Assembly (NCBI GenBank): GCA_963662795.1
Contig: OY759746.1
Location: forward strand, 1,408,001-1,472,000
Source: Spirochaetia bacterium
GTDB taxonomy: Bacteria; Spirochaetota; Spirochaetia; CADAEX01
DNA: 64,000 nucleotides
Direction of reading: 5' to 3'
The notes under the pieces were generated by a model. The model was not told the origin of the DNA, did not search any database, and was given only the letters and a program-made list of their open reading frames with translations. Of the stretch, positions 1 to 64,000 are shown one piece after another. Positions within the stretch are counted from its first letter, which is position 1. Every line of letters begins with the position of its first letter. Made by a program: the position numbers and the translations under genes.

Positions 1-48
1 ATAAACAACATTGTAAGGCTTATAAAAGAACAAAGCTCAAAAAGCTGA
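1..48 (+). CDS. dnaA: 3' end of probable chromosomal replication initiator DnaA (truncated by window edge)
   Basis: Frame 1 reads INNIVRLIKEQSSKS-stop (TGA 46-48). Call rests on position upstream of DnaA boxes and dnaN, not on a diagnostic motif. Confidence 0.6.
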   Translation: MNNIVRLIKEQSSKS

Positions 49-287
49 TAAGCTGTTTATATGTTCTGTATAAGTATGGTACAATTGTGTGTAACTTTAC
101 TGATTAATCAGGTACCTGTGGATGAATGTTAATGAATGTTGATAACTTTTGTATTTTATCAACATCATAAACTGTTATTTAATATATAATTAAGGCGGTT
201 TTGCACATTTGAAGCGTCCTTATTATTATGATTATTGGAATTTATTAATATATTAATAATAAACTAAATTTTTTTGCGGAGATAAAT
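49..287. other. Candidate replication origin oriC (dnaA-dnaN intergenic)
   Basis: DnaA-box-like 9-mers TGTGTGTAA (86-94), TGTGGATGA (117-125), TGTTGATAA (137-145), TTATCAACA (156-164), TTTTGCACA (199-207). They are followed by an AT-rich TAT/GAT-repeat tract (221-270) resembling a DUE/DnaA-trio region. Confidence 0.75.
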
Positions 288-1388
288 ATGAAGTTCACTT
301 GCAGTAAAAATTCAATTATTAACGAAATCTCAATAGCACAGGATATTATTTCTTCAAGAAATGCCCTATCCATACTTTCAAACGTGCTTATTGAAGCGGA
401 CAGCAATTCGCTTGTAATCAAGGCTACAGATTTAAAAGTAGGTTTTGAAACAAAAATACCTGTTTCTGTGGAAACTCCGGGAAGCACAACAGTTTACTGC
501 GATAAATTCCTTGGAATACTGAGGGCAATGCCTGACGGGGATATTATTTTTTCTGTAGAAGACCAGAAACTTGATATAAAATCTTCAGACGGAAATATTA
601 ATTTTCAGCTAAAGATAATTGAATCGGAAAAATATCCTGCACTTAAAAATGTTTCGGATGACAGCTATTTTTCAATTTCCCAAAAAGATTTTATTGAAAT
701 GGTAAACCAGACAATATTCGCGGTTTCCGATGATGAAACAAGATATTTCATGAACGGAGTATATCTTGAATCAAGAGACGGCAAAATAATTATGGTTGCA
801 ACCGACGGAAGAAGGCTTTCACTTATAAACAAGGATTCCGCATCCCTGGCTGAAAATTTTGAAAGCATTATCATACCGGTAAAAATTCTTTCTCTTATAA
901 AAAAACTTGCATCGGGAGAAGGTGAATTTCTCCTTGCGGTTTCTGAAAAAACCTTGTTTATCAAATTTGACAGCAACAAGATATATTCAAACCTTATCGA
1001 AGGGCAGTTTCCAAATTATCAGAGAGTAATACCTGAAAAACAGGATCATATAGCAATTATCGGAAAAAATGATCTTTTATCCGCTCTCAGAAGAGTTTCT
1101 GTACTTGCCGAACAGAAATCAAAGAGGGTTTATATGCATATATCTGAAAACAAGGTTGTAATATATACTGAGGAAAGCGATATAGGAACAGCACATGAAA
1201 CACTCTCCTGCGAATACAGCGGGGATGATTATACACTTGTCGTTAATTATATGTATCTGCTTGAACCTGTTAAGGTTATGGAAGAGGATGATGTTTCAAT
1301 CAAATTTACGGAATCTTCAAAAGCCATTACCATAAATTCTGTTCCGGAGAGGGATTATTTTCACATAGTAATGCCTATGCAGGTATAA
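288..1388 (+). CDS. dnaN: DNA polymerase III beta sliding clamp
   Basis: 366 aa; ILSNVLIEA, ATDL, ATDGRRL, LIEGQFPNYQRVIP, C-terminal VMPM. Confidence 0.98.
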   Translation: MKFTCSKNSIINEISIAQDIISSRNALSILSNVLIEADSNSLVIKATDLKVGFETKIPVSVETPGSTTVYCDKFLGILRAMPDGDIIFSVEDQKLDIKSSDGNINFQLKIIESEKYPALKNVSDDSYFSISQKDFIEMVNQTIFAVSDDETRYFMNGVYLESRDGKIIMVATDGRRLSLINKDSASLAENFESIIIPVKILSLIKKLASGEGEFLLAVSEKTLFIKFDSNKIYSNLIEGQFPNYQRVIPEKQDHIAIIGKNDLLSALRRVSVLAEQKSKRVYMHISENKVVIYTEESDIGTAHETLSCEYSGDDYTLVVNYMYLLEPVKVMEEDDVSIKFTESSKAITINSVPERDYFHIVMPMQV

Positions 1389-1400
1389 AAGCAGGCTTCA

Positions 1401-2480
1401 TTGGGTCTTATTTCTGTATCGACATATAATTTCCGCAATCTTGAAAACTGTTCAGTAAATACAGATTCATCTGATATTTTCCTTGTCGGTGAAAACGGAC
1501 AGGGAAAAACAAATTTTCTCGAAGCAGTATACAGCCTCTGTTTCGGAAATTCTTTCAGAACCAGATATGATTCTTTTCTGATCAAGGAGAATGAAAAAGA
1601 GCTGTCTGTAAAAGGTTTGTATAGGGATGCTGATTTATTTGAAAACACCGTATTTTTAACCCTTGTAAACGGTAAAAAAGCCATACAGCTTAACGGAAAA
1701 AGGATTAAAGACAGAAAAGAGATTATTCATAATAATCCATGCATAGTTTTTTCACATGATGATATATATTTTGTAAACGGCCCTCCTGAAAGAAGAAGGC
1801 TTTTTTTCAACCAGACAATAAGCCTTTTTGATCTTTCTTTTCTTGATACCTTAAGAAGATATGAAAAGATACTTAAAAACAGAAACGCTCTTTTAAAGGA
1901 AAACTCAACAGAGCTTCTAGAAATTCTGGACCTGCAGCTGGCGGAAGAGGGGCTTGAGATAGGCAAAACAAGAAAAAAAGTTATTGAAGAGTTCAATGCG
2001 ACTTTCAGCCCTGTTTTTTCAAGGGTTTCCGGGCTTGATGCCGGAATAAGGATAATATACAGACCTTCGTGGAACCCGGATTCGACAGCTTTAGATGTAG
2101 CAAAGCTTCTGGCAGCGAAAAGAAACGCCGAATTTGCAGCCGGTACAACATTGAGCGGCCCCCACAGGGACGGTTTTTTTTATTACATGGATAAAAAGGA
2201 TTTTACAAAAATAGCCTCAACCGGACAGACGAGACTTATTTCACTTTCTCTCAGAACTGCCCAGGCGGATTTTTACAGGCTTAAAACAGGAAGAAAGCCG
2301 CTTGTTCTTCTCGATGACGTGCTTCTTGAGCTTGATAAAACAAGAAAAATAAGGTTTATTGATGCATTCCCTGAGTATGAACAGGCTTTTTATACTTTTC
2401 TGCCGGGCGAAGAAAAGCTGATGGGCGGAAAGAAGGGAATATTTTATACAGTAAAGAACGGAGTTATCAGGGAACAATGA
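1401..2480 (+). CDS. recF: DNA replication/repair protein RecF
   Basis: NFRNL, Walker A GENGQGKTNFLEA, GPHRD, STGQ, LLDDVLLELD; follows dnaN. Confidence 0.97.
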   Translation: MGLISVSTYNFRNLENCSVNTDSSDIFLVGENGQGKTNFLEAVYSLCFGNSFRTRYDSFLIKENEKELSVKGLYRDADLFENTVFLTLVNGKKAIQLNGKRIKDRKEIIHNNPCIVFSHDDIYFVNGPPERRRLFFNQTISLFDLSFLDTLRRYEKILKNRNALLKENSTELLEILDLQLAEEGLEIGKTRKKVIEEFNATFSPVFSRVSGLDAGIRIIYRPSWNPDSTALDVAKLLAAKRNAEFAAGTTLSGPHRDGFFYYMDKKDFTKIASTGQTRLISLSLRTAQADFYRLKTGRKPLVLLDDVLLELDKTRKIRFIDAFPEYEQAFYTFLPGEEKLMGGKKGIFYTVKNGVIREQ

Positions 2481-2770
2481 AAAGAGCTGGAGATTTACTT
2501 AAGGAATTTTTTGATAACCTTAAAATAAAGGATAACGGGACAGAGACAATCTTTACCTCATGGGAAAATATTGCGGGGACTGATATTGCATCCCATTCAA
2601 GGATAAAGGACTATAAAAAAAATATTCTTACAATCGAGGCTGATCATCCGGGGTGGATACAGATAATAAATCTTAAAAAAAACCAGATAATCCAGAGGAT
2701 AAGCGAAAAGTTTCCTGATAAGGAAATTGATGAAATTATGGTAGTCTTAAGGAAAACCAAAAAGAGCTGA
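2477..2770 (+). CDS. dciA: DciA/DUF721 helicase-loading protein
   Basis: 97 aa; WENIAG..IASHS, L.IEADHPGW.Q; canonical position after recF with ATGA overlap. Confidence 0.85.
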   Translation: MKRAGDLLKEFFDNLKIKDNGTETIFTSWENIAGTDIASHSRIKDYKKNILTIEADHPGWIQIINLKKNQIIQRISEKFPDKEIDEIMVVLRKTKKS

Positions 2771-2774
2771 TCAG

Positions 2775-2804
2775 TTGACATCCGCTGTTATAATAAATTA
2801 TAGT
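2775..2804 (+). promoter_or_regulatory. Sigma70-type promoter for the rpmH operon
   Basis: TTGACA (2775-2780), 18-bp spacer, TATAGT (2799-2804). Confidence 0.6.
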
Positions 2805-2871
2805 AAAATCTCTGTAAAAAAATAGATAAAAAACTAACCTGAGGTTAGAAACAATATAAGGAGTTTCTTGA

Positions 2872-3027
2872 ATGAAAAGGACTTATCAACCAAGCAAGGT
2901 AAAAAGAAACAGAAAATTCGGATTCCGGGCCAGAATGAAAACAGTCGGCGGAAGACTTGTTCTGATGAGAAGAAGACAGAAGGGAAGAAAAAAGCTCTCT
3001 GCAGCAGATGAGAAAAAACCTTACTAG
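2872..3027 (+). CDS. rpmH: 50S ribosomal protein L34 (absent from the ORF track, 51 aa)
   Basis: Manual translation [51 protein letters not shown]; RBS AAGGAG upstream. Confidence 0.98.
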
Positions 3028-3367
3028 AAAGGAAAGAATCGGAAAAAAAGATATTTCAAAAGTTTTTGAATTATCTGACAGTAAAAAAAATTCCTGCATA
3101 CGATTGTTATATTGCAGGAATGGAATTACCTGGAACAGAATCGCTGTCGTTTTAAGGAAAGGATACGGCAATTCGGTAGAGAGAAACAGGGCAAAAAGAA
3201 TAATAAAAGAAATTTATCGGGAAGTAAAAAACTATTTGCCGGAAGGATATGATCTTATATTTTTATTGACCGGAAAGATAACTGATTATCAGTCTGCCAG
3301 TAATATAATTGTTTCTCTTTTAAAGAAGGCAGGACTTATGGATGTTGCTGGAAAAATTTTTCAATAA
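3008..3367 (+). CDS. rnpA: Ribonuclease P protein component
   Basis: RNR motif [11 protein letters not shown]; overlaps rpmH 3' end. Confidence 0.95.
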
Positions 3368-3569
3368 TATACTTATAACGCTTGTTATTATATATAGAAA
3401 ACTTATATCTCCGCTTATTCCCCCATCCTGTATTTATTATCCAACCTGTTCAGCGTATGCTATAGAGGCGTTAAAAAAATACGGTCCGCTGAAAGGCAGT
3501 CTTCTTTCCATAAAACGAATTTTGAGATGTCATCCTTTCAAGAAAGGGGGGCATGATCCTGTTCCATGA
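3342..3569 (+). CDS. yidD: Membrane protein insertion efficiency factor YidD
   Basis: [24 protein letters not shown]. Confidence 0.96.
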
Positions 3570-3584
3570 TTTTTAGGAGTTAAA

Positions 3585-5345
3585 ATGGAAAAAAATACTA
3601 TTCTCGCAATAGTTTTGTCAGTCGTTATAATAACAACAGGTTTTTATGTTCAGGAAAAATTTTTCGCCGCCCCGAATACTGCGGCGGCTTCACAGACATC
3701 TGCCCAATCTGAGGCGCCCTCAACTGCGGACAAGGCCTCCGGGTCTCTTCAGGAGGCAGAACCTTCAAAAGTTGATCTTTCCGCTGTTTCTGTAATTACA
3801 AACAGGGAAGAAGACCCCGATTATTACAGGGAAATAAATCTTGAAACCGAGGTTTTTGATATTGTTTTTTCAAATCTCGGAGGCACAGTCAAATCAATCA
3901 AACTGAAAAAACACCTCGACGGCGATGTTCCTCTTGAAATGATAAATAAAAATTCAGAAGAACTCACAGCGTTTAACCTGCAGATGGGTGATTATAACGC
4001 TGAGACCCTTAAAGTTTATTTTGATATGAGGAAATATACCCAGAATGACAATATCATTGTTGAATTTACAAAAGACCTTGATATACCGGGAAGATCCGGC
4101 GTTACAATTCCCCTTACCATAATAAAGAAATATATTTTCAAAGCCAATGAATACATGATGGAACTGCAGGTGCAGATGGTAAACCGCAATAATGATGTAA
4201 TCAGGCTTGATAACAATGGTTTCGCGTATACCTTGAGCTTCGGCCCCCAGATAGGCCCGAAGTTTGTGAAACTTGATAACAGAAGGGAATTCAGAAAATA
4301 CCTGACAGTATCTGACGGAAAGAAGAAAATACATAAAATGCCGCGCGGAAAGGGAGAGGTGGAACTTAATGACAGATTTACCTGGGCCGGCATATCCGGA
4401 AAATACTTTACTGTGATAGGTATACCGGATTCAACACTGTACAGAACTGTTTTTTCAAACAGCCCTGTTGACGGTTTTGATGAAGGGGCCAGGATGTTTT
4501 TCTCGAGGCCTGTAATAAAAAGTTCCAACAGCATTGACACCTTCCGGTTTTATATAGGCCCGAAAAGGGGAAATATACTTAAATTATACAATGATGCGGA
4601 TAAAAACGGATTCAGCATAACAGGGCTTGATCTTGATCTTGTCCTTGACTCAGGCGCGATGCTCGGCTGGCTGCAGCAGATACTTAAAGTGCTTCTTAAC
4701 TTTTTTTACGGTATAATCCCCAACTACGGGGTAGCTATACTCCTTCTTACAATTTTTGTAAAGATTGTCATGTTTCCCCTTACACATAAAAGTTATGAAT
4801 CAACAAGCAAGATGTCCGGCCTTTCTCCAAAGGTAATGGAGCTTAAGGAAAAATATAAAAACAATCCGCAGAAGATGAACCAGGAAATTTCCGCGATATA
4901 TAAAAAAGAAGGGGTAAACCCTGTCGGCGGATGCCTTCCTCTTTTACTCCAGATGCCTATCTTTATAGCGCTTTACGGCCTTTTAAGCAGCCACTTTGAA
5001 CTTCGGGGAGCGGGATTCATCAGCCCGTGGATTACAGACCTTTCTGTAGCAGATTCAATTTTCAGTTTCGCACCGACTACAATTCCTGTCATAGGAAGCG
5101 ATATAAGGCTCCTTCCGATCCTGATGATTCTGACACAGCTCCTGTCAAGCAAAATGATGCAGACTCCCGATTCAGCCAACAATGCGCAGATGAAAATGAT
5201 GACCTATATGATGCCTCTTATGTTTCTGTTCATTTTATACGACGCACCGTCAGGGCTGCTGATCTACTGGACAATGACAAACGTCCTCACTGTTATTCAG
5301 CAGTATTTTGTAAACAAATTCATGAAGAAGAAAAAATCTGCATGA
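3585..5345 (+). CDS. yidC: Membrane protein insertase YidC (housekeeping, with periplasmic domain)
   Basis: 586 aa; N-terminal TM, large periplasmic region, NYGVAILLLTIFVK, GGCLPLLLQMPIF, WITDLS, PSGLLIYW. Confidence 0.97.
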   Translation: MEKNTILAIVLSVVIITTGFYVQEKFFAAPNTAAASQTSAQSEAPSTADKASGSLQEAEPSKVDLSAVSVITNREEDPDYYREINLETEVFDIVFSNLGGTVKSIKLKKHLDGDVPLEMINKNSEELTAFNLQMGDYNAETLKVYFDMRKYTQNDNIIVEFTKDLDIPGRSGVTIPLTIIKKYIFKANEYMMELQVQMVNRNNDVIRLDNNGFAYTLSFGPQIGPKFVKLDNRREFRKYLTVSDGKKKIHKMPRGKGEVELNDRFTWAGISGKYFTVIGIPDSTLYRTVFSNSPVDGFDEGARMFFSRPVIKSSNSIDTFRFYIGPKRGNILKLYNDADKNGFSITGLDLDLVLDSGAMLGWLQQILKVLLNFFYGIIPNYGVAILLLTIFVKIVMFPLTHKSYESTSKMSGLSPKVMELKEKYKNNPQKMNQEISAIYKKEGVNPVGGCLPLLLQMPIFIALYGLLSSHFELRGAGFISPWITDLSVADSIFSFAPTTIPVIGSDIRLLPILMILTQLLSSKMMQTPDSANNAQMKMMTYMMPLMFLFILYDAPSGLLIYWTMTNVLTVIQQYFVNKFMKKKKSA

Positions 5346-5367
5346 GGAAATGCAAGGAGATACAAAC

Positions 5368-6045
5368 ATGATAATGGAATTTGACGGAAAAACAGAAAAA
5401 GAAGCCATTGACAAGGCGATAGCAGAGCTTGGACTTGAAAGGGATGAGTTTGATGTAGAAATTGTGGAAACCGAGAAAAAAGGATTTTTCTTCAAGAAAG
5501 GTAATGTAAAAATAAAGGTACACCTTAACAGCGGCGATATATATGCCGCCCCGGTACGGAAAGAAAAAATATATGAACCTGAATCCGACTGTGAAAAAGA
5601 GATAAAAGAGTACCTTGAAGGACTTCTTGAAAAAATGGGATTTCCGGGGATTGTTTCAATCAGCTTCCGCGAGGAGAACAAGATCGGATATTCAATAAAT
5701 TCTGAATATTCAGGCATTCTGATCGGGAAAAAAGGGAAAAACCTTGATGCTGTCCAGCTTATTGTAAATGTATTTGCGGGGCGCTACCCCGGCTCGCCGA
5801 GGATTATTATAGATACTGAAAATTACCGCGTAAGAAGGGAAGAAAGCCTGGTAAGGCTTGCGGTAAGATCAGCCGAACAGGTACGCAGAAGCCGCAGGTC
5901 CAAGCTGCTTGAACCTATGAACCCTTTCGAAAGAAGAGTAGTCCATACTGCCCTGAACGGAATGGAGGATATTGCCACCAAAAGCGACGGAGAGGGACTT
6001 TTCAAGCAGGTAAGGATAATCTACAGGGGAAGACAGGAAAGATAA
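5368..6045 (+). CDS. jag: RNA-binding protein Jag/EloR/KhpB (Jag_N, KH, R3H)
   Basis: GILIGKKGKNLDAVQ (KH), PMNPFERRVVH (R3H); start moved to ATG 5368 after RBS AAGGAGA. Confidence 0.95.
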   Translation: MIMEFDGKTEKEAIDKAIAELGLERDEFDVEIVETEKKGFFFKKGNVKIKVHLNSGDIYAAPVRKEKIYEPESDCEKEIKEYLEGLLEKMGFPGIVSISFREENKIGYSINSEYSGILIGKKGKNLDAVQLIVNVFAGRYPGSPRIIIDTENYRVRREESLVRLAVRSAEQVRRSRRSKLLEPMNPFERRVVHTALNGMEDIATKSDGEGLFKQVRIIYRGRQER

Positions 6046-6071
6046 TTTCAGCTTACTGAATAAAAGATATG

Positions 6072-6106
6072 AAAAGGGCTTCGTCTAATTTGACAAGCCC
6101 TTTTTT
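6072..6106. terminator. Bidirectional intrinsic terminator between convergent jag and the wecA-like gene
   Basis: AAAAGGGCTT-cGTC-taattt-GAC-AAGCCCTTTTTT hairpin with A- and T-runs on the two flanks. Confidence 0.75.
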
Positions 6107-7173
6107 CTGTCCTGATTTTTATAGTGGAGTTTGATAAAAAGGGCTGTATAAATGGTCCAGATCAGGAAAAAAATAATAAAACCCCAGTCATGCCAGATAT
6201 TTTCCATATAGATATATAAAAGCCCGGATAGGCCCGCGAAAATCGAAAAAACATAAATAACAAGCAGTATTTTCTTCTGTGAGAGACCGAAATCAATCAG
6301 TTTGTGGTGAATGTGCTCCCTGTCGGGGGAAGATATCGGCAGGTGCCGCCTTTTTCTCCTCAGGATTGCAGCGATCATATCAAGCGCCGGAATCACAAGT
6401 ATTATAAGGGGCATAAAAAATATCTTTGATGAGACGTGGCTTGTCTTGTTTATTAGCGGAATTATGGCAAGGCTGAATCCGAGAAAAAGGCTTCCGGAGT
6501 CTCCCATGAATATTTTCGCGGGGGGAAAATTGAATACCAGAAACCCTGAAACAGCCCCCATAAGCGCGAAGGAAAGGCCTGATGCCGTGTAATTGCCTGT
6601 AGCATAAAAAATAATCCCGTAAAAAAACGATGCGATTAAGGCAATGCCGCCGGCAAGTCCGTCCATGCCGTCCATGAGGTTAAGGGCATTGCAGAGGCTT
6701 ATTATCCAGAATACTGTAATTATGTGGGAAAATATTCCCATATCAATGTTTCTGCCCGCAAAAGGGATATAAAAGGTCTGAAAATTAAATCCGCCTGATG
6801 TGACAATCAGGGCGGCTATTGTCTGTATAAGAAACTTGTGCCATGCCCGCATGCCGATAAAATCGTCGGCTATACCCATAAGGGTAATAATCAGAAAGCC
6901 GAAAGCGAGGGCCAGATGGCGGTATTTTGATACACTGTTGAGGTTTACGTCAAATATCTTGCAGATAAGGAGAAAAATAAAGACAGCGGCTATAAACGAT
7001 ACGAAAATACCCAGGCCGCCTATACGGGGAATATTGCCTGAATGTATTTTCCTGTCGTTTGTGATGTCAAACCATCTGTTTTTATGCGATAATTTTATAA
7101 GAATCGGTGTAATAACAAGATTCATTATTGACGCGGAAAGTGTTATTATTAATAATATCAGAATATTTTGCAT
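6085..7173 (-). CDS. Undecaprenyl-phosphate GlcNAc-1-phosphate transferase (WecA/TagO, MraY family)
   Basis: RKIH...PRIGG, G.ADD, NALNLMDGMDGL, FNFPPAKIFMGDSGS, DREHIHH; multi-TM. Confidence 0.92.
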   Translation of the reverse strand: MQNILILLIITLSASIMNLVITPILIKLSHKNRWFDITNDRKIHSGNIPRIGGLGIFVSFIAAVFIFLLICKIFDVNLNSVSKYRHLALAFGFLIITLMGIADDFIGMRAWHKFLIQTIAALIVTSGGFNFQTFYIPFAGRNIDMGIFSHIITVFWIISLCNALNLMDGMDGLAGGIALIASFFYGIIFYATGNYTASGLSFALMGAVSGFLVFNFPPAKIFMGDSGSLFLGFSLAIIPLINKTSHVSSKIFFMPLIILVIPALDMIAAILRRKRRHLPISSPDREHIHHKLIDFGLSQKKILLVIYVFSIFAGLSGLLYIYMENIWHDWGFIIFFLIWTIYTALFIKLHYKNQDRKKGLSN

Positions 7174-7246
7174 AACAGTGCTTTAATTTACCATTAAACT
7201 GTGAATTATAAAATACCTTTTATACAAATAAATATGGAGTGAGAAA

Positions 7247-8692
7247 GTGGATTATAAAGTAAAGGATCTTTCCCTGTATGAATGGGGGAGAAAAGAAATC
7301 GAGATGGCGGAAAAGGAAATGCCCGGTCTTATGGCTGTCCGTGAGAAATACGGCAGGGAAAAACCGCTTAAGGGTGTAAGGATCACAGGGTCCCTTCACA
7401 TGACAATACAGACAGCTGTTTTAATTGAAACACTGATCGAACTCGGAGCTGATGTAAGGTGGTCAAGCTGCAATATATTTTCCACCCAGGACCATGCCGC
7501 GGCCGCAATTGCTGTCGGCAGGGACGGGACACCTGAAAACCCGAAGGGAATACCGGTATTTGCCTGGAAAGGGGAAACACTGGCCGAATACTGGCACCTC
7601 TTGAATCTCTCCCTGACATTTCCCGGGGGAAAAGGGCCTGAGCTTATAGTTGATGACGGCGGGGACGCGACACTTATGATACACCTGGGATGCCAGGGAG
7701 AAAAGGACAGCGCCCTTTTTGACAGGAAAGGGGAAAGCGGAGATGAAAGGGCCCTCTTAAATGAGCTTAAAACCACATTTAAGGATGACAGCTCAAAATG
7801 GGGCAGAATTGCCAAAGAGTGGAAAGGCGTTTCAGAGGAAACCACCACAGGAGTGCACCGCCTCTACAAAATGGCTGAAAAAGGGGAACTCCTTGTCCCT
7901 TCCATGAATGTCAATGATTCAGTAACAAAAAGCAAGTTCGACAACCTTTACGGCTGCAGGGAATCCCTTGTAGACGGAATTAAGAGGGCGACCGATGTAA
8001 TGACCGCAGGAAAGGCAGCTGTGGTATGCGGTTACGGCGATGTGGGCAAGGGCTCGGCGCAGTCTCTCCGGGGGATGGGATCGCGTGTAATTGTAACTGA
8101 AATCGACCCGATATGCGCCCTTCAGGCGGCGATGGAAGGGTATGAAGTAAAGACGGTTGAGGACACTCTCGGTGAAGGTGACATCTATGTTACCACTACA
8201 GGCAACAGGGACGTTATTACAATAGGCCACATGGCAAAAATGAAAGATCAGGCAATTGTGTGCAATATCGGCCATTTTGACCATGAGATACAGGTGCATG
8301 AGCTTGAAACATTTCCTGGAATCAAAAAAATAAACATAAAGCCCCAGGTAGACAAGTATATTTTCCCGCCCACAAAAGAGAGGCCGGAAGGGCACGCAAT
8401 TTACCTTCTTGCAGAAGGGCGCCTTGTAAACCTCGGCTGCGCGACAGGTCATCCCTCTTTTGTCATGTCGAACTCGTTTACGAATCAGACCCTTGCCCAG
8501 ATTGACCTCTGGAGGAACAGGGATAATTATAAACCCGGCGTTTACAGGCTTTCCAAACAGCTTGATGAAGAGGTTGCGAGGCTTCACCTTGAAAAAATCG
8601 GGGTTAAACTTACAAGGCTCAATAAGGAACAGGCCGAATATATAGGGGTGCCGGTGGAAGGGCCCTATAAAAGCGAACATTACAGATATTAA
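7247..8692 (+). CDS. ahcY: Adenosylhomocysteinase
   Basis: [60 protein letters not shown]-terminal YRY; GTG start. Confidence 0.99.
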
Positions 8693-8711
8693 AAATTTGG
8701 AGATAAAAATT

Positions 8712-9872
8712 ATGAGCGGAAGAAAATACTTATTCACTTCAGAGTCGGTAAGCGAAGGGCACCCGGACAAGATCTGCGACCAGATATCGGACGCTGTGCT
8801 TGACGCATGCCTTAAAGAGGACCCTGAGTCCCGTGTTGCATGTGAAACCTTTACAACAACAGGCATGGTCCTTGTCGGCGGCGAAATTACAACCAACACC
8901 TATGTCGATATTCAGGATATAGCCCGCGGGGTTGCCAAGAAGATAGGGTATGACAGGGCCGAATACGGCCTTGATTACGCCTCGATGGCGGTCCTTAATA
9001 CTATCCATTCGCAGTCGCCGGATATTTCCCAGGGAGTATCGGGAACAGGGCTGTTTGAAGGGCAGCAGGGAGCGGGGGACCAGGGGATGATGTTCGGTTT
9101 TGCCTGCAATGAGACGGAAGAGCTTATGCCGGCGCCTATCATGCTTTCACATAAACTTCTTATACATGCGGCAGGTCTCAGAAAAGGCGGCGAGCTTACA
9201 TGGCTCAGGCCCGATTCAAAGAGCCAGGTTACGATCGAATACGAAGGGCATGTTCCCAAAAGGATAGACGCCGTAGTTGTATCTCATCAGCATGACGATA
9301 ACGTAACATACAATCAGCTTAAAAATGATATAATAAGCAAAATTGTAAAGCCTGTGCTTGAGCCTACAGGCCTTCTTGACAGGGAAACAAAATACTATAT
9401 AAACCCGACAGGGCGTTTTGTAATCGGAGGGCCTCACGGAGACTCTGGGCTTACGGGAAGAAAGATAATAGTCGACACGTACGGCGGCATGGGGCGCCAC
9501 GGCGGCGGGGCTTTTTCCGGAAAGGACCCGAGCAAGGTTGACAGGTCGGCCGCCTACATGGCCCGGTATGTGGCGAAAAACATTGTAGCCGCAGGTCTCT
9601 GCGAAAGGTGCGAGGTACAGCTTGCATACGCCATCGGTGTGCCGTTTCCTGTATCAGTGATGGTTGAAACTTTCGGAACCGCAGCAGTAGATGAGATAAA
9701 AATAGAAAACGCGGTAAAGGATGTCTTTGACCTTACACCATCAGGCATTGTTAAAACGCTTGATCTAAAAAAACCGGTTTACCAGAAAACAGCGGCCTAC
9801 GGCCATTTCGGCCGGGACAGGTTTTCCTGGGAACAGACAGATAAAGCGGATGAGCTTAAAAAACTTGTCTGA
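8712..9872 (+). CDS. metK: S-adenosylmethionine synthetase
   Basis: [28 protein letters not shown]; start moved to ATG 8712 after GGAG. Confidence 0.99.
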
Positions 9873-9876
9873 TTAA

Positions 9877-10341
9877 TTAATGGATTTGGGCCTTCCCCTG
9901 ATAATCAGCGGAAGGCTTTTTTTCTTTTGGTTTATGTGTCAACAGGGATACAATTCCCGTTCCGAGCATAATAAGATGCCAGCCCGCGAAGTTATTCCAA
10001 AAAAGCTCTTTTTCATCCATATCCTGATGTAAGGGAACTGCGATATTATAGGCGCACAGCCCCAGATACATAGACCAGGCTGCAACCTTGATCTCCAGGC
10101 TGCTGACACCCGAATCATTGAAGGTAAAAGGGGAGATTACAGTTCCCATTATTCCGTACGGCATCGGGTAATATGCCGCGAAAACAGAGTTAATGGCTAT
10201 AAACCCCTCAAGCAGTGATAACGCGCCAAGCATCTCAGCGGAAGAGAATTCCTTCTTTTCCGGAGGAATTATTTCTTCGGCAGATATTCCGGCGGATATG
10301 CTTAACAGCAGAATAACGCAGATAAAAATAATCTTTGACAT
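9877..10341 (-). CDS. Hypothetical membrane protein with signal peptide
   Basis: 154 aa; signal-like N-terminus (ISA-E), 3-4 hydrophobic segments; no recognised motif. Confidence 0.6.
   Translation of the reverse strand: MSKIIFICVILLLSISAGISAEEIIPPEKKEFSSAEMLGALSLLEGFIAINSVFAAYYPMPYGIMGTVISPFTFNDSGVSSLEIKVAAWSMYLGLCAYNIAVPLHQDMDEKELFWNNFAGWHLIMLGTGIVSLLTHKPKEKKPSADYQGKAQIH
9890..9923 (+). terminator. Intrinsic terminator of ahcY-metK
   Basis: GCCTTCC-c-CTGAT-a-ATCAG-c-GGAAGGC followed by T7. Confidence 0.8.
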
Positions 10342-10381
10342 AAGATTATTATATTCAATTATTAACAGGATGTAAAAAATA

Positions 10382-11383
10382 TCAGAGTTTTTTTAATTTT
10401 TCCTTAAGCTGTAAAGCTTCATCTTCCGTAAACTGGGCACCGATCTTTGCGACAATAGCTGACGCGAGAAGTGATGCGCACCTTCCGGATGTTTCAATAT
10501 CCTTCCCCCTGCAAAGCCCATAGAGAAAACCTGCCGCATAAGTGTCCCCTGCGCCGGTTGTGTCAACCCTCCCTTTATCGCCCAGAACCGGAATTTTTAT
10601 CAGGTCTTCCTTCGCGCTTTTTATGACAGACCCTTTTTTACCCCATTTTACGACAGCCGTTTTTCCCATCTCAGCGATAAAAGAAGCTGCTTTTTCAGGC
10701 GCTGCCCCTTCAAACAGGATGGATGCCTCTTCGTTATTTGCAAAAACATAATCCACGTTTTTTTCGATGATCTTAAGGAAATCGTCCTTGTATCTTTTCA
10801 CTGCGAAAGGGTCCGCGACATCAAAAGCCACTTTTTTCCCCTTTTTCCTGCATATATCAAGGCACTTTTCAATAGCCCCTTTCTGGTTTTCCGTATCCCA
10901 CATGTATCCTGTAAAATAGAAATAGTCTGCCTTATCAAGTATCGCCTCATTTACATCCTTCTCTGCAAATTCCCTGTTTGCCCCCAGAAAGGTGTTCATT
11001 GTCCGCTCGGAATCGGGTGTTATGAGTATTATGCTTGACCCGGTAGGAGAGGAGCACTGCACAAGGGCTGATGTGATATCAGCATGTTTATTAAGCTGCG
11101 CTTCATAGAGGCTGCCGAACTCATCCTGTCCTGTCTTTCCTCCGAGCGCTGTTTTTACCCCCATCGCAGAGAGTGTTATCATTGTGTTGGGGCACGACCC
11201 GCCGCAGCCGGTAGAGTACTTTTGACCAAGTTCTTCGAGATGCCTCATGATTTTTTCCCGCTCTTCAAATGAGACAAGCTTCATAATTCCCTTGTCGAGG
11301 GAAAGCTTTTCAAGACTGCTGTCATTCACTTCAGCAAGAATGTCAATGAGGGGGTTTCCAATGCCGTATACTGATGTTTTCAC
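10382..11383 (-). CDS. PfkB-family kinase, adenosine-kinase-like
   Basis: GIGNPLIDI, GGSCPNT, ERTMNTFLGA, DTTGAGDTYAAGFL; GTG start. Confidence 0.9.
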   Translation of the reverse strand: MKTSVYGIGNPLIDILAEVNDSSLEKLSLDKGIMKLVSFEEREKIMRHLEELGQKYSTGCGGSCPNTMITLSAMGVKTALGGKTGQDEFGSLYEAQLNKHADITSALVQCSSPTGSSIILITPDSERTMNTFLGANREFAEKDVNEAILDKADYFYFTGYMWDTENQKGAIEKCLDICRKKGKKVAFDVADPFAVKRYKDDFLKIIEKNVDYVFANNEEASILFEGAAPEKAASFIAEMGKTAVVKWGKKGSVIKSAKEDLIKIPVLGDKGRVDTTGAGDTYAAGFLYGLCRGKDIETSGRCASLLASAIVAKIGAQFTEDEALQLKEKLKKL

Positions 11384-11536
11384 CTGGTTTGTCCTTTTAT
11401 AGGTAATTAATAATGATTATAATATATCTTTGGAGAAAATGATAAGCATAAATGAACTGAAATCAATGTGATGAAAAAACAATGAATATATGATATAATT
11501 AAAGTATGGCTTCTGCCGGAGCGGTTATTAAAACAG

Positions 11537-11821
11537 ATGAGGCGGAAGATTATTGGAGAGACAGTTTTGGAATTGGGCGAAGCAGAACTTAAAATAATAG
11601 CGGAATATGTGAAAAATCATATACCGCAGTGGATTTATGAGGCAGACATAATCCCCGGATATTTATACATAGACTACCTTCTTGTTGAAAGAATAGTGCG
11701 GCTTGAAGAATCAATAAAATATCAGATGTATAAACTGGAAAAAAAAATCCAGCAGATAGACGAGAAGATAGAGCTGGAAGACTTGCGCTATGAGGCGCGT
11801 CAGAAGCAGCTGATTAAATAA
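11537..11821 (+). CDS. Truncated/diverged paralog of the downstream coiled-coil protein (possible pseudogene)
   Basis: EYVKNHIPQW.yEADIIP and LLVER.VR.EE shared with 12011-12436; lacks the exact repeats and the C-terminal TM. Confidence 0.55.
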   Translation: MRRKIIGETVLELGEAELKIIAEYVKNHIPQWIYEADIIPGYLYIDYLLVERIVRLEESIKYQMYKLEKKIQQIDEKIELEDLRYEARQKQLIK

Positions 11822-12010
11822 CTATTAAAAGATAAGGGCCCCTCTAAAAACTCTTTCCCTTCGGTCCGCATCCGTAAAAATTTACGATAGACAATATATC
11901 CACAGCAAGCATATGCGTTTACAGTAACAGTAAAAATTGAAGCATTCATCTTCTTAAACCGGTTATTCTTGTTATTCAGAATAAAACGGATTATAATTAT
12001 GAGGGTTTGA

Positions 12011-12436
12011 ATGGGAGAAGCGGCGGTGAAACAGGAAGATATAGAAGCCATAGGGGAATATGTAAAAAATCATATACCGCAGTGGTTAAAGGAAGCAGAC
12101 ATAATACCCAAAGACTATAGCTCAAACACCTTACTTGTTGAACGGGTAGTGCGTGTGGAAGAGATGCGGCATGACATGATTGCCAGGTTTGAGCAGATAG
12201 ACAGGAAATTCGAGATGCTGCTGCATCAGATGGACAAGATGTTTGAGCAGGTTGATAAGCGGTTCGAGCAGGTTGATAAGCGGTTCGAGCAGGTTGATAA
12301 AAGGTTCGAGCAGGTGGACAAGCGTTTTGAAGATCTGCGGCATGACATGAACAGCCGTTTTAATATGATGTATAAACTAATGGCATCCGGATTCGCTCTT
12401 CTTGCCTTTCTGATAACACTTTTTCAGTATATATAA
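12011..12436 (+). CDS. Heptad-repeat coiled-coil protein with C-terminal membrane anchor (Bdr/KID-like architecture)
   Basis: (FEQVDKR)x4 plus degenerate copies; hydrophobic tail LMASGFALLAFLITLFQYI. Confidence 0.75.
   Translation: MGEAAVKQEDIEAIGEYVKNHIPQWLKEADIIPKDYSSNTLLVERVVRVEEMRHDMIARFEQIDRKFEMLLHQMDKMFEQVDKRFEQVDKRFEQVDKRFEQVDKRFEDLRHDMNSRFNMMYKLMASGFALLAFLITLFQYI
12242..12325 (+). repeat. In-frame 21-bp tandem repeat x4
   Basis: TTT/TTC GAG CAG GTT GAT AAG CGG units; units 1 and 2 differ by one base. Confidence 0.95.
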
Positions 12437-12487
12437 AAATATCATTGATTCTATAGTCTGTCATTTTGATAATAAAAACGATTAATA

Positions 12488-12576
12488 TACCGGTATAGCA
12501 GTAAATATCCTGTTTTTCATTTAAATATTATCCTGTTTTAATAAAAACCTTTACAAATTACCGTTATAGCGGTAAT
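12488..12576. promoter_or_regulatory. Two related palindromic operator boxes upstream of the hipB-like gene
   Basis: TACCGGTATAGCAGTA (12488-12503) and ATTACCG-TTATAG-CGGTAAT (12557-12576). Confidence 0.7.
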
Positions 12577-12599
12577 ATTTGCTTAGAGAAATTTAAATA

Positions 12600-12839
12600 A
12601 TGAAAAATGAAATTGGAAATATAATACGTTTTCACAGAAAAAAGTCAGGTTTAACGCAAAAAGCCCTGGCAGATATAGCAGGTGTGGGAAAAACTGTTGT
12701 TTTTGATATTGAAAACGGGAAAAACAGCGTAAGGTTTGATAATATCCTGAAAGTCGCGGGTGTTTTAAATATAACAATTTCCTATACCGGTCCGCTCATG
12801 AAGCAATATTTAAAAGAGGCTTTAAATGAGGAAAGCTGA
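12600..12839 (+). CDS. HipB-like XRE/HTH regulator (y4mF-like)
   Basis: RKKSGLTQKALADIAGVGKTVVFDIENGK HTH. Confidence 0.9.
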   Translation: MKNEIGNIIRFHRKKSGLTQKALADIAGVGKTVVFDIENGKNSVRFDNILKVAGVLNITISYTGPLMKQYLKEALNEES

Positions 12840-13137
12840 TGTATTTGTAAATAATACTTTTTCCGGCATCCTTACTGAAATTGAAAAAGGAAAAAAATAC
12901 AGTTTTGAATATGATACGGAGTATATCGGAGATGATGTATCAATGACCATGCCGTTAAGCGGAAGAAGGTTCATCTTCAACTCATTCCCCCCTTTTTTTG
13001 ACGGTCTTCTGCCCGAAGGGTTTATGCTTGAAAGTGTTTTAAGGGGACTTAAGATAGACAGGGATGATCCTTTCAGCCTGCTTGTCGCGGTAGGCCGGGA
13101 TATGGTCGGAAATGTAACTGTCATAGAGATAAAATGA
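12826..13137 (+). CDS. HipA N-terminal-domain protein (HipS-like antitoxin)
   Basis: 103 aa; YSFEYD, SMTMPL, PPFFDGLLPEG, G.D.VG.V. Confidence 0.9.
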   Translation: MRKADVFVNNTFSGILTEIEKGKKYSFEYDTEYIGDDVSMTMPLSGRRFIFNSFPPFFDGLLPEGFMLESVLRGLKIDRDDPFSLLVAVGRDMVGNVTVIEIK

Positions 13138-14066
13138 AATACAGATGCTCCATTACCTATGAATTGTCAGATACAAGGTATTCACCTGCCGGACTCAGGT
13201 TAATAGATAAAAAACTCAACGATTTAAGGGATTTTCAGTATTCAGCTGAAGAACAACGGGCCGAATCTGCCGCCAGAGCCGCAAAAATGTCAATACAGGG
13301 TGTTCAGCCGAAAATAAGCACAAGATTCAGCTTAAGGGAAAGAACTTTTAAAATTGTTGATTTGAACGGAAATTATATATTTAAACCTCAAAATAATTTA
13401 TACAGTTATTTACCGGAAAATGAGGATCTTACAATGAAACTCGCGGGAATAACCGGTATAAATACGCCGTTCCATGGATTGTTATACTGCAAAGACGGAA
13501 GCCTTACCTACTTTATAAAAAGATTTGACCGCATGGGTAAAAACAGAAAGATCGCTGTAGAGGATTTTGCCCAGCTTACAGGAAGAACCAGGGAAACCAA
13601 ATATGATTCCAGTATGGAAAAAGTGGCTGAAGTAATAGAGAAATACTGTACATTCCCCGTACTTGATAAAATAAAGCTTTTTCAGTTAGCTGTTTTCAAT
13701 TTTATTACCGGAAATGAAGATATGCATCTTAAAAACTATTCTTTAATTTCAGTTAATGGCAGAACAGGGCTTTCTCCGTCCTATGACCTGATAAATACCA
13801 CAATTGCTGTAATAAACGCGGAAGAAGAATCTGCATTGCCTGTCGGAGGGAAGAAAAAAAACCTTAATCACAATACGTTTTTTAAATATTATGGAAATGA
13901 AAGGCTCGGGCTTAACGAAAAAATACTTGAAATTATAAAAACAAATTTTGGAAAAATAATAAGCAGTTATTATAATCTGATTGAAATCAGTTTTCTCCCT
14001 GATGATTTAAAGGAAAAGTATACCCTGCTTGTAAAGGCAAGGGCCGGCATTATCGGGCTTCTGTGA
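13134..14066 (+). CDS. HipA-family Ser/Thr kinase toxin (HipT-like)
   Basis: Gly-rich loop SIQGVQPK, ENEDLTM, IKRFDR, EDFAQL, GNEDMHLKNYS, LSPSYDL. Confidence 0.92.
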   Translation: MKYRCSITYELSDTRYSPAGLRLIDKKLNDLRDFQYSAEEQRAESAARAAKMSIQGVQPKISTRFSLRERTFKIVDLNGNYIFKPQNNLYSYLPENEDLTMKLAGITGINTPFHGLLYCKDGSLTYFIKRFDRMGKNRKIAVEDFAQLTGRTRETKYDSSMEKVAEVIEKYCTFPVLDKIKLFQLAVFNFITGNEDMHLKNYSLISVNGRTGLSPSYDLINTTIAVINAEEESALPVGGKKKNLNHNTFFKYYGNERLGLNEKILEIIKTNFGKIISSYYNLIEISFLPDDLKEKYTLLVKARAGIIGLL

Positions 14067-14145
14067 ATATCATTGCAGTAAGATATAAGGCGGCCTGACC
14101 TACATGCAAATTTCTGAGAAATTATAAAAGTAATGATAAAAACTA

Positions 14146-14200
14146 TTGTAAGATGGAATAAAACTGATATAATGTTCGAAGTTTGAACATTTAACTGAAC
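14146..14200 (+). promoter_or_regulatory. Promoter and overlapping palindromic operator of the glycan locus
   Basis: TTGTAA (14146-14151), extended -10 TGaTATAAT (14165-14173), palindrome ATGTTC-N7-GAACAT (14172-14190) and an extra TGAACA half-site. Confidence 0.65.
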
Positions 14201-14395
14201 ACCTGTAATCAGCTTATCATCCTTGTCAGTCAGTTTCGGCGGCGGCAATAAGGTGCAGGCTGCAATAACAATCTCACGCTGCCAAAGCCGTTCTGTATTT
14301 TACCTGACGGCAGCGGAGAAAATTTACTTCCGGCAGCTCCTTTAATTAAATACAGGGCATATATCAGTAAATGCCCCAAAAAACCAGAAAAAGCA

Positions 14396-14923
14396 ATGAA
14401 CCACACAGAAAAAGAACTGGCTATCCTTGAAAAAATCCATAAAAGCAAAGACTCAATCAAGCAAAGAGACCTGGCAAAAATAGCGGGGCTATCCCTCGGC
14501 ATGACCAATGCCATTTTAAAAAGGCTTATTGAGAAAGGGCTGGTTACAGTTAAAAAGATCAACAACAGGAATATCAGATACGCAGTATCCCCTTCGGGAA
14601 TAGAGGCAATATCTGCAAAGAGCTACGGGTTTTTAAAACGGACAATAAAAAATGTAGTTATCTACAAGGAAGCGATTGAAGATTTGGTAGATGAAATAAA
14701 GGAAATGGGATACGGGAAAATCACTCTTGTGGGGAAAAGCGACCTGGATTTTATTATTGAGCATGTATGTATGAAAAAGACAATTAGCTTTTCAAAATCA
14801 AGCGGGGAAGAAGTCGGGAGTGATTCATTTTATATTTTTTCTGAGAGTATTGACCCTGAAACTGAGAATACCTCAATCGGCTATAAAAACAATAAATATC
14901 TGAAAAAAATACTGATGGGATGA
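14396..14923 (+). CDS. EPS-associated MarR-like winged-helix regulator
   Basis: QRDLAKIAGLSLGMTNAILKRLIEKG...Y.VSPSGI; heads the polysaccharide cluster. Confidence 0.85.
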   Translation: MNHTEKELAILEKIHKSKDSIKQRDLAKIAGLSLGMTNAILKRLIEKGLVTVKKINNRNIRYAVSPSGIEAISAKSYGFLKRTIKNVVIYKEAIEDLVDEIKEMGYGKITLVGKSDLDFIIEHVCMKKTISFSKSSGEEVGSDSFYIFSESIDPETENTSIGYKNNKYLKKILMG

Positions 14924-14933
14924 ATATAAAAAT

Positions 14934-16790
14934 ATGAAAACAAAATTATATAAATCAGGCCGTTTTAACCAAAAATCGGAAAACAGCATGTGGTCCGGCT
15001 TTAAATCACTATGGAGAATTTTAAATAAAAAAGAAAGACGGGGAATGATGATACTTTTGTCTATTATCCTTGCTCTGTCTTTTATTGAAATGCTTGGTAT
15101 TTCATCAATTCTCCCTTTTCTCGCTGTAGCATCAAAGCCGGATCTGGTAAATACAAATCTCTACCTGAATACCGCTTATAGATTTTTAGGGTTTAATCAT
15201 ATTAAAGATTTTTTAATACTGCTCGGTTGTATTGTAGCCGGATTTATCTTTTTAAGAAGTGCGTTTAACATACTTGTAAAATATGCAAAAAGCCGGTTCA
15301 GCAATATGCTTGGGCATAATATGGCAAGCCGGCTTCTCGGCAATTATCTTTCAAGGCCCTATGTCTTTTTCCTGAATGAAAACAGCTCAAATCTTTCAAA
15401 AAATGTTCTTGGTGAAGTGAATCAGGTCCTTACGGGATATATCACACCCCTTTTTAACACAACAACAGATTTAATTGTCGGTTTAAGCATCTGCCTGGTA
15501 ATAATAATTATTGACCCTGTTGCCGCAGGGCTTGTTACACTTTCGATAGGCGGTATCTATGGGGGGATCTACCTTCTTGTCAGAAAGGCTCTTATCACCT
15601 TCGGAAACAGAAGGCTTGATGCAAACCGTGAAAGATATAAAAGTACTATTGAGGTAATGGAAGGGATAAAAGATGTAAAACTGCTTGGAAAAGAACGGTT
15701 TTTTCTTGAAAAATTTATTAAGCCTTCCAAAAAAATGGCAAAAGCCAATATCAGGATTGCAGTAATAGGTAAAGTCCCGAATTATATCATGAATGCATTT
15801 GTTGATGGCAGTATCGTTATTATAATAACATTGATTCTTGCCTTTAGTGATGATTTTACCAGATATCTGCCAGTCATCGGTGTATATGTTCTTGCCGGCA
15901 ACAGGATTATGCCCCGGTTCAAGGATTTATTTGAAAGTTTCAGTTCATTAAGGGCAAATCAGATAGTTGTTGAGATGATGCTTGAGCATCTTTCTCATGT
16001 TCCGGAAGTGCCTCTTCCCGATAAATCTTCCATTATTATTGAGCCCCTTCTGTTTGAGAAAGAAATTCATCTGAAAAATATATCCTTTACCTATCCAAAA
16101 ACAGAAGAGCCGGTTATCCATGACCAGACTTTTATTATACCTAAAAATACGACTGTTGGTCTTGTCGGACCAACCGGCTGCGGAAAAACAACACTTGTTG
16201 ATATCCTCCTTGGACTTCTTCGTCCTGAGAGCGGCGGGATCATTGTTGATGGACTGCCTGTAAATGATAACAACATCAGAAACTGGCAGGTGAATCTCGG
16301 ATATGTTCCTCAGTCAATATATTTAAGCGATGACACAATTACTGCCAATATTGCATTTGGCGTTCATGAGAATAAAATTGATCATGAAGCAGTACGGCGG
16401 GCTGCCCAAGTCGCAAATGTCGCGGATTTTATCGAGAATGAACTTCCTGACGGCTATAAGTCAACAATCGGAGAAAGGGGCGTACGACTTTCCGGCGGAC
16501 AGAGACAGCGGCTCGGTATAGCGCGTGCCCTTTATACAGATCCGGCAGTCCTCGTAATGGATGAGGCAACAAGCGCCCTTGACGGTATAACAGAGAGTGT
16601 TGTAATGGAAGCAATAGAAAAACTTACCGGCAGCAAGACAATAATAATTATTGCCCACAGGCTGACAACACTTGCCGGAGCTGATGTAATCTATATGCTT
16701 GACAAAGGACGCGTTATTGATCACGGCACCTATAAAGAACTGATGAATTCAAATAAACATTTTCAGAAAATGAGCAGAATCGATGGCTGA
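14934..16790 (+). CDS. ABC exporter, TMD-NBD fusion (PglK/HepA/MsbA-like glycolipid flippase)
   Basis: Six-TM domain, GPTGCGKTT, LSGGQRQRLGIARAL, DEATSALD, IAHRL. Confidence 0.9.
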   Translation: MKTKLYKSGRFNQKSENSMWSGFKSLWRILNKKERRGMMILLSIILALSFIEMLGISSILPFLAVASKPDLVNTNLYLNTAYRFLGFNHIKDFLILLGCIVAGFIFLRSAFNILVKYAKSRFSNMLGHNMASRLLGNYLSRPYVFFLNENSSNLSKNVLGEVNQVLTGYITPLFNTTTDLIVGLSICLVIIIIDPVAAGLVTLSIGGIYGGIYLLVRKALITFGNRRLDANRERYKSTIEVMEGIKDVKLLGKERFFLEKFIKPSKKMAKANIRIAVIGKVPNYIMNAFVDGSIVIIITLILAFSDDFTRYLPVIGVYVLAGNRIMPRFKDLFESFSSLRANQIVVEMMLEHLSHVPEVPLPDKSSIIIEPLLFEKEIHLKNISFTYPKTEEPVIHDQTFIIPKNTTVGLVGPTGCGKTTLVDILLGLLRPESGGIIVDGLPVNDNNIRNWQVNLGYVPQSIYLSDDTITANIAFGVHENKIDHEAVRRAAQVANVADFIENELPDGYKSTIGERGVRLSGGQRQRLGIARALYTDPAVLVMDEATSALDGITESVVMEAIEKLTGSKTIIIIAHRLTTLAGADVIYMLDKGRVIDHGTYKELMNSNKHFQKMSRIDG

Positions 16791-16870
16791 TTTAAAGAAT
16801 TTATTCAATATTTCAGCAAGCTATAGGCACTTTCATTAATAATATTTTAACGCAGTAAGGAATAAAGCAG

Positions 16871-17800
16871 ATGGAAAAAATATCAATCGTAATTCCTGTT
16901 TATAATGAAAAAGAGAATGTTGAAAAACTGTATTTAGAGATTACTGAAGTCTGTAAAAAAAATAATTATATATATGAAATTATATTTGTTGATGACGGTT
17001 CCACTGACGGTACAATAGAAGTAATTTCAAAGATTAAAAATATTATTTGTATACGCATGAGAAAAAATTTTGGTCAGACCTCCGCAATGGATGCGGGAAT
17101 CAAACAATCACAGTATCCATATGTAATTACGATGGACGGAGACGGGCAGAATGATCCGGCTGACATTCCTAAGCTTATAGAAGAACTTGAAAAATCTGGA
17201 AAGGATATGATATCTGGCTGGAGAAAAAAAAGAAAAGATAAATTCCTGAAAAGATTTTTTTCCCGGGGAGCGCATATATTAAGGTGGCTTTTAATTCATG
17301 ACGGAATACATGACAGTGGCTGCAGTCTTAAAATATACAAAAAAGAATGTTTTGATGGAATATCTTTATATGGAGAAATGCACAGGTTTATCCCTGCCCT
17401 GTTAAAAATTAAGGGTTTTACTCTGGGAGAAATTGAGGTTAATCACAGGCCGAGGACGGCGGGCTATACTAAATATAACTGGAAGAGAACCATTAAAGGG
17501 TTTCTTGATATGCTTTCCATCTGGTTCTGGAATAAATTCGCGGTAAGGCCCCTCCATCTGCTTGGAGGTCTGGGCTTTGTAAGTTTTTTTATCGGAATAA
17601 TTGTGTCTATAGTGGGCATTGTTTTTTATATTAATAAGATAGGTTTTTTAAAAAATGTACTTCCCATTTTTGCTTTGTTTTTTTTAATGTCAGGACTTCA
17701 GCTGTTTGTTTTCGGTCTTATGACGGATATGATTTCCAAAAATTATTACGAGACTACCAAAGATAAACCTTATGTGATAAGGGAAATAAATAAATTTTAA
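16871..17800 (+). CDS. GT2 polyprenyl-phosphate glycosyltransferase (ArnC/GtrB/DPM-like)
   Basis: IVIPVYNE, VDDGSTD, NFGQTSA, MDGDGQNDP, two C-terminal TMs. Confidence 0.88.
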   Translation: MEKISIVIPVYNEKENVEKLYLEITEVCKKNNYIYEIIFVDDGSTDGTIEVISKIKNIICIRMRKNFGQTSAMDAGIKQSQYPYVITMDGDGQNDPADIPKLIEELEKSGKDMISGWRKKRKDKFLKRFFSRGAHILRWLLIHDGIHDSGCSLKIYKKECFDGISLYGEMHRFIPALLKIKGFTLGEIEVNHRPRTAGYTKYNWKRTIKGFLDMLSIWFWNKFAVRPLHLLGGLGFVSFFIGIIVSIVGIVFYINKIGFLKNVLPIFALFFLMSGLQLFVFGLMTDMISKNYYETTKDKPYVIREINKF

Positions 17801-17832
17801 AATAAAATTCAAATAATAATCTGAATAAGGAT

Positions 17833-18924
17833 ATGTTAATGAAGAAAGCATTAATTACAGGAATTACTGGTCAGGACGGCGCTTATCTTGCAGAACTTCT
17901 GCTTAAAAAAGGCTATGAAGTTCACGGTATAAAAAGAAGAAGCTCCCTTTTCAATACACACAGGATAGATCACCTGTACAAGGACCAGCATGAGAAGGGT
18001 GTCAATTTTGTTCTCCACTACGGAGACATGACAGATTCCACTAACCTTATAAGAATTATGCAGGATGTTCAGCCCGATGAAATATACAATCTTGCAGCGC
18101 AGTCTCATGTTAAAGTTTCATTTGATACACCTGAATACACGGCAAATGCTGATGGCCTTGGAACACTTAGGCTGCTTGAAGCGATAAGAATTCTCGGGCT
18201 TGAAAAGAAAAGCAGATTCTATCAGGCCTCCACTTCAGAGCTATACGGGCTTGTTCAGGAAACTCCGCAGAAAGAGACTACACCGTTTTATCCCAGAAGC
18301 CCGTACGCGGCGGCAAAGCTTTACGGATACTGGATAACAGTAAATTACCGCGAAGCATACGGAATGTTTGCCTGTAACGGTATACTTTTCAACCATGAAA
18401 GTCCGATACGGGGGGAGACGTTTGTCACAAGAAAAATAACAAGGGCGGCAGCCCGGATATCTCTTGGACTTCAGGAGAAAATATACCTCGGAAACCTTGA
18501 TTCAAAAAGGGACTGGGGCCATGCCAAGGACTTTGTAAAGGGAATGTGGCTTATCCTGCAGCAGGAGAAGCCTGAAGACTTTGTCCTTGCAACGGGGGAG
18601 ACACATACAGTAAGGGAGTTTGTCGAACTTGCGTTTAAGGAAGCCGGAATAGAGCTTGAATGGAGCGGACGCGGTATTAAAGAAAAGGGTCTGGATAAAA
18701 AAAACGGAAAAACATTAGTTGAGGTAGACCCTGCGTATTTCAGGCCTACTGAGGTTGATCTGCTTCTTGGGGACCCGACAAAGGCAAGGGAAAAGCTTGG
18801 ATGGGAGCATAAATATAAATTATCTGATTTGGTAAAGGACATGGTGGAAAACGATATTCTGGAAGCTAAAAAAGATTCACTTCTAAAAAAAGAAGGATTC
18901 AGGCTTTTTGATTTCAATGAATAA
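17833..18924 (+). CDS. gmd: GDP-mannose 4,6-dehydratase
   Basis: [50 protein letters not shown]. Confidence 0.97.
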
Positions 18925-19966
18925 AAACAGCAGAATATATGTAGCCGGGCACAGCGGACTTGTGGGGTCAGCTCTTGTAAGGCGTCTTACTGCCGGCGGA
19001 TATGAAAATATAATAACAAAAAAACACGCAGAACTTGATCTTACAAGGCAGAGTGATGTTGAGGTATTCTTTGAAAATGAAAAACCTGAATATGTTTTTC
19101 TTGCAGCAGCCAGGGTAGGGGGAATAAAGGCCAACAGTACTTACAAGGCAGATTTTATTTATCAGAACACAATGATAGCAGCCAATGTTATACATGGAGC
19201 TTATAAATCCGGAGTAAAAAAGCTTTTAAACCTGGGATCATCCTGTATCTATCCCAAATATGCTCCTCAGCCGATGAAAGAGGAGTATCTCTTAACCGGG
19301 GAACTTGAAAGCACCAATGAACCCTACGCAATCGCGAAAATATCTGCCATTAAGCTTTGCAGATATTATAACGAACAGTACGGAACAAACTATATTTCTG
19401 TAATGCCGACAAATCTTTACGGCCCTGAAGATAATTTCAATCTTGAGACATCCCATGTGCTTCCAGCCCTGTTAAGGCGTATATACCTGGGGAAGCTCCT
19501 GATGGAAGAAAATCTGAAGAAAATCAGAGAAGATTTTAATTTAAATGAAAAAACAGACAAGTATACAAAGATATCTGATAAAGAACTGGAAAGTCATTTG
19601 AATAAACATCTTATTTATAAAGATAAAGTTATAATATGGGGAACGGGAGAACCTTACAGGGAATTTTTATACTCAGATGATCTTGCCGATGCATGTGTTT
19701 TTCTGATGGAAAATCATGATGCGCAGAACATTGGTGAGTTCATAAATATCGGCACAGGATGCGACCTTAAGATAAAAGACCTTTCCCGGCTTATTAAAAA
19801 GATAACAGGCTATATTGGATCACTTGAATTTGATCCCTCAAAGCCGGACGGCACACCTAAAAAGCAGCTTGATGTATCAAGGTTAAACGCGCTTGGATGG
19901 AGGGAGTCTGTTACTCTTGAACAAGGTATTACTAAAGTCTTCAGCAGTTTTTCAAAGCATTACTGA
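18917..19966 (+). CDS. fcl: GDP-L-fucose synthase
   Basis: [48 protein letters not shown]; ATG at 18917. Confidence 0.95.
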
Positions 19967-19990
19967 TTAGTTTAATAACAATAATTAAAG

Positions 19991-20860
19991 GTGATAAAAA
20001 TACATTATATGGATGAAGTAAAAGAAAACTGGACAACAATTATCAAACCTAAAGACAGTCTATTGCATCTTAATCTGGGTGATTTATGGAAATATAAAGA
20101 TCTTATAAGGATGTTTATTCACAGAGATTTTGTAACATACTATAAGCAGACAATATTAGGACCGTTGTGGTTTATAATTCAGCCCCTTTTCACATCAGGG
20201 ATGTTTACCCTGATATTCGGGCGCGTTGCAAACATATCAACTGATAAAATACCGCATATGCTTTTTTATATGTCAGGAGTTATAAATTGGAGTTATTTTT
20301 CAGAATCACTCACAAAAACTTCAAACTCCTTTACTGCTAATGCTGGAATATTCGGCAAAGTTTATTTTCCCCGCCTTACAGTACCTGTCGCAAATATTAT
20401 AACAAATATGCTCAGATATTTTATACAGTATATAATCTTTCTTGTTTTCTACTTTGTATTTTGGTTAAAAGGCTCGCCAGTAACACCCAACTGGATGATA
20501 GTTCTCACACCATTGCTGCTTATATATATGGCACTTTTAAGCCTTGGATACGGTCTCTGGATATCCGCTGTTACCACAAAATACAGAGATCTAAATTTTG
20601 CACTTCCATTTGTTGTACAGCTTTGGATGTATGCAACACCTGTAGTTTATCCGCTGTCGCTTATTCCTGATAAGTTCAAGCTTATTATGTCTTTAAACCC
20701 GATGGTTCCGGTAATTGAAATATTTAGAAAAGCATATCTTGGCGCAGGTACAATAAATATCTTCCATACGGGATTAAGCGTTTTGTTAATGATTATAATC
20801 TTATTTACTGGAATAATAATTTTCAACAATACTGAAAAAACATTTATGGATACGGTTTAA
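19991..20860 (+). CDS. wzm: Polysaccharide ABC transporter permease Wzm
   Basis: YKQTILGPLWFIIQPL, KVYFPRL, YRD, TPVVYP. Confidence 0.93.
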   Translation: MIKIHYMDEVKENWTTIIKPKDSLLHLNLGDLWKYKDLIRMFIHRDFVTYYKQTILGPLWFIIQPLFTSGMFTLIFGRVANISTDKIPHMLFYMSGVINWSYFSESLTKTSNSFTANAGIFGKVYFPRLTVPVANIITNMLRYFIQYIIFLVFYFVFWLKGSPVTPNWMIVLTPLLLIYMALLSLGYGLWISAVTTKYRDLNFALPFVVQLWMYATPVVYPLSLIPDKFKLIMSLNPMVPVIEIFRKAYLGAGTINIFHTGLSVLLMIIILFTGIIIFNNTEKTFMDTV

Positions 20861-20864
20861 AAGC

Positions 20865-22121
20865 ATGGGTGAAACAGTAATTAAAGTAGAAAATCTTTAT
20901 AAAGAATATAAATTAGGTGTAATTAACCATGGAACATTACATAAGGATTTACAATCTTGGTGGGCAAAGATTCGAGGGAAGGAAGATCCAAATTCTCTTA
21001 TTTCTACAAATCATATACAGGAAGCTGAAAAGGATAGTTTTCTTGCGCTTGACGATGTTTCTTTTGAGATAAAAGCAGGTGAGCGGATTGGTATTATTGG
21101 AAAAAATGGAGCAGGAAAATCTACTCTTCTTAAAATTATTTCGCGTATTACTACACCAACAAGAGGAGAGATAAAAATTAAAGGAAGAATAGGATCTCTT
21201 CTTGAGGTAGGAACAGGATTTCATCCTGAACTTACGGGACGAGAAAATATATATTTAAATGGTGCAATTCTGGGTATGAACAGGAAAGAAATTGATCGTA
21301 AGTTAGATGAAATTATTGATTTTGCAGGAATTGAAAAACACATTGATACACCTGTAAAAAGATATTCAAGTGGTATGAATGTTCGTCTTGGTTTTGCAGT
21401 AGCGGCACATCTTGAACCTGAAGTTCTTGTTGTTGATGAAGTTCTTGCGGTGGGTGATGCTGAATTTCAGAAAAAAGCACTTGGCAAAATGGAAAATGTA
21501 AGTAAAGGTGACGGTAGGACAATTCTTTTTGTAAGTCATAACATGGGGGCTGTAAGAAAATTATGTAGTAAGGGATTTTTATTAGATAATGGGATGAAAA
21601 CAGTTGAAGATAATATTGATATTGTAGTTGATAAATATCAGCAAAAAAATAATAAAAACAAAACATTTTTTACTCCTATTTACATTGAAGAAATAGATAT
21701 TCTTGTTACAAAAATATCATTAAATGAGGATAATAATGGTAAAATATTTCCATTTAAACCATTAAAAATTGATATTGAAATTGATGCAAAAAGAGAAGTT
21801 AACAATATTGGTATACAAATTCTATTATCAAATGACCAAACAGAAGGTCAAATATTTTCAAGTAATACAAAACAGACAAAAGGCTTAGATGTTATTATAA
21901 AAAAAGGATTTAATAAGATTACATGCTTAATCGATAGCTTTAAATTGTGCTCTGGTAAATATACTTTTGGTTTTGCAATAGATATTCCATTTGTTAAATT
22001 TTATTTTCTTGATTTAAATTTATTTACAATTGATGTTGAAGAAGTAATTATCGAGGGAGGAAGGCTTCCTACATTACCATCTTATGGACATGTCTATTTG
22101 GATCATCATTGGGAATTATAA
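20865..22121 (+). CDS. wzt: Polysaccharide ABC transporter ATPase Wzt with C-terminal domain
   Basis: GKNGAGKSTLLK, YSSGM.VRLGFAVA, VDEVLAVGD, SH; ~160-aa C-terminal extension. Confidence 0.93.
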   Translation: MGETVIKVENLYKEYKLGVINHGTLHKDLQSWWAKIRGKEDPNSLISTNHIQEAEKDSFLALDDVSFEIKAGERIGIIGKNGAGKSTLLKIISRITTPTRGEIKIKGRIGSLLEVGTGFHPELTGRENIYLNGAILGMNRKEIDRKLDEIIDFAGIEKHIDTPVKRYSSGMNVRLGFAVAAHLEPEVLVVDEVLAVGDAEFQKKALGKMENVSKGDGRTILFVSHNMGAVRKLCSKGFLLDNGMKTVEDNIDIVVDKYQQKNNKNKTFFTPIYIEEIDILVTKISLNEDNNGKIFPFKPLKIDIEIDAKREVNNIGIQILLSNDQTEGQIFSSNTKQTKGLDVIIKKGFNKITCLIDSFKLCSGKYTFGFAIDIPFVKFYFLDLNLFTIDVEEVIIEGGRLPTLPSYGHVYLDHHWEL

Positions 22122-23092
22122 TGGATAAATTAGGTATCCTACTTAAGTCATATAGAAATGATCTCAAATATGTCGAAAGTTTAATAATTTCTTATCATAT
22201 GTATAATGCTGATAATATTCCATTGTATTTAATAGTCCCTGAATCAGACATAAATATTTTTAAAAAGTATAAAGATAAAAATATTAGTTTATTAAGTGAA
22301 AAACTATTTGAAGATATATTAACGATAGAATCAGTTAATGGCTTTTCCCCCGGATATATAAATCAGCAAATTATAAAACTGGCCTTTTGGGAAAAAAATT
22401 ATTGTGAGAATTATTTTTGTCTAGATTCAGATGGATTATTTATACGTAATTTTTATTTAACTGATTTTATGTTTGATGAAAATACACCGTATACAATATT
22501 AGTTGAAGATAATGAATTAAAGGTCGAACCTGAATATTATAAAGCATATTGGAAACCAAGAGAAGAAAAAATCAGGATAATTCAAAATGAATTAGGATTA
22601 GTAGATAATAGAATGTTAACATGTCATGGAATGACAATTTTATCATCTAAAATACTAAAGTCATTTAAAGAACAATTTCTTATTCCAAATCATTATACAT
22701 ATATTAATTTACTTGAAATAGCTCCTTATGAATTCTCTTGGTACAACATGTGGCTCCAGAAAACAGAAGGTATATCAATAAAATTTAGAGAACCAATATT
22801 TAAAGTTTTTCATAATGAAAATCAACTTAGAGAGTATTTTCATAAAAATATCACAATTGATGATATAGCAAGAGGATATATTGGAATAATTATTAATTCT
22901 AATTGGCAAGATAACAAATCTAATAATAATCCAATAGATTATAAAAAATATGCATCTGAAAGGAAAAGATCGGAGGAATATTTAATTGAAAAATATAAGT
23001 TTGATATATTGATAAATGCAATCTTTGGAAAATTAAAATTAAAATTAAAAAAAATTATTAAATACTTATTAAAAATAAAGGTAATAAAATGA
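22121..23092 (+). CDS. Putative GT-A-fold protein (DUF6492-like)
   Basis: GYINQQIIKL, DxD motif CLDSD; TAATG overlap with wzt. Confidence 0.5.
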   Translation: MDKLGILLKSYRNDLKYVESLIISYHMYNADNIPLYLIVPESDINIFKKYKDKNISLLSEKLFEDILTIESVNGFSPGYINQQIIKLAFWEKNYCENYFCLDSDGLFIRNFYLTDFMFDENTPYTILVEDNELKVEPEYYKAYWKPREEKIRIIQNELGLVDNRMLTCHGMTILSSKILKSFKEQFLIPNHYTYINLLEIAPYEFSWYNMWLQKTEGISIKFREPIFKVFHNENQLREYFHKNITIDDIARGYIGIIINSNWQDNKSNNNPIDYKKYASERKRSEEYLIEKYKFDILINAIFGKLKLKLKKIIKYLLKIKVIK

Positions 23093-23853
23093 AAAAAATA
23101 TTTTTTAAAATTATTAAATATATTGAGATCTTAACAAAAACTAAAATAATTATAAAAAAAACTAATAGGAATAGTGTAAATTCAAAAGCTGCGTCAACTG
23201 GTGAATCAATGTCAGACTTTTGTAGTATGCTTGAAAATCTTTCAATAATAATTCCAAAAAATGTTTTTGAGATAGGGGCAAATTTTGGTCAAGATGCAGA
23301 ATATTTAAGAAAAAGATTTAATCTTGATAAATCCGATATATATATTTTTGAACCACATCCTCAGATAATTAAAGAGGCAGATAAAATATATGGATTTAAT
23401 AGTTATGGTTTAGCAATATCAAATAAAAATGGGAAAATGAATTTTAATGCTATTAACTTAGATAAAAATACAAATTCAGGAATATCTTCATTAAGAGAGC
23501 ATAAATTTAACAAAAATCAAGATTATAATAAAATTGAAGTTGAAGTAATGAGAATGGATTTATTTATAAAGAATAATAATATAACTTCAATCGATTTTTT
23601 AAAAATTGATGTTGAAGGAGCAACTTATGAGGTATTGATGGGATTCGGTAGTGAACTAAAGATATTAAAAGCAATTCATCTTGAAGCAGAAAATACTGAA
23701 GTTTGGAAAGGACAATATTTATTTAGAGACATATATAAATTATTAACAGAAAATGATTTTGAATTAGTAAGCTATGAACTTAAAGATAGTATTCAGTCTG
23801 ATTCTTTTTGGATAAAGAAAAATTTACTTAAAACACGTTACATAAATAAATAG
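23089..23853 (+). CDS. FkbM-family methyltransferase
   Basis: FEIGANFG, FEPHP, IDFLKIDVEGA. Confidence 0.9.
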   Translation: MKKIFFKIIKYIEILTKTKIIIKKTNRNSVNSKAASTGESMSDFCSMLENLSIIIPKNVFEIGANFGQDAEYLRKRFNLDKSDIYIFEPHPQIIKEADKIYGFNSYGLAISNKNGKMNFNAINLDKNTNSGISSLREHKFNKNQDYNKIEVEVMRMDLFIKNNNITSIDFLKIDVEGATYEVLMGFGSELKILKAIHLEAENTEVWKGQYLFRDIYKLLTENDFELVSYELKDSIQSDSFWIKKNLLKTRYINK

Positions 23854-23861
23854 GAAATTAT

Positions 23862-25091
23862 ATGTATACAGAAATCAAAAATTGTAGAATATGTAAGAGT
23901 AAGAAATTAAATACAATTTTATCATTAGGTGATCAATTTCTTACAGGTGTTTTTCCAAAAACGCCTGATGATAAAATATCAAAAGGGCCTTTGGATCTTG
24001 TTAGATGCTCAAATTGTGGTTTGTTGCAAATGAAACAATCTTATAATATTGATGAAATGTATGGAGAAAATTACGGGTACAGATCAAGCTTAAATTCATC
24101 AATGGTTAAACATCTACAGCAAAAAATACATAAATTGGAAAACATTGTTGCATTAAAAGAAGATGCTCTAGTTTTAGATATTGGTAGTAACGATGCAACA
24201 TCTTTAAAATCTTATTCTGGTAAACATAAAAAAATTGGTATTGATCCGACAGGGTATAAATTTAAGGAATATTATACAGATAATATAGTATTAATACCTG
24301 ATTTTTTTTCAGCAGATATATTTAATAGAGAATTTTTAAATAAAAAAGTTAAAATCATTACATCAATAGCCATGTTTTATGACTTAGAAGATCCTGTTTC
24401 ATTTGTTAAAGATGTTGAATCAATTTTGTCTGAAGATGGAATATGGCATTTTGAACAGAGTTATATGCCTAGTATGTTAAGAACTAATTCTTATGACACT
24501 ATTTGTCATGAACATTTGGAATTCTATTCCTTTAAAGTTGTAAAAAATCTATTAGAAAAATATAATTTAAGAATAATTGATGTACAGATGAATTCCATAA
24601 ATGGAGGTAGTTTCGCTGTAACTGCCTGTAAAAAATCTTCAAAGTATAAATCAAATACTCCAATTATTAATTGGCTTTTAAGGCAAGAAGAAATTATGGG
24701 CCTAGATACTATTACGCCATATAAGTTATTTCGTAAAAAAGTATTTCAACATCGTAATAGTATTAATGAATTAATTAAATCATTAGTAGCAGATGGCAAA
24801 TTGATTATAGGGTATGGCGCAAGTACAAAAGGTAATGTATTATTACAATTTTGCAATTTAACAAGAAATGAGATCCCATTTATAGCAGAAGTAAATGAGG
24901 ATAAATTTGGTTCATATACTCCTGGGACTAAAATTCCCATTATATCTGAAAAAGAAGCAAGAAATATGAATCCAGATTATTTTTTTGTTTTACCATGGCA
25001 TTTTAAAAATGGAATAATTGAGAGAGAAAGTGAATTCATATCTAAAGGTGGTAAATTTATTTTTCCATTACCTGAAATTGAGATTGTTTAA
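23862..25091 (+). CDS. NDP-sugar C-methyltransferase (Zn-binding, Methyltransf_13/14 type)
   Basis: CRIC...CSNC, DIGSND, YDTICHEH, GYGASTKGN, LPWHF. Confidence 0.88.
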   Translation: MYTEIKNCRICKSKKLNTILSLGDQFLTGVFPKTPDDKISKGPLDLVRCSNCGLLQMKQSYNIDEMYGENYGYRSSLNSSMVKHLQQKIHKLENIVALKEDALVLDIGSNDATSLKSYSGKHKKIGIDPTGYKFKEYYTDNIVLIPDFFSADIFNREFLNKKVKIITSIAMFYDLEDPVSFVKDVESILSEDGIWHFEQSYMPSMLRTNSYDTICHEHLEFYSFKVVKNLLEKYNLRIIDVQMNSINGGSFAVTACKKSSKYKSNTPIINWLLRQEEIMGLDTITPYKLFRKKVFQHRNSINELIKSLVADGKLIIGYGASTKGNVLLQFCNLTRNEIPFIAEVNEDKFGSYTPGTKIPIISEKEARNMNPDYFFVLPWHFKNGIIERESEFISKGGKFIFPLPEIEIV

Positions 25092-25094
25092 TTT

Positions 25095-25973
25095 ATGAAA
25101 GTATTAATATTTGGAATTAATGGTCAAGATGGATACTATCTTAACCAATTGATGACAAAAATGAATATTGATGTAATTGGAATATCTCATAAAAAAAATA
25201 ATTGGATTAGTGGAGATGTTGGGAATTTTATATTTGTAGAAGAATTAATTAAAAAGTATCAACCTGAATATATTTTTCATTTTGCAGCAGTGTCTACTAC
25301 TGAACATTCTGCTTTATTTGATAACCATAATGCAATAAGTACTGGAACTTTAAATATATTAGAAGCTGTAAAGATTCACTCAAGGAAGTCAAAAATATTT
25401 TTGTCTGGAAGTGCAATGCAGTTTATTAATAATGGTAAACCAATTGATGAAAAGACTCCATTTGATGCAAGTAGTCCTTACTCAATTTCGAGAATACACT
25501 CTGTATACGCAGCAAGGTATTATCGTAAAGCTTTTGGCATAAAAGTTTATGTAGGTTTTTTTTTTAACCATGATAGTCCATTTCGTACTTCTAGACATAT
25601 AAATAAAAAAATTACTGAATCTGTTTTAAAAATAGCTGATGGGAGTTTTGAGAAATTAGAAATTGGAAATCTAAATGTACAAAAGGAATTTAATTTTGCC
25701 GGTGACATTGTCGAAGCTGTATGGATTTTGGTTAATCAGGATGAAATATTTGAAGCAGTAATTGGATGTGGTAAAACATATAGTATTAAAGATTGGATTG
25801 AGTATTGTTTTAAAAAAATTAATAAAGATTGGAAGTATTTTGTTGATTTAAAACAAGATTACCATGCAGAATATGATACATTAGTAAGTAATCCTAGATT
25901 GATTTTTAGTTTGGGTTGGAAACCAAAAGTAAATATTTACGAACTTGCAGATATGATGTTGGAACAAAAATGA
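25095..25973 (+). CDS. Gmd/Rmd-like SDR (GDP-sugar dehydratase or 4-reductase)
   Basis: IFGINGQDGYYL, SPYSISR (YxxxR in place of YxxxK), FNHDSP. Confidence 0.75.
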   Translation: MKVLIFGINGQDGYYLNQLMTKMNIDVIGISHKKNNWISGDVGNFIFVEELIKKYQPEYIFHFAAVSTTEHSALFDNHNAISTGTLNILEAVKIHSRKSKIFLSGSAMQFINNGKPIDEKTPFDASSPYSISRIHSVYAARYYRKAFGIKVYVGFFFNHDSPFRTSRHINKKITESVLKIADGSFEKLEIGNLNVQKEFNFAGDIVEAVWILVNQDEIFEAVIGCGKTYSIKDWIEYCFKKINKDWKYFVDLKQDYHAEYDTLVSNPRLIFSLGWKPKVNIYELADMMLEQK

Positions 25974-27193
25974 TAATATTATGTGAACCACAATGTTCCG
26001 GTTATTCACATGAACAATTTAATGCTGGTACATTATATGGTTACTCTTTAGCCTACCCAGATGAAAAAATTATTTTTTTCGCCGAGAAGGAGCATATAAA
26101 ATGTATTCAAAAAATATATAATTTAGCTAATTTATCATTTAAAAATATTGAGTTTTTTGAAATGAACATTCCTGAGTCAAAAAAACTGGCAAGTATTTTA
26201 GTCATTTTTAAATATTATTCACTTTTAAAATATCTGTTAAATTATGCATCTGATAATAATTGTTATAAAATTGCTTTTTTATCAATTTATACTTTCAATT
26301 TATTACCATTAAAATATTTAATCTTTAAATTACGAACTCCTTTTAAATTTAATATTGCTATGCATGGTACATTGGAATTTATAAAGCGAAAAAATATTTT
26401 ATTTCATTCTAATTTTATAAATAAAATAATTAACCGAATCAAAAGTAAATTTAATATAATAACAGAAATTAATAATGCACCTGTAAATAATTTTTTATAT
26501 GAAAAATTATTTACTTTTAGTTTAAAAATACAAAATAAGAATATTAAATATTTTGTTTTTAGAGATGATATCCCTGAAAAAATTAGAATATATTTACCTA
26601 CTATATATCAGCATTTTAAAAGTATTGATCTGCCATATATATTTAAAGATACATATTTTTTAAATAGTGAGGTATTTAAAAAGAAAATTGTATTTGCGAC
26701 AATAGGTCAGGGAGATTTAAATTCTATATATAAAATAGTTGATAATTTATCACAAATATCTAAAATTAGTAATAAATATGAAATTAGAATTATTGGTGGA
26801 AATAATAGAAAAAATATAAGAAATGAATATACTAATGTTGTTCACTATGGTGATAATTTAAGTAGAGATAAGATAGAGCATATTTGTAAAGAAGTAAATT
26901 ATTTTCTATTCTTTTATAATTCAGAATTTTATGAATTGACTACAAGCGGTTCTTTCTTTGATGCAATAGCTTATTGTAAACCAATAATATTCTTAAAAAA
27001 TAATTGTTTTGATTTTTATTATCAAAAATATAATTTCGGATATAGATGTAGTAATATAACAGAAATGATTAATGTTTTAACAAATATTATTGTATTAAAT
27101 GATGCTAATTATAAAAAACATATTTCTGAAATTATTCGCATGCGCAATGATATATCGATTAAAAATAATTATACTAAATTAAAATTTGTATAA
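25970..27193 (+). CDS. Divergent GT-B (GT4-like) glycosyltransferase
   Basis: HEQFN near N-terminus, SGSFFDAIAYCKPII near C-terminus; ATGA overlap with upstream stop. Confidence 0.6.
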   Translation: MIILCEPQCSGYSHEQFNAGTLYGYSLAYPDEKIIFFAEKEHIKCIQKIYNLANLSFKNIEFFEMNIPESKKLASILVIFKYYSLLKYLLNYASDNNCYKIAFLSIYTFNLLPLKYLIFKLRTPFKFNIAMHGTLEFIKRKNILFHSNFINKIINRIKSKFNIITEINNAPVNNFLYEKLFTFSLKIQNKNIKYFVFRDDIPEKIRIYLPTIYQHFKSIDLPYIFKDTYFLNSEVFKKKIVFATIGQGDLNSIYKIVDNLSQISKISNKYEIRIIGGNNRKNIRNEYTNVVHYGDNLSRDKIEHICKEVNYFLFFYNSEFYELTTSGSFFDAIAYCKPIIFLKNNCFDFYYQKYNFGYRCSNITEMINVLTNIIVLNDANYKKHISEIIRMRNDISIKNNYTKLKFV

Positions 27194-27221
27194 AATAATA
27201 TATTTTATCAAGGGAGAAGAG

Positions 27222-27857
27222 ATGAAGAAAATAAAATCAATTATAAAAAAAATGTTACCTCGTTATCTTGTAAATATTCTATGCAAAGTTATTGCAAATA
27301 AAGAAGTATTTCAATGGAAAAGAAATGGTAGGCCGATTCCACCACCGCACAGGGTCAAGCAATTAATAATAGAATATTATCAGAAAAAATATGATATTAA
27401 TATATTAGTTGAAACAGGAACATGTTTTGGAGATATGGTATATGCGCAATTGAATAATTTTAAAAAAATATATTCAATCGAACTTGGAGACGAACTTTGG
27501 AAAAACGCTGTTAAAAGATTTGAAAAATATAAGCATATCTCGATATTGCATGGAGATAGCGGGGTTCTTATGAGAGATTTAATATTAAATATAAATGAAA
27601 GGGCTATTTTCTGGCTGGATGGTCATTATTCTGCAGGCGTAACAGCTAAAGGTAATAAAGAAAGTCCAATTCTGGAGGAACTTAATAGCATATTTATCTC
27701 AAGTATCAATCATATATTGTTGATTGACGATGCTCGTTGTTTCAATGGAACAGGAGATTATCCAACAATTGATGAGCTAAAAGAACTAGTTTTAGCTAAA
27801 AGAAAAAAAAGCAAAATAGAAATAAAAGATGATTGTATCAGAATCGAATTAAAATAA
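27222..27857 (+). CDS. SAM-dependent methyltransferase-like protein
   Basis: LVETGT..G, SIEL, GDS, FWLDGH, LIDDAR. Confidence 0.65.
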   Translation: MKKIKSIIKKMLPRYLVNILCKVIANKEVFQWKRNGRPIPPPHRVKQLIIEYYQKKYDINILVETGTCFGDMVYAQLNNFKKIYSIELGDELWKNAVKRFEKYKHISILHGDSGVLMRDLILNINERAIFWLDGHYSAGVTAKGNKESPILEELNSIFISSINHILLIDDARCFNGTGDYPTIDELKELVLAKRKKSKIEIKDDCIRIELK

Positions 27858-27894
27858 TTTTATATTACAATTTTCATAAGACCAAGGATTAAAT

Positions 27895-28845
27895 ATGCTA
27901 ATAAAAAAAAAAATATTTAAGAAATATTCACAATTACTTTTTTTAATAGATAATAAAAAACTTCATAAGCCAAATTCTAAAGAATTACTTTTAATAAAAG
28001 AGCTTAGGCAAAATTTAAAACTTTTGCCTCAATTGTCTCTGAACATGAATGAAATAAGCAGTGAATGGTACAATTTTGTACAAGAAACATTATTTTTATT
28101 AAACAATTCTGATCCAAGGGAATTTTTACGTTTTGACGTAATAAAAAAAACTATGTTTGTTGGAAATGCAGATTATATAAAAGAAGAACTTAAGTATTTA
28201 AAAAACAATAAATGGAAACGACGGAAAAAAATAATAATAGAAACACGGGTTGGTTGTCCTGCTAGATTTCCATTTTATCCTAAAAGCAGTGCGACTTTAA
28301 TTCATCAAGGCTATCATTGTGCATTATTTGAAGATAAATTAAATGTAAATCTAACAGATGTAGAATATATTTTTGAATTTGGCGGTGGTTATGGAAGTTT
28401 ATGTCGGCTTATTTACAATATGGGATTTAGAGGTAAATATCTAATTTTGGATCTTCCCGTTTTTTCCTGCTTACAGATGTTTTTTTTAAAAATGCTAAAT
28501 ATAGAAGTTGGATTAGATACGTATAATGATGAAAAAAATGTTACATGTATCAATAATGTTGAAATATTAAATGAAATAGTCTCGAAAATAAAAAATAAAA
28601 GAAAAATGTTTATTGCTACTTGGTCAATTAGTGAATCACCTGTTGAGTTAAGAGAAAAAGTATTGGAAATTATAAATAATTTTGATTTGTTTCTTATTGC
28701 TTATCAAAATAACTTTGGTGATAATAATAATATTGATTTTTTTAAAACTTATATTGAAAGTCATAAGCATATAGAATGGCAAAATATTCATATAAATCAT
28801 ATTCCAGGAAATTATTATTTGTTTGGAAAAAAAATAGCTGAATAA
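27895..28845 (+). CDS. Putative sugar O-methyltransferase
   Basis: IFEFGGGYGSLCR, ILDLP, FIATWSISE. Confidence 0.75.
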   Translation: MLIKKKIFKKYSQLLFLIDNKKLHKPNSKELLLIKELRQNLKLLPQLSLNMNEISSEWYNFVQETLFLLNNSDPREFLRFDVIKKTMFVGNADYIKEELKYLKNNKWKRRKKIIIETRVGCPARFPFYPKSSATLIHQGYHCALFEDKLNVNLTDVEYIFEFGGGYGSLCRLIYNMGFRGKYLILDLPVFSCLQMFFLKMLNIEVGLDTYNDEKNVTCINNVEILNEIVSKIKNKRKMFIATWSISESPVELREKVLEIINNFDLFLIAYQNNFGDNNNIDFFKTYIESHKHIEWQNIHINHIPGNYYLFGKKIAE

Positions 28846-28851
28846 TTTAGT

Positions 28852-29799
28852 ATGATAAAAAAAATTGTTTTAAAAATAATTAATCATATTCCGTTTTTTA
28901 AACGATGTTTTCAGTTTCTAAAAAAAAAAGGAATTATTTATTCTCATCCTTTACTTGCTCCAAATATTGATAATAAATTTGTTGGGGTATGGATTCTTGG
29001 AGGTATTGGAAATCAATTGTTTCAATTTGCAACGGGTTATGCCTTGTCTAAAAGAATGGGGGCAACGTTATTATTAGATAGAAATTTTGAAGGATATTTT
29101 AGGCAAGAGGAGTTAAGTAAAATTGGAATAGAAGAAACAAATTGGAATGTCCCTAGTCCGATGATAGATAACAAAAGTAAAAAAAATACATATTCAGTAA
29201 TTACAGAAAAAAGTTTTTCATTTGATTCAAATGTTTTTAATTTAAATAAAAGCTGTTATTTATATGGATATTGGCAATCCCCAAAGTATTTTAAGGATTA
29301 TGAAAATGATATACGTAAAACAATAAATTTTAACAATCTGAAAACTAATGAAATAGAACGTGCTTTAAATGAAATTAATAAAAATACTTCAGTATCAGTT
29401 CATTTGCGAAGAGGTGATTACAATACTAATGCCGGGATTGAAAGTTTTGGCCTTCTGGGTAAAGATTATTATGAAAGAGCTTATAACTTATTATTAAAAA
29501 TATATCCAAATAGTCAGTTTTATGTTTTTTCCGATGATTTGGAGGAGGCAAAAAGAGTATTTACCGAATTTCCTAATTCAGTTCTTATGCCTATTAGAAG
29601 TGCATGTGAGGACATGCTTCTTATGTCAAGTTGCCGACATCATATAATTGCAAATTCAACCTTTTCATGGTGGGGAGCCTGGTTGGGAAAATATTCGGAT
29701 ACAATCACAATTGCTCCCAGGCATTGGTTCACAAAAGAAGCTACAATCAGGCATAAATATCTTTTAGATTTATTTCCAGATGATTGGATTCAATTATAA
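28852..29799 (+). CDS. GT11 alpha-1,2-fucosyltransferase
   Basis: GGIGNQLFQ, GYWQS, VHLRRGDY, FSDD, IIANSTFSWWGAWL. Confidence 0.92.
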   Translation: MIKKIVLKIINHIPFFKRCFQFLKKKGIIYSHPLLAPNIDNKFVGVWILGGIGNQLFQFATGYALSKRMGATLLLDRNFEGYFRQEELSKIGIEETNWNVPSPMIDNKSKKNTYSVITEKSFSFDSNVFNLNKSCYLYGYWQSPKYFKDYENDIRKTINFNNLKTNEIERALNEINKNTSVSVHLRRGDYNTNAGIESFGLLGKDYYERAYNLLLKIYPNSQFYVFSDDLEEAKRVFTEFPNSVLMPIRSACEDMLLMSSCRHHIIANSTFSWWGAWLGKYSDTITIAPRHWFTKEATIRHKYLLDLFPDDWIQL

Positions 29800-29856
29800 A
29801 TATTCATTAAAAAAGAAATTAAGAGAATATAAAAACCTAAAAAGGATTTTTTATTA

Positions 29857-31458
29857 ATGAAAAAATTAGAAAAAATATATCTAGATAAAGAATTATTACG
29901 AATATGGCAGAAAATAGAATTTGGTGAAAATATAACCTTTTTGAGATACGCAGACGGCGAACGGGCCATAATGACTGGACAAGCTGTAAAAGCACAAGAA
30001 GGGGGATGGGCTTCTCCAGATTATATTGGGAAGCTAGGTAAAGACCTTCTTTCGTCATTGGAATTAGTTGATAATAAAGTATATTACGCAATTTCGTGTC
30101 CATGCTGTGATAATCCCGCATATTATTGGTACAGTACAAGAATAAAAAACAAAAATATTACTTTTGCAAATCTTTGGATAAATGCTAATTATCAAAAATT
30201 TATTAAAAAGTTTGAATTATTAAACAGAGAAGCTGTTATCGTTGCTAATTATAGATCATCGGGGATGAAAATTGGTAATTTAAAAATATTAAAGCATTAT
30301 AGTATTAGTGATGACTGTTTTCAATTTTGGGATGAAGATGGACCAAAATTAATTGAAAATATTAAGAATGATTTTGGTAACAAAAAAAATATTCTATATG
30401 TAATATCAGCAGGTCCAATGTCTGAACCGATAATTGCAGAATTATTTAAAAACAATCCAGATAATTGTTATATTGATTTTGGTTCAAGTATTGATAAATA
30501 TTATAGAGGAAAGATGACTAGACCGTATGAAAATAAAAAGTCTGTATACGGGAAAAGAAATTGTTGGATGTATAATCCATCCAAAATATCATTTGATGTA
30601 TCTGTTGTTTTAACATTATATAAAAGACCGGAAAAACTTCTTGAACAACTTGATTATATAGATCATCAAACCTTAAAACCAAAAGAAATATTACTTTTTC
30701 AAGATGCTACTGATCTTCCACAAATTACTTTAAGTAAAGAAATAACATCAAGAATAACTAATTATATAAAAGTTGATAAAAATGTAGGTGTTTGGGGACG
30801 TTTTGCAGTTGGTCTTTTAGCTACTTCAAAATATATATGTTTTTTTGACGATGATACTATTCCTGGAAATAGATGGCTTGAGAATTGTCATACTCAGATT
30901 TTAAAAAAGAGAGGTCTTTACGGAACTATTGGTATTGATTCTTGGAATTTTAGTGAATACCCATATTCAGGATACAGAAGATGGGGTTGGGATGGCCCAT
31001 GTCATTTTGCAAAAAAAGTAGATTTTGTCGGCCATTCTTGGTTTCTTGAAAAGGATTGGCTAGGTGTAATGTGGATTAATAATTCTAATATTTACAGTTT
31101 TAAATACGTAGGAGAAGACATGTTTCTTTCATACTCATTAAAAAAATGGTTAGGAATAAAAACCTATGTTCCTCCTCATCCCATTAGTAACACAGAATTA
31201 TACGGTTCTATTCCAGACAAAGCTCTTAAGTATGGGCAGGATAAAAATATAGCTATTGGTTATAATTCAACACAACTTGAAAATATGAATAAAGCAATAA
31301 AAATATTAATTTCCCGTGGTTTAAAGAATAGATTTTTTCGAAAATATAATTTAATAAATAAAGAATATCTTGAAAAATGCTATTATAATTTGAAAATATT
31401 AAGAAAAAAAATTACACGAAAATTAATAGAAAATATTATTAAAGAAAAGAATATATAA
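29857..31458 (+). CDS. Two-domain glycosyltransferase: GT-D/DUF1792-like N-terminus fused to GT2
   Basis: N-terminal FLRYADGE...IDFGS; C-terminal VSVVLTLYKRP, FFDDD, GEDM. Confidence 0.65.
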   Translation: MKKLEKIYLDKELLRIWQKIEFGENITFLRYADGERAIMTGQAVKAQEGGWASPDYIGKLGKDLLSSLELVDNKVYYAISCPCCDNPAYYWYSTRIKNKNITFANLWINANYQKFIKKFELLNREAVIVANYRSSGMKIGNLKILKHYSISDDCFQFWDEDGPKLIENIKNDFGNKKNILYVISAGPMSEPIIAELFKNNPDNCYIDFGSSIDKYYRGKMTRPYENKKSVYGKRNCWMYNPSKISFDVSVVLTLYKRPEKLLEQLDYIDHQTLKPKEILLFQDATDLPQITLSKEITSRITNYIKVDKNVGVWGRFAVGLLATSKYICFFDDDTIPGNRWLENCHTQILKKRGLYGTIGIDSWNFSEYPYSGYRRWGWDGPCHFAKKVDFVGHSWFLEKDWLGVMWINNSNIYSFKYVGEDMFLSYSLKKWLGIKTYVPPHPISNTELYGSIPDKALKYGQDKNIAIGYNSTQLENMNKAIKILISRGLKNRFFRKYNLINKEYLEKCYYNLKILRKKITRKLIENIIKEKNI

Positions 31459-31461
31459 AAA

Positions 31462-32610
31462 ATGAAAAAAATATTATTCATTTATGGAACAAGGCCTGAA
31501 GCAATAAAATTGGCACCTTTAATTATAGAATTTAAAAAGAATATAAAATTTGATGTAAAAGTGTGTGTAACCGCACAACACAGAGAAATGATGGATCAGG
31601 TAAATATTTTTTTCAATATCAAGCCGGATTATGATTTAGATATAATGAAATCTGGTCAGGATCTATTTGATATAACAGGTAAAATATTAAACGCAATTAA
31701 GAGTGTTATCATAGAAGTTAAACCCGATATAATTTTTGTTCAAGGTGATACAACCTCTGTGTTTACTGCTGCACTTGCCGGATTTTATAATAAAATAAAT
31801 ATTGCGCATATAGAAGCTGGCCTGAGAAGTGATAATATTTACTCCCCATTTCCTGAGGAAATTAATAGAAGACTTACTTCTGTTCTTGCTGATTTTCATT
31901 TTGCACCTACTCAAAAAGCGAAACAAAGTTTAATTAAAGAAAATATAATTAAAGATATTTATGTAGTTGGAAATACAGTTATTGATGCATTGTTAATGGC
32001 GTTAAGAATAATTAAAGAAAATGAAAAAGATATTTATGATAAAAAATTTTCGTTTTTAGATTTTACTAAAAAAATTATATTAGTAACTGGGCATAGACGA
32101 GAGAGTTTTGGAATACCTTTTGAAAACATGTGTAATGCAATAAAAGATATTGCTTTACTTAATCCAAATATACAAATAGTATATCCAGTTCATTTAAATC
32201 CTAATGTTCGTAAACCTGTTAATAAAATACTAGCTGGGCTTTTCAATGTCTTCCTAATTGAACCAATTGATTATTCATATTTTGTTTGGCTAATGGAAAA
32301 ATCATATTTAATATTGACTGATTCTGGTGGTATTCAAGAAGAAGCACCAACTCTTGGTAAACCAGTATTGGTAATGCGTGATGTAACAGAAAGAATGGAA
32401 GGTGTTGAAGCTGGAGTTGCAAAGTTAGTTGGATCAGACCGGAAAAAAATTGTAGATAATGTACAGTCATTAATAAGTGACTACGAATTATATTTAAAAA
32501 TGAGTAAATGTGATAATCCTTATGGTGATGGTACAGCCTCAATTCAAATTATTAAAATTATTGAGGACTTATTATTTAAAAATAATAAAGATAGAATGGA
32601 TGGAAAATGA
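31462..32610 (+). CDS. wecB: UDP-GlcNAc 2-epimerase (non-hydrolysing)
   Basis: GTRPEAIK, QGDT, HIEAGLRS, PFPEE, HRRESFG, DSGGIQEEAP, NPYGDG. Confidence 0.95.
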   Translation: MKKILFIYGTRPEAIKLAPLIIEFKKNIKFDVKVCVTAQHREMMDQVNIFFNIKPDYDLDIMKSGQDLFDITGKILNAIKSVIIEVKPDIIFVQGDTTSVFTAALAGFYNKINIAHIEAGLRSDNIYSPFPEEINRRLTSVLADFHFAPTQKAKQSLIKENIIKDIYVVGNTVIDALLMALRIIKENEKDIYDKKFSFLDFTKKIILVTGHRRESFGIPFENMCNAIKDIALLNPNIQIVYPVHLNPNVRKPVNKILAGLFNVFLIEPIDYSYFVWLMEKSYLILTDSGGIQEEAPTLGKPVLVMRDVTERMEGVEAGVAKLVGSDRKKIVDNVQSLISDYELYLKMSKCDNPYGDGTASIQIIKIIEDLLFKNNKDRMDGK

Positions 32611-33782
32611 AGATATTATTTATTGCAATGTCAGAAAGTATTCACACAGCACGTTGGATAAATCAGATAAAAAATAATGGGTGGAAGTTGTATTTATTCC
32701 CTTCACAAATAACAAATAATGTTAATAGCAAAATTGATCATGTTGAGATTTGTATTCCTGCTTTTTTAAAAGATAGAAAAACTTATTTATCTAGAATAGT
32801 TTTTAAAATATATAATGTTTTAAATCAAAAAATTAATCCTTATTATTATGAAAAACTTTTAGCTAAATATATTAAAAAAATTAAACCAGATATAATCCAT
32901 ACTCTTGAAACACAAGCTGCTGGATATTTGGTGTATTCAACAAAAGAAAAGTACTTTAAAAATAGCTTATTCCCTTCTTGGTGGCATACTAATTGGGGGA
33001 GTGATATTTATCTTTTTGGTAGATTAAAAAAACACAAAGATAAAATAAAAGAGGTAATAGGAACTTGTGATTATTATTCATGTGAATGTAATAGAGATTT
33101 ATTACTCGCAAAATCTTTCGGATTTAGCAAGATTGCTTTTCCTGTTTATCCAAACACCGGTGGGTTTGATATTGATAAACTTATTGAATGTAAAAAAGAT
33201 ATTCTAAAAACTTCTAAGAGAAAGATTATTATGCTTAAGGGATATCAGGGCTGGGCTGGTCGTGCCTTAGTTGGGATTAGGGCCTTGTCACTAATAAAAG
33301 ATTATTTAAGTGGATATGAGTTGTTTATTTTTTCATGCGGTGAAGATTCTGTAGAAATTGCCGCAGAATTATTTGAGTGTGAATCAAAAATTAAAGCAAG
33401 TATTATACCTCCCGGAACATCACACGAAGGAATGCTTAAGTTTCATGGAAAAGCACGTATTTCTATTGGATTAAGTATCAGTGATTCAATTAGCACAAGT
33501 GTACTTGAAGCAATGGCTATGGGGTCTTTTCCAATACAGTCCTGGACTTCTGCAGCAGATGAATGGATTAAAGATGGAGAAAGTGGAATATTGGTTCCCC
33601 CGGAAGATCCTGATCAGATTGCCAAGGCTATTATAATAGCACTATCTGATGATGATCTTGTAGACAAAGCCGCAGAAAAAAACTGGGAAACAGTAAGGAA
33701 AAGACTTGATTATAACGACTTAAAACAGAAAACCATTAATTCATATAATCAGATATTTTCAGATAGAAAAAACAAAAACTAA
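32607..33782 (+). CDS. GT4 glycosyltransferase
   Basis: SIHTARW, WGSDI, SVLEAMAMG, DGESGILVPP. Confidence 0.85.
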   Translation: MKILFIAMSESIHTARWINQIKNNGWKLYLFPSQITNNVNSKIDHVEICIPAFLKDRKTYLSRIVFKIYNVLNQKINPYYYEKLLAKYIKKIKPDIIHTLETQAAGYLVYSTKEKYFKNSLFPSWWHTNWGSDIYLFGRLKKHKDKIKEVIGTCDYYSCECNRDLLLAKSFGFSKIAFPVYPNTGGFDIDKLIECKKDILKTSKRKIIMLKGYQGWAGRALVGIRALSLIKDYLSGYELFIFSCGEDSVEIAAELFECESKIKASIIPPGTSHEGMLKFHGKARISIGLSISDSISTSVLEAMAMGSFPIQSWTSAADEWIKDGESGILVPPEDPDQIAKAIIIALSDDDLVDKAAEKNWETVRKRLDYNDLKQKTINSYNQIFSDRKNKN

Positions 33783-33800
33783 ATTTAATATGGATAAAAA

Positions 33801-34688
33801 ATGAAAATCCTTATTTTAGGTATTACTGGAATGCTTGGTCATACTCTTTTTTTTTATTTAAATAAAAAAAAAGAGTATGACATCTATGCTACAATACGAA
33901 ATAAAGAAGAGATAAATAGATTTTTCCCAACAAATTTACACAATAAAATAATATCCGATATCAATGTATTTAATATTGAAACAGTTAAAGATATTATTAA
34001 AAACAATAAACCTGATGTAGTTATCAATTGTATTGGAATTATTAAGCAATTAAAAGAAGCTAAAAATTCGAAAATATCGATAACTATAAATTCTCTTTTT
34101 CCTCATCAGCTTGCAGAGATATGTGAAGTCAATAATTGCAGATTAATCCATATAAGTACAGATTGTGTTTTCAGTGGTAAAAAAGGCAATTACAAGGAAA
34201 GTGATTATGCAGATGCTGATGATCTCTACGGCAGAACAAAATATCTGGGTGAAATTGATTATAATAACTCTGTGACACTCCGTACATCAATAATTGGACA
34301 TGAATTAAAGCATGATGTTTCACTGGTTGACTGGTTTTTAGCACAAAATGGTAACGTAAATGGTTATACTAAAGCTATATATACAGGATTACCTACAATA
34401 GAATTCGCTGAAATTATTGATAAATATGTAATAACAAATCCAGATTTAAAAGGTATATTTCATGTCTCATCAAATCCTATATCCAAATATGATTTACTGC
34501 AGCTGGTAAAAAAAATATATAAAAAAAACATAACGATTATTCCTTATAACGATTTCAAAATTGACCGCTCTCTTGATTCCTGTAAATTTAATTCTACGAC
34601 CGGTTATAAAACTCCGTCTTGGGAAGAGCTTGTTTTAAAAATGTATAACAACTATCTTGAGAATAGATCACTTTATAAAAAACTCTGA
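33801..34688 (+). CDS. RmlD-like UDP-4-keto-6-deoxy-HexNAc reductase (WbvR/QnlA-like)
   Basis: ILGITGMLG, INCIGIIKQ, HISTDCVFSG, YGRTK; directly upstream of the FnlA-like gene. Confidence 0.8.
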   Translation: MKILILGITGMLGHTLFFYLNKKKEYDIYATIRNKEEINRFFPTNLHNKIISDINVFNIETVKDIIKNNKPDVVINCIGIIKQLKEAKNSKISITINSLFPHQLAEICEVNNCRLIHISTDCVFSGKKGNYKESDYADADDLYGRTKYLGEIDYNNSVTLRTSIIGHELKHDVSLVDWFLAQNGNVNGYTKAIYTGLPTIEFAEIIDKYVITNPDLKGIFHVSSNPISKYDLLQLVKKIYKKNITIIPYNDFKIDRSLDSCKFNSTTGYKTPSWEELVLKMYNNYLENRSLYKKL

Positions 34689-34712
34689 TAAAATTATGAA
34701 GGTAAGATAAAA

Positions 34713-35738
34713 ATGTTTAAAGGGAAAACACTACTAATAACAGGGGGAACAGGTTCTTTTGGGAATGCTGTACTTAACAGATTTTTAAATACAGATATAA
34801 AAGAAATACGTATCTTCAGCCGGGATGAGAAAAAACAGGAAGATATGAGAATAAGATTAAATAATGAAAAACTTAAATTCTACATTGGTGATGTGAGGGA
34901 TTATAACAGTGTAAGTTTTGCTATGCCGGGTGTAGATTATATCTTTCACGCTGCTGCATTAAAACAGGTTCCGACCTGCGAATTTTTTCCTATGGAAGCT
35001 GTTCGTACCAACATTTTAGGGACTGAAAATGTTATAAATGCTGCAGTTGCAAATAGTGTAAAAAAAGTAATTGTATTAAGTACAGATAAGGCAGTATACC
35101 CGATAAATGCAATGGGTCTTACCAAAGCGCTGCTTGAAAAAGTAATGATCGCAAAATCACGAACTATTGCTTCTTCAGAAACAGTATTATGCGGAACAAG
35201 ATACGGTAATGTAATGGCCTCCCGCGGTTCTGTAATACCTCTTTTTATAAACCAGATATTTGAAAAAAAACCGTTAACAATAACAGATCCCAATATGACC
35301 CGCTACCTGATGTCCTTGAATGATGCGGTAGATCTTGTGTTATATGCTTTCAAACATGGAAAACAGGGCGATATGTTCGTGCAAAAATCACCTGCATCAA
35401 CCATAGGAGATCTTGCGAAAGCACTTATCCAGCTGTTTGATTCAGGTAGCCCGATAAATATAATCGGGACAAGACATGGCGAAAAACTTTATGAGACTTT
35501 AGTTACAAGGGAAGAAATGTCAAAAGCGCTTGATCTTGGTAATTACTATCGAATTCCGGCTGATAACAGGGACTTAAACTATAATAAATACTTTGTAGAA
35601 GGGGAAACAGAAGTTTCTGTTTGCAAAGACTATAATTCTGATAACACGCAGCGGCTTGATATAGACGGGGCAAAAAAACTTTTATTATCGCTTGATGAAG
35701 TTCAAATTGCAATAAAAGAGTTCAGGAATAATAAATGA
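34713..35738 (+). CDS. fnlA: UDP-GlcNAc 4,6-dehydratase/5-epimerase (FnlA/WbjB/CapE/WbvB)
   Basis: ITGGTGSFG, SRDEKKQ, HAAALKQVP, STDKAVYPINAMG, RYGNVMASRGSVIP, RHGEK. Confidence 0.92.
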   Translation: MFKGKTLLITGGTGSFGNAVLNRFLNTDIKEIRIFSRDEKKQEDMRIRLNNEKLKFYIGDVRDYNSVSFAMPGVDYIFHAAALKQVPTCEFFPMEAVRTNILGTENVINAAVANSVKKVIVLSTDKAVYPINAMGLTKALLEKVMIAKSRTIASSETVLCGTRYGNVMASRGSVIPLFINQIFEKKPLTITDPNMTRYLMSLNDAVDLVLYAFKHGKQGDMFVQKSPASTIGDLAKALIQLFDSGSPINIIGTRHGEKLYETLVTREEMSKALDLGNYYRIPADNRDLNYNKYFVEGETEVSVCKDYNSDNTQRLDIDGAKKLLLSLDEVQIAIKEFRNNK

Positions 35739-36859
35739 AAGTATTAACAGTTGTTGGAACGCGGCCTGAAATTATAAGGCTTTCCCTTATAATAAAAAAG
35801 CTTGATAATTTTACTGATCATATACTGGTTCACACTGGGCAGAATTATGATTATGAACTTAATAAGATATTTTTTGATGAACTTGACATAAGAAAACCTG
35901 ATTATTTTCTTGAAGCTGCCGGTGAGACACTTGCAAAGACTATTGGTGCGATAATTGTTAAAATTGATGAAGTACTTGATAAAGAAAAACCTGATGGATT
36001 CCTTGTCCTTGGAGATACAAACAGTGCCTTATCAGTAATTCCAGCAAAAAGAAGAAAGATTCCAATATTCCATATGGAAGCTGGAAACAGATGCTATGAT
36101 CAAAGGGTACCGGAAGAAACCAACAGAAAAATAGTGGATCACACATCAGATATCAATATGCCTTATAGCTCGATTGCTCGTGAATATCTGCTTGCTGAAG
36201 GTTTTCCTGCTGAACAGATAATAAAAACAGGAAGTCCGATGTATGAGGTTTTGGATTACTATAGTGACAAAATTAAAGAATCTGATGTTATTGATAGGCT
36301 TAACCTGGAAAAAGAAAAATATTTTGTTATAAGCTCTCATCGTGAAGAAAATGTTGATGACAAAATCCGCCTTGAAAAAATAGGTGATATACTGAATGCT
36401 ATCAGCGAAAAGTATGGATTTCCTGTTATTTTTTCTACTCATCCGAGAACAAGAAAAAGACTTGATTCATATGGAATAATTTTAAATGATTTAATTAAAA
36501 CCTTAAAACCGCTTGGTTTTATAGATTATGTAAAATTACAGCAAAATGCTTATTGCGTTGTATCAGACAGCGGTACAATAACCGAAGAATCATCAATTCT
36601 GAATTTTCCTGCAATAAATCTTCGGGATTCGCATGAAAGACCTGAAGGTATGGAAGAGGGGACGGTTATCATGACAGGTTTAAGTAAGGAACGGGTTTTG
36701 GAATCAATTCCCGCTGCTGTTTCACAGGCAAAAAGTGAAAAAAGAACACTTGAAATAGTCCGTGACTATTATGCACCAAATGTTTCAGAAAAAGTTTTAA
36801 GAATTATTTTAAGCTATACAGATTATATCAACAGAAGAGTCTGGTATAAAAATGTCTGA
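35735..36859 (+). CDS. UDP-6-deoxy-L-HexNAc 2-epimerase (FnlC/WbjD/WbvD-like)
   Basis: VGTRPEIIRLS, HTGQNYDYEL, HMEAGNRC.DQRVPEE, DSGTITEE, HERPEG. Confidence 0.9.
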   Translation: MKVLTVVGTRPEIIRLSLIIKKLDNFTDHILVHTGQNYDYELNKIFFDELDIRKPDYFLEAAGETLAKTIGAIIVKIDEVLDKEKPDGFLVLGDTNSALSVIPAKRRKIPIFHMEAGNRCYDQRVPEETNRKIVDHTSDINMPYSSIAREYLLAEGFPAEQIIKTGSPMYEVLDYYSDKIKESDVIDRLNLEKEKYFVISSHREENVDDKIRLEKIGDILNAISEKYGFPVIFSTHPRTRKRLDSYGIILNDLIKTLKPLGFIDYVKLQQNAYCVVSDSGTITEESSILNFPAINLRDSHERPEGMEEGTVIMTGLSKERVLESIPAAVSQAKSEKRTLEIVRDYYAPNVSEKVLRIILSYTDYINRRVWYKNV

Positions 36860-37871
36860 TAATTTTAATCCGCTGGTATCAATTGTTATCCCGGTTTATA
36901 ATGGTTCCAATTTTATGCGGGAGGCAATAGACAGCGCTCTTGCCCAGACATATAAAAACATTGAAGTACTAGTTATTAATGACGGATCAAATGATGAAGG
37001 AAAAACAAGGGAAATTGCTTTATCCTATGGTGATAAGATAAGATACTTTGAAAAAGAGAATGGTGGAGTTGCAACTGCGCTTAATTTTGGCATTAGGGAA
37101 ATGAAAGGAGATTATTTTTTATGGCTTAGTCATGATGATCTTATTGATAATAATCGTGTTGAAGAAGATATTAAAATGTTGCATGGATCAAATTATAAAA
37201 TAACATATTCAAAATTATTTATATTAAATGAAAAGAATAAAAATATTTATGAGGCTAAAAGATTATTAAATATAGTAACTTCACCATATGATACTATAGT
37301 AATGGCTGGTATTGGATTTTGTTCTATGACAATAAAAAAGGAGTGTTTTAAAAAAGTAGGATTTTTTAATGAAAACAACAAAACAATGCAGGATGTTGAA
37401 ATGGTTTTGCTTTTAGCAAAATATTTTATTTTTATACATAATAGCAAAACAAGCACCTATAATAGAAATCATTCTAATAGAGGAACTTATAAACAAAAAA
37501 ACCTACATAGCATTGAATCTCTTAAACTAGGTGATTTTGTAAAAAATACTTTTAGCATAAGTGAATTTTTTAATCTTGGAGAAATAAAGGATAAGAAAAA
37601 ATTAACATGGGCATATATGAAAATGGGAGGGATCTATAAATCTTTTAAATCATATAAAAATGCTAACGAGTGCTATAAAACTGCATATTGTATAAGTGGA
37701 AAAAAAATTAGTTTATCTTATATATATAGTATTGTTGGAGCTCAAAACCTAAATAATTTCCCGTTAAAATTAGGATATAGTATGTTTTTTATTATGAAAA
37801 AGAGTGTATTCCTTTGTCATAAATTATTATTATGGCCTAATAGGTTTATTAAAAAAGTAAAGAATGATTAG
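36852..37871 (+). CDS. GT2 glycosyltransferase
   Basis: VSIVIPVYNG, INDGSND, NGGVATALN, WLSHDD. Confidence 0.9.
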   Translation: MSDNFNPLVSIVIPVYNGSNFMREAIDSALAQTYKNIEVLVINDGSNDEGKTREIALSYGDKIRYFEKENGGVATALNFGIREMKGDYFLWLSHDDLIDNNRVEEDIKMLHGSNYKITYSKLFILNEKNKNIYEAKRLLNIVTSPYDTIVMAGIGFCSMTIKKECFKKVGFFNENNKTMQDVEMVLLLAKYFIFIHNSKTSTYNRNHSNRGTYKQKNLHSIESLKLGDFVKNTFSISEFFNLGEIKDKKKLTWAYMKMGGIYKSFKSYKNANECYKTAYCISGKKISLSYIYSIVGAQNLNNFPLKLGYSMFFIMKKSVFLCHKLLLWPNRFIKKVKND

Positions 37872-37907
37872 AATAAAATATTAATAGTAATTATTAGGAA
37901 GATAATA

Positions 37908-38663
37908 ATGATAATATTGATAAATGGTTATGGAGATCATTGCAATAGGCTATTTCAAGCTATTCATGTAGAAGCATATTGTTTAAAAAATAATATAAAA
38001 TATTATAATCCCAGTTTTAGAAATATGTCAAAATATTATGGAATAAATAGTTCTAGTTTTGATTCAATTTTTTGTTTTCTTATTAAAGGGCTAAATAAAT
38101 TAAAAATTATTAAAATTTATGATATTGTTGATAAAGAAAAAAAAATATTATTTCTTCAAGGATGGCTTTTAAAGAATTATATACTATCAAAGGAATATAA
38201 AAAGTTTTTTAGCGATAAATATTTGCTATTACCTGAGTATTATCAAGATAATGATCTTTATAAAACTTTGATGAAAATAAAACATACAAATATTGTTATT
38301 GGAATTCATATACGGCGTGGTGATTACAAAGATTGGGAAAATGGTAAATACTATTACAGCGATGAAATTTATCAAAATATTATGAATAACTTTTCTCTAG
38401 AATTAAAAAAAACGGAAAAAAAAGAAATACAATACATAATATTTTCAAATGATATTGTTACAATAAAAGAAAATGAAAAAATAATTATTTCATATAATGA
38501 ATGGTATATTGACCAATTTCTTATGAGTATGTGTGACTATTTAATAGGACCACCAAGTACTTTTACATTATGGGCAAGTTATATTGGCAATGTTAAATAT
38601 TTTCACATAAAAGATAAAACAAGCACTATATCTAAAAATGATTTTAAAATTTGTGAAGGATAG
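37908..38663 (+). CDS. GT11-like (fucosyltransferase-like) protein
   Basis: NRLFQ, GIHIRRGDY, CDYLIGPPSTFTLWASY. Confidence 0.8.
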   Translation: MIILINGYGDHCNRLFQAIHVEAYCLKNNIKYYNPSFRNMSKYYGINSSSFDSIFCFLIKGLNKLKIIKIYDIVDKEKKILFLQGWLLKNYILSKEYKKFFSDKYLLLPEYYQDNDLYKTLMKIKHTNIVIGIHIRRGDYKDWENGKYYYSDEIYQNIMNNFSLELKKTEKKEIQYIIFSNDIVTIKENEKIIISYNEWYIDQFLMSMCDYLIGPPSTFTLWASYIGNVKYFHIKDKTSTISKNDFKICEG

Positions 38664-38702
38664 AGAATCGTATTTATTTCTTTATTAAAGGGGAAAGCAA
38701 TT

Positions 38703-39617
38703 TTGTATAATAAGCCGGTTCTTTTTTTAATTTTTAATAGGAAAGAAGAAACTTTAAAAGTTTTTGAAGTTATTAAAAAAATTAAACCAAAAAAATTATA
38801 TATTGCTAGCGATGGTTATCGATTAGATAGATCTGATGAAAAGTATATTGTCGAAGAATTAAGAAAAATTATTTCTGATGGAATTAATTGGAATTGTAAA
38901 TTAAAAACCTTGTTTCGAGAAAAAAATCTCGGTTGTAGAACTGCTGTTGAGGATGCAATTAATTGGTTTTTTGATAATGAAGAATCAGGAATCATATTAG
39001 AAGATGATTGTTTGCCTTCTTTAAGTTTTTTTAGATTCTGCGATGAACTTTTGGATTATTATAAAGAAGATGAAAGGATAATGTGTATAAGTGGTGATAA
39101 TTTTCAAAGAGGTATTATGAGAGGTAAATATACTTATTACTATTCCCAGTTACCTCATATATGGGGGTGGGCAACTTGGAAAAGAGCCTGGAAATTAAAT
39201 AAAAAGACTATTGAAAATTATAATGAGTTATGTAGAGAAAAAGTATTTAATAATTTAAGTCTTAAAAAAAGTATTAATCAAATGTGGTTTAAGAATATAA
39301 ATGAAACATTTAAGGGAAATATAATCGCTTGGGATTACATTTGGACATTAACAAATTTTATAAATTCAGGGTTAACAATAATTCCAAATAAAAATTTAGT
39401 AAAAAATATTGGTTTCGGAAAAAATGCTACTCATACATTAAACAAGATTAATAAATTAATTGTTGAACAAGAAGAACTTATATTTCCGTTAACACATCCT
39501 ATATCTATTTTATCAGACAAAAATGCTGATGAATTCACATATTGGCATAATTTTGATGTTAAACCATTATTTTTTAAAATAATAAGTAAATTGCTTCGAT
39601 TGCTTGGAATGAAATAA
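38703..39617 (+). CDS. GT-A nucleotide-diphospho-sugar transferase (HlpA-like)
   Basis: PVLFLIFNR, LYIASDG, NLGC, ILEDDC, WGWATW, NLVKNIGFG; TTG start. Confidence 0.8.
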   Translation: MYNKPVLFLIFNRKEETLKVFEVIKKIKPKKLYIASDGYRLDRSDEKYIVEELRKIISDGINWNCKLKTLFREKNLGCRTAVEDAINWFFDNEESGIILEDDCLPSLSFFRFCDELLDYYKEDERIMCISGDNFQRGIMRGKYTYYYSQLPHIWGWATWKRAWKLNKKTIENYNELCREKVFNNLSLKKSINQMWFKNINETFKGNIIAWDYIWTLTNFINSGLTIIPNKNLVKNIGFGKNATHTLNKINKLIVEQEELIFPLTHPISILSDKNADEFTYWHNFDVKPLFFKIISKLLRLLGMK

Positions 39618-39897
39618 ATTATTATTGTCTAAAATTACTGTAATAATCTTATTTATATTTAGCTTTATACTAAGTTTAGTTGAAAAATGTCCAATTTATT
39701 TTTAAAATAATTAGTGAAATCATTTTAATCAACGAAAAATAATATTTACTGAAATACTAAAATTATAAGTAGTAAAAAACGAAACCAACTTTAAATATGT
39801 ATTTCTCCTTCTCACAGAAGATATTATTTAAATATTATAAAGACTGTTTTAGATAATAATGTAAAAATGAAATTATTAAAACCATAAAGGATTTAAT

Positions 39898-40806
39898 ATG
39901 AATAGATGTCCGTTGTGTAGCTCATCTGAAATTGAAAATATTGAAATTATCAGAAAGAAAGATCTGTTGAAATTATATAATAAAATGGTTAAAAAAGATT
40001 TCAGTCATTTAGTAAAAACAAATATAGATTACTGTAAATGCTTAAAATGCGATTTGTTATATTTTTATCCTTTGGTATCAGGTGATGAATGTTTTTATAA
40101 TGCTCTCCAGAAATTCCCATGGTATTATGTGGATGATAAATATGAATATACAATGGCAAAAGATTTTATTTCTGAAAATGACAAAGTACTGGAAATTGGA
40201 AGCGGGAAAGGAGCCTTTTCGAAGTATGTAAAATCTAAATTGTATACGGGCCTTGATTTTAGTAAAAATGCTAAAAAACTAGCAGAATTAAATGGAATAA
40301 ATATTGAAAATGCAACAATCGAAGAACATGCTGAAATGTATCCAAATCATTACGACGTTGTTTTGAGTTTTCAAGTTATGGAACATGTTTCAAATATAAG
40401 AGAATTTATTCAATCGCAGATTAAAGCCTTAAAAGAAAATGGAAAATTAATAGTTGCTGTACCAAGTGAAGATTCTTTTTTAAAATATGTTACTAACGGA
40501 ATATTAAATATGCCGCCGCATCATGTTTCAAGATGGAGTGATAAAACATTAAAGTATTTAGCTGAAGAATTTAATTTAGAACTTATATGTTTATCGCACG
40601 AAAAACTACAGAAGATACATTTAGATTATTTTTTAAATACGCTGATTGCAAATATTTTTAAAACAAGAAAATTAATAGATTTAAGCATTTATAACACAAT
40701 TATTTCAAAATTAGCAAAAATCTTAACAAGGATAATAAGAAAGAAAATTTTCGAGGAAATGTATCCTGTTGGTCATACTGTAATAGCCGTTTATAATAAA
40801 AGATGA
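39898..40806 (+). CDS. Class I SAM-dependent methyltransferase with Cys-rich N-terminus
   Basis: CPLC...C..C, VLEIGSGKG, FQVMEHV, PPHH. Confidence 0.85.
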   Translation: MNRCPLCSSSEIENIEIIRKKDLLKLYNKMVKKDFSHLVKTNIDYCKCLKCDLLYFYPLVSGDECFYNALQKFPWYYVDDKYEYTMAKDFISENDKVLEIGSGKGAFSKYVKSKLYTGLDFSKNAKKLAELNGINIENATIEEHAEMYPNHYDVVLSFQVMEHVSNIREFIQSQIKALKENGKLIVAVPSEDSFLKYVTNGILNMPPHHVSRWSDKTLKYLAEEFNLELICLSHEKLQKIHLDYFLNTLIANIFKTRKLIDLSIYNTIISKLAKILTRIIRKKIFEEMYPVGHTVIAVYNKR

Positions 40807-42044
40807 AAATACTAATAATTAACACTTCTGATTTATATGGTGGTGCCGCAAGAGCAGCATATCGTCTTCATAGAGCATTAGTCAATGAGGGCGTAGATTG
40901 TAAGATGCTTGTACAGACAAAATTAGGTGGTGATTATACTGTTATATCTCCGTCATCTGTTTTTCAGAAGATATTTTCAAAATTCAGGCCGCACCTTGAT
41001 ACACTGCTTATTAAAAAAATATATAGAAATAAAACAGATACGCTCTTTTCACCTGCCTGGATTCCTTCTTTCGGTTTGATTGATCAAATAAATAAAATAA
41101 AACCGGATATTGTTCATCTACACTGGATTTGCGGTGGAATGATGCGGATCGAGGAATTAAAAAAAATAAATTCACCTATTGTCTGGAGTCTTCATGATAA
41201 TTGGGCTTTTACAGGCGGGTGTCATATAAAATGGGCCTGTGAAAAATATAGAGACCAGTGCGGTTCATGCCCAAGGCTTGGATCAAAAAATAGTAAAGAT
41301 ATCAGCAGAAGAATATTTAAAAGAAAAGAAAGAATATATTCAAAAATATCCAGTTTAACAATAATTGGTTTAAGCCGCTGGATAAATAAATGTTCCCAAA
41401 AAAGTAAATTATTTAAAAATAGTAACACTTACAATCTGCCAAATCCAATTGATACAGAAATATTTAGACCCTTTCACAAAAACAATTCAAGAGAACTTTG
41501 GAAATTCCCTGAAAATAAAAAAATTATTTTATTTGGCGCTCCTGTTGATGATATAAATAAAGGTTTCAAAGAATTATTTGAAGCTGTAAAATTATTAAAA
41601 ACAATGAATGTTGAAATTGTTATTTTTGGGAGCAGTATACCTGAAAACTTTCAAAGTCTGAATTTCAAATTTCATTTTTTAGGCTCTTTACTGGATGATA
41701 CAAGTTTAATCACACTATACAGCGCTGCAGATGTTTTTGTAGTACCTAGCTTGCAGGAAAATCTTTCCAATTCTATTATGGAATCACTCTCCTGTGGAAC
41801 TCCGGTTGTTGCATTTGATATTGGAGGGAACTCCGACATGATTGAACATGAAAAAAACGGGTACCTGGCAAAAGCATATTCAGCCGATGATTTGGCCTGT
41901 GGAATAGAATGGATTATAAATCATAACAATTATAATGAACTATCTTTAAATGCCAGGAAAAAAATTGTAGAAAATTTTGATAGTAAGATTGTCGCACATA
42001 AATATATAAAAATGTATAATGAAATATTAAATAAAATTAGATAA
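40803..42044 (+). CDS. GT4 glycosyltransferase (WcaC-like)
   Basis: GGAARAAYRLH, HLHW, WSLHDNWAFTGGCH, PSLQENL, ESLSCGTPVV. Confidence 0.9.
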   Translation: MKILIINTSDLYGGAARAAYRLHRALVNEGVDCKMLVQTKLGGDYTVISPSSVFQKIFSKFRPHLDTLLIKKIYRNKTDTLFSPAWIPSFGLIDQINKIKPDIVHLHWICGGMMRIEELKKINSPIVWSLHDNWAFTGGCHIKWACEKYRDQCGSCPRLGSKNSKDISRRIFKRKERIYSKISSLTIIGLSRWINKCSQKSKLFKNSNTYNLPNPIDTEIFRPFHKNNSRELWKFPENKKIILFGAPVDDINKGFKELFEAVKLLKTMNVEIVIFGSSIPENFQSLNFKFHFLGSLLDDTSLITLYSAADVFVVPSLQENLSNSIMESLSCGTPVVAFDIGGNSDMIEHEKNGYLAKAYSADDLACGIEWIINHNNYNELSLNARKKIVENFDSKIVAHKYIKMYNEILNKIR

Positions 42045-42050
42045 ATCAGA

Positions 42051-42110
42051 TATAAGATTACAAACATTATTCTCATATTTAATGAAGAATTGCACTTGAA
42101 TTACAAGTAG
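42051..42110 (+). pseudogene. Possible relic of a GT2 gene N-terminus
   Basis: Intergenic frame reads YKITNIILIFNEELHLNYK-stop, resembling the (I/V)IL(T)xNEE.H start of GT2 enzymes. Confidence 0.35.
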
Positions 42111-42175
42111 ATTCAAGATAAATACTGATATTAGTATTGGTGTGAAATTAATTTTAAAAAAAGGATTGAGTTAAA

Positions 42176-43288
42176 TTGGAAAAAAGAGCTTTTGTTATTC
42201 TTGCAACACCCTTCTATCTTGATAAAGGATCTTCTGTCCGTGCAAGATCAAACATTCTGGCTTTATCTAAAGTTTTTGATGAAGTTGTTGTATTTACATA
42301 TCCGGTCGGAAATGATTTTAATGCTGAAAAAGTTAAAATAACAAGGGTAAAATCTTTATTTTATAAAAGAAAAGCAGCAGGGCCCAGTTTTGGAAAAGTA
42401 ATAATAGATATGCATTTGATCTTTAGTGCATTCACACATCTTTGGAAAAACAAGGATCGGTATTCTTATGTTATTGGAGAGGACATTGAAGGCGGAATAA
42501 TCGCAAAAGTATTATCCGGAATATTTAGAAAGCCTTATGTCTATGAAATGTATAATCCGTTTTACAATACATTATTGCCATACCCTAAGTGGAAAATATT
42601 TCTGCCGATTGTTAAATTAATAGACAAATGGCTTGAGAGTTCGAAATGCATGTCTGTTGAATGGGATTATGAACTTGAGAGGGTAAAAAACGGAAAAAAT
42701 ATATGCTCTGTTGTATATGATGCTTTTCCGGAAGACAGGGAAGACCTTGATTTTATACTTCCTGAAAAATATATGTGCTATTCAGGGAATTTCAAGAAAT
42801 ATCAGGGGATAGAATGGTTTTTAAATATTTATTCACAAACAGAAAGTGATTATAAAGTTGTTTTAGTAGGTGAAACCAGTCAGGAGATAAAAAATATAAT
42901 CAGTGAATTAAAATTAAATGAAAAAATCATAACCCCGGGTTCACTTTCTCTGCAGAAGACAAACACCGTAATAGGTAATTCCTGTTTCTGTATACTGCCG
43001 CGAATTATTGACGGTCCTCCCGGAATGAAGGCCCTGCACTATTTTTCTCAGGGGAAAGCTGTGCTTGCAACTGATTTATCCTGCAATAAAAAAATGATAA
43101 TCCGTAATAAGACCGGCTATTTATGTTCAACAGATACTGCCGGAATTATAAACGGATTAAAAATTATGCAGGATACTGTTTTTATAAAGGAAATGGAAGA
43201 TAATATCCGGAAACTCGGCATAGGTTCACAGAATTTAACAGATCGGAATATGTTGGAATTTTTTACAATGGTTGAAAATAATGCATAA
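42176..43288 (+). CDS. GT4-like glycosyltransferase
   Basis: YSGNFKKYQG, ILPR, MKALHYFSQGKAVLAT; TTG start. Confidence 0.75.
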   Translation: MEKRAFVILATPFYLDKGSSVRARSNILALSKVFDEVVVFTYPVGNDFNAEKVKITRVKSLFYKRKAAGPSFGKVIIDMHLIFSAFTHLWKNKDRYSYVIGEDIEGGIIAKVLSGIFRKPYVYEMYNPFYNTLLPYPKWKIFLPIVKLIDKWLESSKCMSVEWDYELERVKNGKNICSVVYDAFPEDREDLDFILPEKYMCYSGNFKKYQGIEWFLNIYSQTESDYKVVLVGETSQEIKNIISELKLNEKIITPGSLSLQKTNTVIGNSCFCILPRIIDGPPGMKALHYFSQGKAVLATDLSCNKKMIIRNKTGYLCSTDTAGIINGLKIMQDTVFIKEMEDNIRKLGIGSQNLTDRNMLEFFTMVENNA

Positions 43289-44258
43289 TGAACCGCTTGT
43301 AACAGTTATTATGCCATCCTACAATAGTTCTTCCTTTATTAAGGAATCTGTTGAGAGCATAATTAACCAAAGCTACGGGAAATGGGAATTATTGATAACT
43401 GATGATAATTCAATTGATGATACAATCAGAATAGTAGAAAATCTCAAAATAAATGAGCCAAGGATAAAATTATTTAAAAACGAAAAAAACATGGGCCCTG
43501 CATTTTCGAGGAATATCTGCTTAGAAAACGCAGAAGGGAAATATATCGCAATATTGGATTCGGATGATTTAGCGGATAGGGAAAGACTTGAAGAACAGGT
43601 TGATTACCTTGAAAAAAATGATAATATTTTTTTGCTGGCAACAAGTGCAATACTGATTGATGAGAAAGGTAATATATTAAGGAAGTCCAGGCAAATTACC
43701 GATCCCCTTAAACTGATTAAAAGACTTGAGAAAAAAAATGCTATTTATCATTCATCAGTTATGTACCGTAATATTAAAGGTTTAAATTACAGAACAAACA
43801 TTGAAAGTGAAGATTATGATTTTTATCTCCGGCTTTTAACGGACGGGGAAAAAATTGCCGGAATAGAAGAACCTTTAATAAGCTACCGTATAAGGGCGAA
43901 TTCAAATTCATTCAGTAAAAGTATCCGGACAAGATTGGTAAGTGAGAAACTTGTAGAATTTTATCGTGAACGTATTAGAACAGGAACTGACAGCTATTCT
44001 GAGTTTGATCAGGAAAAATATATAAATAAAAGATTACTTGATAAAAAAGACATGACTGTCTTAAAGACAAAAATTAAGGATGAACTTCTATTTAATTTTG
44101 AAATTAGGGATAAAAAAGAATATTATACCTATTTTAAAGAATATGGAATTTTCAACCGTGTTTTTATTTTATTTTTTATTTCTTTTTTACCATATAAAAT
44201 CAGACAGAAACTTTTTAGAAAATCTCCAATTGCACTGCTGAGGATCTTTAACCAATGA
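43281..44258 (+). CDS. GT2 glycosyltransferase
   Basis: VTVIMPSYN, DDNSID, NMGPA, ILDSDD, EDYDF. Confidence 0.9.
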   Translation: MHNEPLVTVIMPSYNSSSFIKESVESIINQSYGKWELLITDDNSIDDTIRIVENLKINEPRIKLFKNEKNMGPAFSRNICLENAEGKYIAILDSDDLADRERLEEQVDYLEKNDNIFLLATSAILIDEKGNILRKSRQITDPLKLIKRLEKKNAIYHSSVMYRNIKGLNYRTNIESEDYDFYLRLLTDGEKIAGIEEPLISYRIRANSNSFSKSIRTRLVSEKLVEFYRERIRTGTDSYSEFDQEKYINKRLLDKKDMTVLKTKIKDELLFNFEIRDKKEYYTYFKEYGIFNRVFILFFISFLPYKIRQKLFRKSPIALLRIFNQ

Positions 44259-45082
44259 AGCTGTTTTCCATAATAACCGTTGTTTTAAATGACAAAACAG
44301 GTTTTAAGAGGACTGCCGAATCACTTTTTATGCAGAGTTGTAATGATTATGAATATATAGTTGTTGATGGAAATTCTACTGACGGGACTTTGGAATGCAT
44401 AAAGCAATTCGGAAGTAAAATAAATACTCTTATATCAGAGAAAGATAACGGTATTTATGATGCAATGAATAAAGGCATAAAATCTGCCTCCGGAAGATAT
44501 TCATTTTTTTTAAATGCGGGTGATATTTTTTATGATAACAATGTTATTGAAACTATAAAAAAAGCAATAGCAGATGATAATCCCGACCTTGTAATAGGTG
44601 ATGTAAGAAAAGAAATCGGAATTACAGATATTTATTCATATGAGACAATAAGAATACCATTCAGTAGGAAATTATTAAAAAAAGGAATAATGCCGCATCA
44701 TCAGGGAGTTTTTTTAAAAACAAAACACTACAAAGATGCCGGAGGGTTCAGCACTAAGTATAAAAGCTCAGGAGATGTTGATTTATTTCAGCGGCTGAGC
44801 AGAAAAAATTTTAATGTTTTATATGTAGGCTGCACTATCTCGCAATTCAGGGGAGAAGGAATCAGTTCCAATAAGCTTATCAGCTATAAGGAAACTTATG
44901 ATTCAATAAAAAACAATTTCGGGTTGTACTGGTCGCTGAAATATTATATATCCCGTATTTTAATTGAACAGGGAATAAAAAAAATATTCAGATTTATAGG
45001 AATATTGAATATCTATTACACGATTAAATTCGGTATAGAAAAATATTTTAGAAAGAAATCTGAATTTATAAGAAAAAATTAA
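44255..45082 (+). CDS. GT2 glycosyltransferase (WcaE-like)
   Basis: SIITVVLN, VDGNSTDGT, DNGIYDAMNKG, FLNAGD. Confidence 0.9.
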   Translation: MKLFSIITVVLNDKTGFKRTAESLFMQSCNDYEYIVVDGNSTDGTLECIKQFGSKINTLISEKDNGIYDAMNKGIKSASGRYSFFLNAGDIFYDNNVIETIKKAIADDNPDLVIGDVRKEIGITDIYSYETIRIPFSRKLLKKGIMPHHQGVFLKTKHYKDAGGFSTKYKSSGDVDLFQRLSRKNFNVLYVGCTISQFRGEGISSNKLISYKETYDSIKNNFGLYWSLKYYISRILIEQGIKKIFRFIGILNIYYTIKFGIEKYFRKKSEFIRKN

Positions 45083-45147
45083 TAGTAGAATTATTTTTCT
45101 TACATATATCATAAAATCAGGCAGCTGCTCCGGGTCTTAAAGGTTAA

Positions 45148-46881
45148 TTGAAAATGAGAATAAAAACAGAATATTTTATAAATGCAGTTACAGCCTCAAT
45201 AATGCTTTTTGTTTATACAACTGCAGGAGCTTATCTTCTGCCTGAAGGTATAAACGAAGTCTTTACGGAAAGGACCTGGAAATATTTTCTTATTCTGACA
45301 GTTGTACTTGCTGCTTCATTTGCAGTTTTTTCTCGTATGTGCAAAAACAGGGCCATAATCAATATAGGAAAAATTGAAAAAGTACTGGTTCATGAACTTA
45401 TTTATATCCTGATTCCTCTTACCCCCATTATTCAATACATGATTTCCAACAGGGAAATGCTCACTATATCAAGTTCAATTCTGATAATACTGTTTTTCGG
45501 GATATTATCCTTTGTTCTCTGCGTTGGAATTCCTGTCTTATTATCTTTTACAGCATCAAGACATATCCTGATTTCAGCAGGAACAGCCTTTTTATATTTA
45601 TTATTAAGCATGGTTTCACTTTCCGCAAAATACGGCTGGCACAACAAGGGTTCGCTGAAAATACAAATGCTTGTATTTTTGTCAGCATTTATAATACTGG
45701 CATTTTCAAAATATCTGCCGAAAAAAATATTCATTTCTGCGGTTCTTCTTAATTTACTGATCAACTCCTTTACTTTTTTTTATACCGCGGAAACGGTTAA
45801 TAAAGCGCAGAATAACACTGGAGAAATTACAGTTGGCAGTGAACTTGTAAATAAGGAAATCAAAAAGTTAAACGATATATTTTTGTTTGTTTACGAATCA
45901 TATGCAGATTATGAAACGGTTAAGCATTATGGTTTCGATAACAAAGCGCAACTGGAATATTTAGAAGAAAAAGGTTTTAATATTTACCCAGGAATATATT
46001 CACTGGGTACGCCTTCTATTCCATCCATCTCAAATGTATTTAATATAAACAGCAATGTCCACTACAATAGAGAATATATAATCGGCGGCGGTAATGTTCA
46101 TAAAATATTAAAAACGAAAGGCTATAAATCATACGGTGTTTTTCAAAATGATTATTTCTTTCGGGGAATGGGACCTGATAAAATAAAGTATGATTATCTT
46201 TTTCCTGCCCCGCTTCCTCTAAAAGAAGATAAACTGCTTATTAAGACAATACTGGCCGGTGAATTTAATGATGAAGTCAGTCTTGAGGGTGTTGGTACGG
46301 AATCTTATGTAAATGAAAAACAAAAAATAATTAAAAGTGATTTTCAATATCCAATAATATTTTATACGCATAATCCCAAACCGGGACATGGGCCCAGCGC
46401 CGGGGTGCTTCCTGCGGAAGTAGATAAATATATTGAATTATACATAAACCAGATTCAACAGGTTAACAGAGAAATGGAGCAGGACATTAATCTGGTATTA
46501 AAATATAAACCTGATGCGATAATTATAATTGCAGGGGATCATGGTCCTTCATTAACCAAGTCAGGGTATGGGCTGCAGAAAGGAAAAGGGGGATTCACAG
46601 CCGGGGATGTCGACAGGTATGATATCCAGGATAGATTTGGAGCGTTTCTTGCAATAAAATGGCCGGAAATTAATTATAAGCAAACAGACAAAATAAAAAT
46701 TCTACAGGACATTTTTCCGGCTGTATTCTCATACTTATTTGAGGATGACAAATTATTCAATGAAACAAGAATGGATAGCGAAATATTAAACCCCAAGAAA
46801 ACACTTGGCGTATCAGTTAATGATGGTATTATTGCGGGTGGAGCGGATGATGGTGAGCCGTTATTTTTATTTAAGGAATAA
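45148..46881 (+). CDS. Multi-TM membrane protein with C-terminal sulfatase/alkaline-phosphatase-superfamily domain (LtaS/EptA-like architecture)
   Basis: About 7 N-terminal TMs; FLFVYESY, YTHNPKPGH and IIIAGDHG metal-binding motifs. Confidence 0.75.
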   Translation: MKMRIKTEYFINAVTASIMLFVYTTAGAYLLPEGINEVFTERTWKYFLILTVVLAASFAVFSRMCKNRAIINIGKIEKVLVHELIYILIPLTPIIQYMISNREMLTISSSILIILFFGILSFVLCVGIPVLLSFTASRHILISAGTAFLYLLLSMVSLSAKYGWHNKGSLKIQMLVFLSAFIILAFSKYLPKKIFISAVLLNLLINSFTFFYTAETVNKAQNNTGEITVGSELVNKEIKKLNDIFLFVYESYADYETVKHYGFDNKAQLEYLEEKGFNIYPGIYSLGTPSIPSISNVFNINSNVHYNREYIIGGGNVHKILKTKGYKSYGVFQNDYFFRGMGPDKIKYDYLFPAPLPLKEDKLLIKTILAGEFNDEVSLEGVGTESYVNEKQKIIKSDFQYPIIFYTHNPKPGHGPSAGVLPAEVDKYIELYINQIQQVNREMEQDINLVLKYKPDAIIIIAGDHGPSLTKSGYGLQKGKGGFTAGDVDRYDIQDRFGAFLAIKWPEINYKQTDKIKILQDIFPAVFSYLFEDDKLFNETRMDSEILNPKKTLGVSVNDGIIAGGADDGEPLFLFKE

Positions 46882-46887
46882 AATAGT

Positions 46888-47580
46888 ATGTTCCATGTTA
46901 TTTACCTGGTTTTTATATATCCAATAGAATTTATTATAAAGACTATACTGGAAACAGCTTATAATTTTACAGGAAATTATGGTTTTTCGCTTATTATCTT
47001 AAGTATTTGTATAAGTTTAATTCTTCTGCCATTTTATCGGTTCACAGAATATTTGCAAAACAGGGAACGAAAAGTAAGGAATAAAATGCAGTCTCAGATA
47101 GACGATCTTAAAAGTGTCTATAAGGGTTATGAACAGCATTTATATCTGAAAGCACTCTACAGGCAGAATAATTATCATCCCTTACTTGCACTGCAGGCGT
47201 CTTTGGGATTGCTGATTCAACTCCCTTTTTTTATCGCAGCATATCATTTTATTTCCGGGTATGAATTACTTAATGGGGTTGTGTTCTGGATTTTTAGGGA
47301 TCTTGGGAATCCTGACGGCCTGATTGAAACGGCCGGGATGAATATAAATATCATGCCTGCTGTCATGACTTTTTTTAATCTTTCAGGTGCTTACTATTAC
47401 GGAAAAAATCTTTCATCTAACGAGAAATACCAAATGTATTTTGTTGCCTTGCTTTTTTTTATTCTTCTTTATAATTCTCCGGCGGGCCTTCTTATTTACT
47501 GGACCTGCAATAATATTTTCAGTTTTATTAAATACATCATTATTCACTTTATGAATATCAGATCGAGTGAAAAAACGTGA
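46888..47580 (+). CDS. Second, minimal YidC/Oxa1-family protein
   Basis: 230 aa; GNYGFSLIILS, LLIQLPFFIAAY, DLGNPD, NIMP, YNSPAGLLIYWTCNN align with the core of YidC at 3585-5345. Confidence 0.85.
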   Translation: MFHVIYLVFIYPIEFIIKTILETAYNFTGNYGFSLIILSICISLILLPFYRFTEYLQNRERKVRNKMQSQIDDLKSVYKGYEQHLYLKALYRQNNYHPLLALQASLGLLIQLPFFIAAYHFISGYELLNGVVFWIFRDLGNPDGLIETAGMNINIMPAVMTFFNLSGAYYYGKNLSSNEKYQMYFVALLFFILLYNSPAGLLIYWTCNNIFSFIKYIIIHFMNIRSSEKT

Positions 47581-48892
47581 GGCAAAAATGATTCTTGTTT
47601 GTGTTTTATTTTTAATAATTATTCAACCTGCACATGCATACCTTGATCCCGGAAGCGGAAGTATGCTTATCAGCGTGATAATTGCCTTATTGGCTACATT
47701 GTATTACTTTGCTAAAAATATTTTCTATAATAAATCAAAATATTTTTTTAAAAAAAACAGCAGTATACAGACAGAAAAAAATGATATAGTTTTCTATTCC
47801 GAATCAGGATGCTACTGGAATGTGTTTTTTCCGATTATAAGGGAATTAAGCGAACGCGGGATAACCTCCTCATATTATACCAGCGACAAAAAGGATCCCG
47901 GATTGTCAACCGACATACCTGAACTGGATAAAAAATATATTGGTGACGGGTATGAAGCTTTTTTCTTCTTGAATCATCTTGAAACATGTATTGTTGTGAT
48001 GACCACTCCGGGCTTGGATGTCCTTCAGATAAAACGCAGTAAAAAAGTAAAGCATTACTGTCACATTGTTCATGGTCTTGAAGACACATCCACTTATTCT
48101 CCATACGGTGTTGATTATTTTGATTCTGTGCTGGTCAATGGAGAACATCAGGTTTTTGTAATCAGGGAACTGGAAAAAGAGCGAAGTCTCCCGGAAAAAA
48201 AAGTTGAAATAATTGGAAGTACATATCTTGATGTAATGCGCGAAAATATTAATAAAAAAGTACCTGATAATCTGAATATATTACCAGATAAAAAAACAGT
48301 CCTGCTTGCTCCCAGCTGGGGTGAAAAGGGATTTTTGAAGAACCATGCTGAATCTATACTGAATAGTCTGATTGAAGAAGATTACAATATAATCCTTCGC
48401 CCTCATCCGCAGAGTTTAAAAGCTGAAGCGGATGTTATCAAACTGCTTGAAAATAAATTTGCCGATAAAAAATATTTAATCTGGGACAAAACATCATCAG
48501 GACTTGAAGCAATGCGAAAGTCAGATGTCATGATTTCAGATTTTTCGGGCATAATATTTGATTATATTTTTCTGTTTTCAAAACCTGTTATTGTAACTGA
48601 TTTCAAGTTGGACTGCCGTAAATATGATATGAATATTCTTAAATCAAAAAGCAGCACATTAATGAAATTAATTAATGAAGATAAAATAGGCTACAGGTTT
48701 AAGAGCCGTGATTATAAAAACATTAAGAAAATTGTACAAATCGCATTATCTGATAATCCTTATAAACAATATGTAGATGAAATAAAAGATACAGTTAATT
48801 GTTTTCCGGGACAGGCTGGAAAAAGAGGCGCAGACTTTCTGCAGAGTGAATTGAAAAAGATAGTAACTGATAAAAATAAAGGTACCAGATGA
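47567..48892 (+). CDS. CDP-glycerol glycerophosphotransferase-family (TagB/TagF-like) protein with signal-peptide/YLDPGSGS/TM leader
   Basis: HIVHG, LLAPSWG, LRPHP, SDVMISDFSGIIFDY..KP; N-terminal PAHA-YLDPGSGSMLISVIIALL; GTG start. Confidence 0.8.
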   Translation: MKKREAKMILVCVLFLIIIQPAHAYLDPGSGSMLISVIIALLATLYYFAKNIFYNKSKYFFKKNSSIQTEKNDIVFYSESGCYWNVFFPIIRELSERGITSSYYTSDKKDPGLSTDIPELDKKYIGDGYEAFFFLNHLETCIVVMTTPGLDVLQIKRSKKVKHYCHIVHGLEDTSTYSPYGVDYFDSVLVNGEHQVFVIRELEKERSLPEKKVEIIGSTYLDVMRENINKKVPDNLNILPDKKTVLLAPSWGEKGFLKNHAESILNSLIEEDYNIILRPHPQSLKAEADVIKLLENKFADKKYLIWDKTSSGLEAMRKSDVMISDFSGIIFDYIFLFSKPVIVTDFKLDCRKYDMNILKSKSSTLMKLINEDKIGYRFKSRDYKNIKKIVQIALSDNPYKQYVDEIKDTVNCFPGQAGKRGADFLQSELKKIVTDKNKGTR

Positions 48893-51225
48893 AAACTGAC
48901 CGCTTAAACAATCACACCCTGCTTATATTGTTATTGGCTTTCGTCATCATTGTCCCCTGGATGTGTGTAGATTTCCTGACAAGTGTTTTAGATGCGGCGA
49001 ATAAAAAAATTGTATCATCCATCCATAATGCTGTTGTGCTTCCAGTCCGTGTAAAGCTTACCGGGCTTGATGATGAACAGCTCTCCCTGGTCCGGGTTTA
49101 CCGTGTATCCCCAAGGGGTAACCGCAGTTTATACCGCCTTAATGAAGGCGTTTTCTATAAAGAAGCAAAATATTTTGCAGATATTGAACTTGAAATTCTT
49201 GATAGCGATATTTCTGACTTTGAGAAAATTACTCTGGAAACAGGAAGTCGTGAATATGAAGTATTACCTGAAAATCTTATAACTGCGGATAGCAAAAGTC
49301 TGGCTGATTCTTCATCGGTATTTTCACTTAAAAAAACATTTAATCTTAAAAAATCAAAGTCTTTTATCCCTCAGTTCAAAGGTTTGATAAATTATCGCGG
49401 TGACATGCAAATGGTATTACTGATTTTTTTACGTACAGCGATCCCTGTGATTATTTCCCTTTTACTGTTTTTATGGTGGTCGCGTTTTTCACCTGTATTG
49501 CTTTTTACTTTGTCCTGGTTTGTGATTGGAATTGCCGGATTTCTTTTAAGTCCTGTATATCTGCAGATCCGGCATTTAATCTTTACATATTTTCTTATTT
49601 CAATACGTAATGGTTTTTATATTGTGTTTTTATATTCTTCATTGAAAATAATAACACAGAAAAAGTCTTCCCTTGCTGAAATCGATCCAGATAATAACAA
49701 TAATTCAATATTTACTTTTGCAGCAGTGATTTCAATTTTTATTGCCGCCTTTGTGCTCCGGATCTGGAATCTCAATTATATGCAGGGTGTTGATACTTTC
49801 AATCTTACATCTGCCCGTGCGTTAAATGATACAGGTGTTTTTTCCTATCTGCGGAACTGGGATCTCACATACATGCTTGCCTGGGTTTTTAGAAATTTTG
49901 GAATTAGCCTGACTGCGGCAAGGTTGCCTTTTGTGCTTATTTCTCTTGTTATTATGGGTCTTACCGGATTAATGCTTCGACAATTCGGCCGGAAAGCTTT
50001 ATTAACAGGCCTTATATTATATGCAATATCACCGGTTGCAATTGAAAAAGCAAGTGTTATCCGTGAATATGGTGAAAATGTTTTTCTTACAGCATTAATC
50101 TGCACAATACTTCTGGCTGTTTATGTTAAATATAGAAAACGGATGTTTACAGCTCTGTTTTGGATGACAATTGTGATATCTTTTTTCTCCATTGCCATTC
50201 TGATCTACGGCCCTGCTGTACGGAATTTAACAATAAATACCTCGCTTCAGGCATCAGGTTTTCTCTACATATCCCTGTCTGTCATGCTCCTGTGGAATAA
50301 TTATCCGTCGCTTAAGCGAATAATTATAGCCGCAGGACTCATCTGCGTAATCACTGTTTTTGTAATAGCGCCGAAACTTGGACCTTTTTCAGGCAGATTT
50401 CGTCCCTCTTTTAATTTTATTTTCTTTTATTTTAACCCAATGGTGCATCATCCCATGCAATGGTTTTCTTTCCAGAGCATAGGATTGGTACTGCCTCTTA
50501 TGCTGCCGGTTTTTGCTCTTTTTAACCGGAAAAACAGGGATGTTATTATAGCGGTATTTATGACTTTTTTTGGCAGTATCGCTTTATTTTCTGTATATAT
50601 GGGCAATACGATAAGAAGCAGATATCTTTATCATATATCCCCATTTTATATTATTCTTATAACTCTTGGACTTATCTGGCTTTGGGAAAAAATATCTGAA
50701 CATGAGCTTTCTGATAAAGCAGGAAAAAGATATAAATTGAGGGGCTTTTTTATTGCCGGATGTGTATTAATATTCTGGCTGCCGAATACAGTTATTGCCG
50801 CAAAGCATGAAATCCCTTCAGGTCAGGAAAGGGATGTAACTTCTTTCGGTTATCGCGATTATTTTATCGATTTTTATGAATATTTAATTGCAAGCGGGTT
50901 AAGAAAATCTGATGCAATTGTTATGGAAACTCACAGACCTGACCTTCTATGCTGGCTTCTTGACCGGCCGGTAAATAATAAATATGTTATTAAACGTGGA
51001 AGCTATGATATATCAGAAAATATGTATCTTGAAAATGTCTATGGCGTAAAACAGCTTGAAACGGCCGTTGAAAAACATGATAAAGGTTATTTTATTACAA
51101 GAAATGTTGCATATGACAGAAATCCCGTTTTTATAAAAGGTATTAAACTTAAATATTTAACAACTATTCATAATCATTCTTTTTATATCTGGGACAAAAA
51201 AATTAGCGGATCTAAAAAAAGTTAA
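48889..51225 (+). CDS. Large polytopic GT-C-fold glycosyltransferase (ArnT/PMT_2-like)
   Basis: More than 12 TMs; AFVLRIWNL...D, ARLP, AISP.AI..AS.IREY, RYL motifs. Confidence 0.65.
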   Translation: MKTDRLNNHTLLILLLAFVIIVPWMCVDFLTSVLDAANKKIVSSIHNAVVLPVRVKLTGLDDEQLSLVRVYRVSPRGNRSLYRLNEGVFYKEAKYFADIELEILDSDISDFEKITLETGSREYEVLPENLITADSKSLADSSSVFSLKKTFNLKKSKSFIPQFKGLINYRGDMQMVLLIFLRTAIPVIISLLLFLWWSRFSPVLLFTLSWFVIGIAGFLLSPVYLQIRHLIFTYFLISIRNGFYIVFLYSSLKIITQKKSSLAEIDPDNNNNSIFTFAAVISIFIAAFVLRIWNLNYMQGVDTFNLTSARALNDTGVFSYLRNWDLTYMLAWVFRNFGISLTAARLPFVLISLVIMGLTGLMLRQFGRKALLTGLILYAISPVAIEKASVIREYGENVFLTALICTILLAVYVKYRKRMFTALFWMTIVISFFSIAILIYGPAVRNLTINTSLQASGFLYISLSVMLLWNNYPSLKRIIIAAGLICVITVFVIAPKLGPFSGRFRPSFNFIFFYFNPMVHHPMQWFSFQSIGLVLPLMLPVFALFNRKNRDVIIAVFMTFFGSIALFSVYMGNTIRSRYLYHISPFYIILITLGLIWLWEKISEHELSDKAGKRYKLRGFFIAGCVLIFWLPNTVIAAKHEIPSGQERDVTSFGYRDYFIDFYEYLIASGLRKSDAIVMETHRPDLLCWLLDRPVNNKYVIKRGSYDISENMYLENVYGVKQLETAVEKHDKGYFITRNVAYDRNPVFIKGIKLKYLTTIHNHSFYIWDKKISGSKKS

Positions 51226-51251
51226 AAATAAATAAAAGGTGAAAATAATTA

Positions 51252-52121
51252 ATGAACAACCAAAATGATATGGGAATAATATATCTTGCTTTTGGCCGGC
51301 CATATTTAGCTATGGCTCTGGTATCTTTTTATTCTGTTCGTAAAACAAACCCGAATCTGCCTGTATGCATATTAACAAATGTATGTAATAAAATTGATGG
51401 AATTGACGGTTGGGTGGATGGATTTGATATATGGATGTATCTTGAGATTGAAACCTCTGAAAACAGAGATGTAAAAACACAACTTTATAAATATTCCCCT
51501 TTTAATAAAACTCTTTATATTGATAGTGACACAATTATTGTTGGTGATTTATCCAAGACTGCTCTTTTATTGGATTACTTTGATATATGTCTGAAAATGA
51601 ACATAACAGAACAAAATAAGGCGGGGCGTACAAATTATAATGTGTTAGATGAAAAAGCAATTGTTAATGATTTGCCTCATTGGAATGGAGGTGTTGTTTT
51701 TTTTAAAAAAAATCAAAAAGTGAATAACTTCTTCGATTTATGGTATAAGTATTATAAAATACATAATAATAAGTATGATCAAATATCTTTGGTTGAGGCT
51801 ATCTTCAGATCCGAATGTAGAATATTATCTTTGGATTCAAGATGGAATTATAAAAGAAAAAATCCTAATGTACCATTAAAAAAGAATATTAAAATAGTAC
51901 ATTACGTAACCGACATGACGAGCCGTAATACACCTCAAATAAATAAAAAAATAATTAAAAAAATATTGACTGCCTCAACAATTATACCGGAAGGAATGCA
52001 GCCTCAACATTATTCAGAAATTCAAAACTTTTTTATTAAAATAAATAAGTTTAGAAAAAAAAGAATATTACTTTACAGGATTATAAAGAAAATAAGTAAA
52101 AAATTAAGAATCAAATATTAA
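51252..52121 (+). CDS. GT8-like glycosyltransferase
   Basis: LYIDSDT, WNGGVVFF, DQ, WNY, IVHY. Confidence 0.7.
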   Translation: MNNQNDMGIIYLAFGRPYLAMALVSFYSVRKTNPNLPVCILTNVCNKIDGIDGWVDGFDIWMYLEIETSENRDVKTQLYKYSPFNKTLYIDSDTIIVGDLSKTALLLDYFDICLKMNITEQNKAGRTNYNVLDEKAIVNDLPHWNGGVVFFKKNQKVNNFFDLWYKYYKIHNNKYDQISLVEAIFRSECRILSLDSRWNYKRKNPNVPLKKNIKIVHYVTDMTSRNTPQINKKIIKKILTASTIIPEGMQPQHYSEIQNFFIKINKFRKKRILLYRIIKKISKKLRIKY

Positions 52122-52191
52122 TAATTTCTAAGAATCAGTTTTTTTAAAAACAAGGATGAGTAGTATCCTGGAAATACACCGGAGAGAATAA

Positions 52192-52977
52192 ATGGAAATT
52201 AAAAATACTTCAATAAGAGAAAAGGCAAATTTATATCTTGATACTTATGAATATATAAATAGCGTATTTGAAAAAAACTTTGGATATTCACTTTATTTTA
52301 TCGGCGGTACACTACTGGGATATATAAGAGAGAATGATTTTCTTGAAAATGATAAGGATATGGATATTTCATATTTTTCAAAATATGAAAATGTATCAGA
52401 TGTAAAAAAAGAGATGATTGAGATATGTGAAAAACTTATCGAGCTTGATGAACCATTAATTTTTATCAGATCAGGATTTACTACTGTAAAATATTTCATT
52501 AAATATAAAATTAATGAAACAGAAGATGACAGAATTGATATAATGCCTACATGGATTCAAAATGGAAAAATATACAGACCGACATTTGTCGGTTATAATG
52601 GTACCAGAGAAATTATCTTTCCTCTAAGGAAGGAAATATTTTATGGTCATAATGTATACATTCCGAATCAGGCGGAAATGAAACTTGCCAAAGTCTATGG
52701 GGAGAGCTGGAGGATTCCTGATAAAGATTTTAAAAAAAAGAAAAGACGCGACCGAGACACGATAAAAGTAATTACTGAACAACTTTATTATGGTGATGAA
52801 TGCAGATATCTTGTAAAAAAAACAAAGCAATGGAAGGATTTATCACCTTTTATGAAGATGGTATTGAATATTATTCTTATGCGAAGACATAACTTAATTT
52901 CCAAAATATTGCCTAAATCCGGAAAAATTAAACGAAAAATATTGAAAAAAATAAATTCGATAATCAGGAAAAAATAA
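52192..52977 (+). CDS. LicD/fukutin-family phosphotransferase
   Basis: GGTLLGYIRE.DF...D.DMDI, IDI, YG..W.IPD. Confidence 0.85.
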   Translation: MEIKNTSIREKANLYLDTYEYINSVFEKNFGYSLYFIGGTLLGYIRENDFLENDKDMDISYFSKYENVSDVKKEMIEICEKLIELDEPLIFIRSGFTTVKYFIKYKINETEDDRIDIMPTWIQNGKIYRPTFVGYNGTREIIFPLRKEIFYGHNVYIPNQAEMKLAKVYGESWRIPDKDFKKKKRRDRDTIKVITEQLYYGDECRYLVKKTKQWKDLSPFMKMVLNIILMRRHNLISKILPKSGKIKRKILKKINSIIRKK

Positions 52978-52995
52978 ATTATTAAAGGGATACTT

Positions 52996-53424
52996 ATGAA
53001 AATTATTGGATACACAACAGGAGTTTTTGACCTTTTTCATGTGGGTCATCTGAATATTCTTCGAAACGCAAGGCTTGAATGCGACTATCTTATTGTTGGT
53101 ATTACTACAGACGAATTGTCAGAAGAAAAAAAAGGGAAAAAACCGATTATTCCGTTTTCTGAGAGAATGGAAATAGTTGAAAATATCAAATTCGTTGATA
53201 ACGTAGTACCACAGACAAATTATAATAAGATGGAGGCCTGGAATAATCTTCATTTTAACAAAATGTTTGTTGGTGATGACTGGAAAGGCAGTGATAAATG
53301 GCAACAGCTGGAAGATGATTTTAAAAAACTTGGAGTAGAAATATGTTATTTCCCTTATACAAAACATACTTCAAGTACAAAGATTAGAAATATTATTGAC
53401 GCCATGGAAAAAATGGAAGAATAA
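52996..53424 (+). CDS. tagD: Glycerol-3-phosphate cytidylyltransferase (TagD-like)
   Basis: GYTTGVFDLFHVGHLN, ER.EIV, VGDDW, YTKHTSST. Confidence 0.85.
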   Translation: MKIIGYTTGVFDLFHVGHLNILRNARLECDYLIVGITTDELSEEKKGKKPIIPFSERMEIVENIKFVDNVVPQTNYNKMEAWNNLHFNKMFVGDDWKGSDKWQQLEDDFKKLGVEICYFPYTKHTSSTKIRNIIDAMEKMEE

Positions 53425-53440
53425 CAGAAGGGGTAACTGG

Positions 53441-54214
53441 ATGTCGCGTATAAGAGGCAAGGCACATGAATTCTTAAATGCATATGAGCATATGAACGAT
53501 GTAATGGAAAAGAAATTTGGATACAGCCTTTATTTTATAGGAGGTACCCTTCTTGGATATATCCGGGAAAATGATTTTCTCGAAAATGATAAGGATATGG
53601 ATATTTCTTATTTTTCAAAATATACCAATGTGTCTGATGTAAGGAAAGAAATACTTGATATTATAGATACTTTGATTAATTCAGGCGAACAGCTTTATTT
53701 TATAAGAAGCAGTTATTCAATAGTTAATAAATATTTCAGATGGCAGGTTGATGAAAGGGACCGGATTGATATAATGCCCACCTGGTGCCAGGATGGTATG
53801 ATATACCGGCCGACTTTTGTTGCATACAAAGGTAATAGTGATATAATTTTACCTTTAAAAAAAGAAAAATTTTATGGACATAATATTTATATCCCCAATA
53901 AACCTGAATTAAAACTTGCCAACGTATATGGCGAAACCTGGAAAATACCTGACTCCGGATTTAAAAAAGATTCGAGGAGAAATATTTATTCCGCAGATAT
54001 ACTTGAAAAGCAATTAAATTTCGCAGATGAAGCATGGCTATTTGCTAAAAGAACACGGCAATGGAAAGATTTTTCATTTATTGAAAAAGCATTCATGAAT
54101 CTTGTTGTAAAACAGAAAGTTAAGGTTATTGCAAAAATACTGCCAAACAGAAAATGGTTTAAAAAAAAGATTTTTATGAAACTAAGGAAATTGCTAAAAA
54201 ACGATAAAATCTGA
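53441..54214 (+). CDS. LicD/fukutin-family phosphotransferase (close paralog of 52192-52977)
   Basis: Identical block FGYSLYFIGGTLLGYIRENDFLENDKDMDISYFSKY; ATG at 53441. Confidence 0.85.
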   Translation: MSRIRGKAHEFLNAYEHMNDVMEKKFGYSLYFIGGTLLGYIRENDFLENDKDMDISYFSKYTNVSDVRKEILDIIDTLINSGEQLYFIRSSYSIVNKYFRWQVDERDRIDIMPTWCQDGMIYRPTFVAYKGNSDIILPLKKEKFYGHNIYIPNKPELKLANVYGETWKIPDSGFKKDSRRNIYSADILEKQLNFADEAWLFAKRTRQWKDFSFIEKAFMNLVVKQKVKVIAKILPNRKWFKKKIFMKLRKLLKNDKI

Positions 54215-54274
54215 ACATTAAAATTCAGATTTTATTGAATTGAAAAATGTATCTTCCGAAAGGGATTATGAATT

Positions 54275-55321
54275 ATGAAACAGCTTGGGATTTGCGGGCA
54301 TTTCGGGTCGAATGAAAATATTAACGGGCAGATGGTAAAGACCAGAATTTTAACAAGTGAGCTGACAGACTATTTCGGGAAAGATGAAGTTGTGCTGGTT
54401 GATTCGTTCGGCTGGAAAAATCGCTCGTTCAGGCTTTTTTTTGAATGCGTAGGTCTTTCAATTAAATGCAGAAACGTCCTCATACTTCCGGCGGCCGGAG
54501 GCATTAAAGTCTTTGCACCCCTTTTTGCCCTGCTCTGCGGTTTATTCAGACGGAAGCTGCATTATTCGGTAATCGGAGGATGGCTCCCTCTTCTGCTTTC
54601 AGAAAACAGGGGACTGATTAAATATATTAAAAGCATGACCGCCGTTTATGTTGAGACAGAATCCATGAGAAAGAGCCTTTCGGAACTCGGAATCGCGAAC
54701 GCGGTTTTTATGCCCAATTTCAAAAGCATAAGTGTGCTAAAGAAAAAAGACCTTCCCGGCAGCTATAAGGAACCCTATTCACTCTGCACTTTTTCACGTG
54801 TAAAAAAAGCGAAGGGAATACTTGATGCCATTGACGTGATTAAGAAGTTTAACGGAAAAACCGGCAAAAAAGTGTTTGCACTTGATATATACGGAAGCAT
54901 TGATGAAGATTTTGAGCAGGAATTTAAAGCTGCAGTTTCGGATAACAACAGTTTTGTGAATTACAAGGGAGTGGCTGAATTCAGTAAATCAACGGAAATA
55001 CTTAAAAATTATTTCGCCCTCCTTTTTCCCACATACTATGACGGTGAGGGATTTCCCGGGACTGTAATTGACGCGTTTTCGTCAGGACTTCCTGTTATTG
55101 CGACCGACTGGCTTTACAACAGTGAAATTGTAACAGACGGGGTAACCGGATACATTTATAATATTACTGAAAATGACAGGACCTCCGGCCTGTTTGAAGT
55201 CCTGACCGCTGTATACAATTCTCCGGATTCACTAATCCGGATGAAAAAAAACTGTCTTCTTGAAGCTAAAAAATATGATTCATCAGCTGTAATGAGAACC
55301 ATGATTAAGAGGATGGAATAG
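54275..55321 (+). CDS. GT4 glycosyltransferase
   Basis: FSRV..AKG, FPTYYDGEGFPGTVIDAFSSGLPVIATDW. Confidence 0.88.
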   Translation: MKQLGICGHFGSNENINGQMVKTRILTSELTDYFGKDEVVLVDSFGWKNRSFRLFFECVGLSIKCRNVLILPAAGGIKVFAPLFALLCGLFRRKLHYSVIGGWLPLLLSENRGLIKYIKSMTAVYVETESMRKSLSELGIANAVFMPNFKSISVLKKKDLPGSYKEPYSLCTFSRVKKAKGILDAIDVIKKFNGKTGKKVFALDIYGSIDEDFEQEFKAAVSDNNSFVNYKGVAEFSKSTEILKNYFALLFPTYYDGEGFPGTVIDAFSSGLPVIATDWLYNSEIVTDGVTGYIYNITENDRTSGLFEVLTAVYNSPDSLIRMKKNCLLEAKKYDSSAVMRTMIKRME

Positions 55322-55332
55322 AAAGGATTATT

Positions 55333-56274
55333 ATGGCAATTTTTACACCGTTTAAAAAACTTTACATAAAATATATAGGGAACAGGCGCAATGCTCATTA
55401 TATCCGCATGAAATACACCCTTAATGATGAAAATTATTTTACAGGTGATGAAAATGCTTGTTTCAACATAGCTATTGCCGCAATATTCAAGGGAGAGGAC
55501 CAGTATCTTAAGGAATGGATAGAGTTTCACCTGATTACAGGGGTAGAGCATTTCTTTCTCTATGATAACGGGGACTGTGAAAGTTCCAGGAATATTCTGA
55601 AACCCTACATTGAAAAAGGAATAGTAACTTATATACCGTTTCCTGAATTTCCTGAAAAAATATTAAGAAGCAGTTATGGAAAGGAGAATTTCAGCAAGCT
55701 TAGCATGCAGAACCTCGCCATGGGGGATTGCGTGATAAATTATTCAAGGCATTTCAACTGGCTGGTTAAAATAGATATTGATGAGTTTTTGTATCCTCTT
55801 CCCCCCTATGAATCACTCTCCGATGTTTTCCGGCTTCTTGACGGTGAAAATATTAAAGGAATGGCTTTCCGGGCATCGCGGTTCGGCCCATCGGGACAGG
55901 AAAAAAACTCTGTTCTTCCTGTTATAGAAAGATTTACAAAAAGATACCCTGCCTGGGACCGCAACTGGAAAGTTGCCGGGAAGAGTTCGTGTATAGCTGA
56001 AGGAACAGGGTATCACACCTGTCATAAATTTTTTTACACCTTTAATCCCTTTAAAAAAGAACTTGATGACGAAATTACATCAGAATATATTCATCTCAAT
56101 CATTACTATATAAAGTCACGGGAAGAATACCTTGCGAAAATTGAATATCATTCCGCGGGGCACAAGGCAGGAAAGGAGAAAGCTGATAAATGGCCTGATG
56201 CCGATAAGAAAGCAAATTTTGATGATGAAAGGCAAATATTCAGGTTTCTGGACAGACTGAAGGAAAGGCTTTAA
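55333..56274 (+). CDS. GT92/DUF23-like glycosyltransferase
   Basis: AIFKGEDQYLKEWIEFH, YDN, IDIDEFL, LNHYYIKS.EEY. Confidence 0.8.
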   Translation: MAIFTPFKKLYIKYIGNRRNAHYIRMKYTLNDENYFTGDENACFNIAIAAIFKGEDQYLKEWIEFHLITGVEHFFLYDNGDCESSRNILKPYIEKGIVTYIPFPEFPEKILRSSYGKENFSKLSMQNLAMGDCVINYSRHFNWLVKIDIDEFLYPLPPYESLSDVFRLLDGENIKGMAFRASRFGPSGQEKNSVLPVIERFTKRYPAWDRNWKVAGKSSCIAEGTGYHTCHKFFYTFNPFKKELDDEITSEYIHLNHYYIKSREEYLAKIEYHSAGHKAGKEKADKWPDADKKANFDDERQIFRFLDRLKERL

Positions 56275-56278
56275 ACAA

Positions 56279-57646
56279 TTGAGAAAAGTTATACGGGACA
56301 TTGCCGGGAAACTGTCTGAAAAACTGGTAAGGATTATGCCTTTCAGGTATTTCCCCGCATCGCATATTCTGCTGGAGCAGTTTTTCAGATACAGGATGAG
56401 GAAAAATGATTTCAGGGCAGTAAGGGATTACTGCCTTTATTTTTCAGAAAAACCTGGTTCACCTGATAAAATAAAAAAAATATCAGCTGATTACTTCTGT
56501 AAAATAAGCCTTGATGACAAGCCTGATATTGATGTAATAAAAAACTTAAGGACCGGATATCAGGAAAAAATATCACAGAGCCTGGATTTTCTTGCTTCGG
56601 GTGAAAAAGAGAAGGCATGTTCTTCATTCGTGGATGCCCTGCCTTTCGCCGGAATTCCACGGCCGGCTGCCTCTCATCTTGAAAAGGCTTTCAGTATTGT
56701 CACAGGCAGCTCTTCAGGGGAAAAAAAGGCTTCTGCCTGCGGTGACTCAGAAAATGATTATAGGCAGGCGAAAAAAATAATCCTTTCCGGAATGTACTGG
56801 AGCGGCACCGGCGCTTTGTATGATTTCTTCAGGGAGTTTGAGGATGTAAAGGCCTTGCCTGTTGAGCAGCGGCTCTGGAAGGAATCGGACTACAGCCTCG
56901 GCTGGGGGCTTAAAAATATAGAGACAATTGATGATGAAGGTTTGAGACAATACTTTTTGAGGCTTTTTCTGATACCCCTTACCGGGCTTGCCATGCCCCG
57001 ATGCTGGCAGGATGTTCTCGGCGGAAAAGTCGGCATTAATTCAGTTAAAAATGATAAAAACGGAAAATATTCGCTTTCCATATCTAAATTCTTTAGTACA
57101 ATAACAGATTTGAGAGCGGAAAAAAAGCTTGATTATTCCTCTTTTTTAAGCTCTTCTGCTGTATTTACTGACCGGCTTCTAAACGCGCTTTCGGGTGATT
57201 TCAGCGGAAGTATCCTTCCTGACAACGCTGTTCATATCGGCGATATTGAGAATTTCAGATTTTTCAGCAACGCGCACCTTGTTTGTGTTTTCAGGGACCC
57301 CCGCTCAAATTACGCTGCGCGTTATCACGAAAACATTCGGTTCAGAAAAAATCCTGAGGACTTTATAAAATACTACCGCGGGACAAGGGAAAATTATGTT
57401 AAGCAATTGTCCGCCTTTAAGGACTGTTCAGATAAAATCATTGAAGTGCAGTTTGAGGATTTTATTCTCTCGGAAGAATACAGAAAATCGCTTGCTGAAA
57501 AGCTTGGTCTTGATCATTCACTCTGGAGCAGGCGTAAGTATTTCAGGGCCCATAAATCGGTGAAGAATGTTTACAATTACAGGAATTTCTCCGACAAAGC
57601 AGTCATGGATTTAATCGGCAGCTCGCTTAAGGAGTACTGTGTTTGA
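56279..57646 (+). CDS. Sulfotransferase-fold protein with N-terminal helical domain
   Basis: P-loop-like ILSGMYWSGTGALYD, VFRDPRS, FEDF; TTG start. Confidence 0.6.
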   Translation: MRKVIRDIAGKLSEKLVRIMPFRYFPASHILLEQFFRYRMRKNDFRAVRDYCLYFSEKPGSPDKIKKISADYFCKISLDDKPDIDVIKNLRTGYQEKISQSLDFLASGEKEKACSSFVDALPFAGIPRPAASHLEKAFSIVTGSSSGEKKASACGDSENDYRQAKKIILSGMYWSGTGALYDFFREFEDVKALPVEQRLWKESDYSLGWGLKNIETIDDEGLRQYFLRLFLIPLTGLAMPRCWQDVLGGKVGINSVKNDKNGKYSLSISKFFSTITDLRAEKKLDYSSFLSSSAVFTDRLLNALSGDFSGSILPDNAVHIGDIENFRFFSNAHLVCVFRDPRSNYAARYHENIRFRKNPEDFIKYYRGTRENYVKQLSAFKDCSDKIIEVQFEDFILSEEYRKSLAEKLGLDHSLWSRRKYFRAHKSVKNVYNYRNFSDKAVMDLIGSSLKEYCV

Positions 57647-58845
57647 AGAAGTTTATACAATCAGTAATCAGTAAATTTCCCCGGAGCGCCGTAAAAATAC
57701 TTGTAAAACTTAAAAACTGCACCTACTGCCGGTTTTTCCATCTGTTCCCGGTTCAGAAAAACAAGATTGTCATAAGCAACTTTTTCGGCAACGGATACGG
57801 TGACAGCCCGAAGTATATTGCAGAAAAACTGATTGACAGCAATGAAAACTATGAAATAGTATGGCTGCTTAAAAAGAATTTGTCCGGGAAAGCTCTGTTT
57901 CCTGAACAGATAAAAACCGTAAGATACGGTTCATTCAGGGCGTTATATGAGCTCGCGACAGCTAAAATATGGATTGATAATACCAGGAAGGCGGCCTGCC
58001 CCCCCAAAAGAAAAAGTCAGTATTATATCCAGACATGGCACAGTTTTTTAAGATTAAAAAAAATCGAAAAAGACGCCGGGGAGTTTTTATCTGATACTTA
58101 TGTGGAAAGGGCGAAAATAGATTCAGGTAATTGCGACCTCATGATTTCAGGGTGCGATTTCAGCCATGATATCTACAAAAATTCATTCTGGTATGACGGT
58201 GAGATTCTTAAATGCGGAACACCGAGATGCGACGTTTTTTTCGGCGATACAGCATGTGTCAAAGAAAAAGTATTTGAATATTTCGGAATAACAGGTTCAT
58301 GCGGCCTGATTTTACACGCGCCCACATACCGCAGCGGTTCGTCTGCCGGACCGTATCTCATTGACTATGAAAAAATTATCGCCGCGGCAGGGATCAGATT
58401 CAAAGGAAACTGGAAAATTCTTGTCAGGCTCCATCCTAAAGCGGCATCTTTATCTGACAAGATAGATTATAATGAAAATATTCTTGATGCTACTTGCTAT
58501 GATGACATGCAGGAATTGCTTGCCGCATCTGATATACTGATCACGGATTATTCATCCAGCATGTTTGACATGATAGTCGCTGAAAAATTATGCCTGATTC
58601 ACGCTCCCGATCTTGAGGAATACATTGCAAGGGAAAGGGATCTGTATTTTACCATGGGCCAGCTGCCGTTTCCGGTGTCGGGTAGTATTGATGAGTTAAT
58701 CAATAATATAAAAAATTATGATTCCGGTGATTATAAATCAAAACTTAAGCTGTTTGGTAAAAAAGTAAATATCCATGAAAACGGGCATGCTTCAGAGATT
58801 TTGGCGGAAATAATCAGAAATAAGTTAATAGACAAAAAGAATTAG
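57643..58845 (+). CDS. CDP-glycerol:glycerophosphate transferase (TagF-like)
   Basis: YGDSPKYI, YIQTWH, LKKI, GTPRCD, APTYR, RLHP, LITDYSSSMFD. Confidence 0.9.
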   Translation: MKKFIQSVISKFPRSAVKILVKLKNCTYCRFFHLFPVQKNKIVISNFFGNGYGDSPKYIAEKLIDSNENYEIVWLLKKNLSGKALFPEQIKTVRYGSFRALYELATAKIWIDNTRKAACPPKRKSQYYIQTWHSFLRLKKIEKDAGEFLSDTYVERAKIDSGNCDLMISGCDFSHDIYKNSFWYDGEILKCGTPRCDVFFGDTACVKEKVFEYFGITGSCGLILHAPTYRSGSSAGPYLIDYEKIIAAAGIRFKGNWKILVRLHPKAASLSDKIDYNENILDATCYDDMQELLAASDILITDYSSSMFDMIVAEKLCLIHAPDLEEYIARERDLYFTMGQLPFPVSGSIDELINNIKNYDSGDYKSKLKLFGKKVNIHENGHASEILAEIIRNKLIDKKN

Positions 58846-58854
58846 GAGATCACG

Positions 58855-59994
58855 TTGAATATCGTAGTTGAGAATATTGTAAAAAATTCTTTAGGCAGAG
58901 GTATGATACAATTTGGATTTATTATTCTTAAAATAGTAAAAAATTTATCTATATATAATTTTGCCTATTACTTTTACCCAATTAATCCTCCTGAAAAGCC
59001 AGGCTATGTGACATCTGCCGGCAGAAAAGGAATCTCAGGATTTGCTATTGGAAGTGAAAAGGATGTCCCTTCAAAGATCGAACTTCTGGTTGACGGCAAC
59101 GTGATAAATACAACTTACGCTGCGCAGAAAATATATTCCCCTTCAAAATATTACGGTGAATTTACAGGATTTTATTTTCCGATGAAACATCTATGGAATT
59201 TAATTGATAAAAAACAAAAAATTGAAGTTTTAGCAGAAGGAAAACCTCTCAGATTCCGTGCCGGTAAAAATGGGGAAGCCGTGATTCCAAATTTGGGTAA
59301 ATTGGGAACGAATGAAAAAAAATCTGAAAAAAATATTATTGATTATATATCAGAAGGTAATTTGATTAATAAATTTGGACGATTACAGCCGCCAAGAAAT
59401 AAAAATATTGAATGGACTACAAAAGTATTATCATCTTTTATTTATGTTAATCAGTTGTTTGAGAAATATTTTAAAAAGCAGCTTTTCGTTTTTTACGGGG
59501 GGCTTCTCGGCTTTGCAAGAGAAGGTGGTATAATCTCTCATGACTGTGATATGGACCTTGCGTATTTCAGCGAGGAAACCGATGCTGACAAGGTCCGGGA
59601 TGAGTTTTATAGGATAGCGGAAAAACTGATAAGGGAGTGCAGTGATCTTGTTATTTCTGTGTCTAAAATTAATTTTACAAAAATGAAAGTAAGTATTACC
59701 CCTGCCTGGATAACCCCGGATGGTGATTTTGCATGCACCTTTGCCTATGTAGGCGATAAATTTAAAGTAACAAGGGAAGATATCCTGCCGCTTAAAAAGA
59801 CAGAGTATGAAGGTTATGAGTTAAACCTTCCCGCCAATCCTGTGAATGTTGTAAAATACCTTTACGGCAGAGGCTGGAAGTATCCTGACCCGGGGTGGAA
59901 ATGGCTGATTGAGTATAAGCTGCGACCGGCAATATTTAAAGCAAGACTTACAAGTTCTCAGGTTAAAAAATTAAACAAAATTATTTCTCAATAA
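58855..59994 (+). CDS. LicD-family protein with extra N-terminal domain
   Basis: YGGLLGFAREGGIISHDCDMDLAY, LYG.GWKYPD. Confidence 0.75.
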   Translation: MNIVVENIVKNSLGRGMIQFGFIILKIVKNLSIYNFAYYFYPINPPEKPGYVTSAGRKGISGFAIGSEKDVPSKIELLVDGNVINTTYAAQKIYSPSKYYGEFTGFYFPMKHLWNLIDKKQKIEVLAEGKPLRFRAGKNGEAVIPNLGKLGTNEKKSEKNIIDYISEGNLINKFGRLQPPRNKNIEWTTKVLSSFIYVNQLFEKYFKKQLFVFYGGLLGFAREGGIISHDCDMDLAYFSEETDADKVRDEFYRIAEKLIRECSDLVISVSKINFTKMKVSITPAWITPDGDFACTFAYVGDKFKVTREDILPLKKTEYEGYELNLPANPVNVVKYLYGRGWKYPDPGWKWLIEYKLRPAIFKARLTSSQVKKLNKIISQ

Positions 59995-60048
59995 AATTTT
60001 ATTAAAAAGACTTCAAAATAATAAACCAAATTATAAAAGGAGTTTCAT

Positions 60049-61611
60049 ATTAAAAAAATAACCATATTGTTCTTTGCCTTTTTATGGACAATTCCGCTGT
60101 ATGCCCAATATTTCAACCTGGAAAAAGAAACAGAATATCTGCAAAAAGCATATTTACAGAACTCAGTTGTTTTTCCGACAACATCATATCCGGTCTCAAG
60201 ACGGCACCTGATTATCATAGCCGAAAATCTGGAAGGTATGCTTTCAGATCCGGTAGAGAAGGCAGAGGTGCAGGATGTTATCCTGAAGCTAAAAACTAAA
60301 GGCAATATCGGTGTCAAAGTAAAATCAACATTTGTTTATAATCATCAAAGTGAAAACCTTTGGGATGATTATTATGAGAATTTTTTCGGTATACCCCCCC
60401 TTTTTGAAATTTATGCTGTAATAAGCAGCGACAGGGTTGCCCTTGAGGCAGGTGAAACCTGGCGGCGGCAGTTTGAGTCCTTTCCTGAAACAAATCTGCC
60501 TGAAACCAGGGAAGGCGATTTTATTGCTATGGAAAACCAGTTCCTGTCGCTCGGTCTTTTTTCCTATCAGTTTGAGGAAATGGAATTCCTTCTCGGGAGA
60601 ACCCCTGTCCATTTCGGGGACCCATCGTTTAATTCTCTTTTGCCTTCTGACCGCCTTCCCTTTATGGATATTGCAGGCCTGAAAATACCTGTAGGCCCGT
60701 TTGAGCTTGTCGGGCAGATCGCGACACTCGAGAACCGGAAAGCAAAGGAAGACCAATACGATTCCGGAGGGGAGTTCGAATTCGGCAGCAATACGATAAT
60801 GACCGCTTTGCATAAATTTGAATACTCAAGTACCTGGATAAGGGTTTCCGTTACAGGTTTTTCAATTATATCAAGGCCTGATAACGGGTTTATGCTCGGC
60901 GATGTATTTCCTGTTTTTTCCTGGCACACAGCTGATGTCGGATGGCATAATCTTTCTCTTATCGGTGATTTTTCCGTATCTCCCTTCAGGGGCTTAAATA
61001 TGTTTTTTCAGACAGGATTTGACGATATTAACGCGAGCGATGTATTCGGGATAAATGATTCTGAAATCCCAACTATACAGGCCGCCATTATCGGTCTGTC
61101 TTATATTAAAGATATTAATGATAAGCGTCAGATCGGGATTGATTTTGAACTTGGAAAAACCCATTATCTCTGGGGCAATTTTTATGACGGAGTTACCTCT
61201 GATCCTGATGAGGGTGACCATTATTTTGAAAAAGCGGTTTACAGGGTTTTTATGGATAAGGAGAACAGAATTCTTCCCCTTACTTCCCCGTACGGGCCGG
61301 GGGCTTTCTGGAATGAAATATCTGTCAGCCTGAAAGGAAATACCTTCTTCCACTACAGCTTAAAATATTTTCATCTTACCAAAAACACTCTTGCGGACCT
61401 AATCAAAACACCATTCAAAGCTGATACAGATATTGAGGAAGGGCCGCGGGATGTTATCAGAAACATCAGCATTATGGCTGAATATATTCCCTCTGATAAT
61501 CTTACGCTTTTTGCTGAACCGGGGCTGCTTCTTTACAATGATGATCTGTCCTTTGATTTTATGATCGGGGGAACAATAACCTTTTCAAAATTCGGCAATT
61601 ATAATAAGTAG
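60049..61611 (+). CDS. Exported protein, probable Wzi-like (capsule assembly) outer-membrane protein
   Basis: Signal peptide (I/M)KKITILFFAFLWTIPLYA-Q, GR..VHFG...L.PSD..P, beta-rich sequence. Probable ATT start at 60049; ORF track start is 60067. Confidence 0.55.
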   Translation: MKKITILFFAFLWTIPLYAQYFNLEKETEYLQKAYLQNSVVFPTTSYPVSRRHLIIIAENLEGMLSDPVEKAEVQDVILKLKTKGNIGVKVKSTFVYNHQSENLWDDYYENFFGIPPLFEIYAVISSDRVALEAGETWRRQFESFPETNLPETREGDFIAMENQFLSLGLFSYQFEEMEFLLGRTPVHFGDPSFNSLLPSDRLPFMDIAGLKIPVGPFELVGQIATLENRKAKEDQYDSGGEFEFGSNTIMTALHKFEYSSTWIRVSVTGFSIISRPDNGFMLGDVFPVFSWHTADVGWHNLSLIGDFSVSPFRGLNMFFQTGFDDINASDVFGINDSEIPTIQAAIIGLSYIKDINDKRQIGIDFELGKTHYLWGNFYDGVTSDPDEGDHYFEKAVYRVFMDKENRILPLTSPYGPGAFWNEISVSLKGNTFFHYSLKYFHLTKNTLADLIKTPFKADTDIEEGPRDVIRNISIMAEYIPSDNLTLFAEPGLLLYNDDLSFDFMIGGTITFSKFGNYNK

Positions 61612-61648
61612 TATTTTCAATACCGGCCTTAATTAAGGAGAATTATCA

Positions 61649-62971
61649 ATGGCAGAGAATAAAAAAACCGTTTATGTCGGCATGAGCGCAGACCTTATTC
61701 ACCCAGGCCACCTCAATATATTAAAGCACGCCAGGGAGCTTGGTTCAGTGACGGTAGGCCTGCTTACAGACAAGGCCATCGCGAGCTATAAAAGGCTTCC
61801 CTACATGACCTTTGAGCAGAGAAAGCAGGTTATAGAAAATATAAAAGGGGTGGATTCTGTAGTGGCACAGGATACACTTGATTATGTCCCGAACCTTAAG
61901 CAGTATAAACCGGACTTTGTTGTCCACGGCGATGACTGGAGGGAGGGGGTCCAGAGGAAGACACGCCAGAGCGTTATTGATGCCTTATCACAGTGGGGTG
62001 GCGAGCTTGTTGAAGTTTCATACACTCCCGATATTTCATCGACAAGGCTCAATGACGGGCTTAAAAAAATGGGTACAACTCCGCAGAGAAGGCTCGGGAT
62101 GCTGCGCCGCCTGATAAACGCCAAACCTGTAGTTACATTCATGGAAGCGCACAGCGGCCTGAGCGGGCTGATAATCGAGAACATCAGTGAAAACGATGGA
62201 AAAGGTGTAAAAAAGGTTTTTGACGGAATCTGGCTTTCAAGCTTTACGAATTCCGCAAGCCGCGGAAAACCTGATATAGAAGCTGTCGATGTAACAGCGA
62301 GGATACAGACTTTAAATGAGATAATCGAGGTTACTACAAAACCTGTTATCTATGACGCGGGAAGCGGCGGCAGGGGAGAGCATTTCGGCTTTACCGTGAG
62401 GACCCTTGAGCGCTTCGGTGTTTCCGCCGCGGTAATTGAGGATAAGGCATCTTTTTCACGGAATGAGGGAAATCCTGAGAACGCGAACGCCGCAGGCGCC
62501 CTGGTTGATATAAATGAATTCTGCCGGAAAATTGAGGCCGGAAAAAAGTCCAGGGTAACGGATGATTTTATGGTAATTGCCAAGCTTGAAAGCCTTGTTT
62601 CCGGCATGGGAACAGGTGAGGCGATGAAAAGGGCCTCCGCGTATCTCGAGGCAGGGGCTGACGGGATACTTATTCACAGCCGCGGCAGTGACGGACGTGA
62701 CATACATGAGTTCTGCAGTAAATTCAGGGGTAAGGGACTTAAGGCCCCTCTTGCTGCAATGCCTACTTCCTATAACAGCGTTTATGAATCGGAACTGCAC
62801 GAAATGGGCATAAATATAATAATCCACGCCAATCATCTGATCAGGAGCGCATACCCCGCGATGACAAAAGCCGCGAAAATGGTTTTAAAATACGGGCGTT
62901 CATTCGAGTCGGATCAAATGACGGTACCGGTGGAGGAAATTTTATCTGTCATACCTGAAGGGGACTGGTAA
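61649..62971 (+). CDS. Cytidylyltransferase-PEP mutase (AepX-type) fusion with degenerate mutase motifs
   Basis: N-terminal [21 protein letters not shown]; C-terminal [40 protein letters not shown]. Confidence 0.9.
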
Positions 62972-63038
62972 GAGACTGTCTTTATTGTGCTTCAAAGTAT
63001 TTGATGTCCTGTGATAAAAAATGATATAAGTTTAAATT

Positions 63039-64000
63039 ATGCTGATATTAAAAATAGCGCTCAGAAATCTTAAACGGCATACCCGGAAAACTCTGCTTAT
63101 AGGTGTTCTGATTACACTCGGGATGGCTTTTCTCTTTACCTCGAACGCGGTTTTTGAAAGCACCAACAGGGGGCTTAAAAGCTCATTTATCAGGAGCCTG
63201 ACCGGGGATGCTGTTATAAGCGCGCAGTCTGACGTCCCGTACGGCCTTTTCGGAGTTGAAATCCCGATAATAAGCTCATACGAGAATATACCGGCCCTTG
63301 CAGGATATGCTGAAATAAATGAGAGGCTTAAGGAAATCCCTGAAATCGCTGAAGGGAAATGGAGATGGACTCCCCTGGTTTCAGCTGCAGCCAGCCTTGA
63401 AATTGACAGTTTTCAGCTTGCAGTTCCGTTATTCGGTGTAGACCCTGAAAGCTATTTCAGCGTCTGTTCAGACATTAAAATCGAAAAAGGATCTCCCGGC
63501 TCACTTTCCGACGGCGGCATCTTTCTCAACACCCGGCTCGCTGAAAATATTGAGGCGGAACTCGGGCGGGCACTTGTTATTGGTGAACCTGTAACTCTCA
63601 GCATGTATTCGGATGGAAGTTTCCACATCAGAAAAGGGATTTTTTCAGGCATACACAGTTATATCAGCTATACAGAACCCCTTGGCCGCATTGTCCTTGC
63701 CGATGCCTCGATTGTAAGGGGCCTTGCCAATTACACTTCAGGGTATATAAGCGGAAAACAGGATGATGAAATCATTTCTGATGCAGGTTCCTTTGATATG
63801 GATGATCTTTTCTCGGAGTCTTTAGATACTGTATCAGCAGGCGATGAGGGAATAACCCCTGATGAGCTTGAAGAGATACTTTCCGATACAGGGCAGAGAA
63901 CAGCGCTTGTTGAGACAGATGCTGCGGCATGGAGTTTTATCCTGCTGAGCGCAGACAACGGCAGCCAGGGCCGTCTTTTGAGGGTAATTGAAAAGGAAGC
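63039..64000 (+). CDS. FtsX/LolE-like ABC permease, 5' part (runs off the window; absent from the ORF track)
   Basis: Manual translation MLILKIALRNLKRHTRKTLLIGVLITLGMAFLF...SLTGDAVIS; no stop seen in this frame. Confidence 0.8.
   Translation, partial: MLILKIALRNLKRHTRKTLLIGVLITLGMAFLFTSNAVFESTNRGLKSSFIRSLTGDAVISAQSDVPYGLFGVEIPIISSYENIPALAGYAEINERLKEIPEIAEGKWRWTPLVSAAASLEIDSFQLAVPLFGVDPESYFSVCSDIKIEKGSPGSLSDGGIFLNTRLAENIEAELGRALVIGEPVTLSMYSDGSFHIRKGIFSGIHSYISYTEPLGRIVLADASIVRGLANYTSGYISGKQDDEIISDAGSFDMDDLFSESLDTVSAGDEGITPDELEEILSDTGQRTALVETDAAAWSFILLSADNGSQGRLLRVIEKE

Follow-up and report, generated by a model that had tools for sequence, protein, structure and literature searches.

The 64,000-nucleotide stretch of a Spirochaetia bacterium genome analyzed here (the window) raises the question of why a second YidC/Oxa1-fold protein is encoded inside a glycan locus, between two putative envelope-modifying enzymes. 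The three ORFs concerned, all on the plus strand, encode proteins of 577 aa (45148-46881), 230 aa (46888-47580) and 441 aa (47567-48892), with a 6-bp gap after the first and a 14-bp overlap of the second and third. The tight linkage, the spacing and the domains given in a preliminary description all hold up against the ORF coordinates and Pfam, and the YESY and GDHG strings that it had read are both present in the 577-aa protein. The surrounding glycan locus spans 17-62 kb of the window and contains Wzm/Wzt ABC-transporter genes, many glycosyltransferase and LicD genes, a cytidylyltransferase gene, a TarF-like gene and a PntC-Ppm gene. The canonical yidC that had been placed about 41 kb upstream was found at 3585-5345 (plus strand, 586 aa), 41.5 kb from the module, in the context rnpA-yidC-jag; this reference protein matches PF02096 with 211 bits, has the YidC periplasmic domain and carries Lys at the groove position. 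The same genome carries the module once more, 9 kb beyond the window and in fused form, with a gene for a 927-aa YidC::Sulf fusion accompanied by genes for a TagF-like protein and a cytidylyltransferase. Between the two modules, identity is 42% for the YidC parts and 39% for the TagF parts.

The 230-aa protein is a divergent YidC/Oxa1-fold core with neither a signal peptide nor a periplasmic domain. As the preliminary description had proposed, it is a genuine YidC core, with matches to Pfam 60KD_IMP (PF02096; 85.7 bits, cut-off 35), to TIGR03592 (92 bits, cut-off 84.3) and to the PDB entry 3wo6 (E = 9.6e-12). Like YidC, YidC2, SpoIIIJ and Oxa1, it has the five-helix core fold with the cytoplasmic hairpin and a YW..N motif at the C-terminus, but it lacks the groove Arg/Lys, the periplasmic domain and a lipoprotein signal. 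It belongs to a separate clade, which coexists with a housekeeping copy and most members of which are fused to an enzyme. In a quick version of the tree search, 22 housekeeping YidCs split from 75 clade rows and one borderline row (branch length 1.35, SH-aLRT 100), so that the protein does not cluster with YidC2/SpoIIIJ, and the clade members of Erysipelothrix, Butyrivibrio, Eggerthellaceae and Treponema sit apart from the housekeeping copies of their own genomes. The groove column holds Lys or Arg in 21 of the 22 housekeeping rows versus none of the 76 clade rows, and in the protein from the window the position is Ser43. Canonical YidC is thought to use this Arg/Lys for acidic tails; the charge missing from the clade groove is thus one thought to matter in canonical YidC, a caveat for any transport through that groove.

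Members of the clade are labeled “YidC/Oxa1 family membrane protein insertase” in databases, and the present protein exceeds the TIGR03592 cut-off, as would be expected if it were simply another housekeeping insertase, a paralog of the YidC2/SpoIIIJ type whose position in a glycan locus is fortuitous. However, all 18 equivalog YidC/SpoIIIJ models score the protein far under their cut-offs (74.8 bits versus 891 for the best model; 56.4 versus 377 for SpoIIIJ), and this, together with the separate clade, the uncharged groove and the presence of the same two enzyme families, fused or adjacent, across phyla, contradicts such an assignment and leaves it very improbable. Polar residues of the groove and TM helices are invariant across phyla (S39, Q111, N154, Y204-W205-T206 and N208-N209), and the cytoplasmic hairpin holds the clade-conserved residues K75, G80, E82 and Y91. 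Genomes with the clade contain up to five copies in addition to the housekeeping YidC, and one locus (L041) has up to six tandem YidC::Sulf paralogs, each with its own YidC domain.

The 577-aa protein, Sulf-A, spans the membrane several times and has, outside the cytoplasm, a sulfatase-fold domain of the LtaS/EptA/PbgA type (Pfam Sulfatase, 29.5 bits, cut-off 25, residues 244-481). Its AF2 model (pLDDT 90.8, pTM 0.86) shows about seven helices at the N-terminus and an alpha/beta domain after them, and Foldseek matched it to LtaS (4uor, E = 4e-7), PbgA (6xlp, 600 columns), EptA (5fgn, 593 columns) and MCR-1, in the case of PbgA, EptA and MCR-1 over the full length; the LtaS/EptA-like fold that had been read from the sequence is thus borne out. 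Likewise, the model of a fused YidC::Sulf protein (pLDDT 83.9) matches full-length PbgA, MCR-1 and EptA, and also LtaS. Sequence searches of the PDB with the sulfatase-fold proteins gave no match to any solved member. Among 65 Sulf-A homologs, Y252, H414 and D464-H465 are invariant, position 250 is Asp or Glu and position 290 is Thr or Ser, and both sulfatase types retain their catalytic residues. The module enzyme therefore resembles LtaS, EptA (MCR-1), OpgB and GacH in its multi-helix membrane domain, in its outward-facing sulfatase-fold domain and in the conserved acidic residue, Ser/Thr, His and Asp-His, and by analogy it may take a phospho head group off a donor lipid and place it on an acceptor in the envelope. 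LtaS, EptA, OpgB and GacH draw their head groups from outer-leaflet phospholipids, and we know of no characterized member of this type with a YidC-fold or TagF-like partner, whereas the module enzyme is tied to both by fusion or adjacency.

This association extends far beyond the window. Across 73 loci from many phyla, 98 YidC-like ORFs were surveyed, of which 73 are fused (at least 800 aa), usually to the LtaS/EptA-like membrane enzyme; a search for longer relatives gave 292, many of which combine PF02096 and PF00884. Seen from the other partner, the Sulf-A family is fused to the YidC-like domain in 13, and to a TagF-like domain in 2, of its best 150 representatives, and YidC::Sulf or TagF::Sulf fusions also occur in loci L039, L040 and L042; both kinds of fusion thus exist. 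The YidC-like gene has a TagF-like gene as its direct neighbor (gap of at most 100 bp, same strand) in 53 of the 73 loci and has one within 3 kb in 60. Among 151 genomes of the phylum, 23 have the clade, and every one of these also has the TagF-like gene, which occurs in 24 in total; a single genome has the TagF-like gene without the clade. The neighborhood, fusion and co-occurrence checks proposed in the preliminary description therefore all point the same way: the linkage is conserved and is not due to chance, which supports a conserved functional module. Seven loci with ample flanks (L034, L038, L041, L053, L059, L063 and L065) contain YidC::Sulf fusions without a TagF-like neighbor, in two of them (L038 and L063) between alr and secY; thus, the TagF step is either not always needed or encoded elsewhere. 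The gene that follows the module in the same operon (48889-51225, plus strand, 4-bp overlap with the TagF-like gene) lies outside the conserved part: homologs of its 778-aa polytopic product are absent from all 73 loci. This protein, for which no Pfam match was obtained, is probably a GT-C (ArnT/PMT_2-like) glycosyltransferase; its feature look-alikes in the ESM Atlas, which are a lead only, are PMT_2/ArnT clusters (score 0.97).

The 441-aa protein is a TagB/F-like cytoplasmic phosphotransferase with an N-terminal anchor; the TagB/F assignment made previously is confirmed by Pfam Glyphos_transf (PF04464; 53.4 bits, cut-off 22.1, residues 208-353). Its profile matches the TagF-like polymerases Cps3D (8qoy, E = 3e-8) and TarL (8va1), and the catalytic residues are kept in the family. 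What it shares with TagB, TagF, TarF, TarL and TagF-like capsule polymerases is the catalytic domain at the C-terminus, where the SD[FY]S and His motifs line up with Cps3D and TarL. It differs from them in falling far under the TarF equivalog cut-off (22 bits versus 550), in its anchor, and in the adjoining phosphonate or Lic-type activation genes instead of tagD alone. A signal-peptide-like leader read from the sequence (residues 1-24, ending in PAHA; 47567-47638, plus strand), which would presumably be cleaved, precedes the motif YLDPGSGS (residues 25-32; 47639-47662, plus strand); after the motif come a TM helix and then a stretch rich in Lys. In the homologs, either a leader with an AxA-like site directly precedes the motif, or the protein starts 1-10 residues ahead of it. 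The motif is present in 61 of the 65 TagF-like ORFs listed, including that of the window and its paralog, the other four being three ORFs cut at contig ends and one unrelated TagF. It occurs twice in the six frames of the 3.93-Mb genome, both times in the two TagF-like partners, and all 60 occurrences among 2781 locus ORFs are in TagF-like homologs. By sequence, the Y[LI]DPG[ST]GS-plus-TM anchor is exclusive to the TagF-like partners.

This anchor, with its very short Asp-containing N-tail, single TM helix and positive C-side, is of the type found in YidC-only substrates, such as the Pf3 coat protein and MifM, and suggests an alternative role for the YidC-like part, as a dedicated insertase or assembly chaperone that inserts or holds its partners, translocating the short tail and/or aiding the folding of the polytopic sulfatase-fold enzyme, with no traffic of small molecules or lipids. 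The true YidC fold of the family and the exclusivity of the anchor motif fit such a role, and many TagF-like partners lack a signal peptide, in which case the tail needs a YidC-type route. Nevertheless, we consider it unlikely. Diderm TagF-like members have a Sec-type leader ahead of the tail, which can then do without YidC; the groove Arg/Lys is lost throughout the clade; some YidC::Sulf fusions have no TagF-like neighbor at all; and a separate YidC domain in every tandem paralog, with several copies per genome beside the housekeeping YidC, would be a wasteful provision if each molecule needed the catalyst only once.

The neighboring genes bear on the substrate. Activation genes were found in 47 of the 73 loci, comprising phosphonate genes in 22, a kinase plus nucleotidyltransferase in 4, NTP_transf_3 only, a soft class, in 18, and a TagD-like gene only in 3; none was found within the DNA available for the other 26, many of which are short contigs. 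The phosphonate genes adjoining the module encode PntC-Ppm, Ppd, and AEP transaminase or Fe-ADH, and Lic-like or TagD-like activation genes adjoin it in other loci. The window itself encodes a TagD-like cytidylyltransferase (52996-53424, plus strand; PF01467 70.8 bits; TIGR01518 94.7 bits, under the cut-off of 165), which is a candidate for providing a head group activated with CDP, and a PntC-Ppm fusion of cytidylyltransferase and PEP mutase for phosphonate synthesis and activation (61649-62971, plus strand; PF13714 173.9 bits, PF01467 55.7 bits), which also adjoins the module in many other loci. Because these neighbors are phosphonate and Lic-type activation genes and not only tagD, the donor of the TagF-like enzyme is probably often a CMP-phosphonate rather than CDP-glycerol, and the CDP-glycerol donor initially assumed is probably too specific; nor need the glycan of the locus be the acceptor. 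PntC makes CMP-AEP, and the subsequent steps have been called enigmatic, with only LicD-like phosphotransferases or glycosyltransferases named for them in the passages searched (Rice et al. 2019, PMC6697681), in which “sulfatase,” “insertase” and “TagF” do not occur and YidC is likewise unmentioned. For Selenomonas phosphonate clusters, a passage in another paper mentions only “multiple sulfatases” (Li and Horsman 2022, PMC8942020).

In a structural model of the complex, the TagF-like enzyme sits against the hairpin that the YidC-like protein exposes to the cytoplasm, with an ipSAE of 0.76 (runs 0.76, 0.75 and 0.77; best control 0.01), at least 90% of the contacts being shared between runs and partner pLDDT being at least 81. 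Of 157 solved complexes, 116 attain the ipSAE mark, as do 2 of 215 mismatched pairs; these counts apply only roughly because the alignments were self-made. In the predicted interface, residues 70-93 of the YidC-like protein, including the clade-specific K75, G80, E82 and Y91 that set its hairpin apart from those of canonical YidCs, face TagF-like residues 152-154, 178-183, 206-208 and 349-357. All confident contacts are cytoplasmic, between the hairpin and the catalytic domain; the anchor helix and the groove are not among them, so that the model lends passage through the groove no direct support. That the modeled partner is the folded catalytic domain and not the anchor again argues against a dedicated insertase.

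The modeled contact fits a trans-membrane relay, but it also fits a plain scaffold, in which the YidC-like domain serves only as a platform in the membrane where two enzymes with separate substrates dock, with no carrier and no crossing through the groove: the TagF-like enzyme would modify a lipid-linked glycan in the cytoplasm, and the sulfatase-fold enzyme would use ordinary phosphatidylglycerol or phosphatidylethanolamine outside. The predicted interface is indeed a protein-protein contact at the hairpin, YidC::Sulf fusions without TagF-like neighbors in unrelated contexts would follow if common membrane lipids are sufficient donors, and the LicD and TarF-like enzymes of the window could perform cytoplasmic decoration alone. 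However, a mere platform requires no invariant polar residues in the groove and TM helices, TagF::Sulf fusions, which join the cytoplasmic and the outer enzyme in one polypeptide, are hard to explain with unrelated reactions, and a single pathway is suggested by the near-perfect co-occurrence as well as by the tight association with genes for head-group activation. A plain scaffold thus appears improbable.

The relay remains the reading that we prefer, with roughly even chances of being correct: the products of the three genes would form a single membrane complex whose task is to add a head group, phosphonate or phosphate, to the envelope. The case for it draws on the observed linkage, fusions, folds and catalytic residues, the YidC clade without groove charge, and the association with activation genes. 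In the cytoplasm, the TagF-like enzyme, held by its N-out single-span anchor, would accept a head group activated with CMP or CDP, here probably a phosphonate (2-aminoethylphosphonate or a relative) or a CDP-alcohol, and pass it to a putative carrier, an inner-leaflet membrane lipid, although TagF-family enzymes could instead act directly on a lipid-linked glycan in the cytoplasm. To our knowledge, no lipid intermediate of this kind has been described. With the enzyme docked on the hairpin, as modeled, the polar, uncharged groove would offer the head group of the loaded lipid a passage to the outer leaflet and the spent lipid a way back; YidC and other insertases have been reported to scramble lipids (10.1101/2023.09.01.555937; PMC11997395). 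Finally, the LtaS/EptA-like enzyme would take the head group on its Ser/Thr nucleophile and transfer it to a surface acceptor, possibly a glycan, lipid or protein.

In its logic only, with a cytoplasmic loader, a membrane crossing element and an outward-facing transferase, such a relay recalls the GtrA/GtrB/GtrV and ArnC/ArnEF/ArnT systems, which are often variable, multi-copy serotype-modifying modules, but all three protein families differ, and the module would move a phospho or phosphono head group instead of a sugar. A literature search found no description of the three-gene machine, in line with the initial impression that no characterized system resembles it. The module is apparently a widespread, previously undescribed membrane machine.

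The three linked genes lie on the forward strand and encode a 577-aa sulfatase-fold membrane protein (45148-46881; Pfam Sulfatase, 29.5 bits, just above the cut-off of 25), a 230-aa YidC-like protein (46888-47580; Pfam 60KD_IMP, PF02096, 85.7 bits, cut-off 35) and a 441-aa TagF-like protein (47567-48892; Pfam Glyphos_transf, PF04464, 53.4 bits, cut-off 22.1, matching the catalytic half only, profile positions 155-299 of 367). A gap of 6 bp separates the first and second genes, and the second and third overlap by 14 bp. The housekeeping YidC, a 586-aa protein with a periplasmic domain, is encoded at 3585-5345, in the rnpA-yidC-jag stretch. Reading of the ORFs and the Pfam searches bear out in every detail what the preliminary description had observed here, namely the ORFs, their spacing and domains and the housekeeping yidC upstream.

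The window opens with the dnaN-recF...rnpA-yidC-jag region, followed by a long glycan locus (~20000-54000) with a G+C content of 0.23-0.35, versus 0.37-0.49 in the flanks and a genome mean of 0.397, which suggests lateral acquisition of this locus. It contains Wzm/Wzt ABC-transporter genes, more than 10 glycosyltransferases, methyltransferases and LicD genes, as well as a TagD-like cytidylyltransferase, a TarF-like gene and a fusion of cytidylyltransferase and PEP mutase (PntC-Ppm). Three poorly annotated ORFs on the forward strand sit between the glycosyltransferases and PntC-Ppm, at 56279-57646 (weak Sulfotransfer_3 match), 58855-59994 (weak LicD C-terminal match) and 60067-61611 (no match), and may encode further head-group transferases. 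Between the origin region and the glycan locus, a small ORF (12826-13137) overlaps a following ORF with a HipA_C kinase domain (13134-14066, +), and the pair (12826-14066) is a possible HipBA-type toxin-antitoxin.

The TagF-like gene is translationally coupled, with a 4-bp overlap, to an ORF for a 778-aa polytopic protein (48889-51225, +) without a Pfam match. We considered this protein as a fourth member of the module and rejected it, because none of the 73 loci collected around YidC-like genes (described below) contains a homolog, and it therefore falls outside the module. As a lead only, its look-alikes by ESM Atlas features are PMT_2/ArnT-type GT-C glycosyltransferases (score 0.97).

The 230-aa protein belongs to the YidC/Oxa1 family by its conserved five-helix core, with scores above the cut-offs of both PF02096 and the TIGR03592 domain model (92 bits, cut-off 84.3), and its residues 8-217 match the YidC2 structure 3wo6 (E = 9.6e-12). 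Housekeeping orthology found no support among the NCBIfam equivalog models, all 18 of which scored far under their cut-offs (best score 74.8 vs 891; SpoIIIJ 56.4 vs 377). Five of the locus-derived genomes (Erysipelothrix, Butyrivibrio, T. putidum, Haliotispira and an Eggerthellaceae MAG) carry one high-scoring housekeeping YidC and one to five extra copies each. In a quick IQ-TREE search with 98 core domains (22 housekeeping, 75 from the clade of the window's protein and 1 borderline), a single branch of length 1.35 (SH-aLRT 100) split all housekeeping rows from all clade rows, and the clade members from Firmicutes and Actinobacteria grouped with the spirochaete ones, apart from their own housekeeping genes. 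The databases name the clade members simply YidC/Oxa1 insertases; the reading of the window's gene as an ordinary paralog of housekeeping yidC is essentially excluded.

The positively charged residue of the hydrophilic groove on the first core helix, R72 in B. halodurans YidC2 and R366 in E. coli, is replaced in the window's YidC-like protein, where the residue aligned with the groove Arg/Lys is Ser43. Of the 22 housekeeping rows, 21 have K or R in this column, whereas each of the 76 clade rows has N, S, T, G or F (16 and 47 from two alignments, 12 locus-derived and 1 borderline, sets that partly overlap). The sole Asn among the housekeeping rows, in the Butyrivibrio YidC of locus L092, could reflect either a misalignment or a genuine exception.

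For the 577-aa protein, PDB sequence searches with the protein alone and with an eight-sequence profile gave nothing at E up to 1, and its fold was therefore established by modelling. Foldseek matched the AF2 model (pLDDT 90.8) to LtaS (4uor, E = 4e-7), EptA (5fgn, 593 columns), MCR-1 (9nww) and PbgA (6xlp), and the predicted arrangement is an N-terminal multi-span domain followed by an extracytoplasmic sulfatase-fold domain (PF00884), as in the LtaS/EptA type. In alignments of 8 and 65 homologs, the conserved positions include E250 (mostly D elsewhere), S290 (mostly T), H414 and D464-H465; D520, T557 and D800-H801 are likewise conserved in 47 proteins in which a sulfatase-fold domain is fused to a YidC-like one. 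By their spacing and by comparison with LtaS/EptA residues, we tentatively presume these positions to be catalytic, with an acidic metal ligand, a Ser/Thr nucleophile some 40 positions further on and a C-terminal Asp-His pair.

When the 577-aa protein was searched against 1.84 billion representatives, 786 relatives were obtained at E <= 0.001, 234 of them at E <= 1e-30. Scans of the best 150 of the 786 with our own profiles identified 13 fusions of a YidC-like domain to this sulfatase type (YidC::Sulf-A) and 2 of a TagF-like domain to it (TagF::Sulf-A); the other 135 matched the sulfatase profile only, 24 of them being at least 640 aa long with other N-terminal extensions. These Rosetta-stone fusions therefore tie the first gene of the module to the second and to the third.

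With its profile, the TagF-like protein matches the TagF-like polymerases Cps3D (E = 3e-8) and TarL (E = 2.6e-4), and the SD[FY]S motifs align. Across 34 homologs the His-rich and RPHPQ motifs do not vary, and the invariant residues include H169, R278-P279-H280-P281-Q282, D325 and S327. The TarF model gave 22.4 bits against a cut-off of 550, and no assignment as a characterised teichoic-acid equivalog follows from it. Near the N-terminus, 61 of the 65 TagF-like ORFs listed, including the window's own and its paralog, carry the motif Y[LI]DPG[ST]G[SG], with a hydrophobic helix and then a stretch rich in Lys/Arg immediately after it; of the remaining four, three are truncated by contig ends and the fourth is an unrelated TagF. 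The motif is preceded either by a signal-peptide-like leader ending in small-x-small, as in the window (PAHA|Y), or by 1-10 residues only. In either arrangement, the mature protein would expose the motif outside and keep the enzyme inside, a topology and cleavage that we infer from these features. The motif is specific to these proteins: across all six frames, the 3.93-Mb genome contains it twice, once in each TagF-like partner, and it occurs 60 times in the 2781 ORFs of the 73 loci, each time in a TagF-like homolog.

The second of these partners belongs to another copy of the module. The whole assembly contains three PF02096 matches, the housekeeping yidC, the window's 230-aa gene and a third ~9 kb past the window end, within a paralogous module (L004:9214-13787, corresponding to G000:C1:1481214-1485787 in the source genome) that comprises genes for a 927-aa protein, a 428-aa TagF-like protein and a TagD-like cytidylyltransferase. 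The first 225 residues of the 927-aa protein are 42% identical to the window's YidC-like protein. The gene directly following it encodes the 428-aa protein, which is 39% identical to the window's TagF-like protein and carries the same N-terminal motif, and the cytidylyltransferase gene comes next. Foldseek aligned the AF2 model of the 927-aa protein (pLDDT 83.9, pTM 0.77) along 620-660 columns with PbgA, MCR-1 and EptA (624 for 5fgn), each in full length, and matched it to LtaS too. From these identities and model matches, the second copy consists of a YidC::LtaS/EptA-like fusion plus a TagF-like gene. BLASTP of the fusion against the window's 577-aa and 778-aa proteins yielded nothing significant beyond a common 'II..DHG' string, and the fused type (Sulf-B) and the window's type (Sulf-A) are, judged by sequence, different subfamilies.

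The linkage recurs widely. Relatives of the 230-aa protein comprise 47 of similar length (36-69% identity, PF02096 only in all) and 292 longer ones, from Treponema, Brachyspira, Sphaerochaeta and others; the best 120 of the 292 span 404-1057 aa, and 41 of these have a precomputed PF00884 match beside PF02096 (manual count). A scan of one genome per species gave 593 confirmed stretches, the best 80 of which were condensed to 73 loci, from Spirochaetota, Sumerlaeota, Lachnospiraceae, Erysipelothrix, Desulfovibrionaceae, Sutterella, Helicobacteraceae, Eggerthellaceae, Odoribacter and others. ORFs called in these loci were searched with the window's four proteins. They include 98 YidC-like ORFs, 15 of them short (<300 aa), 73 of at least 800 aa and 10 intermediate, several of which end at contig edges. 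A TagF-like homolog is adjacent (gap <=100 bp, same strand) in 53 of the 73 loci and within 3 kb in 60; among the 13 without one, six lie on short or edge contigs (L009, L019, L045, L047, L054 and L055) and seven have ample flanks (L034, L038, L041, L053, L059, L063 and L065).

Three architectures were found: a short YidC, TagF and a free Sulf-A, as in the window (L008, L012, L014, L016, L018 and L021); a short YidC with a TagF::Sulf-A fusion (L039, L040 and, twice, L042); and, in the majority, a YidC::Sulf fusion with TagF, in tandem arrays of up to six copies. The longest array, in an uncultured Clostridia MAG (L041:2282-17693), has six tandem YidC::sulfatase-fold genes of 854-861 aa each, and no TagF-like gene is present in this 20-kb locus. 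In two further Clostridia MAGs, one named Saccharofermentans and the other Clostridiales, a lone YidC::sulfatase-fold gene (L038:9350-11971 and L063:9932-12601) lies between alanine racemase (alr) and secY/adk, and no glycan or activation genes were seen near it.

Within the window's phylum, the YidC-like clade was detected in 23 of 151 genomes (E <= 1e-30; mostly >130 bits, weakest 110; 31-48% identity), covering at least seven families and with up to five copies per genome; the genomes are related and non-independent, and the counts carry no statistics. The remaining YidC-like matches, at 75-96 bits, are housekeeping YidC. The phylum appears to be Spirochaetota, since in the tree the housekeeping YidCs of genomes from the window's class neighbour that of T. 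putidum. The TagF-like protein (E <= 1e-30) was found in 24 of the genomes, including all 23 with the clade; the one left over, 86% complete, comes from a genus in which the other members carry both. Complete clade matches lie in open frames of ~900-1011 aa, except for the window's short gene and a 224-aa one in a 1.4-Mb genome of the same phylum. This divergent gene (L120; G095:C3:30988-31761) forms a long branch, has Thr at the groove position and adjoins a shorter TagF-like match (G095:C3:31931-32782, open frame 371 aa), and the pair may be a reduced form of the module.

We examined the neighbourhoods for head-group activation genes by Pfam searches on 128 of 340 neighbouring ORFs (loci L005-L033) and on 38 ORFs from TagF-less loci, and by a domain-resolved phmmer scan across all 73 loci. 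Phosphonate genes, encoding PEP mutase-cytidylyltransferase, phosphonopyruvate decarboxylase (Ppd), 2-aminoethylphosphonate (AEP) transaminase-nucleotidyltransferase or Fe-ADH, occur in 22 loci, and a choline/ethanolamine kinase with a nucleotidyltransferase in four. In a further 18 loci the sole match is an NTP_transf_3-type nucleotidyltransferase, a soft class into which sugar enzymes may also fall; three have a TagD-like enzyme only, and in 26, many of them short contigs, no activation gene was seen. PEP mutase adjoins the module in every locus with the window's architecture; the window's own PntC-Ppm (61649-62971) lies 13 kb downstream of the module. No decarboxylase gene is adjacent to it, and FtsX/LolA-like genes, encoding FtsX-type permeases, come next. 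Elsewhere in the source genome, a second PntC-Ppm directly follows Ppd at ~587 kb, outside the window (G000:C1:586682-589224), and an AEP-transaminase-like gene is located at 1.78 Mb. Judging by the activation genes near the module, the TagF-like enzyme probably uses a CMP-phosphonate as its donor, or a different CDP-activated head group in other loci, and the neighbours in many loci point to CMP-phosphonates or CDP-choline/ethanolamine.

A complex of the YidC-like protein with residues 25-441 of the TagF-like protein, its mature form, was modelled from alignments of 16 and 34 rows, respectively, in three runs, which gave ipSAE values of 0.76, 0.75 and 0.77, versus 0.01 for the best of three controls, and shared at least 90% of contacts with a partner pLDDT of at least 81. 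Of 157 solved complexes, 116 pass the mark applied, as do 2 of 215 mismatched pairs, rates that hold only approximately here because our own alignments were used. In the model, YidC-like residues 70-93, the cytoplasmic hairpin bearing the clade-invariant K75, G80, E82 and Y91, contact TagF-like residues 152-154, 178-183, 206-208 and 349-357, which flank the conserved His motif. We know of no solved YidC-TagF complex, and it therefore seems unlikely that the model owes its score to a memorised structure. The modelling supports binding between the two proteins. No confident contacts placing the TagF anchor in the YidC groove appeared in the complex model.

Because the fusions, the docking model, the activation genes, the chemistry of LtaS/EptA-type enzymes and lipid scrambling by insertases combine, we regard a head-group relay across the membrane, of the kind proposed in the preliminary description, as the best-supported reading, and would give it about an even chance of being right. 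The TagF-like enzyme would load a lipid at the inner leaflet; the loaded head group would cross through the polar, uncharged groove of the YidC-like protein, with the spent lipid returning; and the sulfatase-fold enzyme would pass it on to an acceptor in the envelope. YidC::Sulf paralogs that differ in their acceptors could share one TagF-like enzyme, which would explain the tandem arrays. For LtaS, EptA, OpgB and GacH, phospholipids of the outer leaflet supply the phospho head group, leaving diacylglycerol. Lipid scrambling has been reported for YidC and other insertases (10.1101/2023.09.01.555937; PMC11997395).

However, the lipid intermediate of this relay is hypothetical, the confident contacts in the model are all cytoplasmic, and seven well-flanked loci have YidC::Sulf but no TagF-like neighbour, two of them between alr and secY. 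Two rival readings of the YidC-like part have to be weighed against the combined evidence for the relay: it might be a dedicated insertase, which the preliminary description had allowed for and which we consider unlikely, or it might serve as a scaffold only, holding the enzymes together, which also strikes us as improbable. An Oxa1/YidC-fold domain may have been recruited away from protein insertion as the built-in membrane conduit of an enzyme complex, that is, as a dedicated scramblase or channel for head-group-loaded lipid, a proposal that we put forward tentatively and with some doubt. In its boldest version, the invariant Y[LI]DPG[ST]GS N-tail of the TagF-like protein would be passed repeatedly across the membrane as a protein-borne carrier of the head group.

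The relay would resemble the Gtr and Arn three-component carrier-lipid systems in logic only, whereas the module's three protein families are unrelated to theirs. In the full-text literature outside subscription journals, we found no description of an LtaS/EptA-like or TagF-like enzyme to which a YidC domain is joined by fusion or linkage. In the text passages of two phosphonate papers, PMC6697681 mentions LicD-like transferases and PMC8942020 mentions 'multiple sulfatases' in Selenomonas phosphonate clusters, and no YidC domain appears in either. Passages of PMC8810332, checked for a link of ERH_1440 ('TagF') of Erysipelothrix, contain no mention of YidC, and the B. hyodysenteriae genome paper has a single, unrelated sentence that names yidC. 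That LtaS/EptA-type enzymes decorate the envelope with phospho groups is known, and we rate the module as a new form of this process; a YidC fold acting as a built-in conduit for lipid or head group would, if true, be categorically new.

To conclude, the module is found in spirochaetes such as Treponema and Brachyspira, many gut Clostridia, Erysipelothrix, Desulfovibrio and others, and hundreds of entries annotated as 'YidC/Oxa1 family membrane protein insertase' are enzyme fusions of 850-1000 aa that merit re-annotation. If the proposed reading is true, the module would represent the transfer machinery still missing from the surface tailoring of bacteria with phosphonate (AEP). It is a concrete candidate for the steps by which phosphonates activated with CMP, and probably other head groups activated with CDP, reach the surface. 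It would likewise be a natural 'insertase as lipid transporter' that gene fusion has made permanent in hundreds of genomes, giving the YidC/Oxa1 superfamily a second, non-insertase job within an enzyme complex and supplying a natural, genetically separable system in which to probe lipid scrambling by insertases. Furthermore, the module genes are multi-copy, tandem and laterally spread, a combination typical of surface-antigen variation, and thus may explain serotype-like differences among these organisms.
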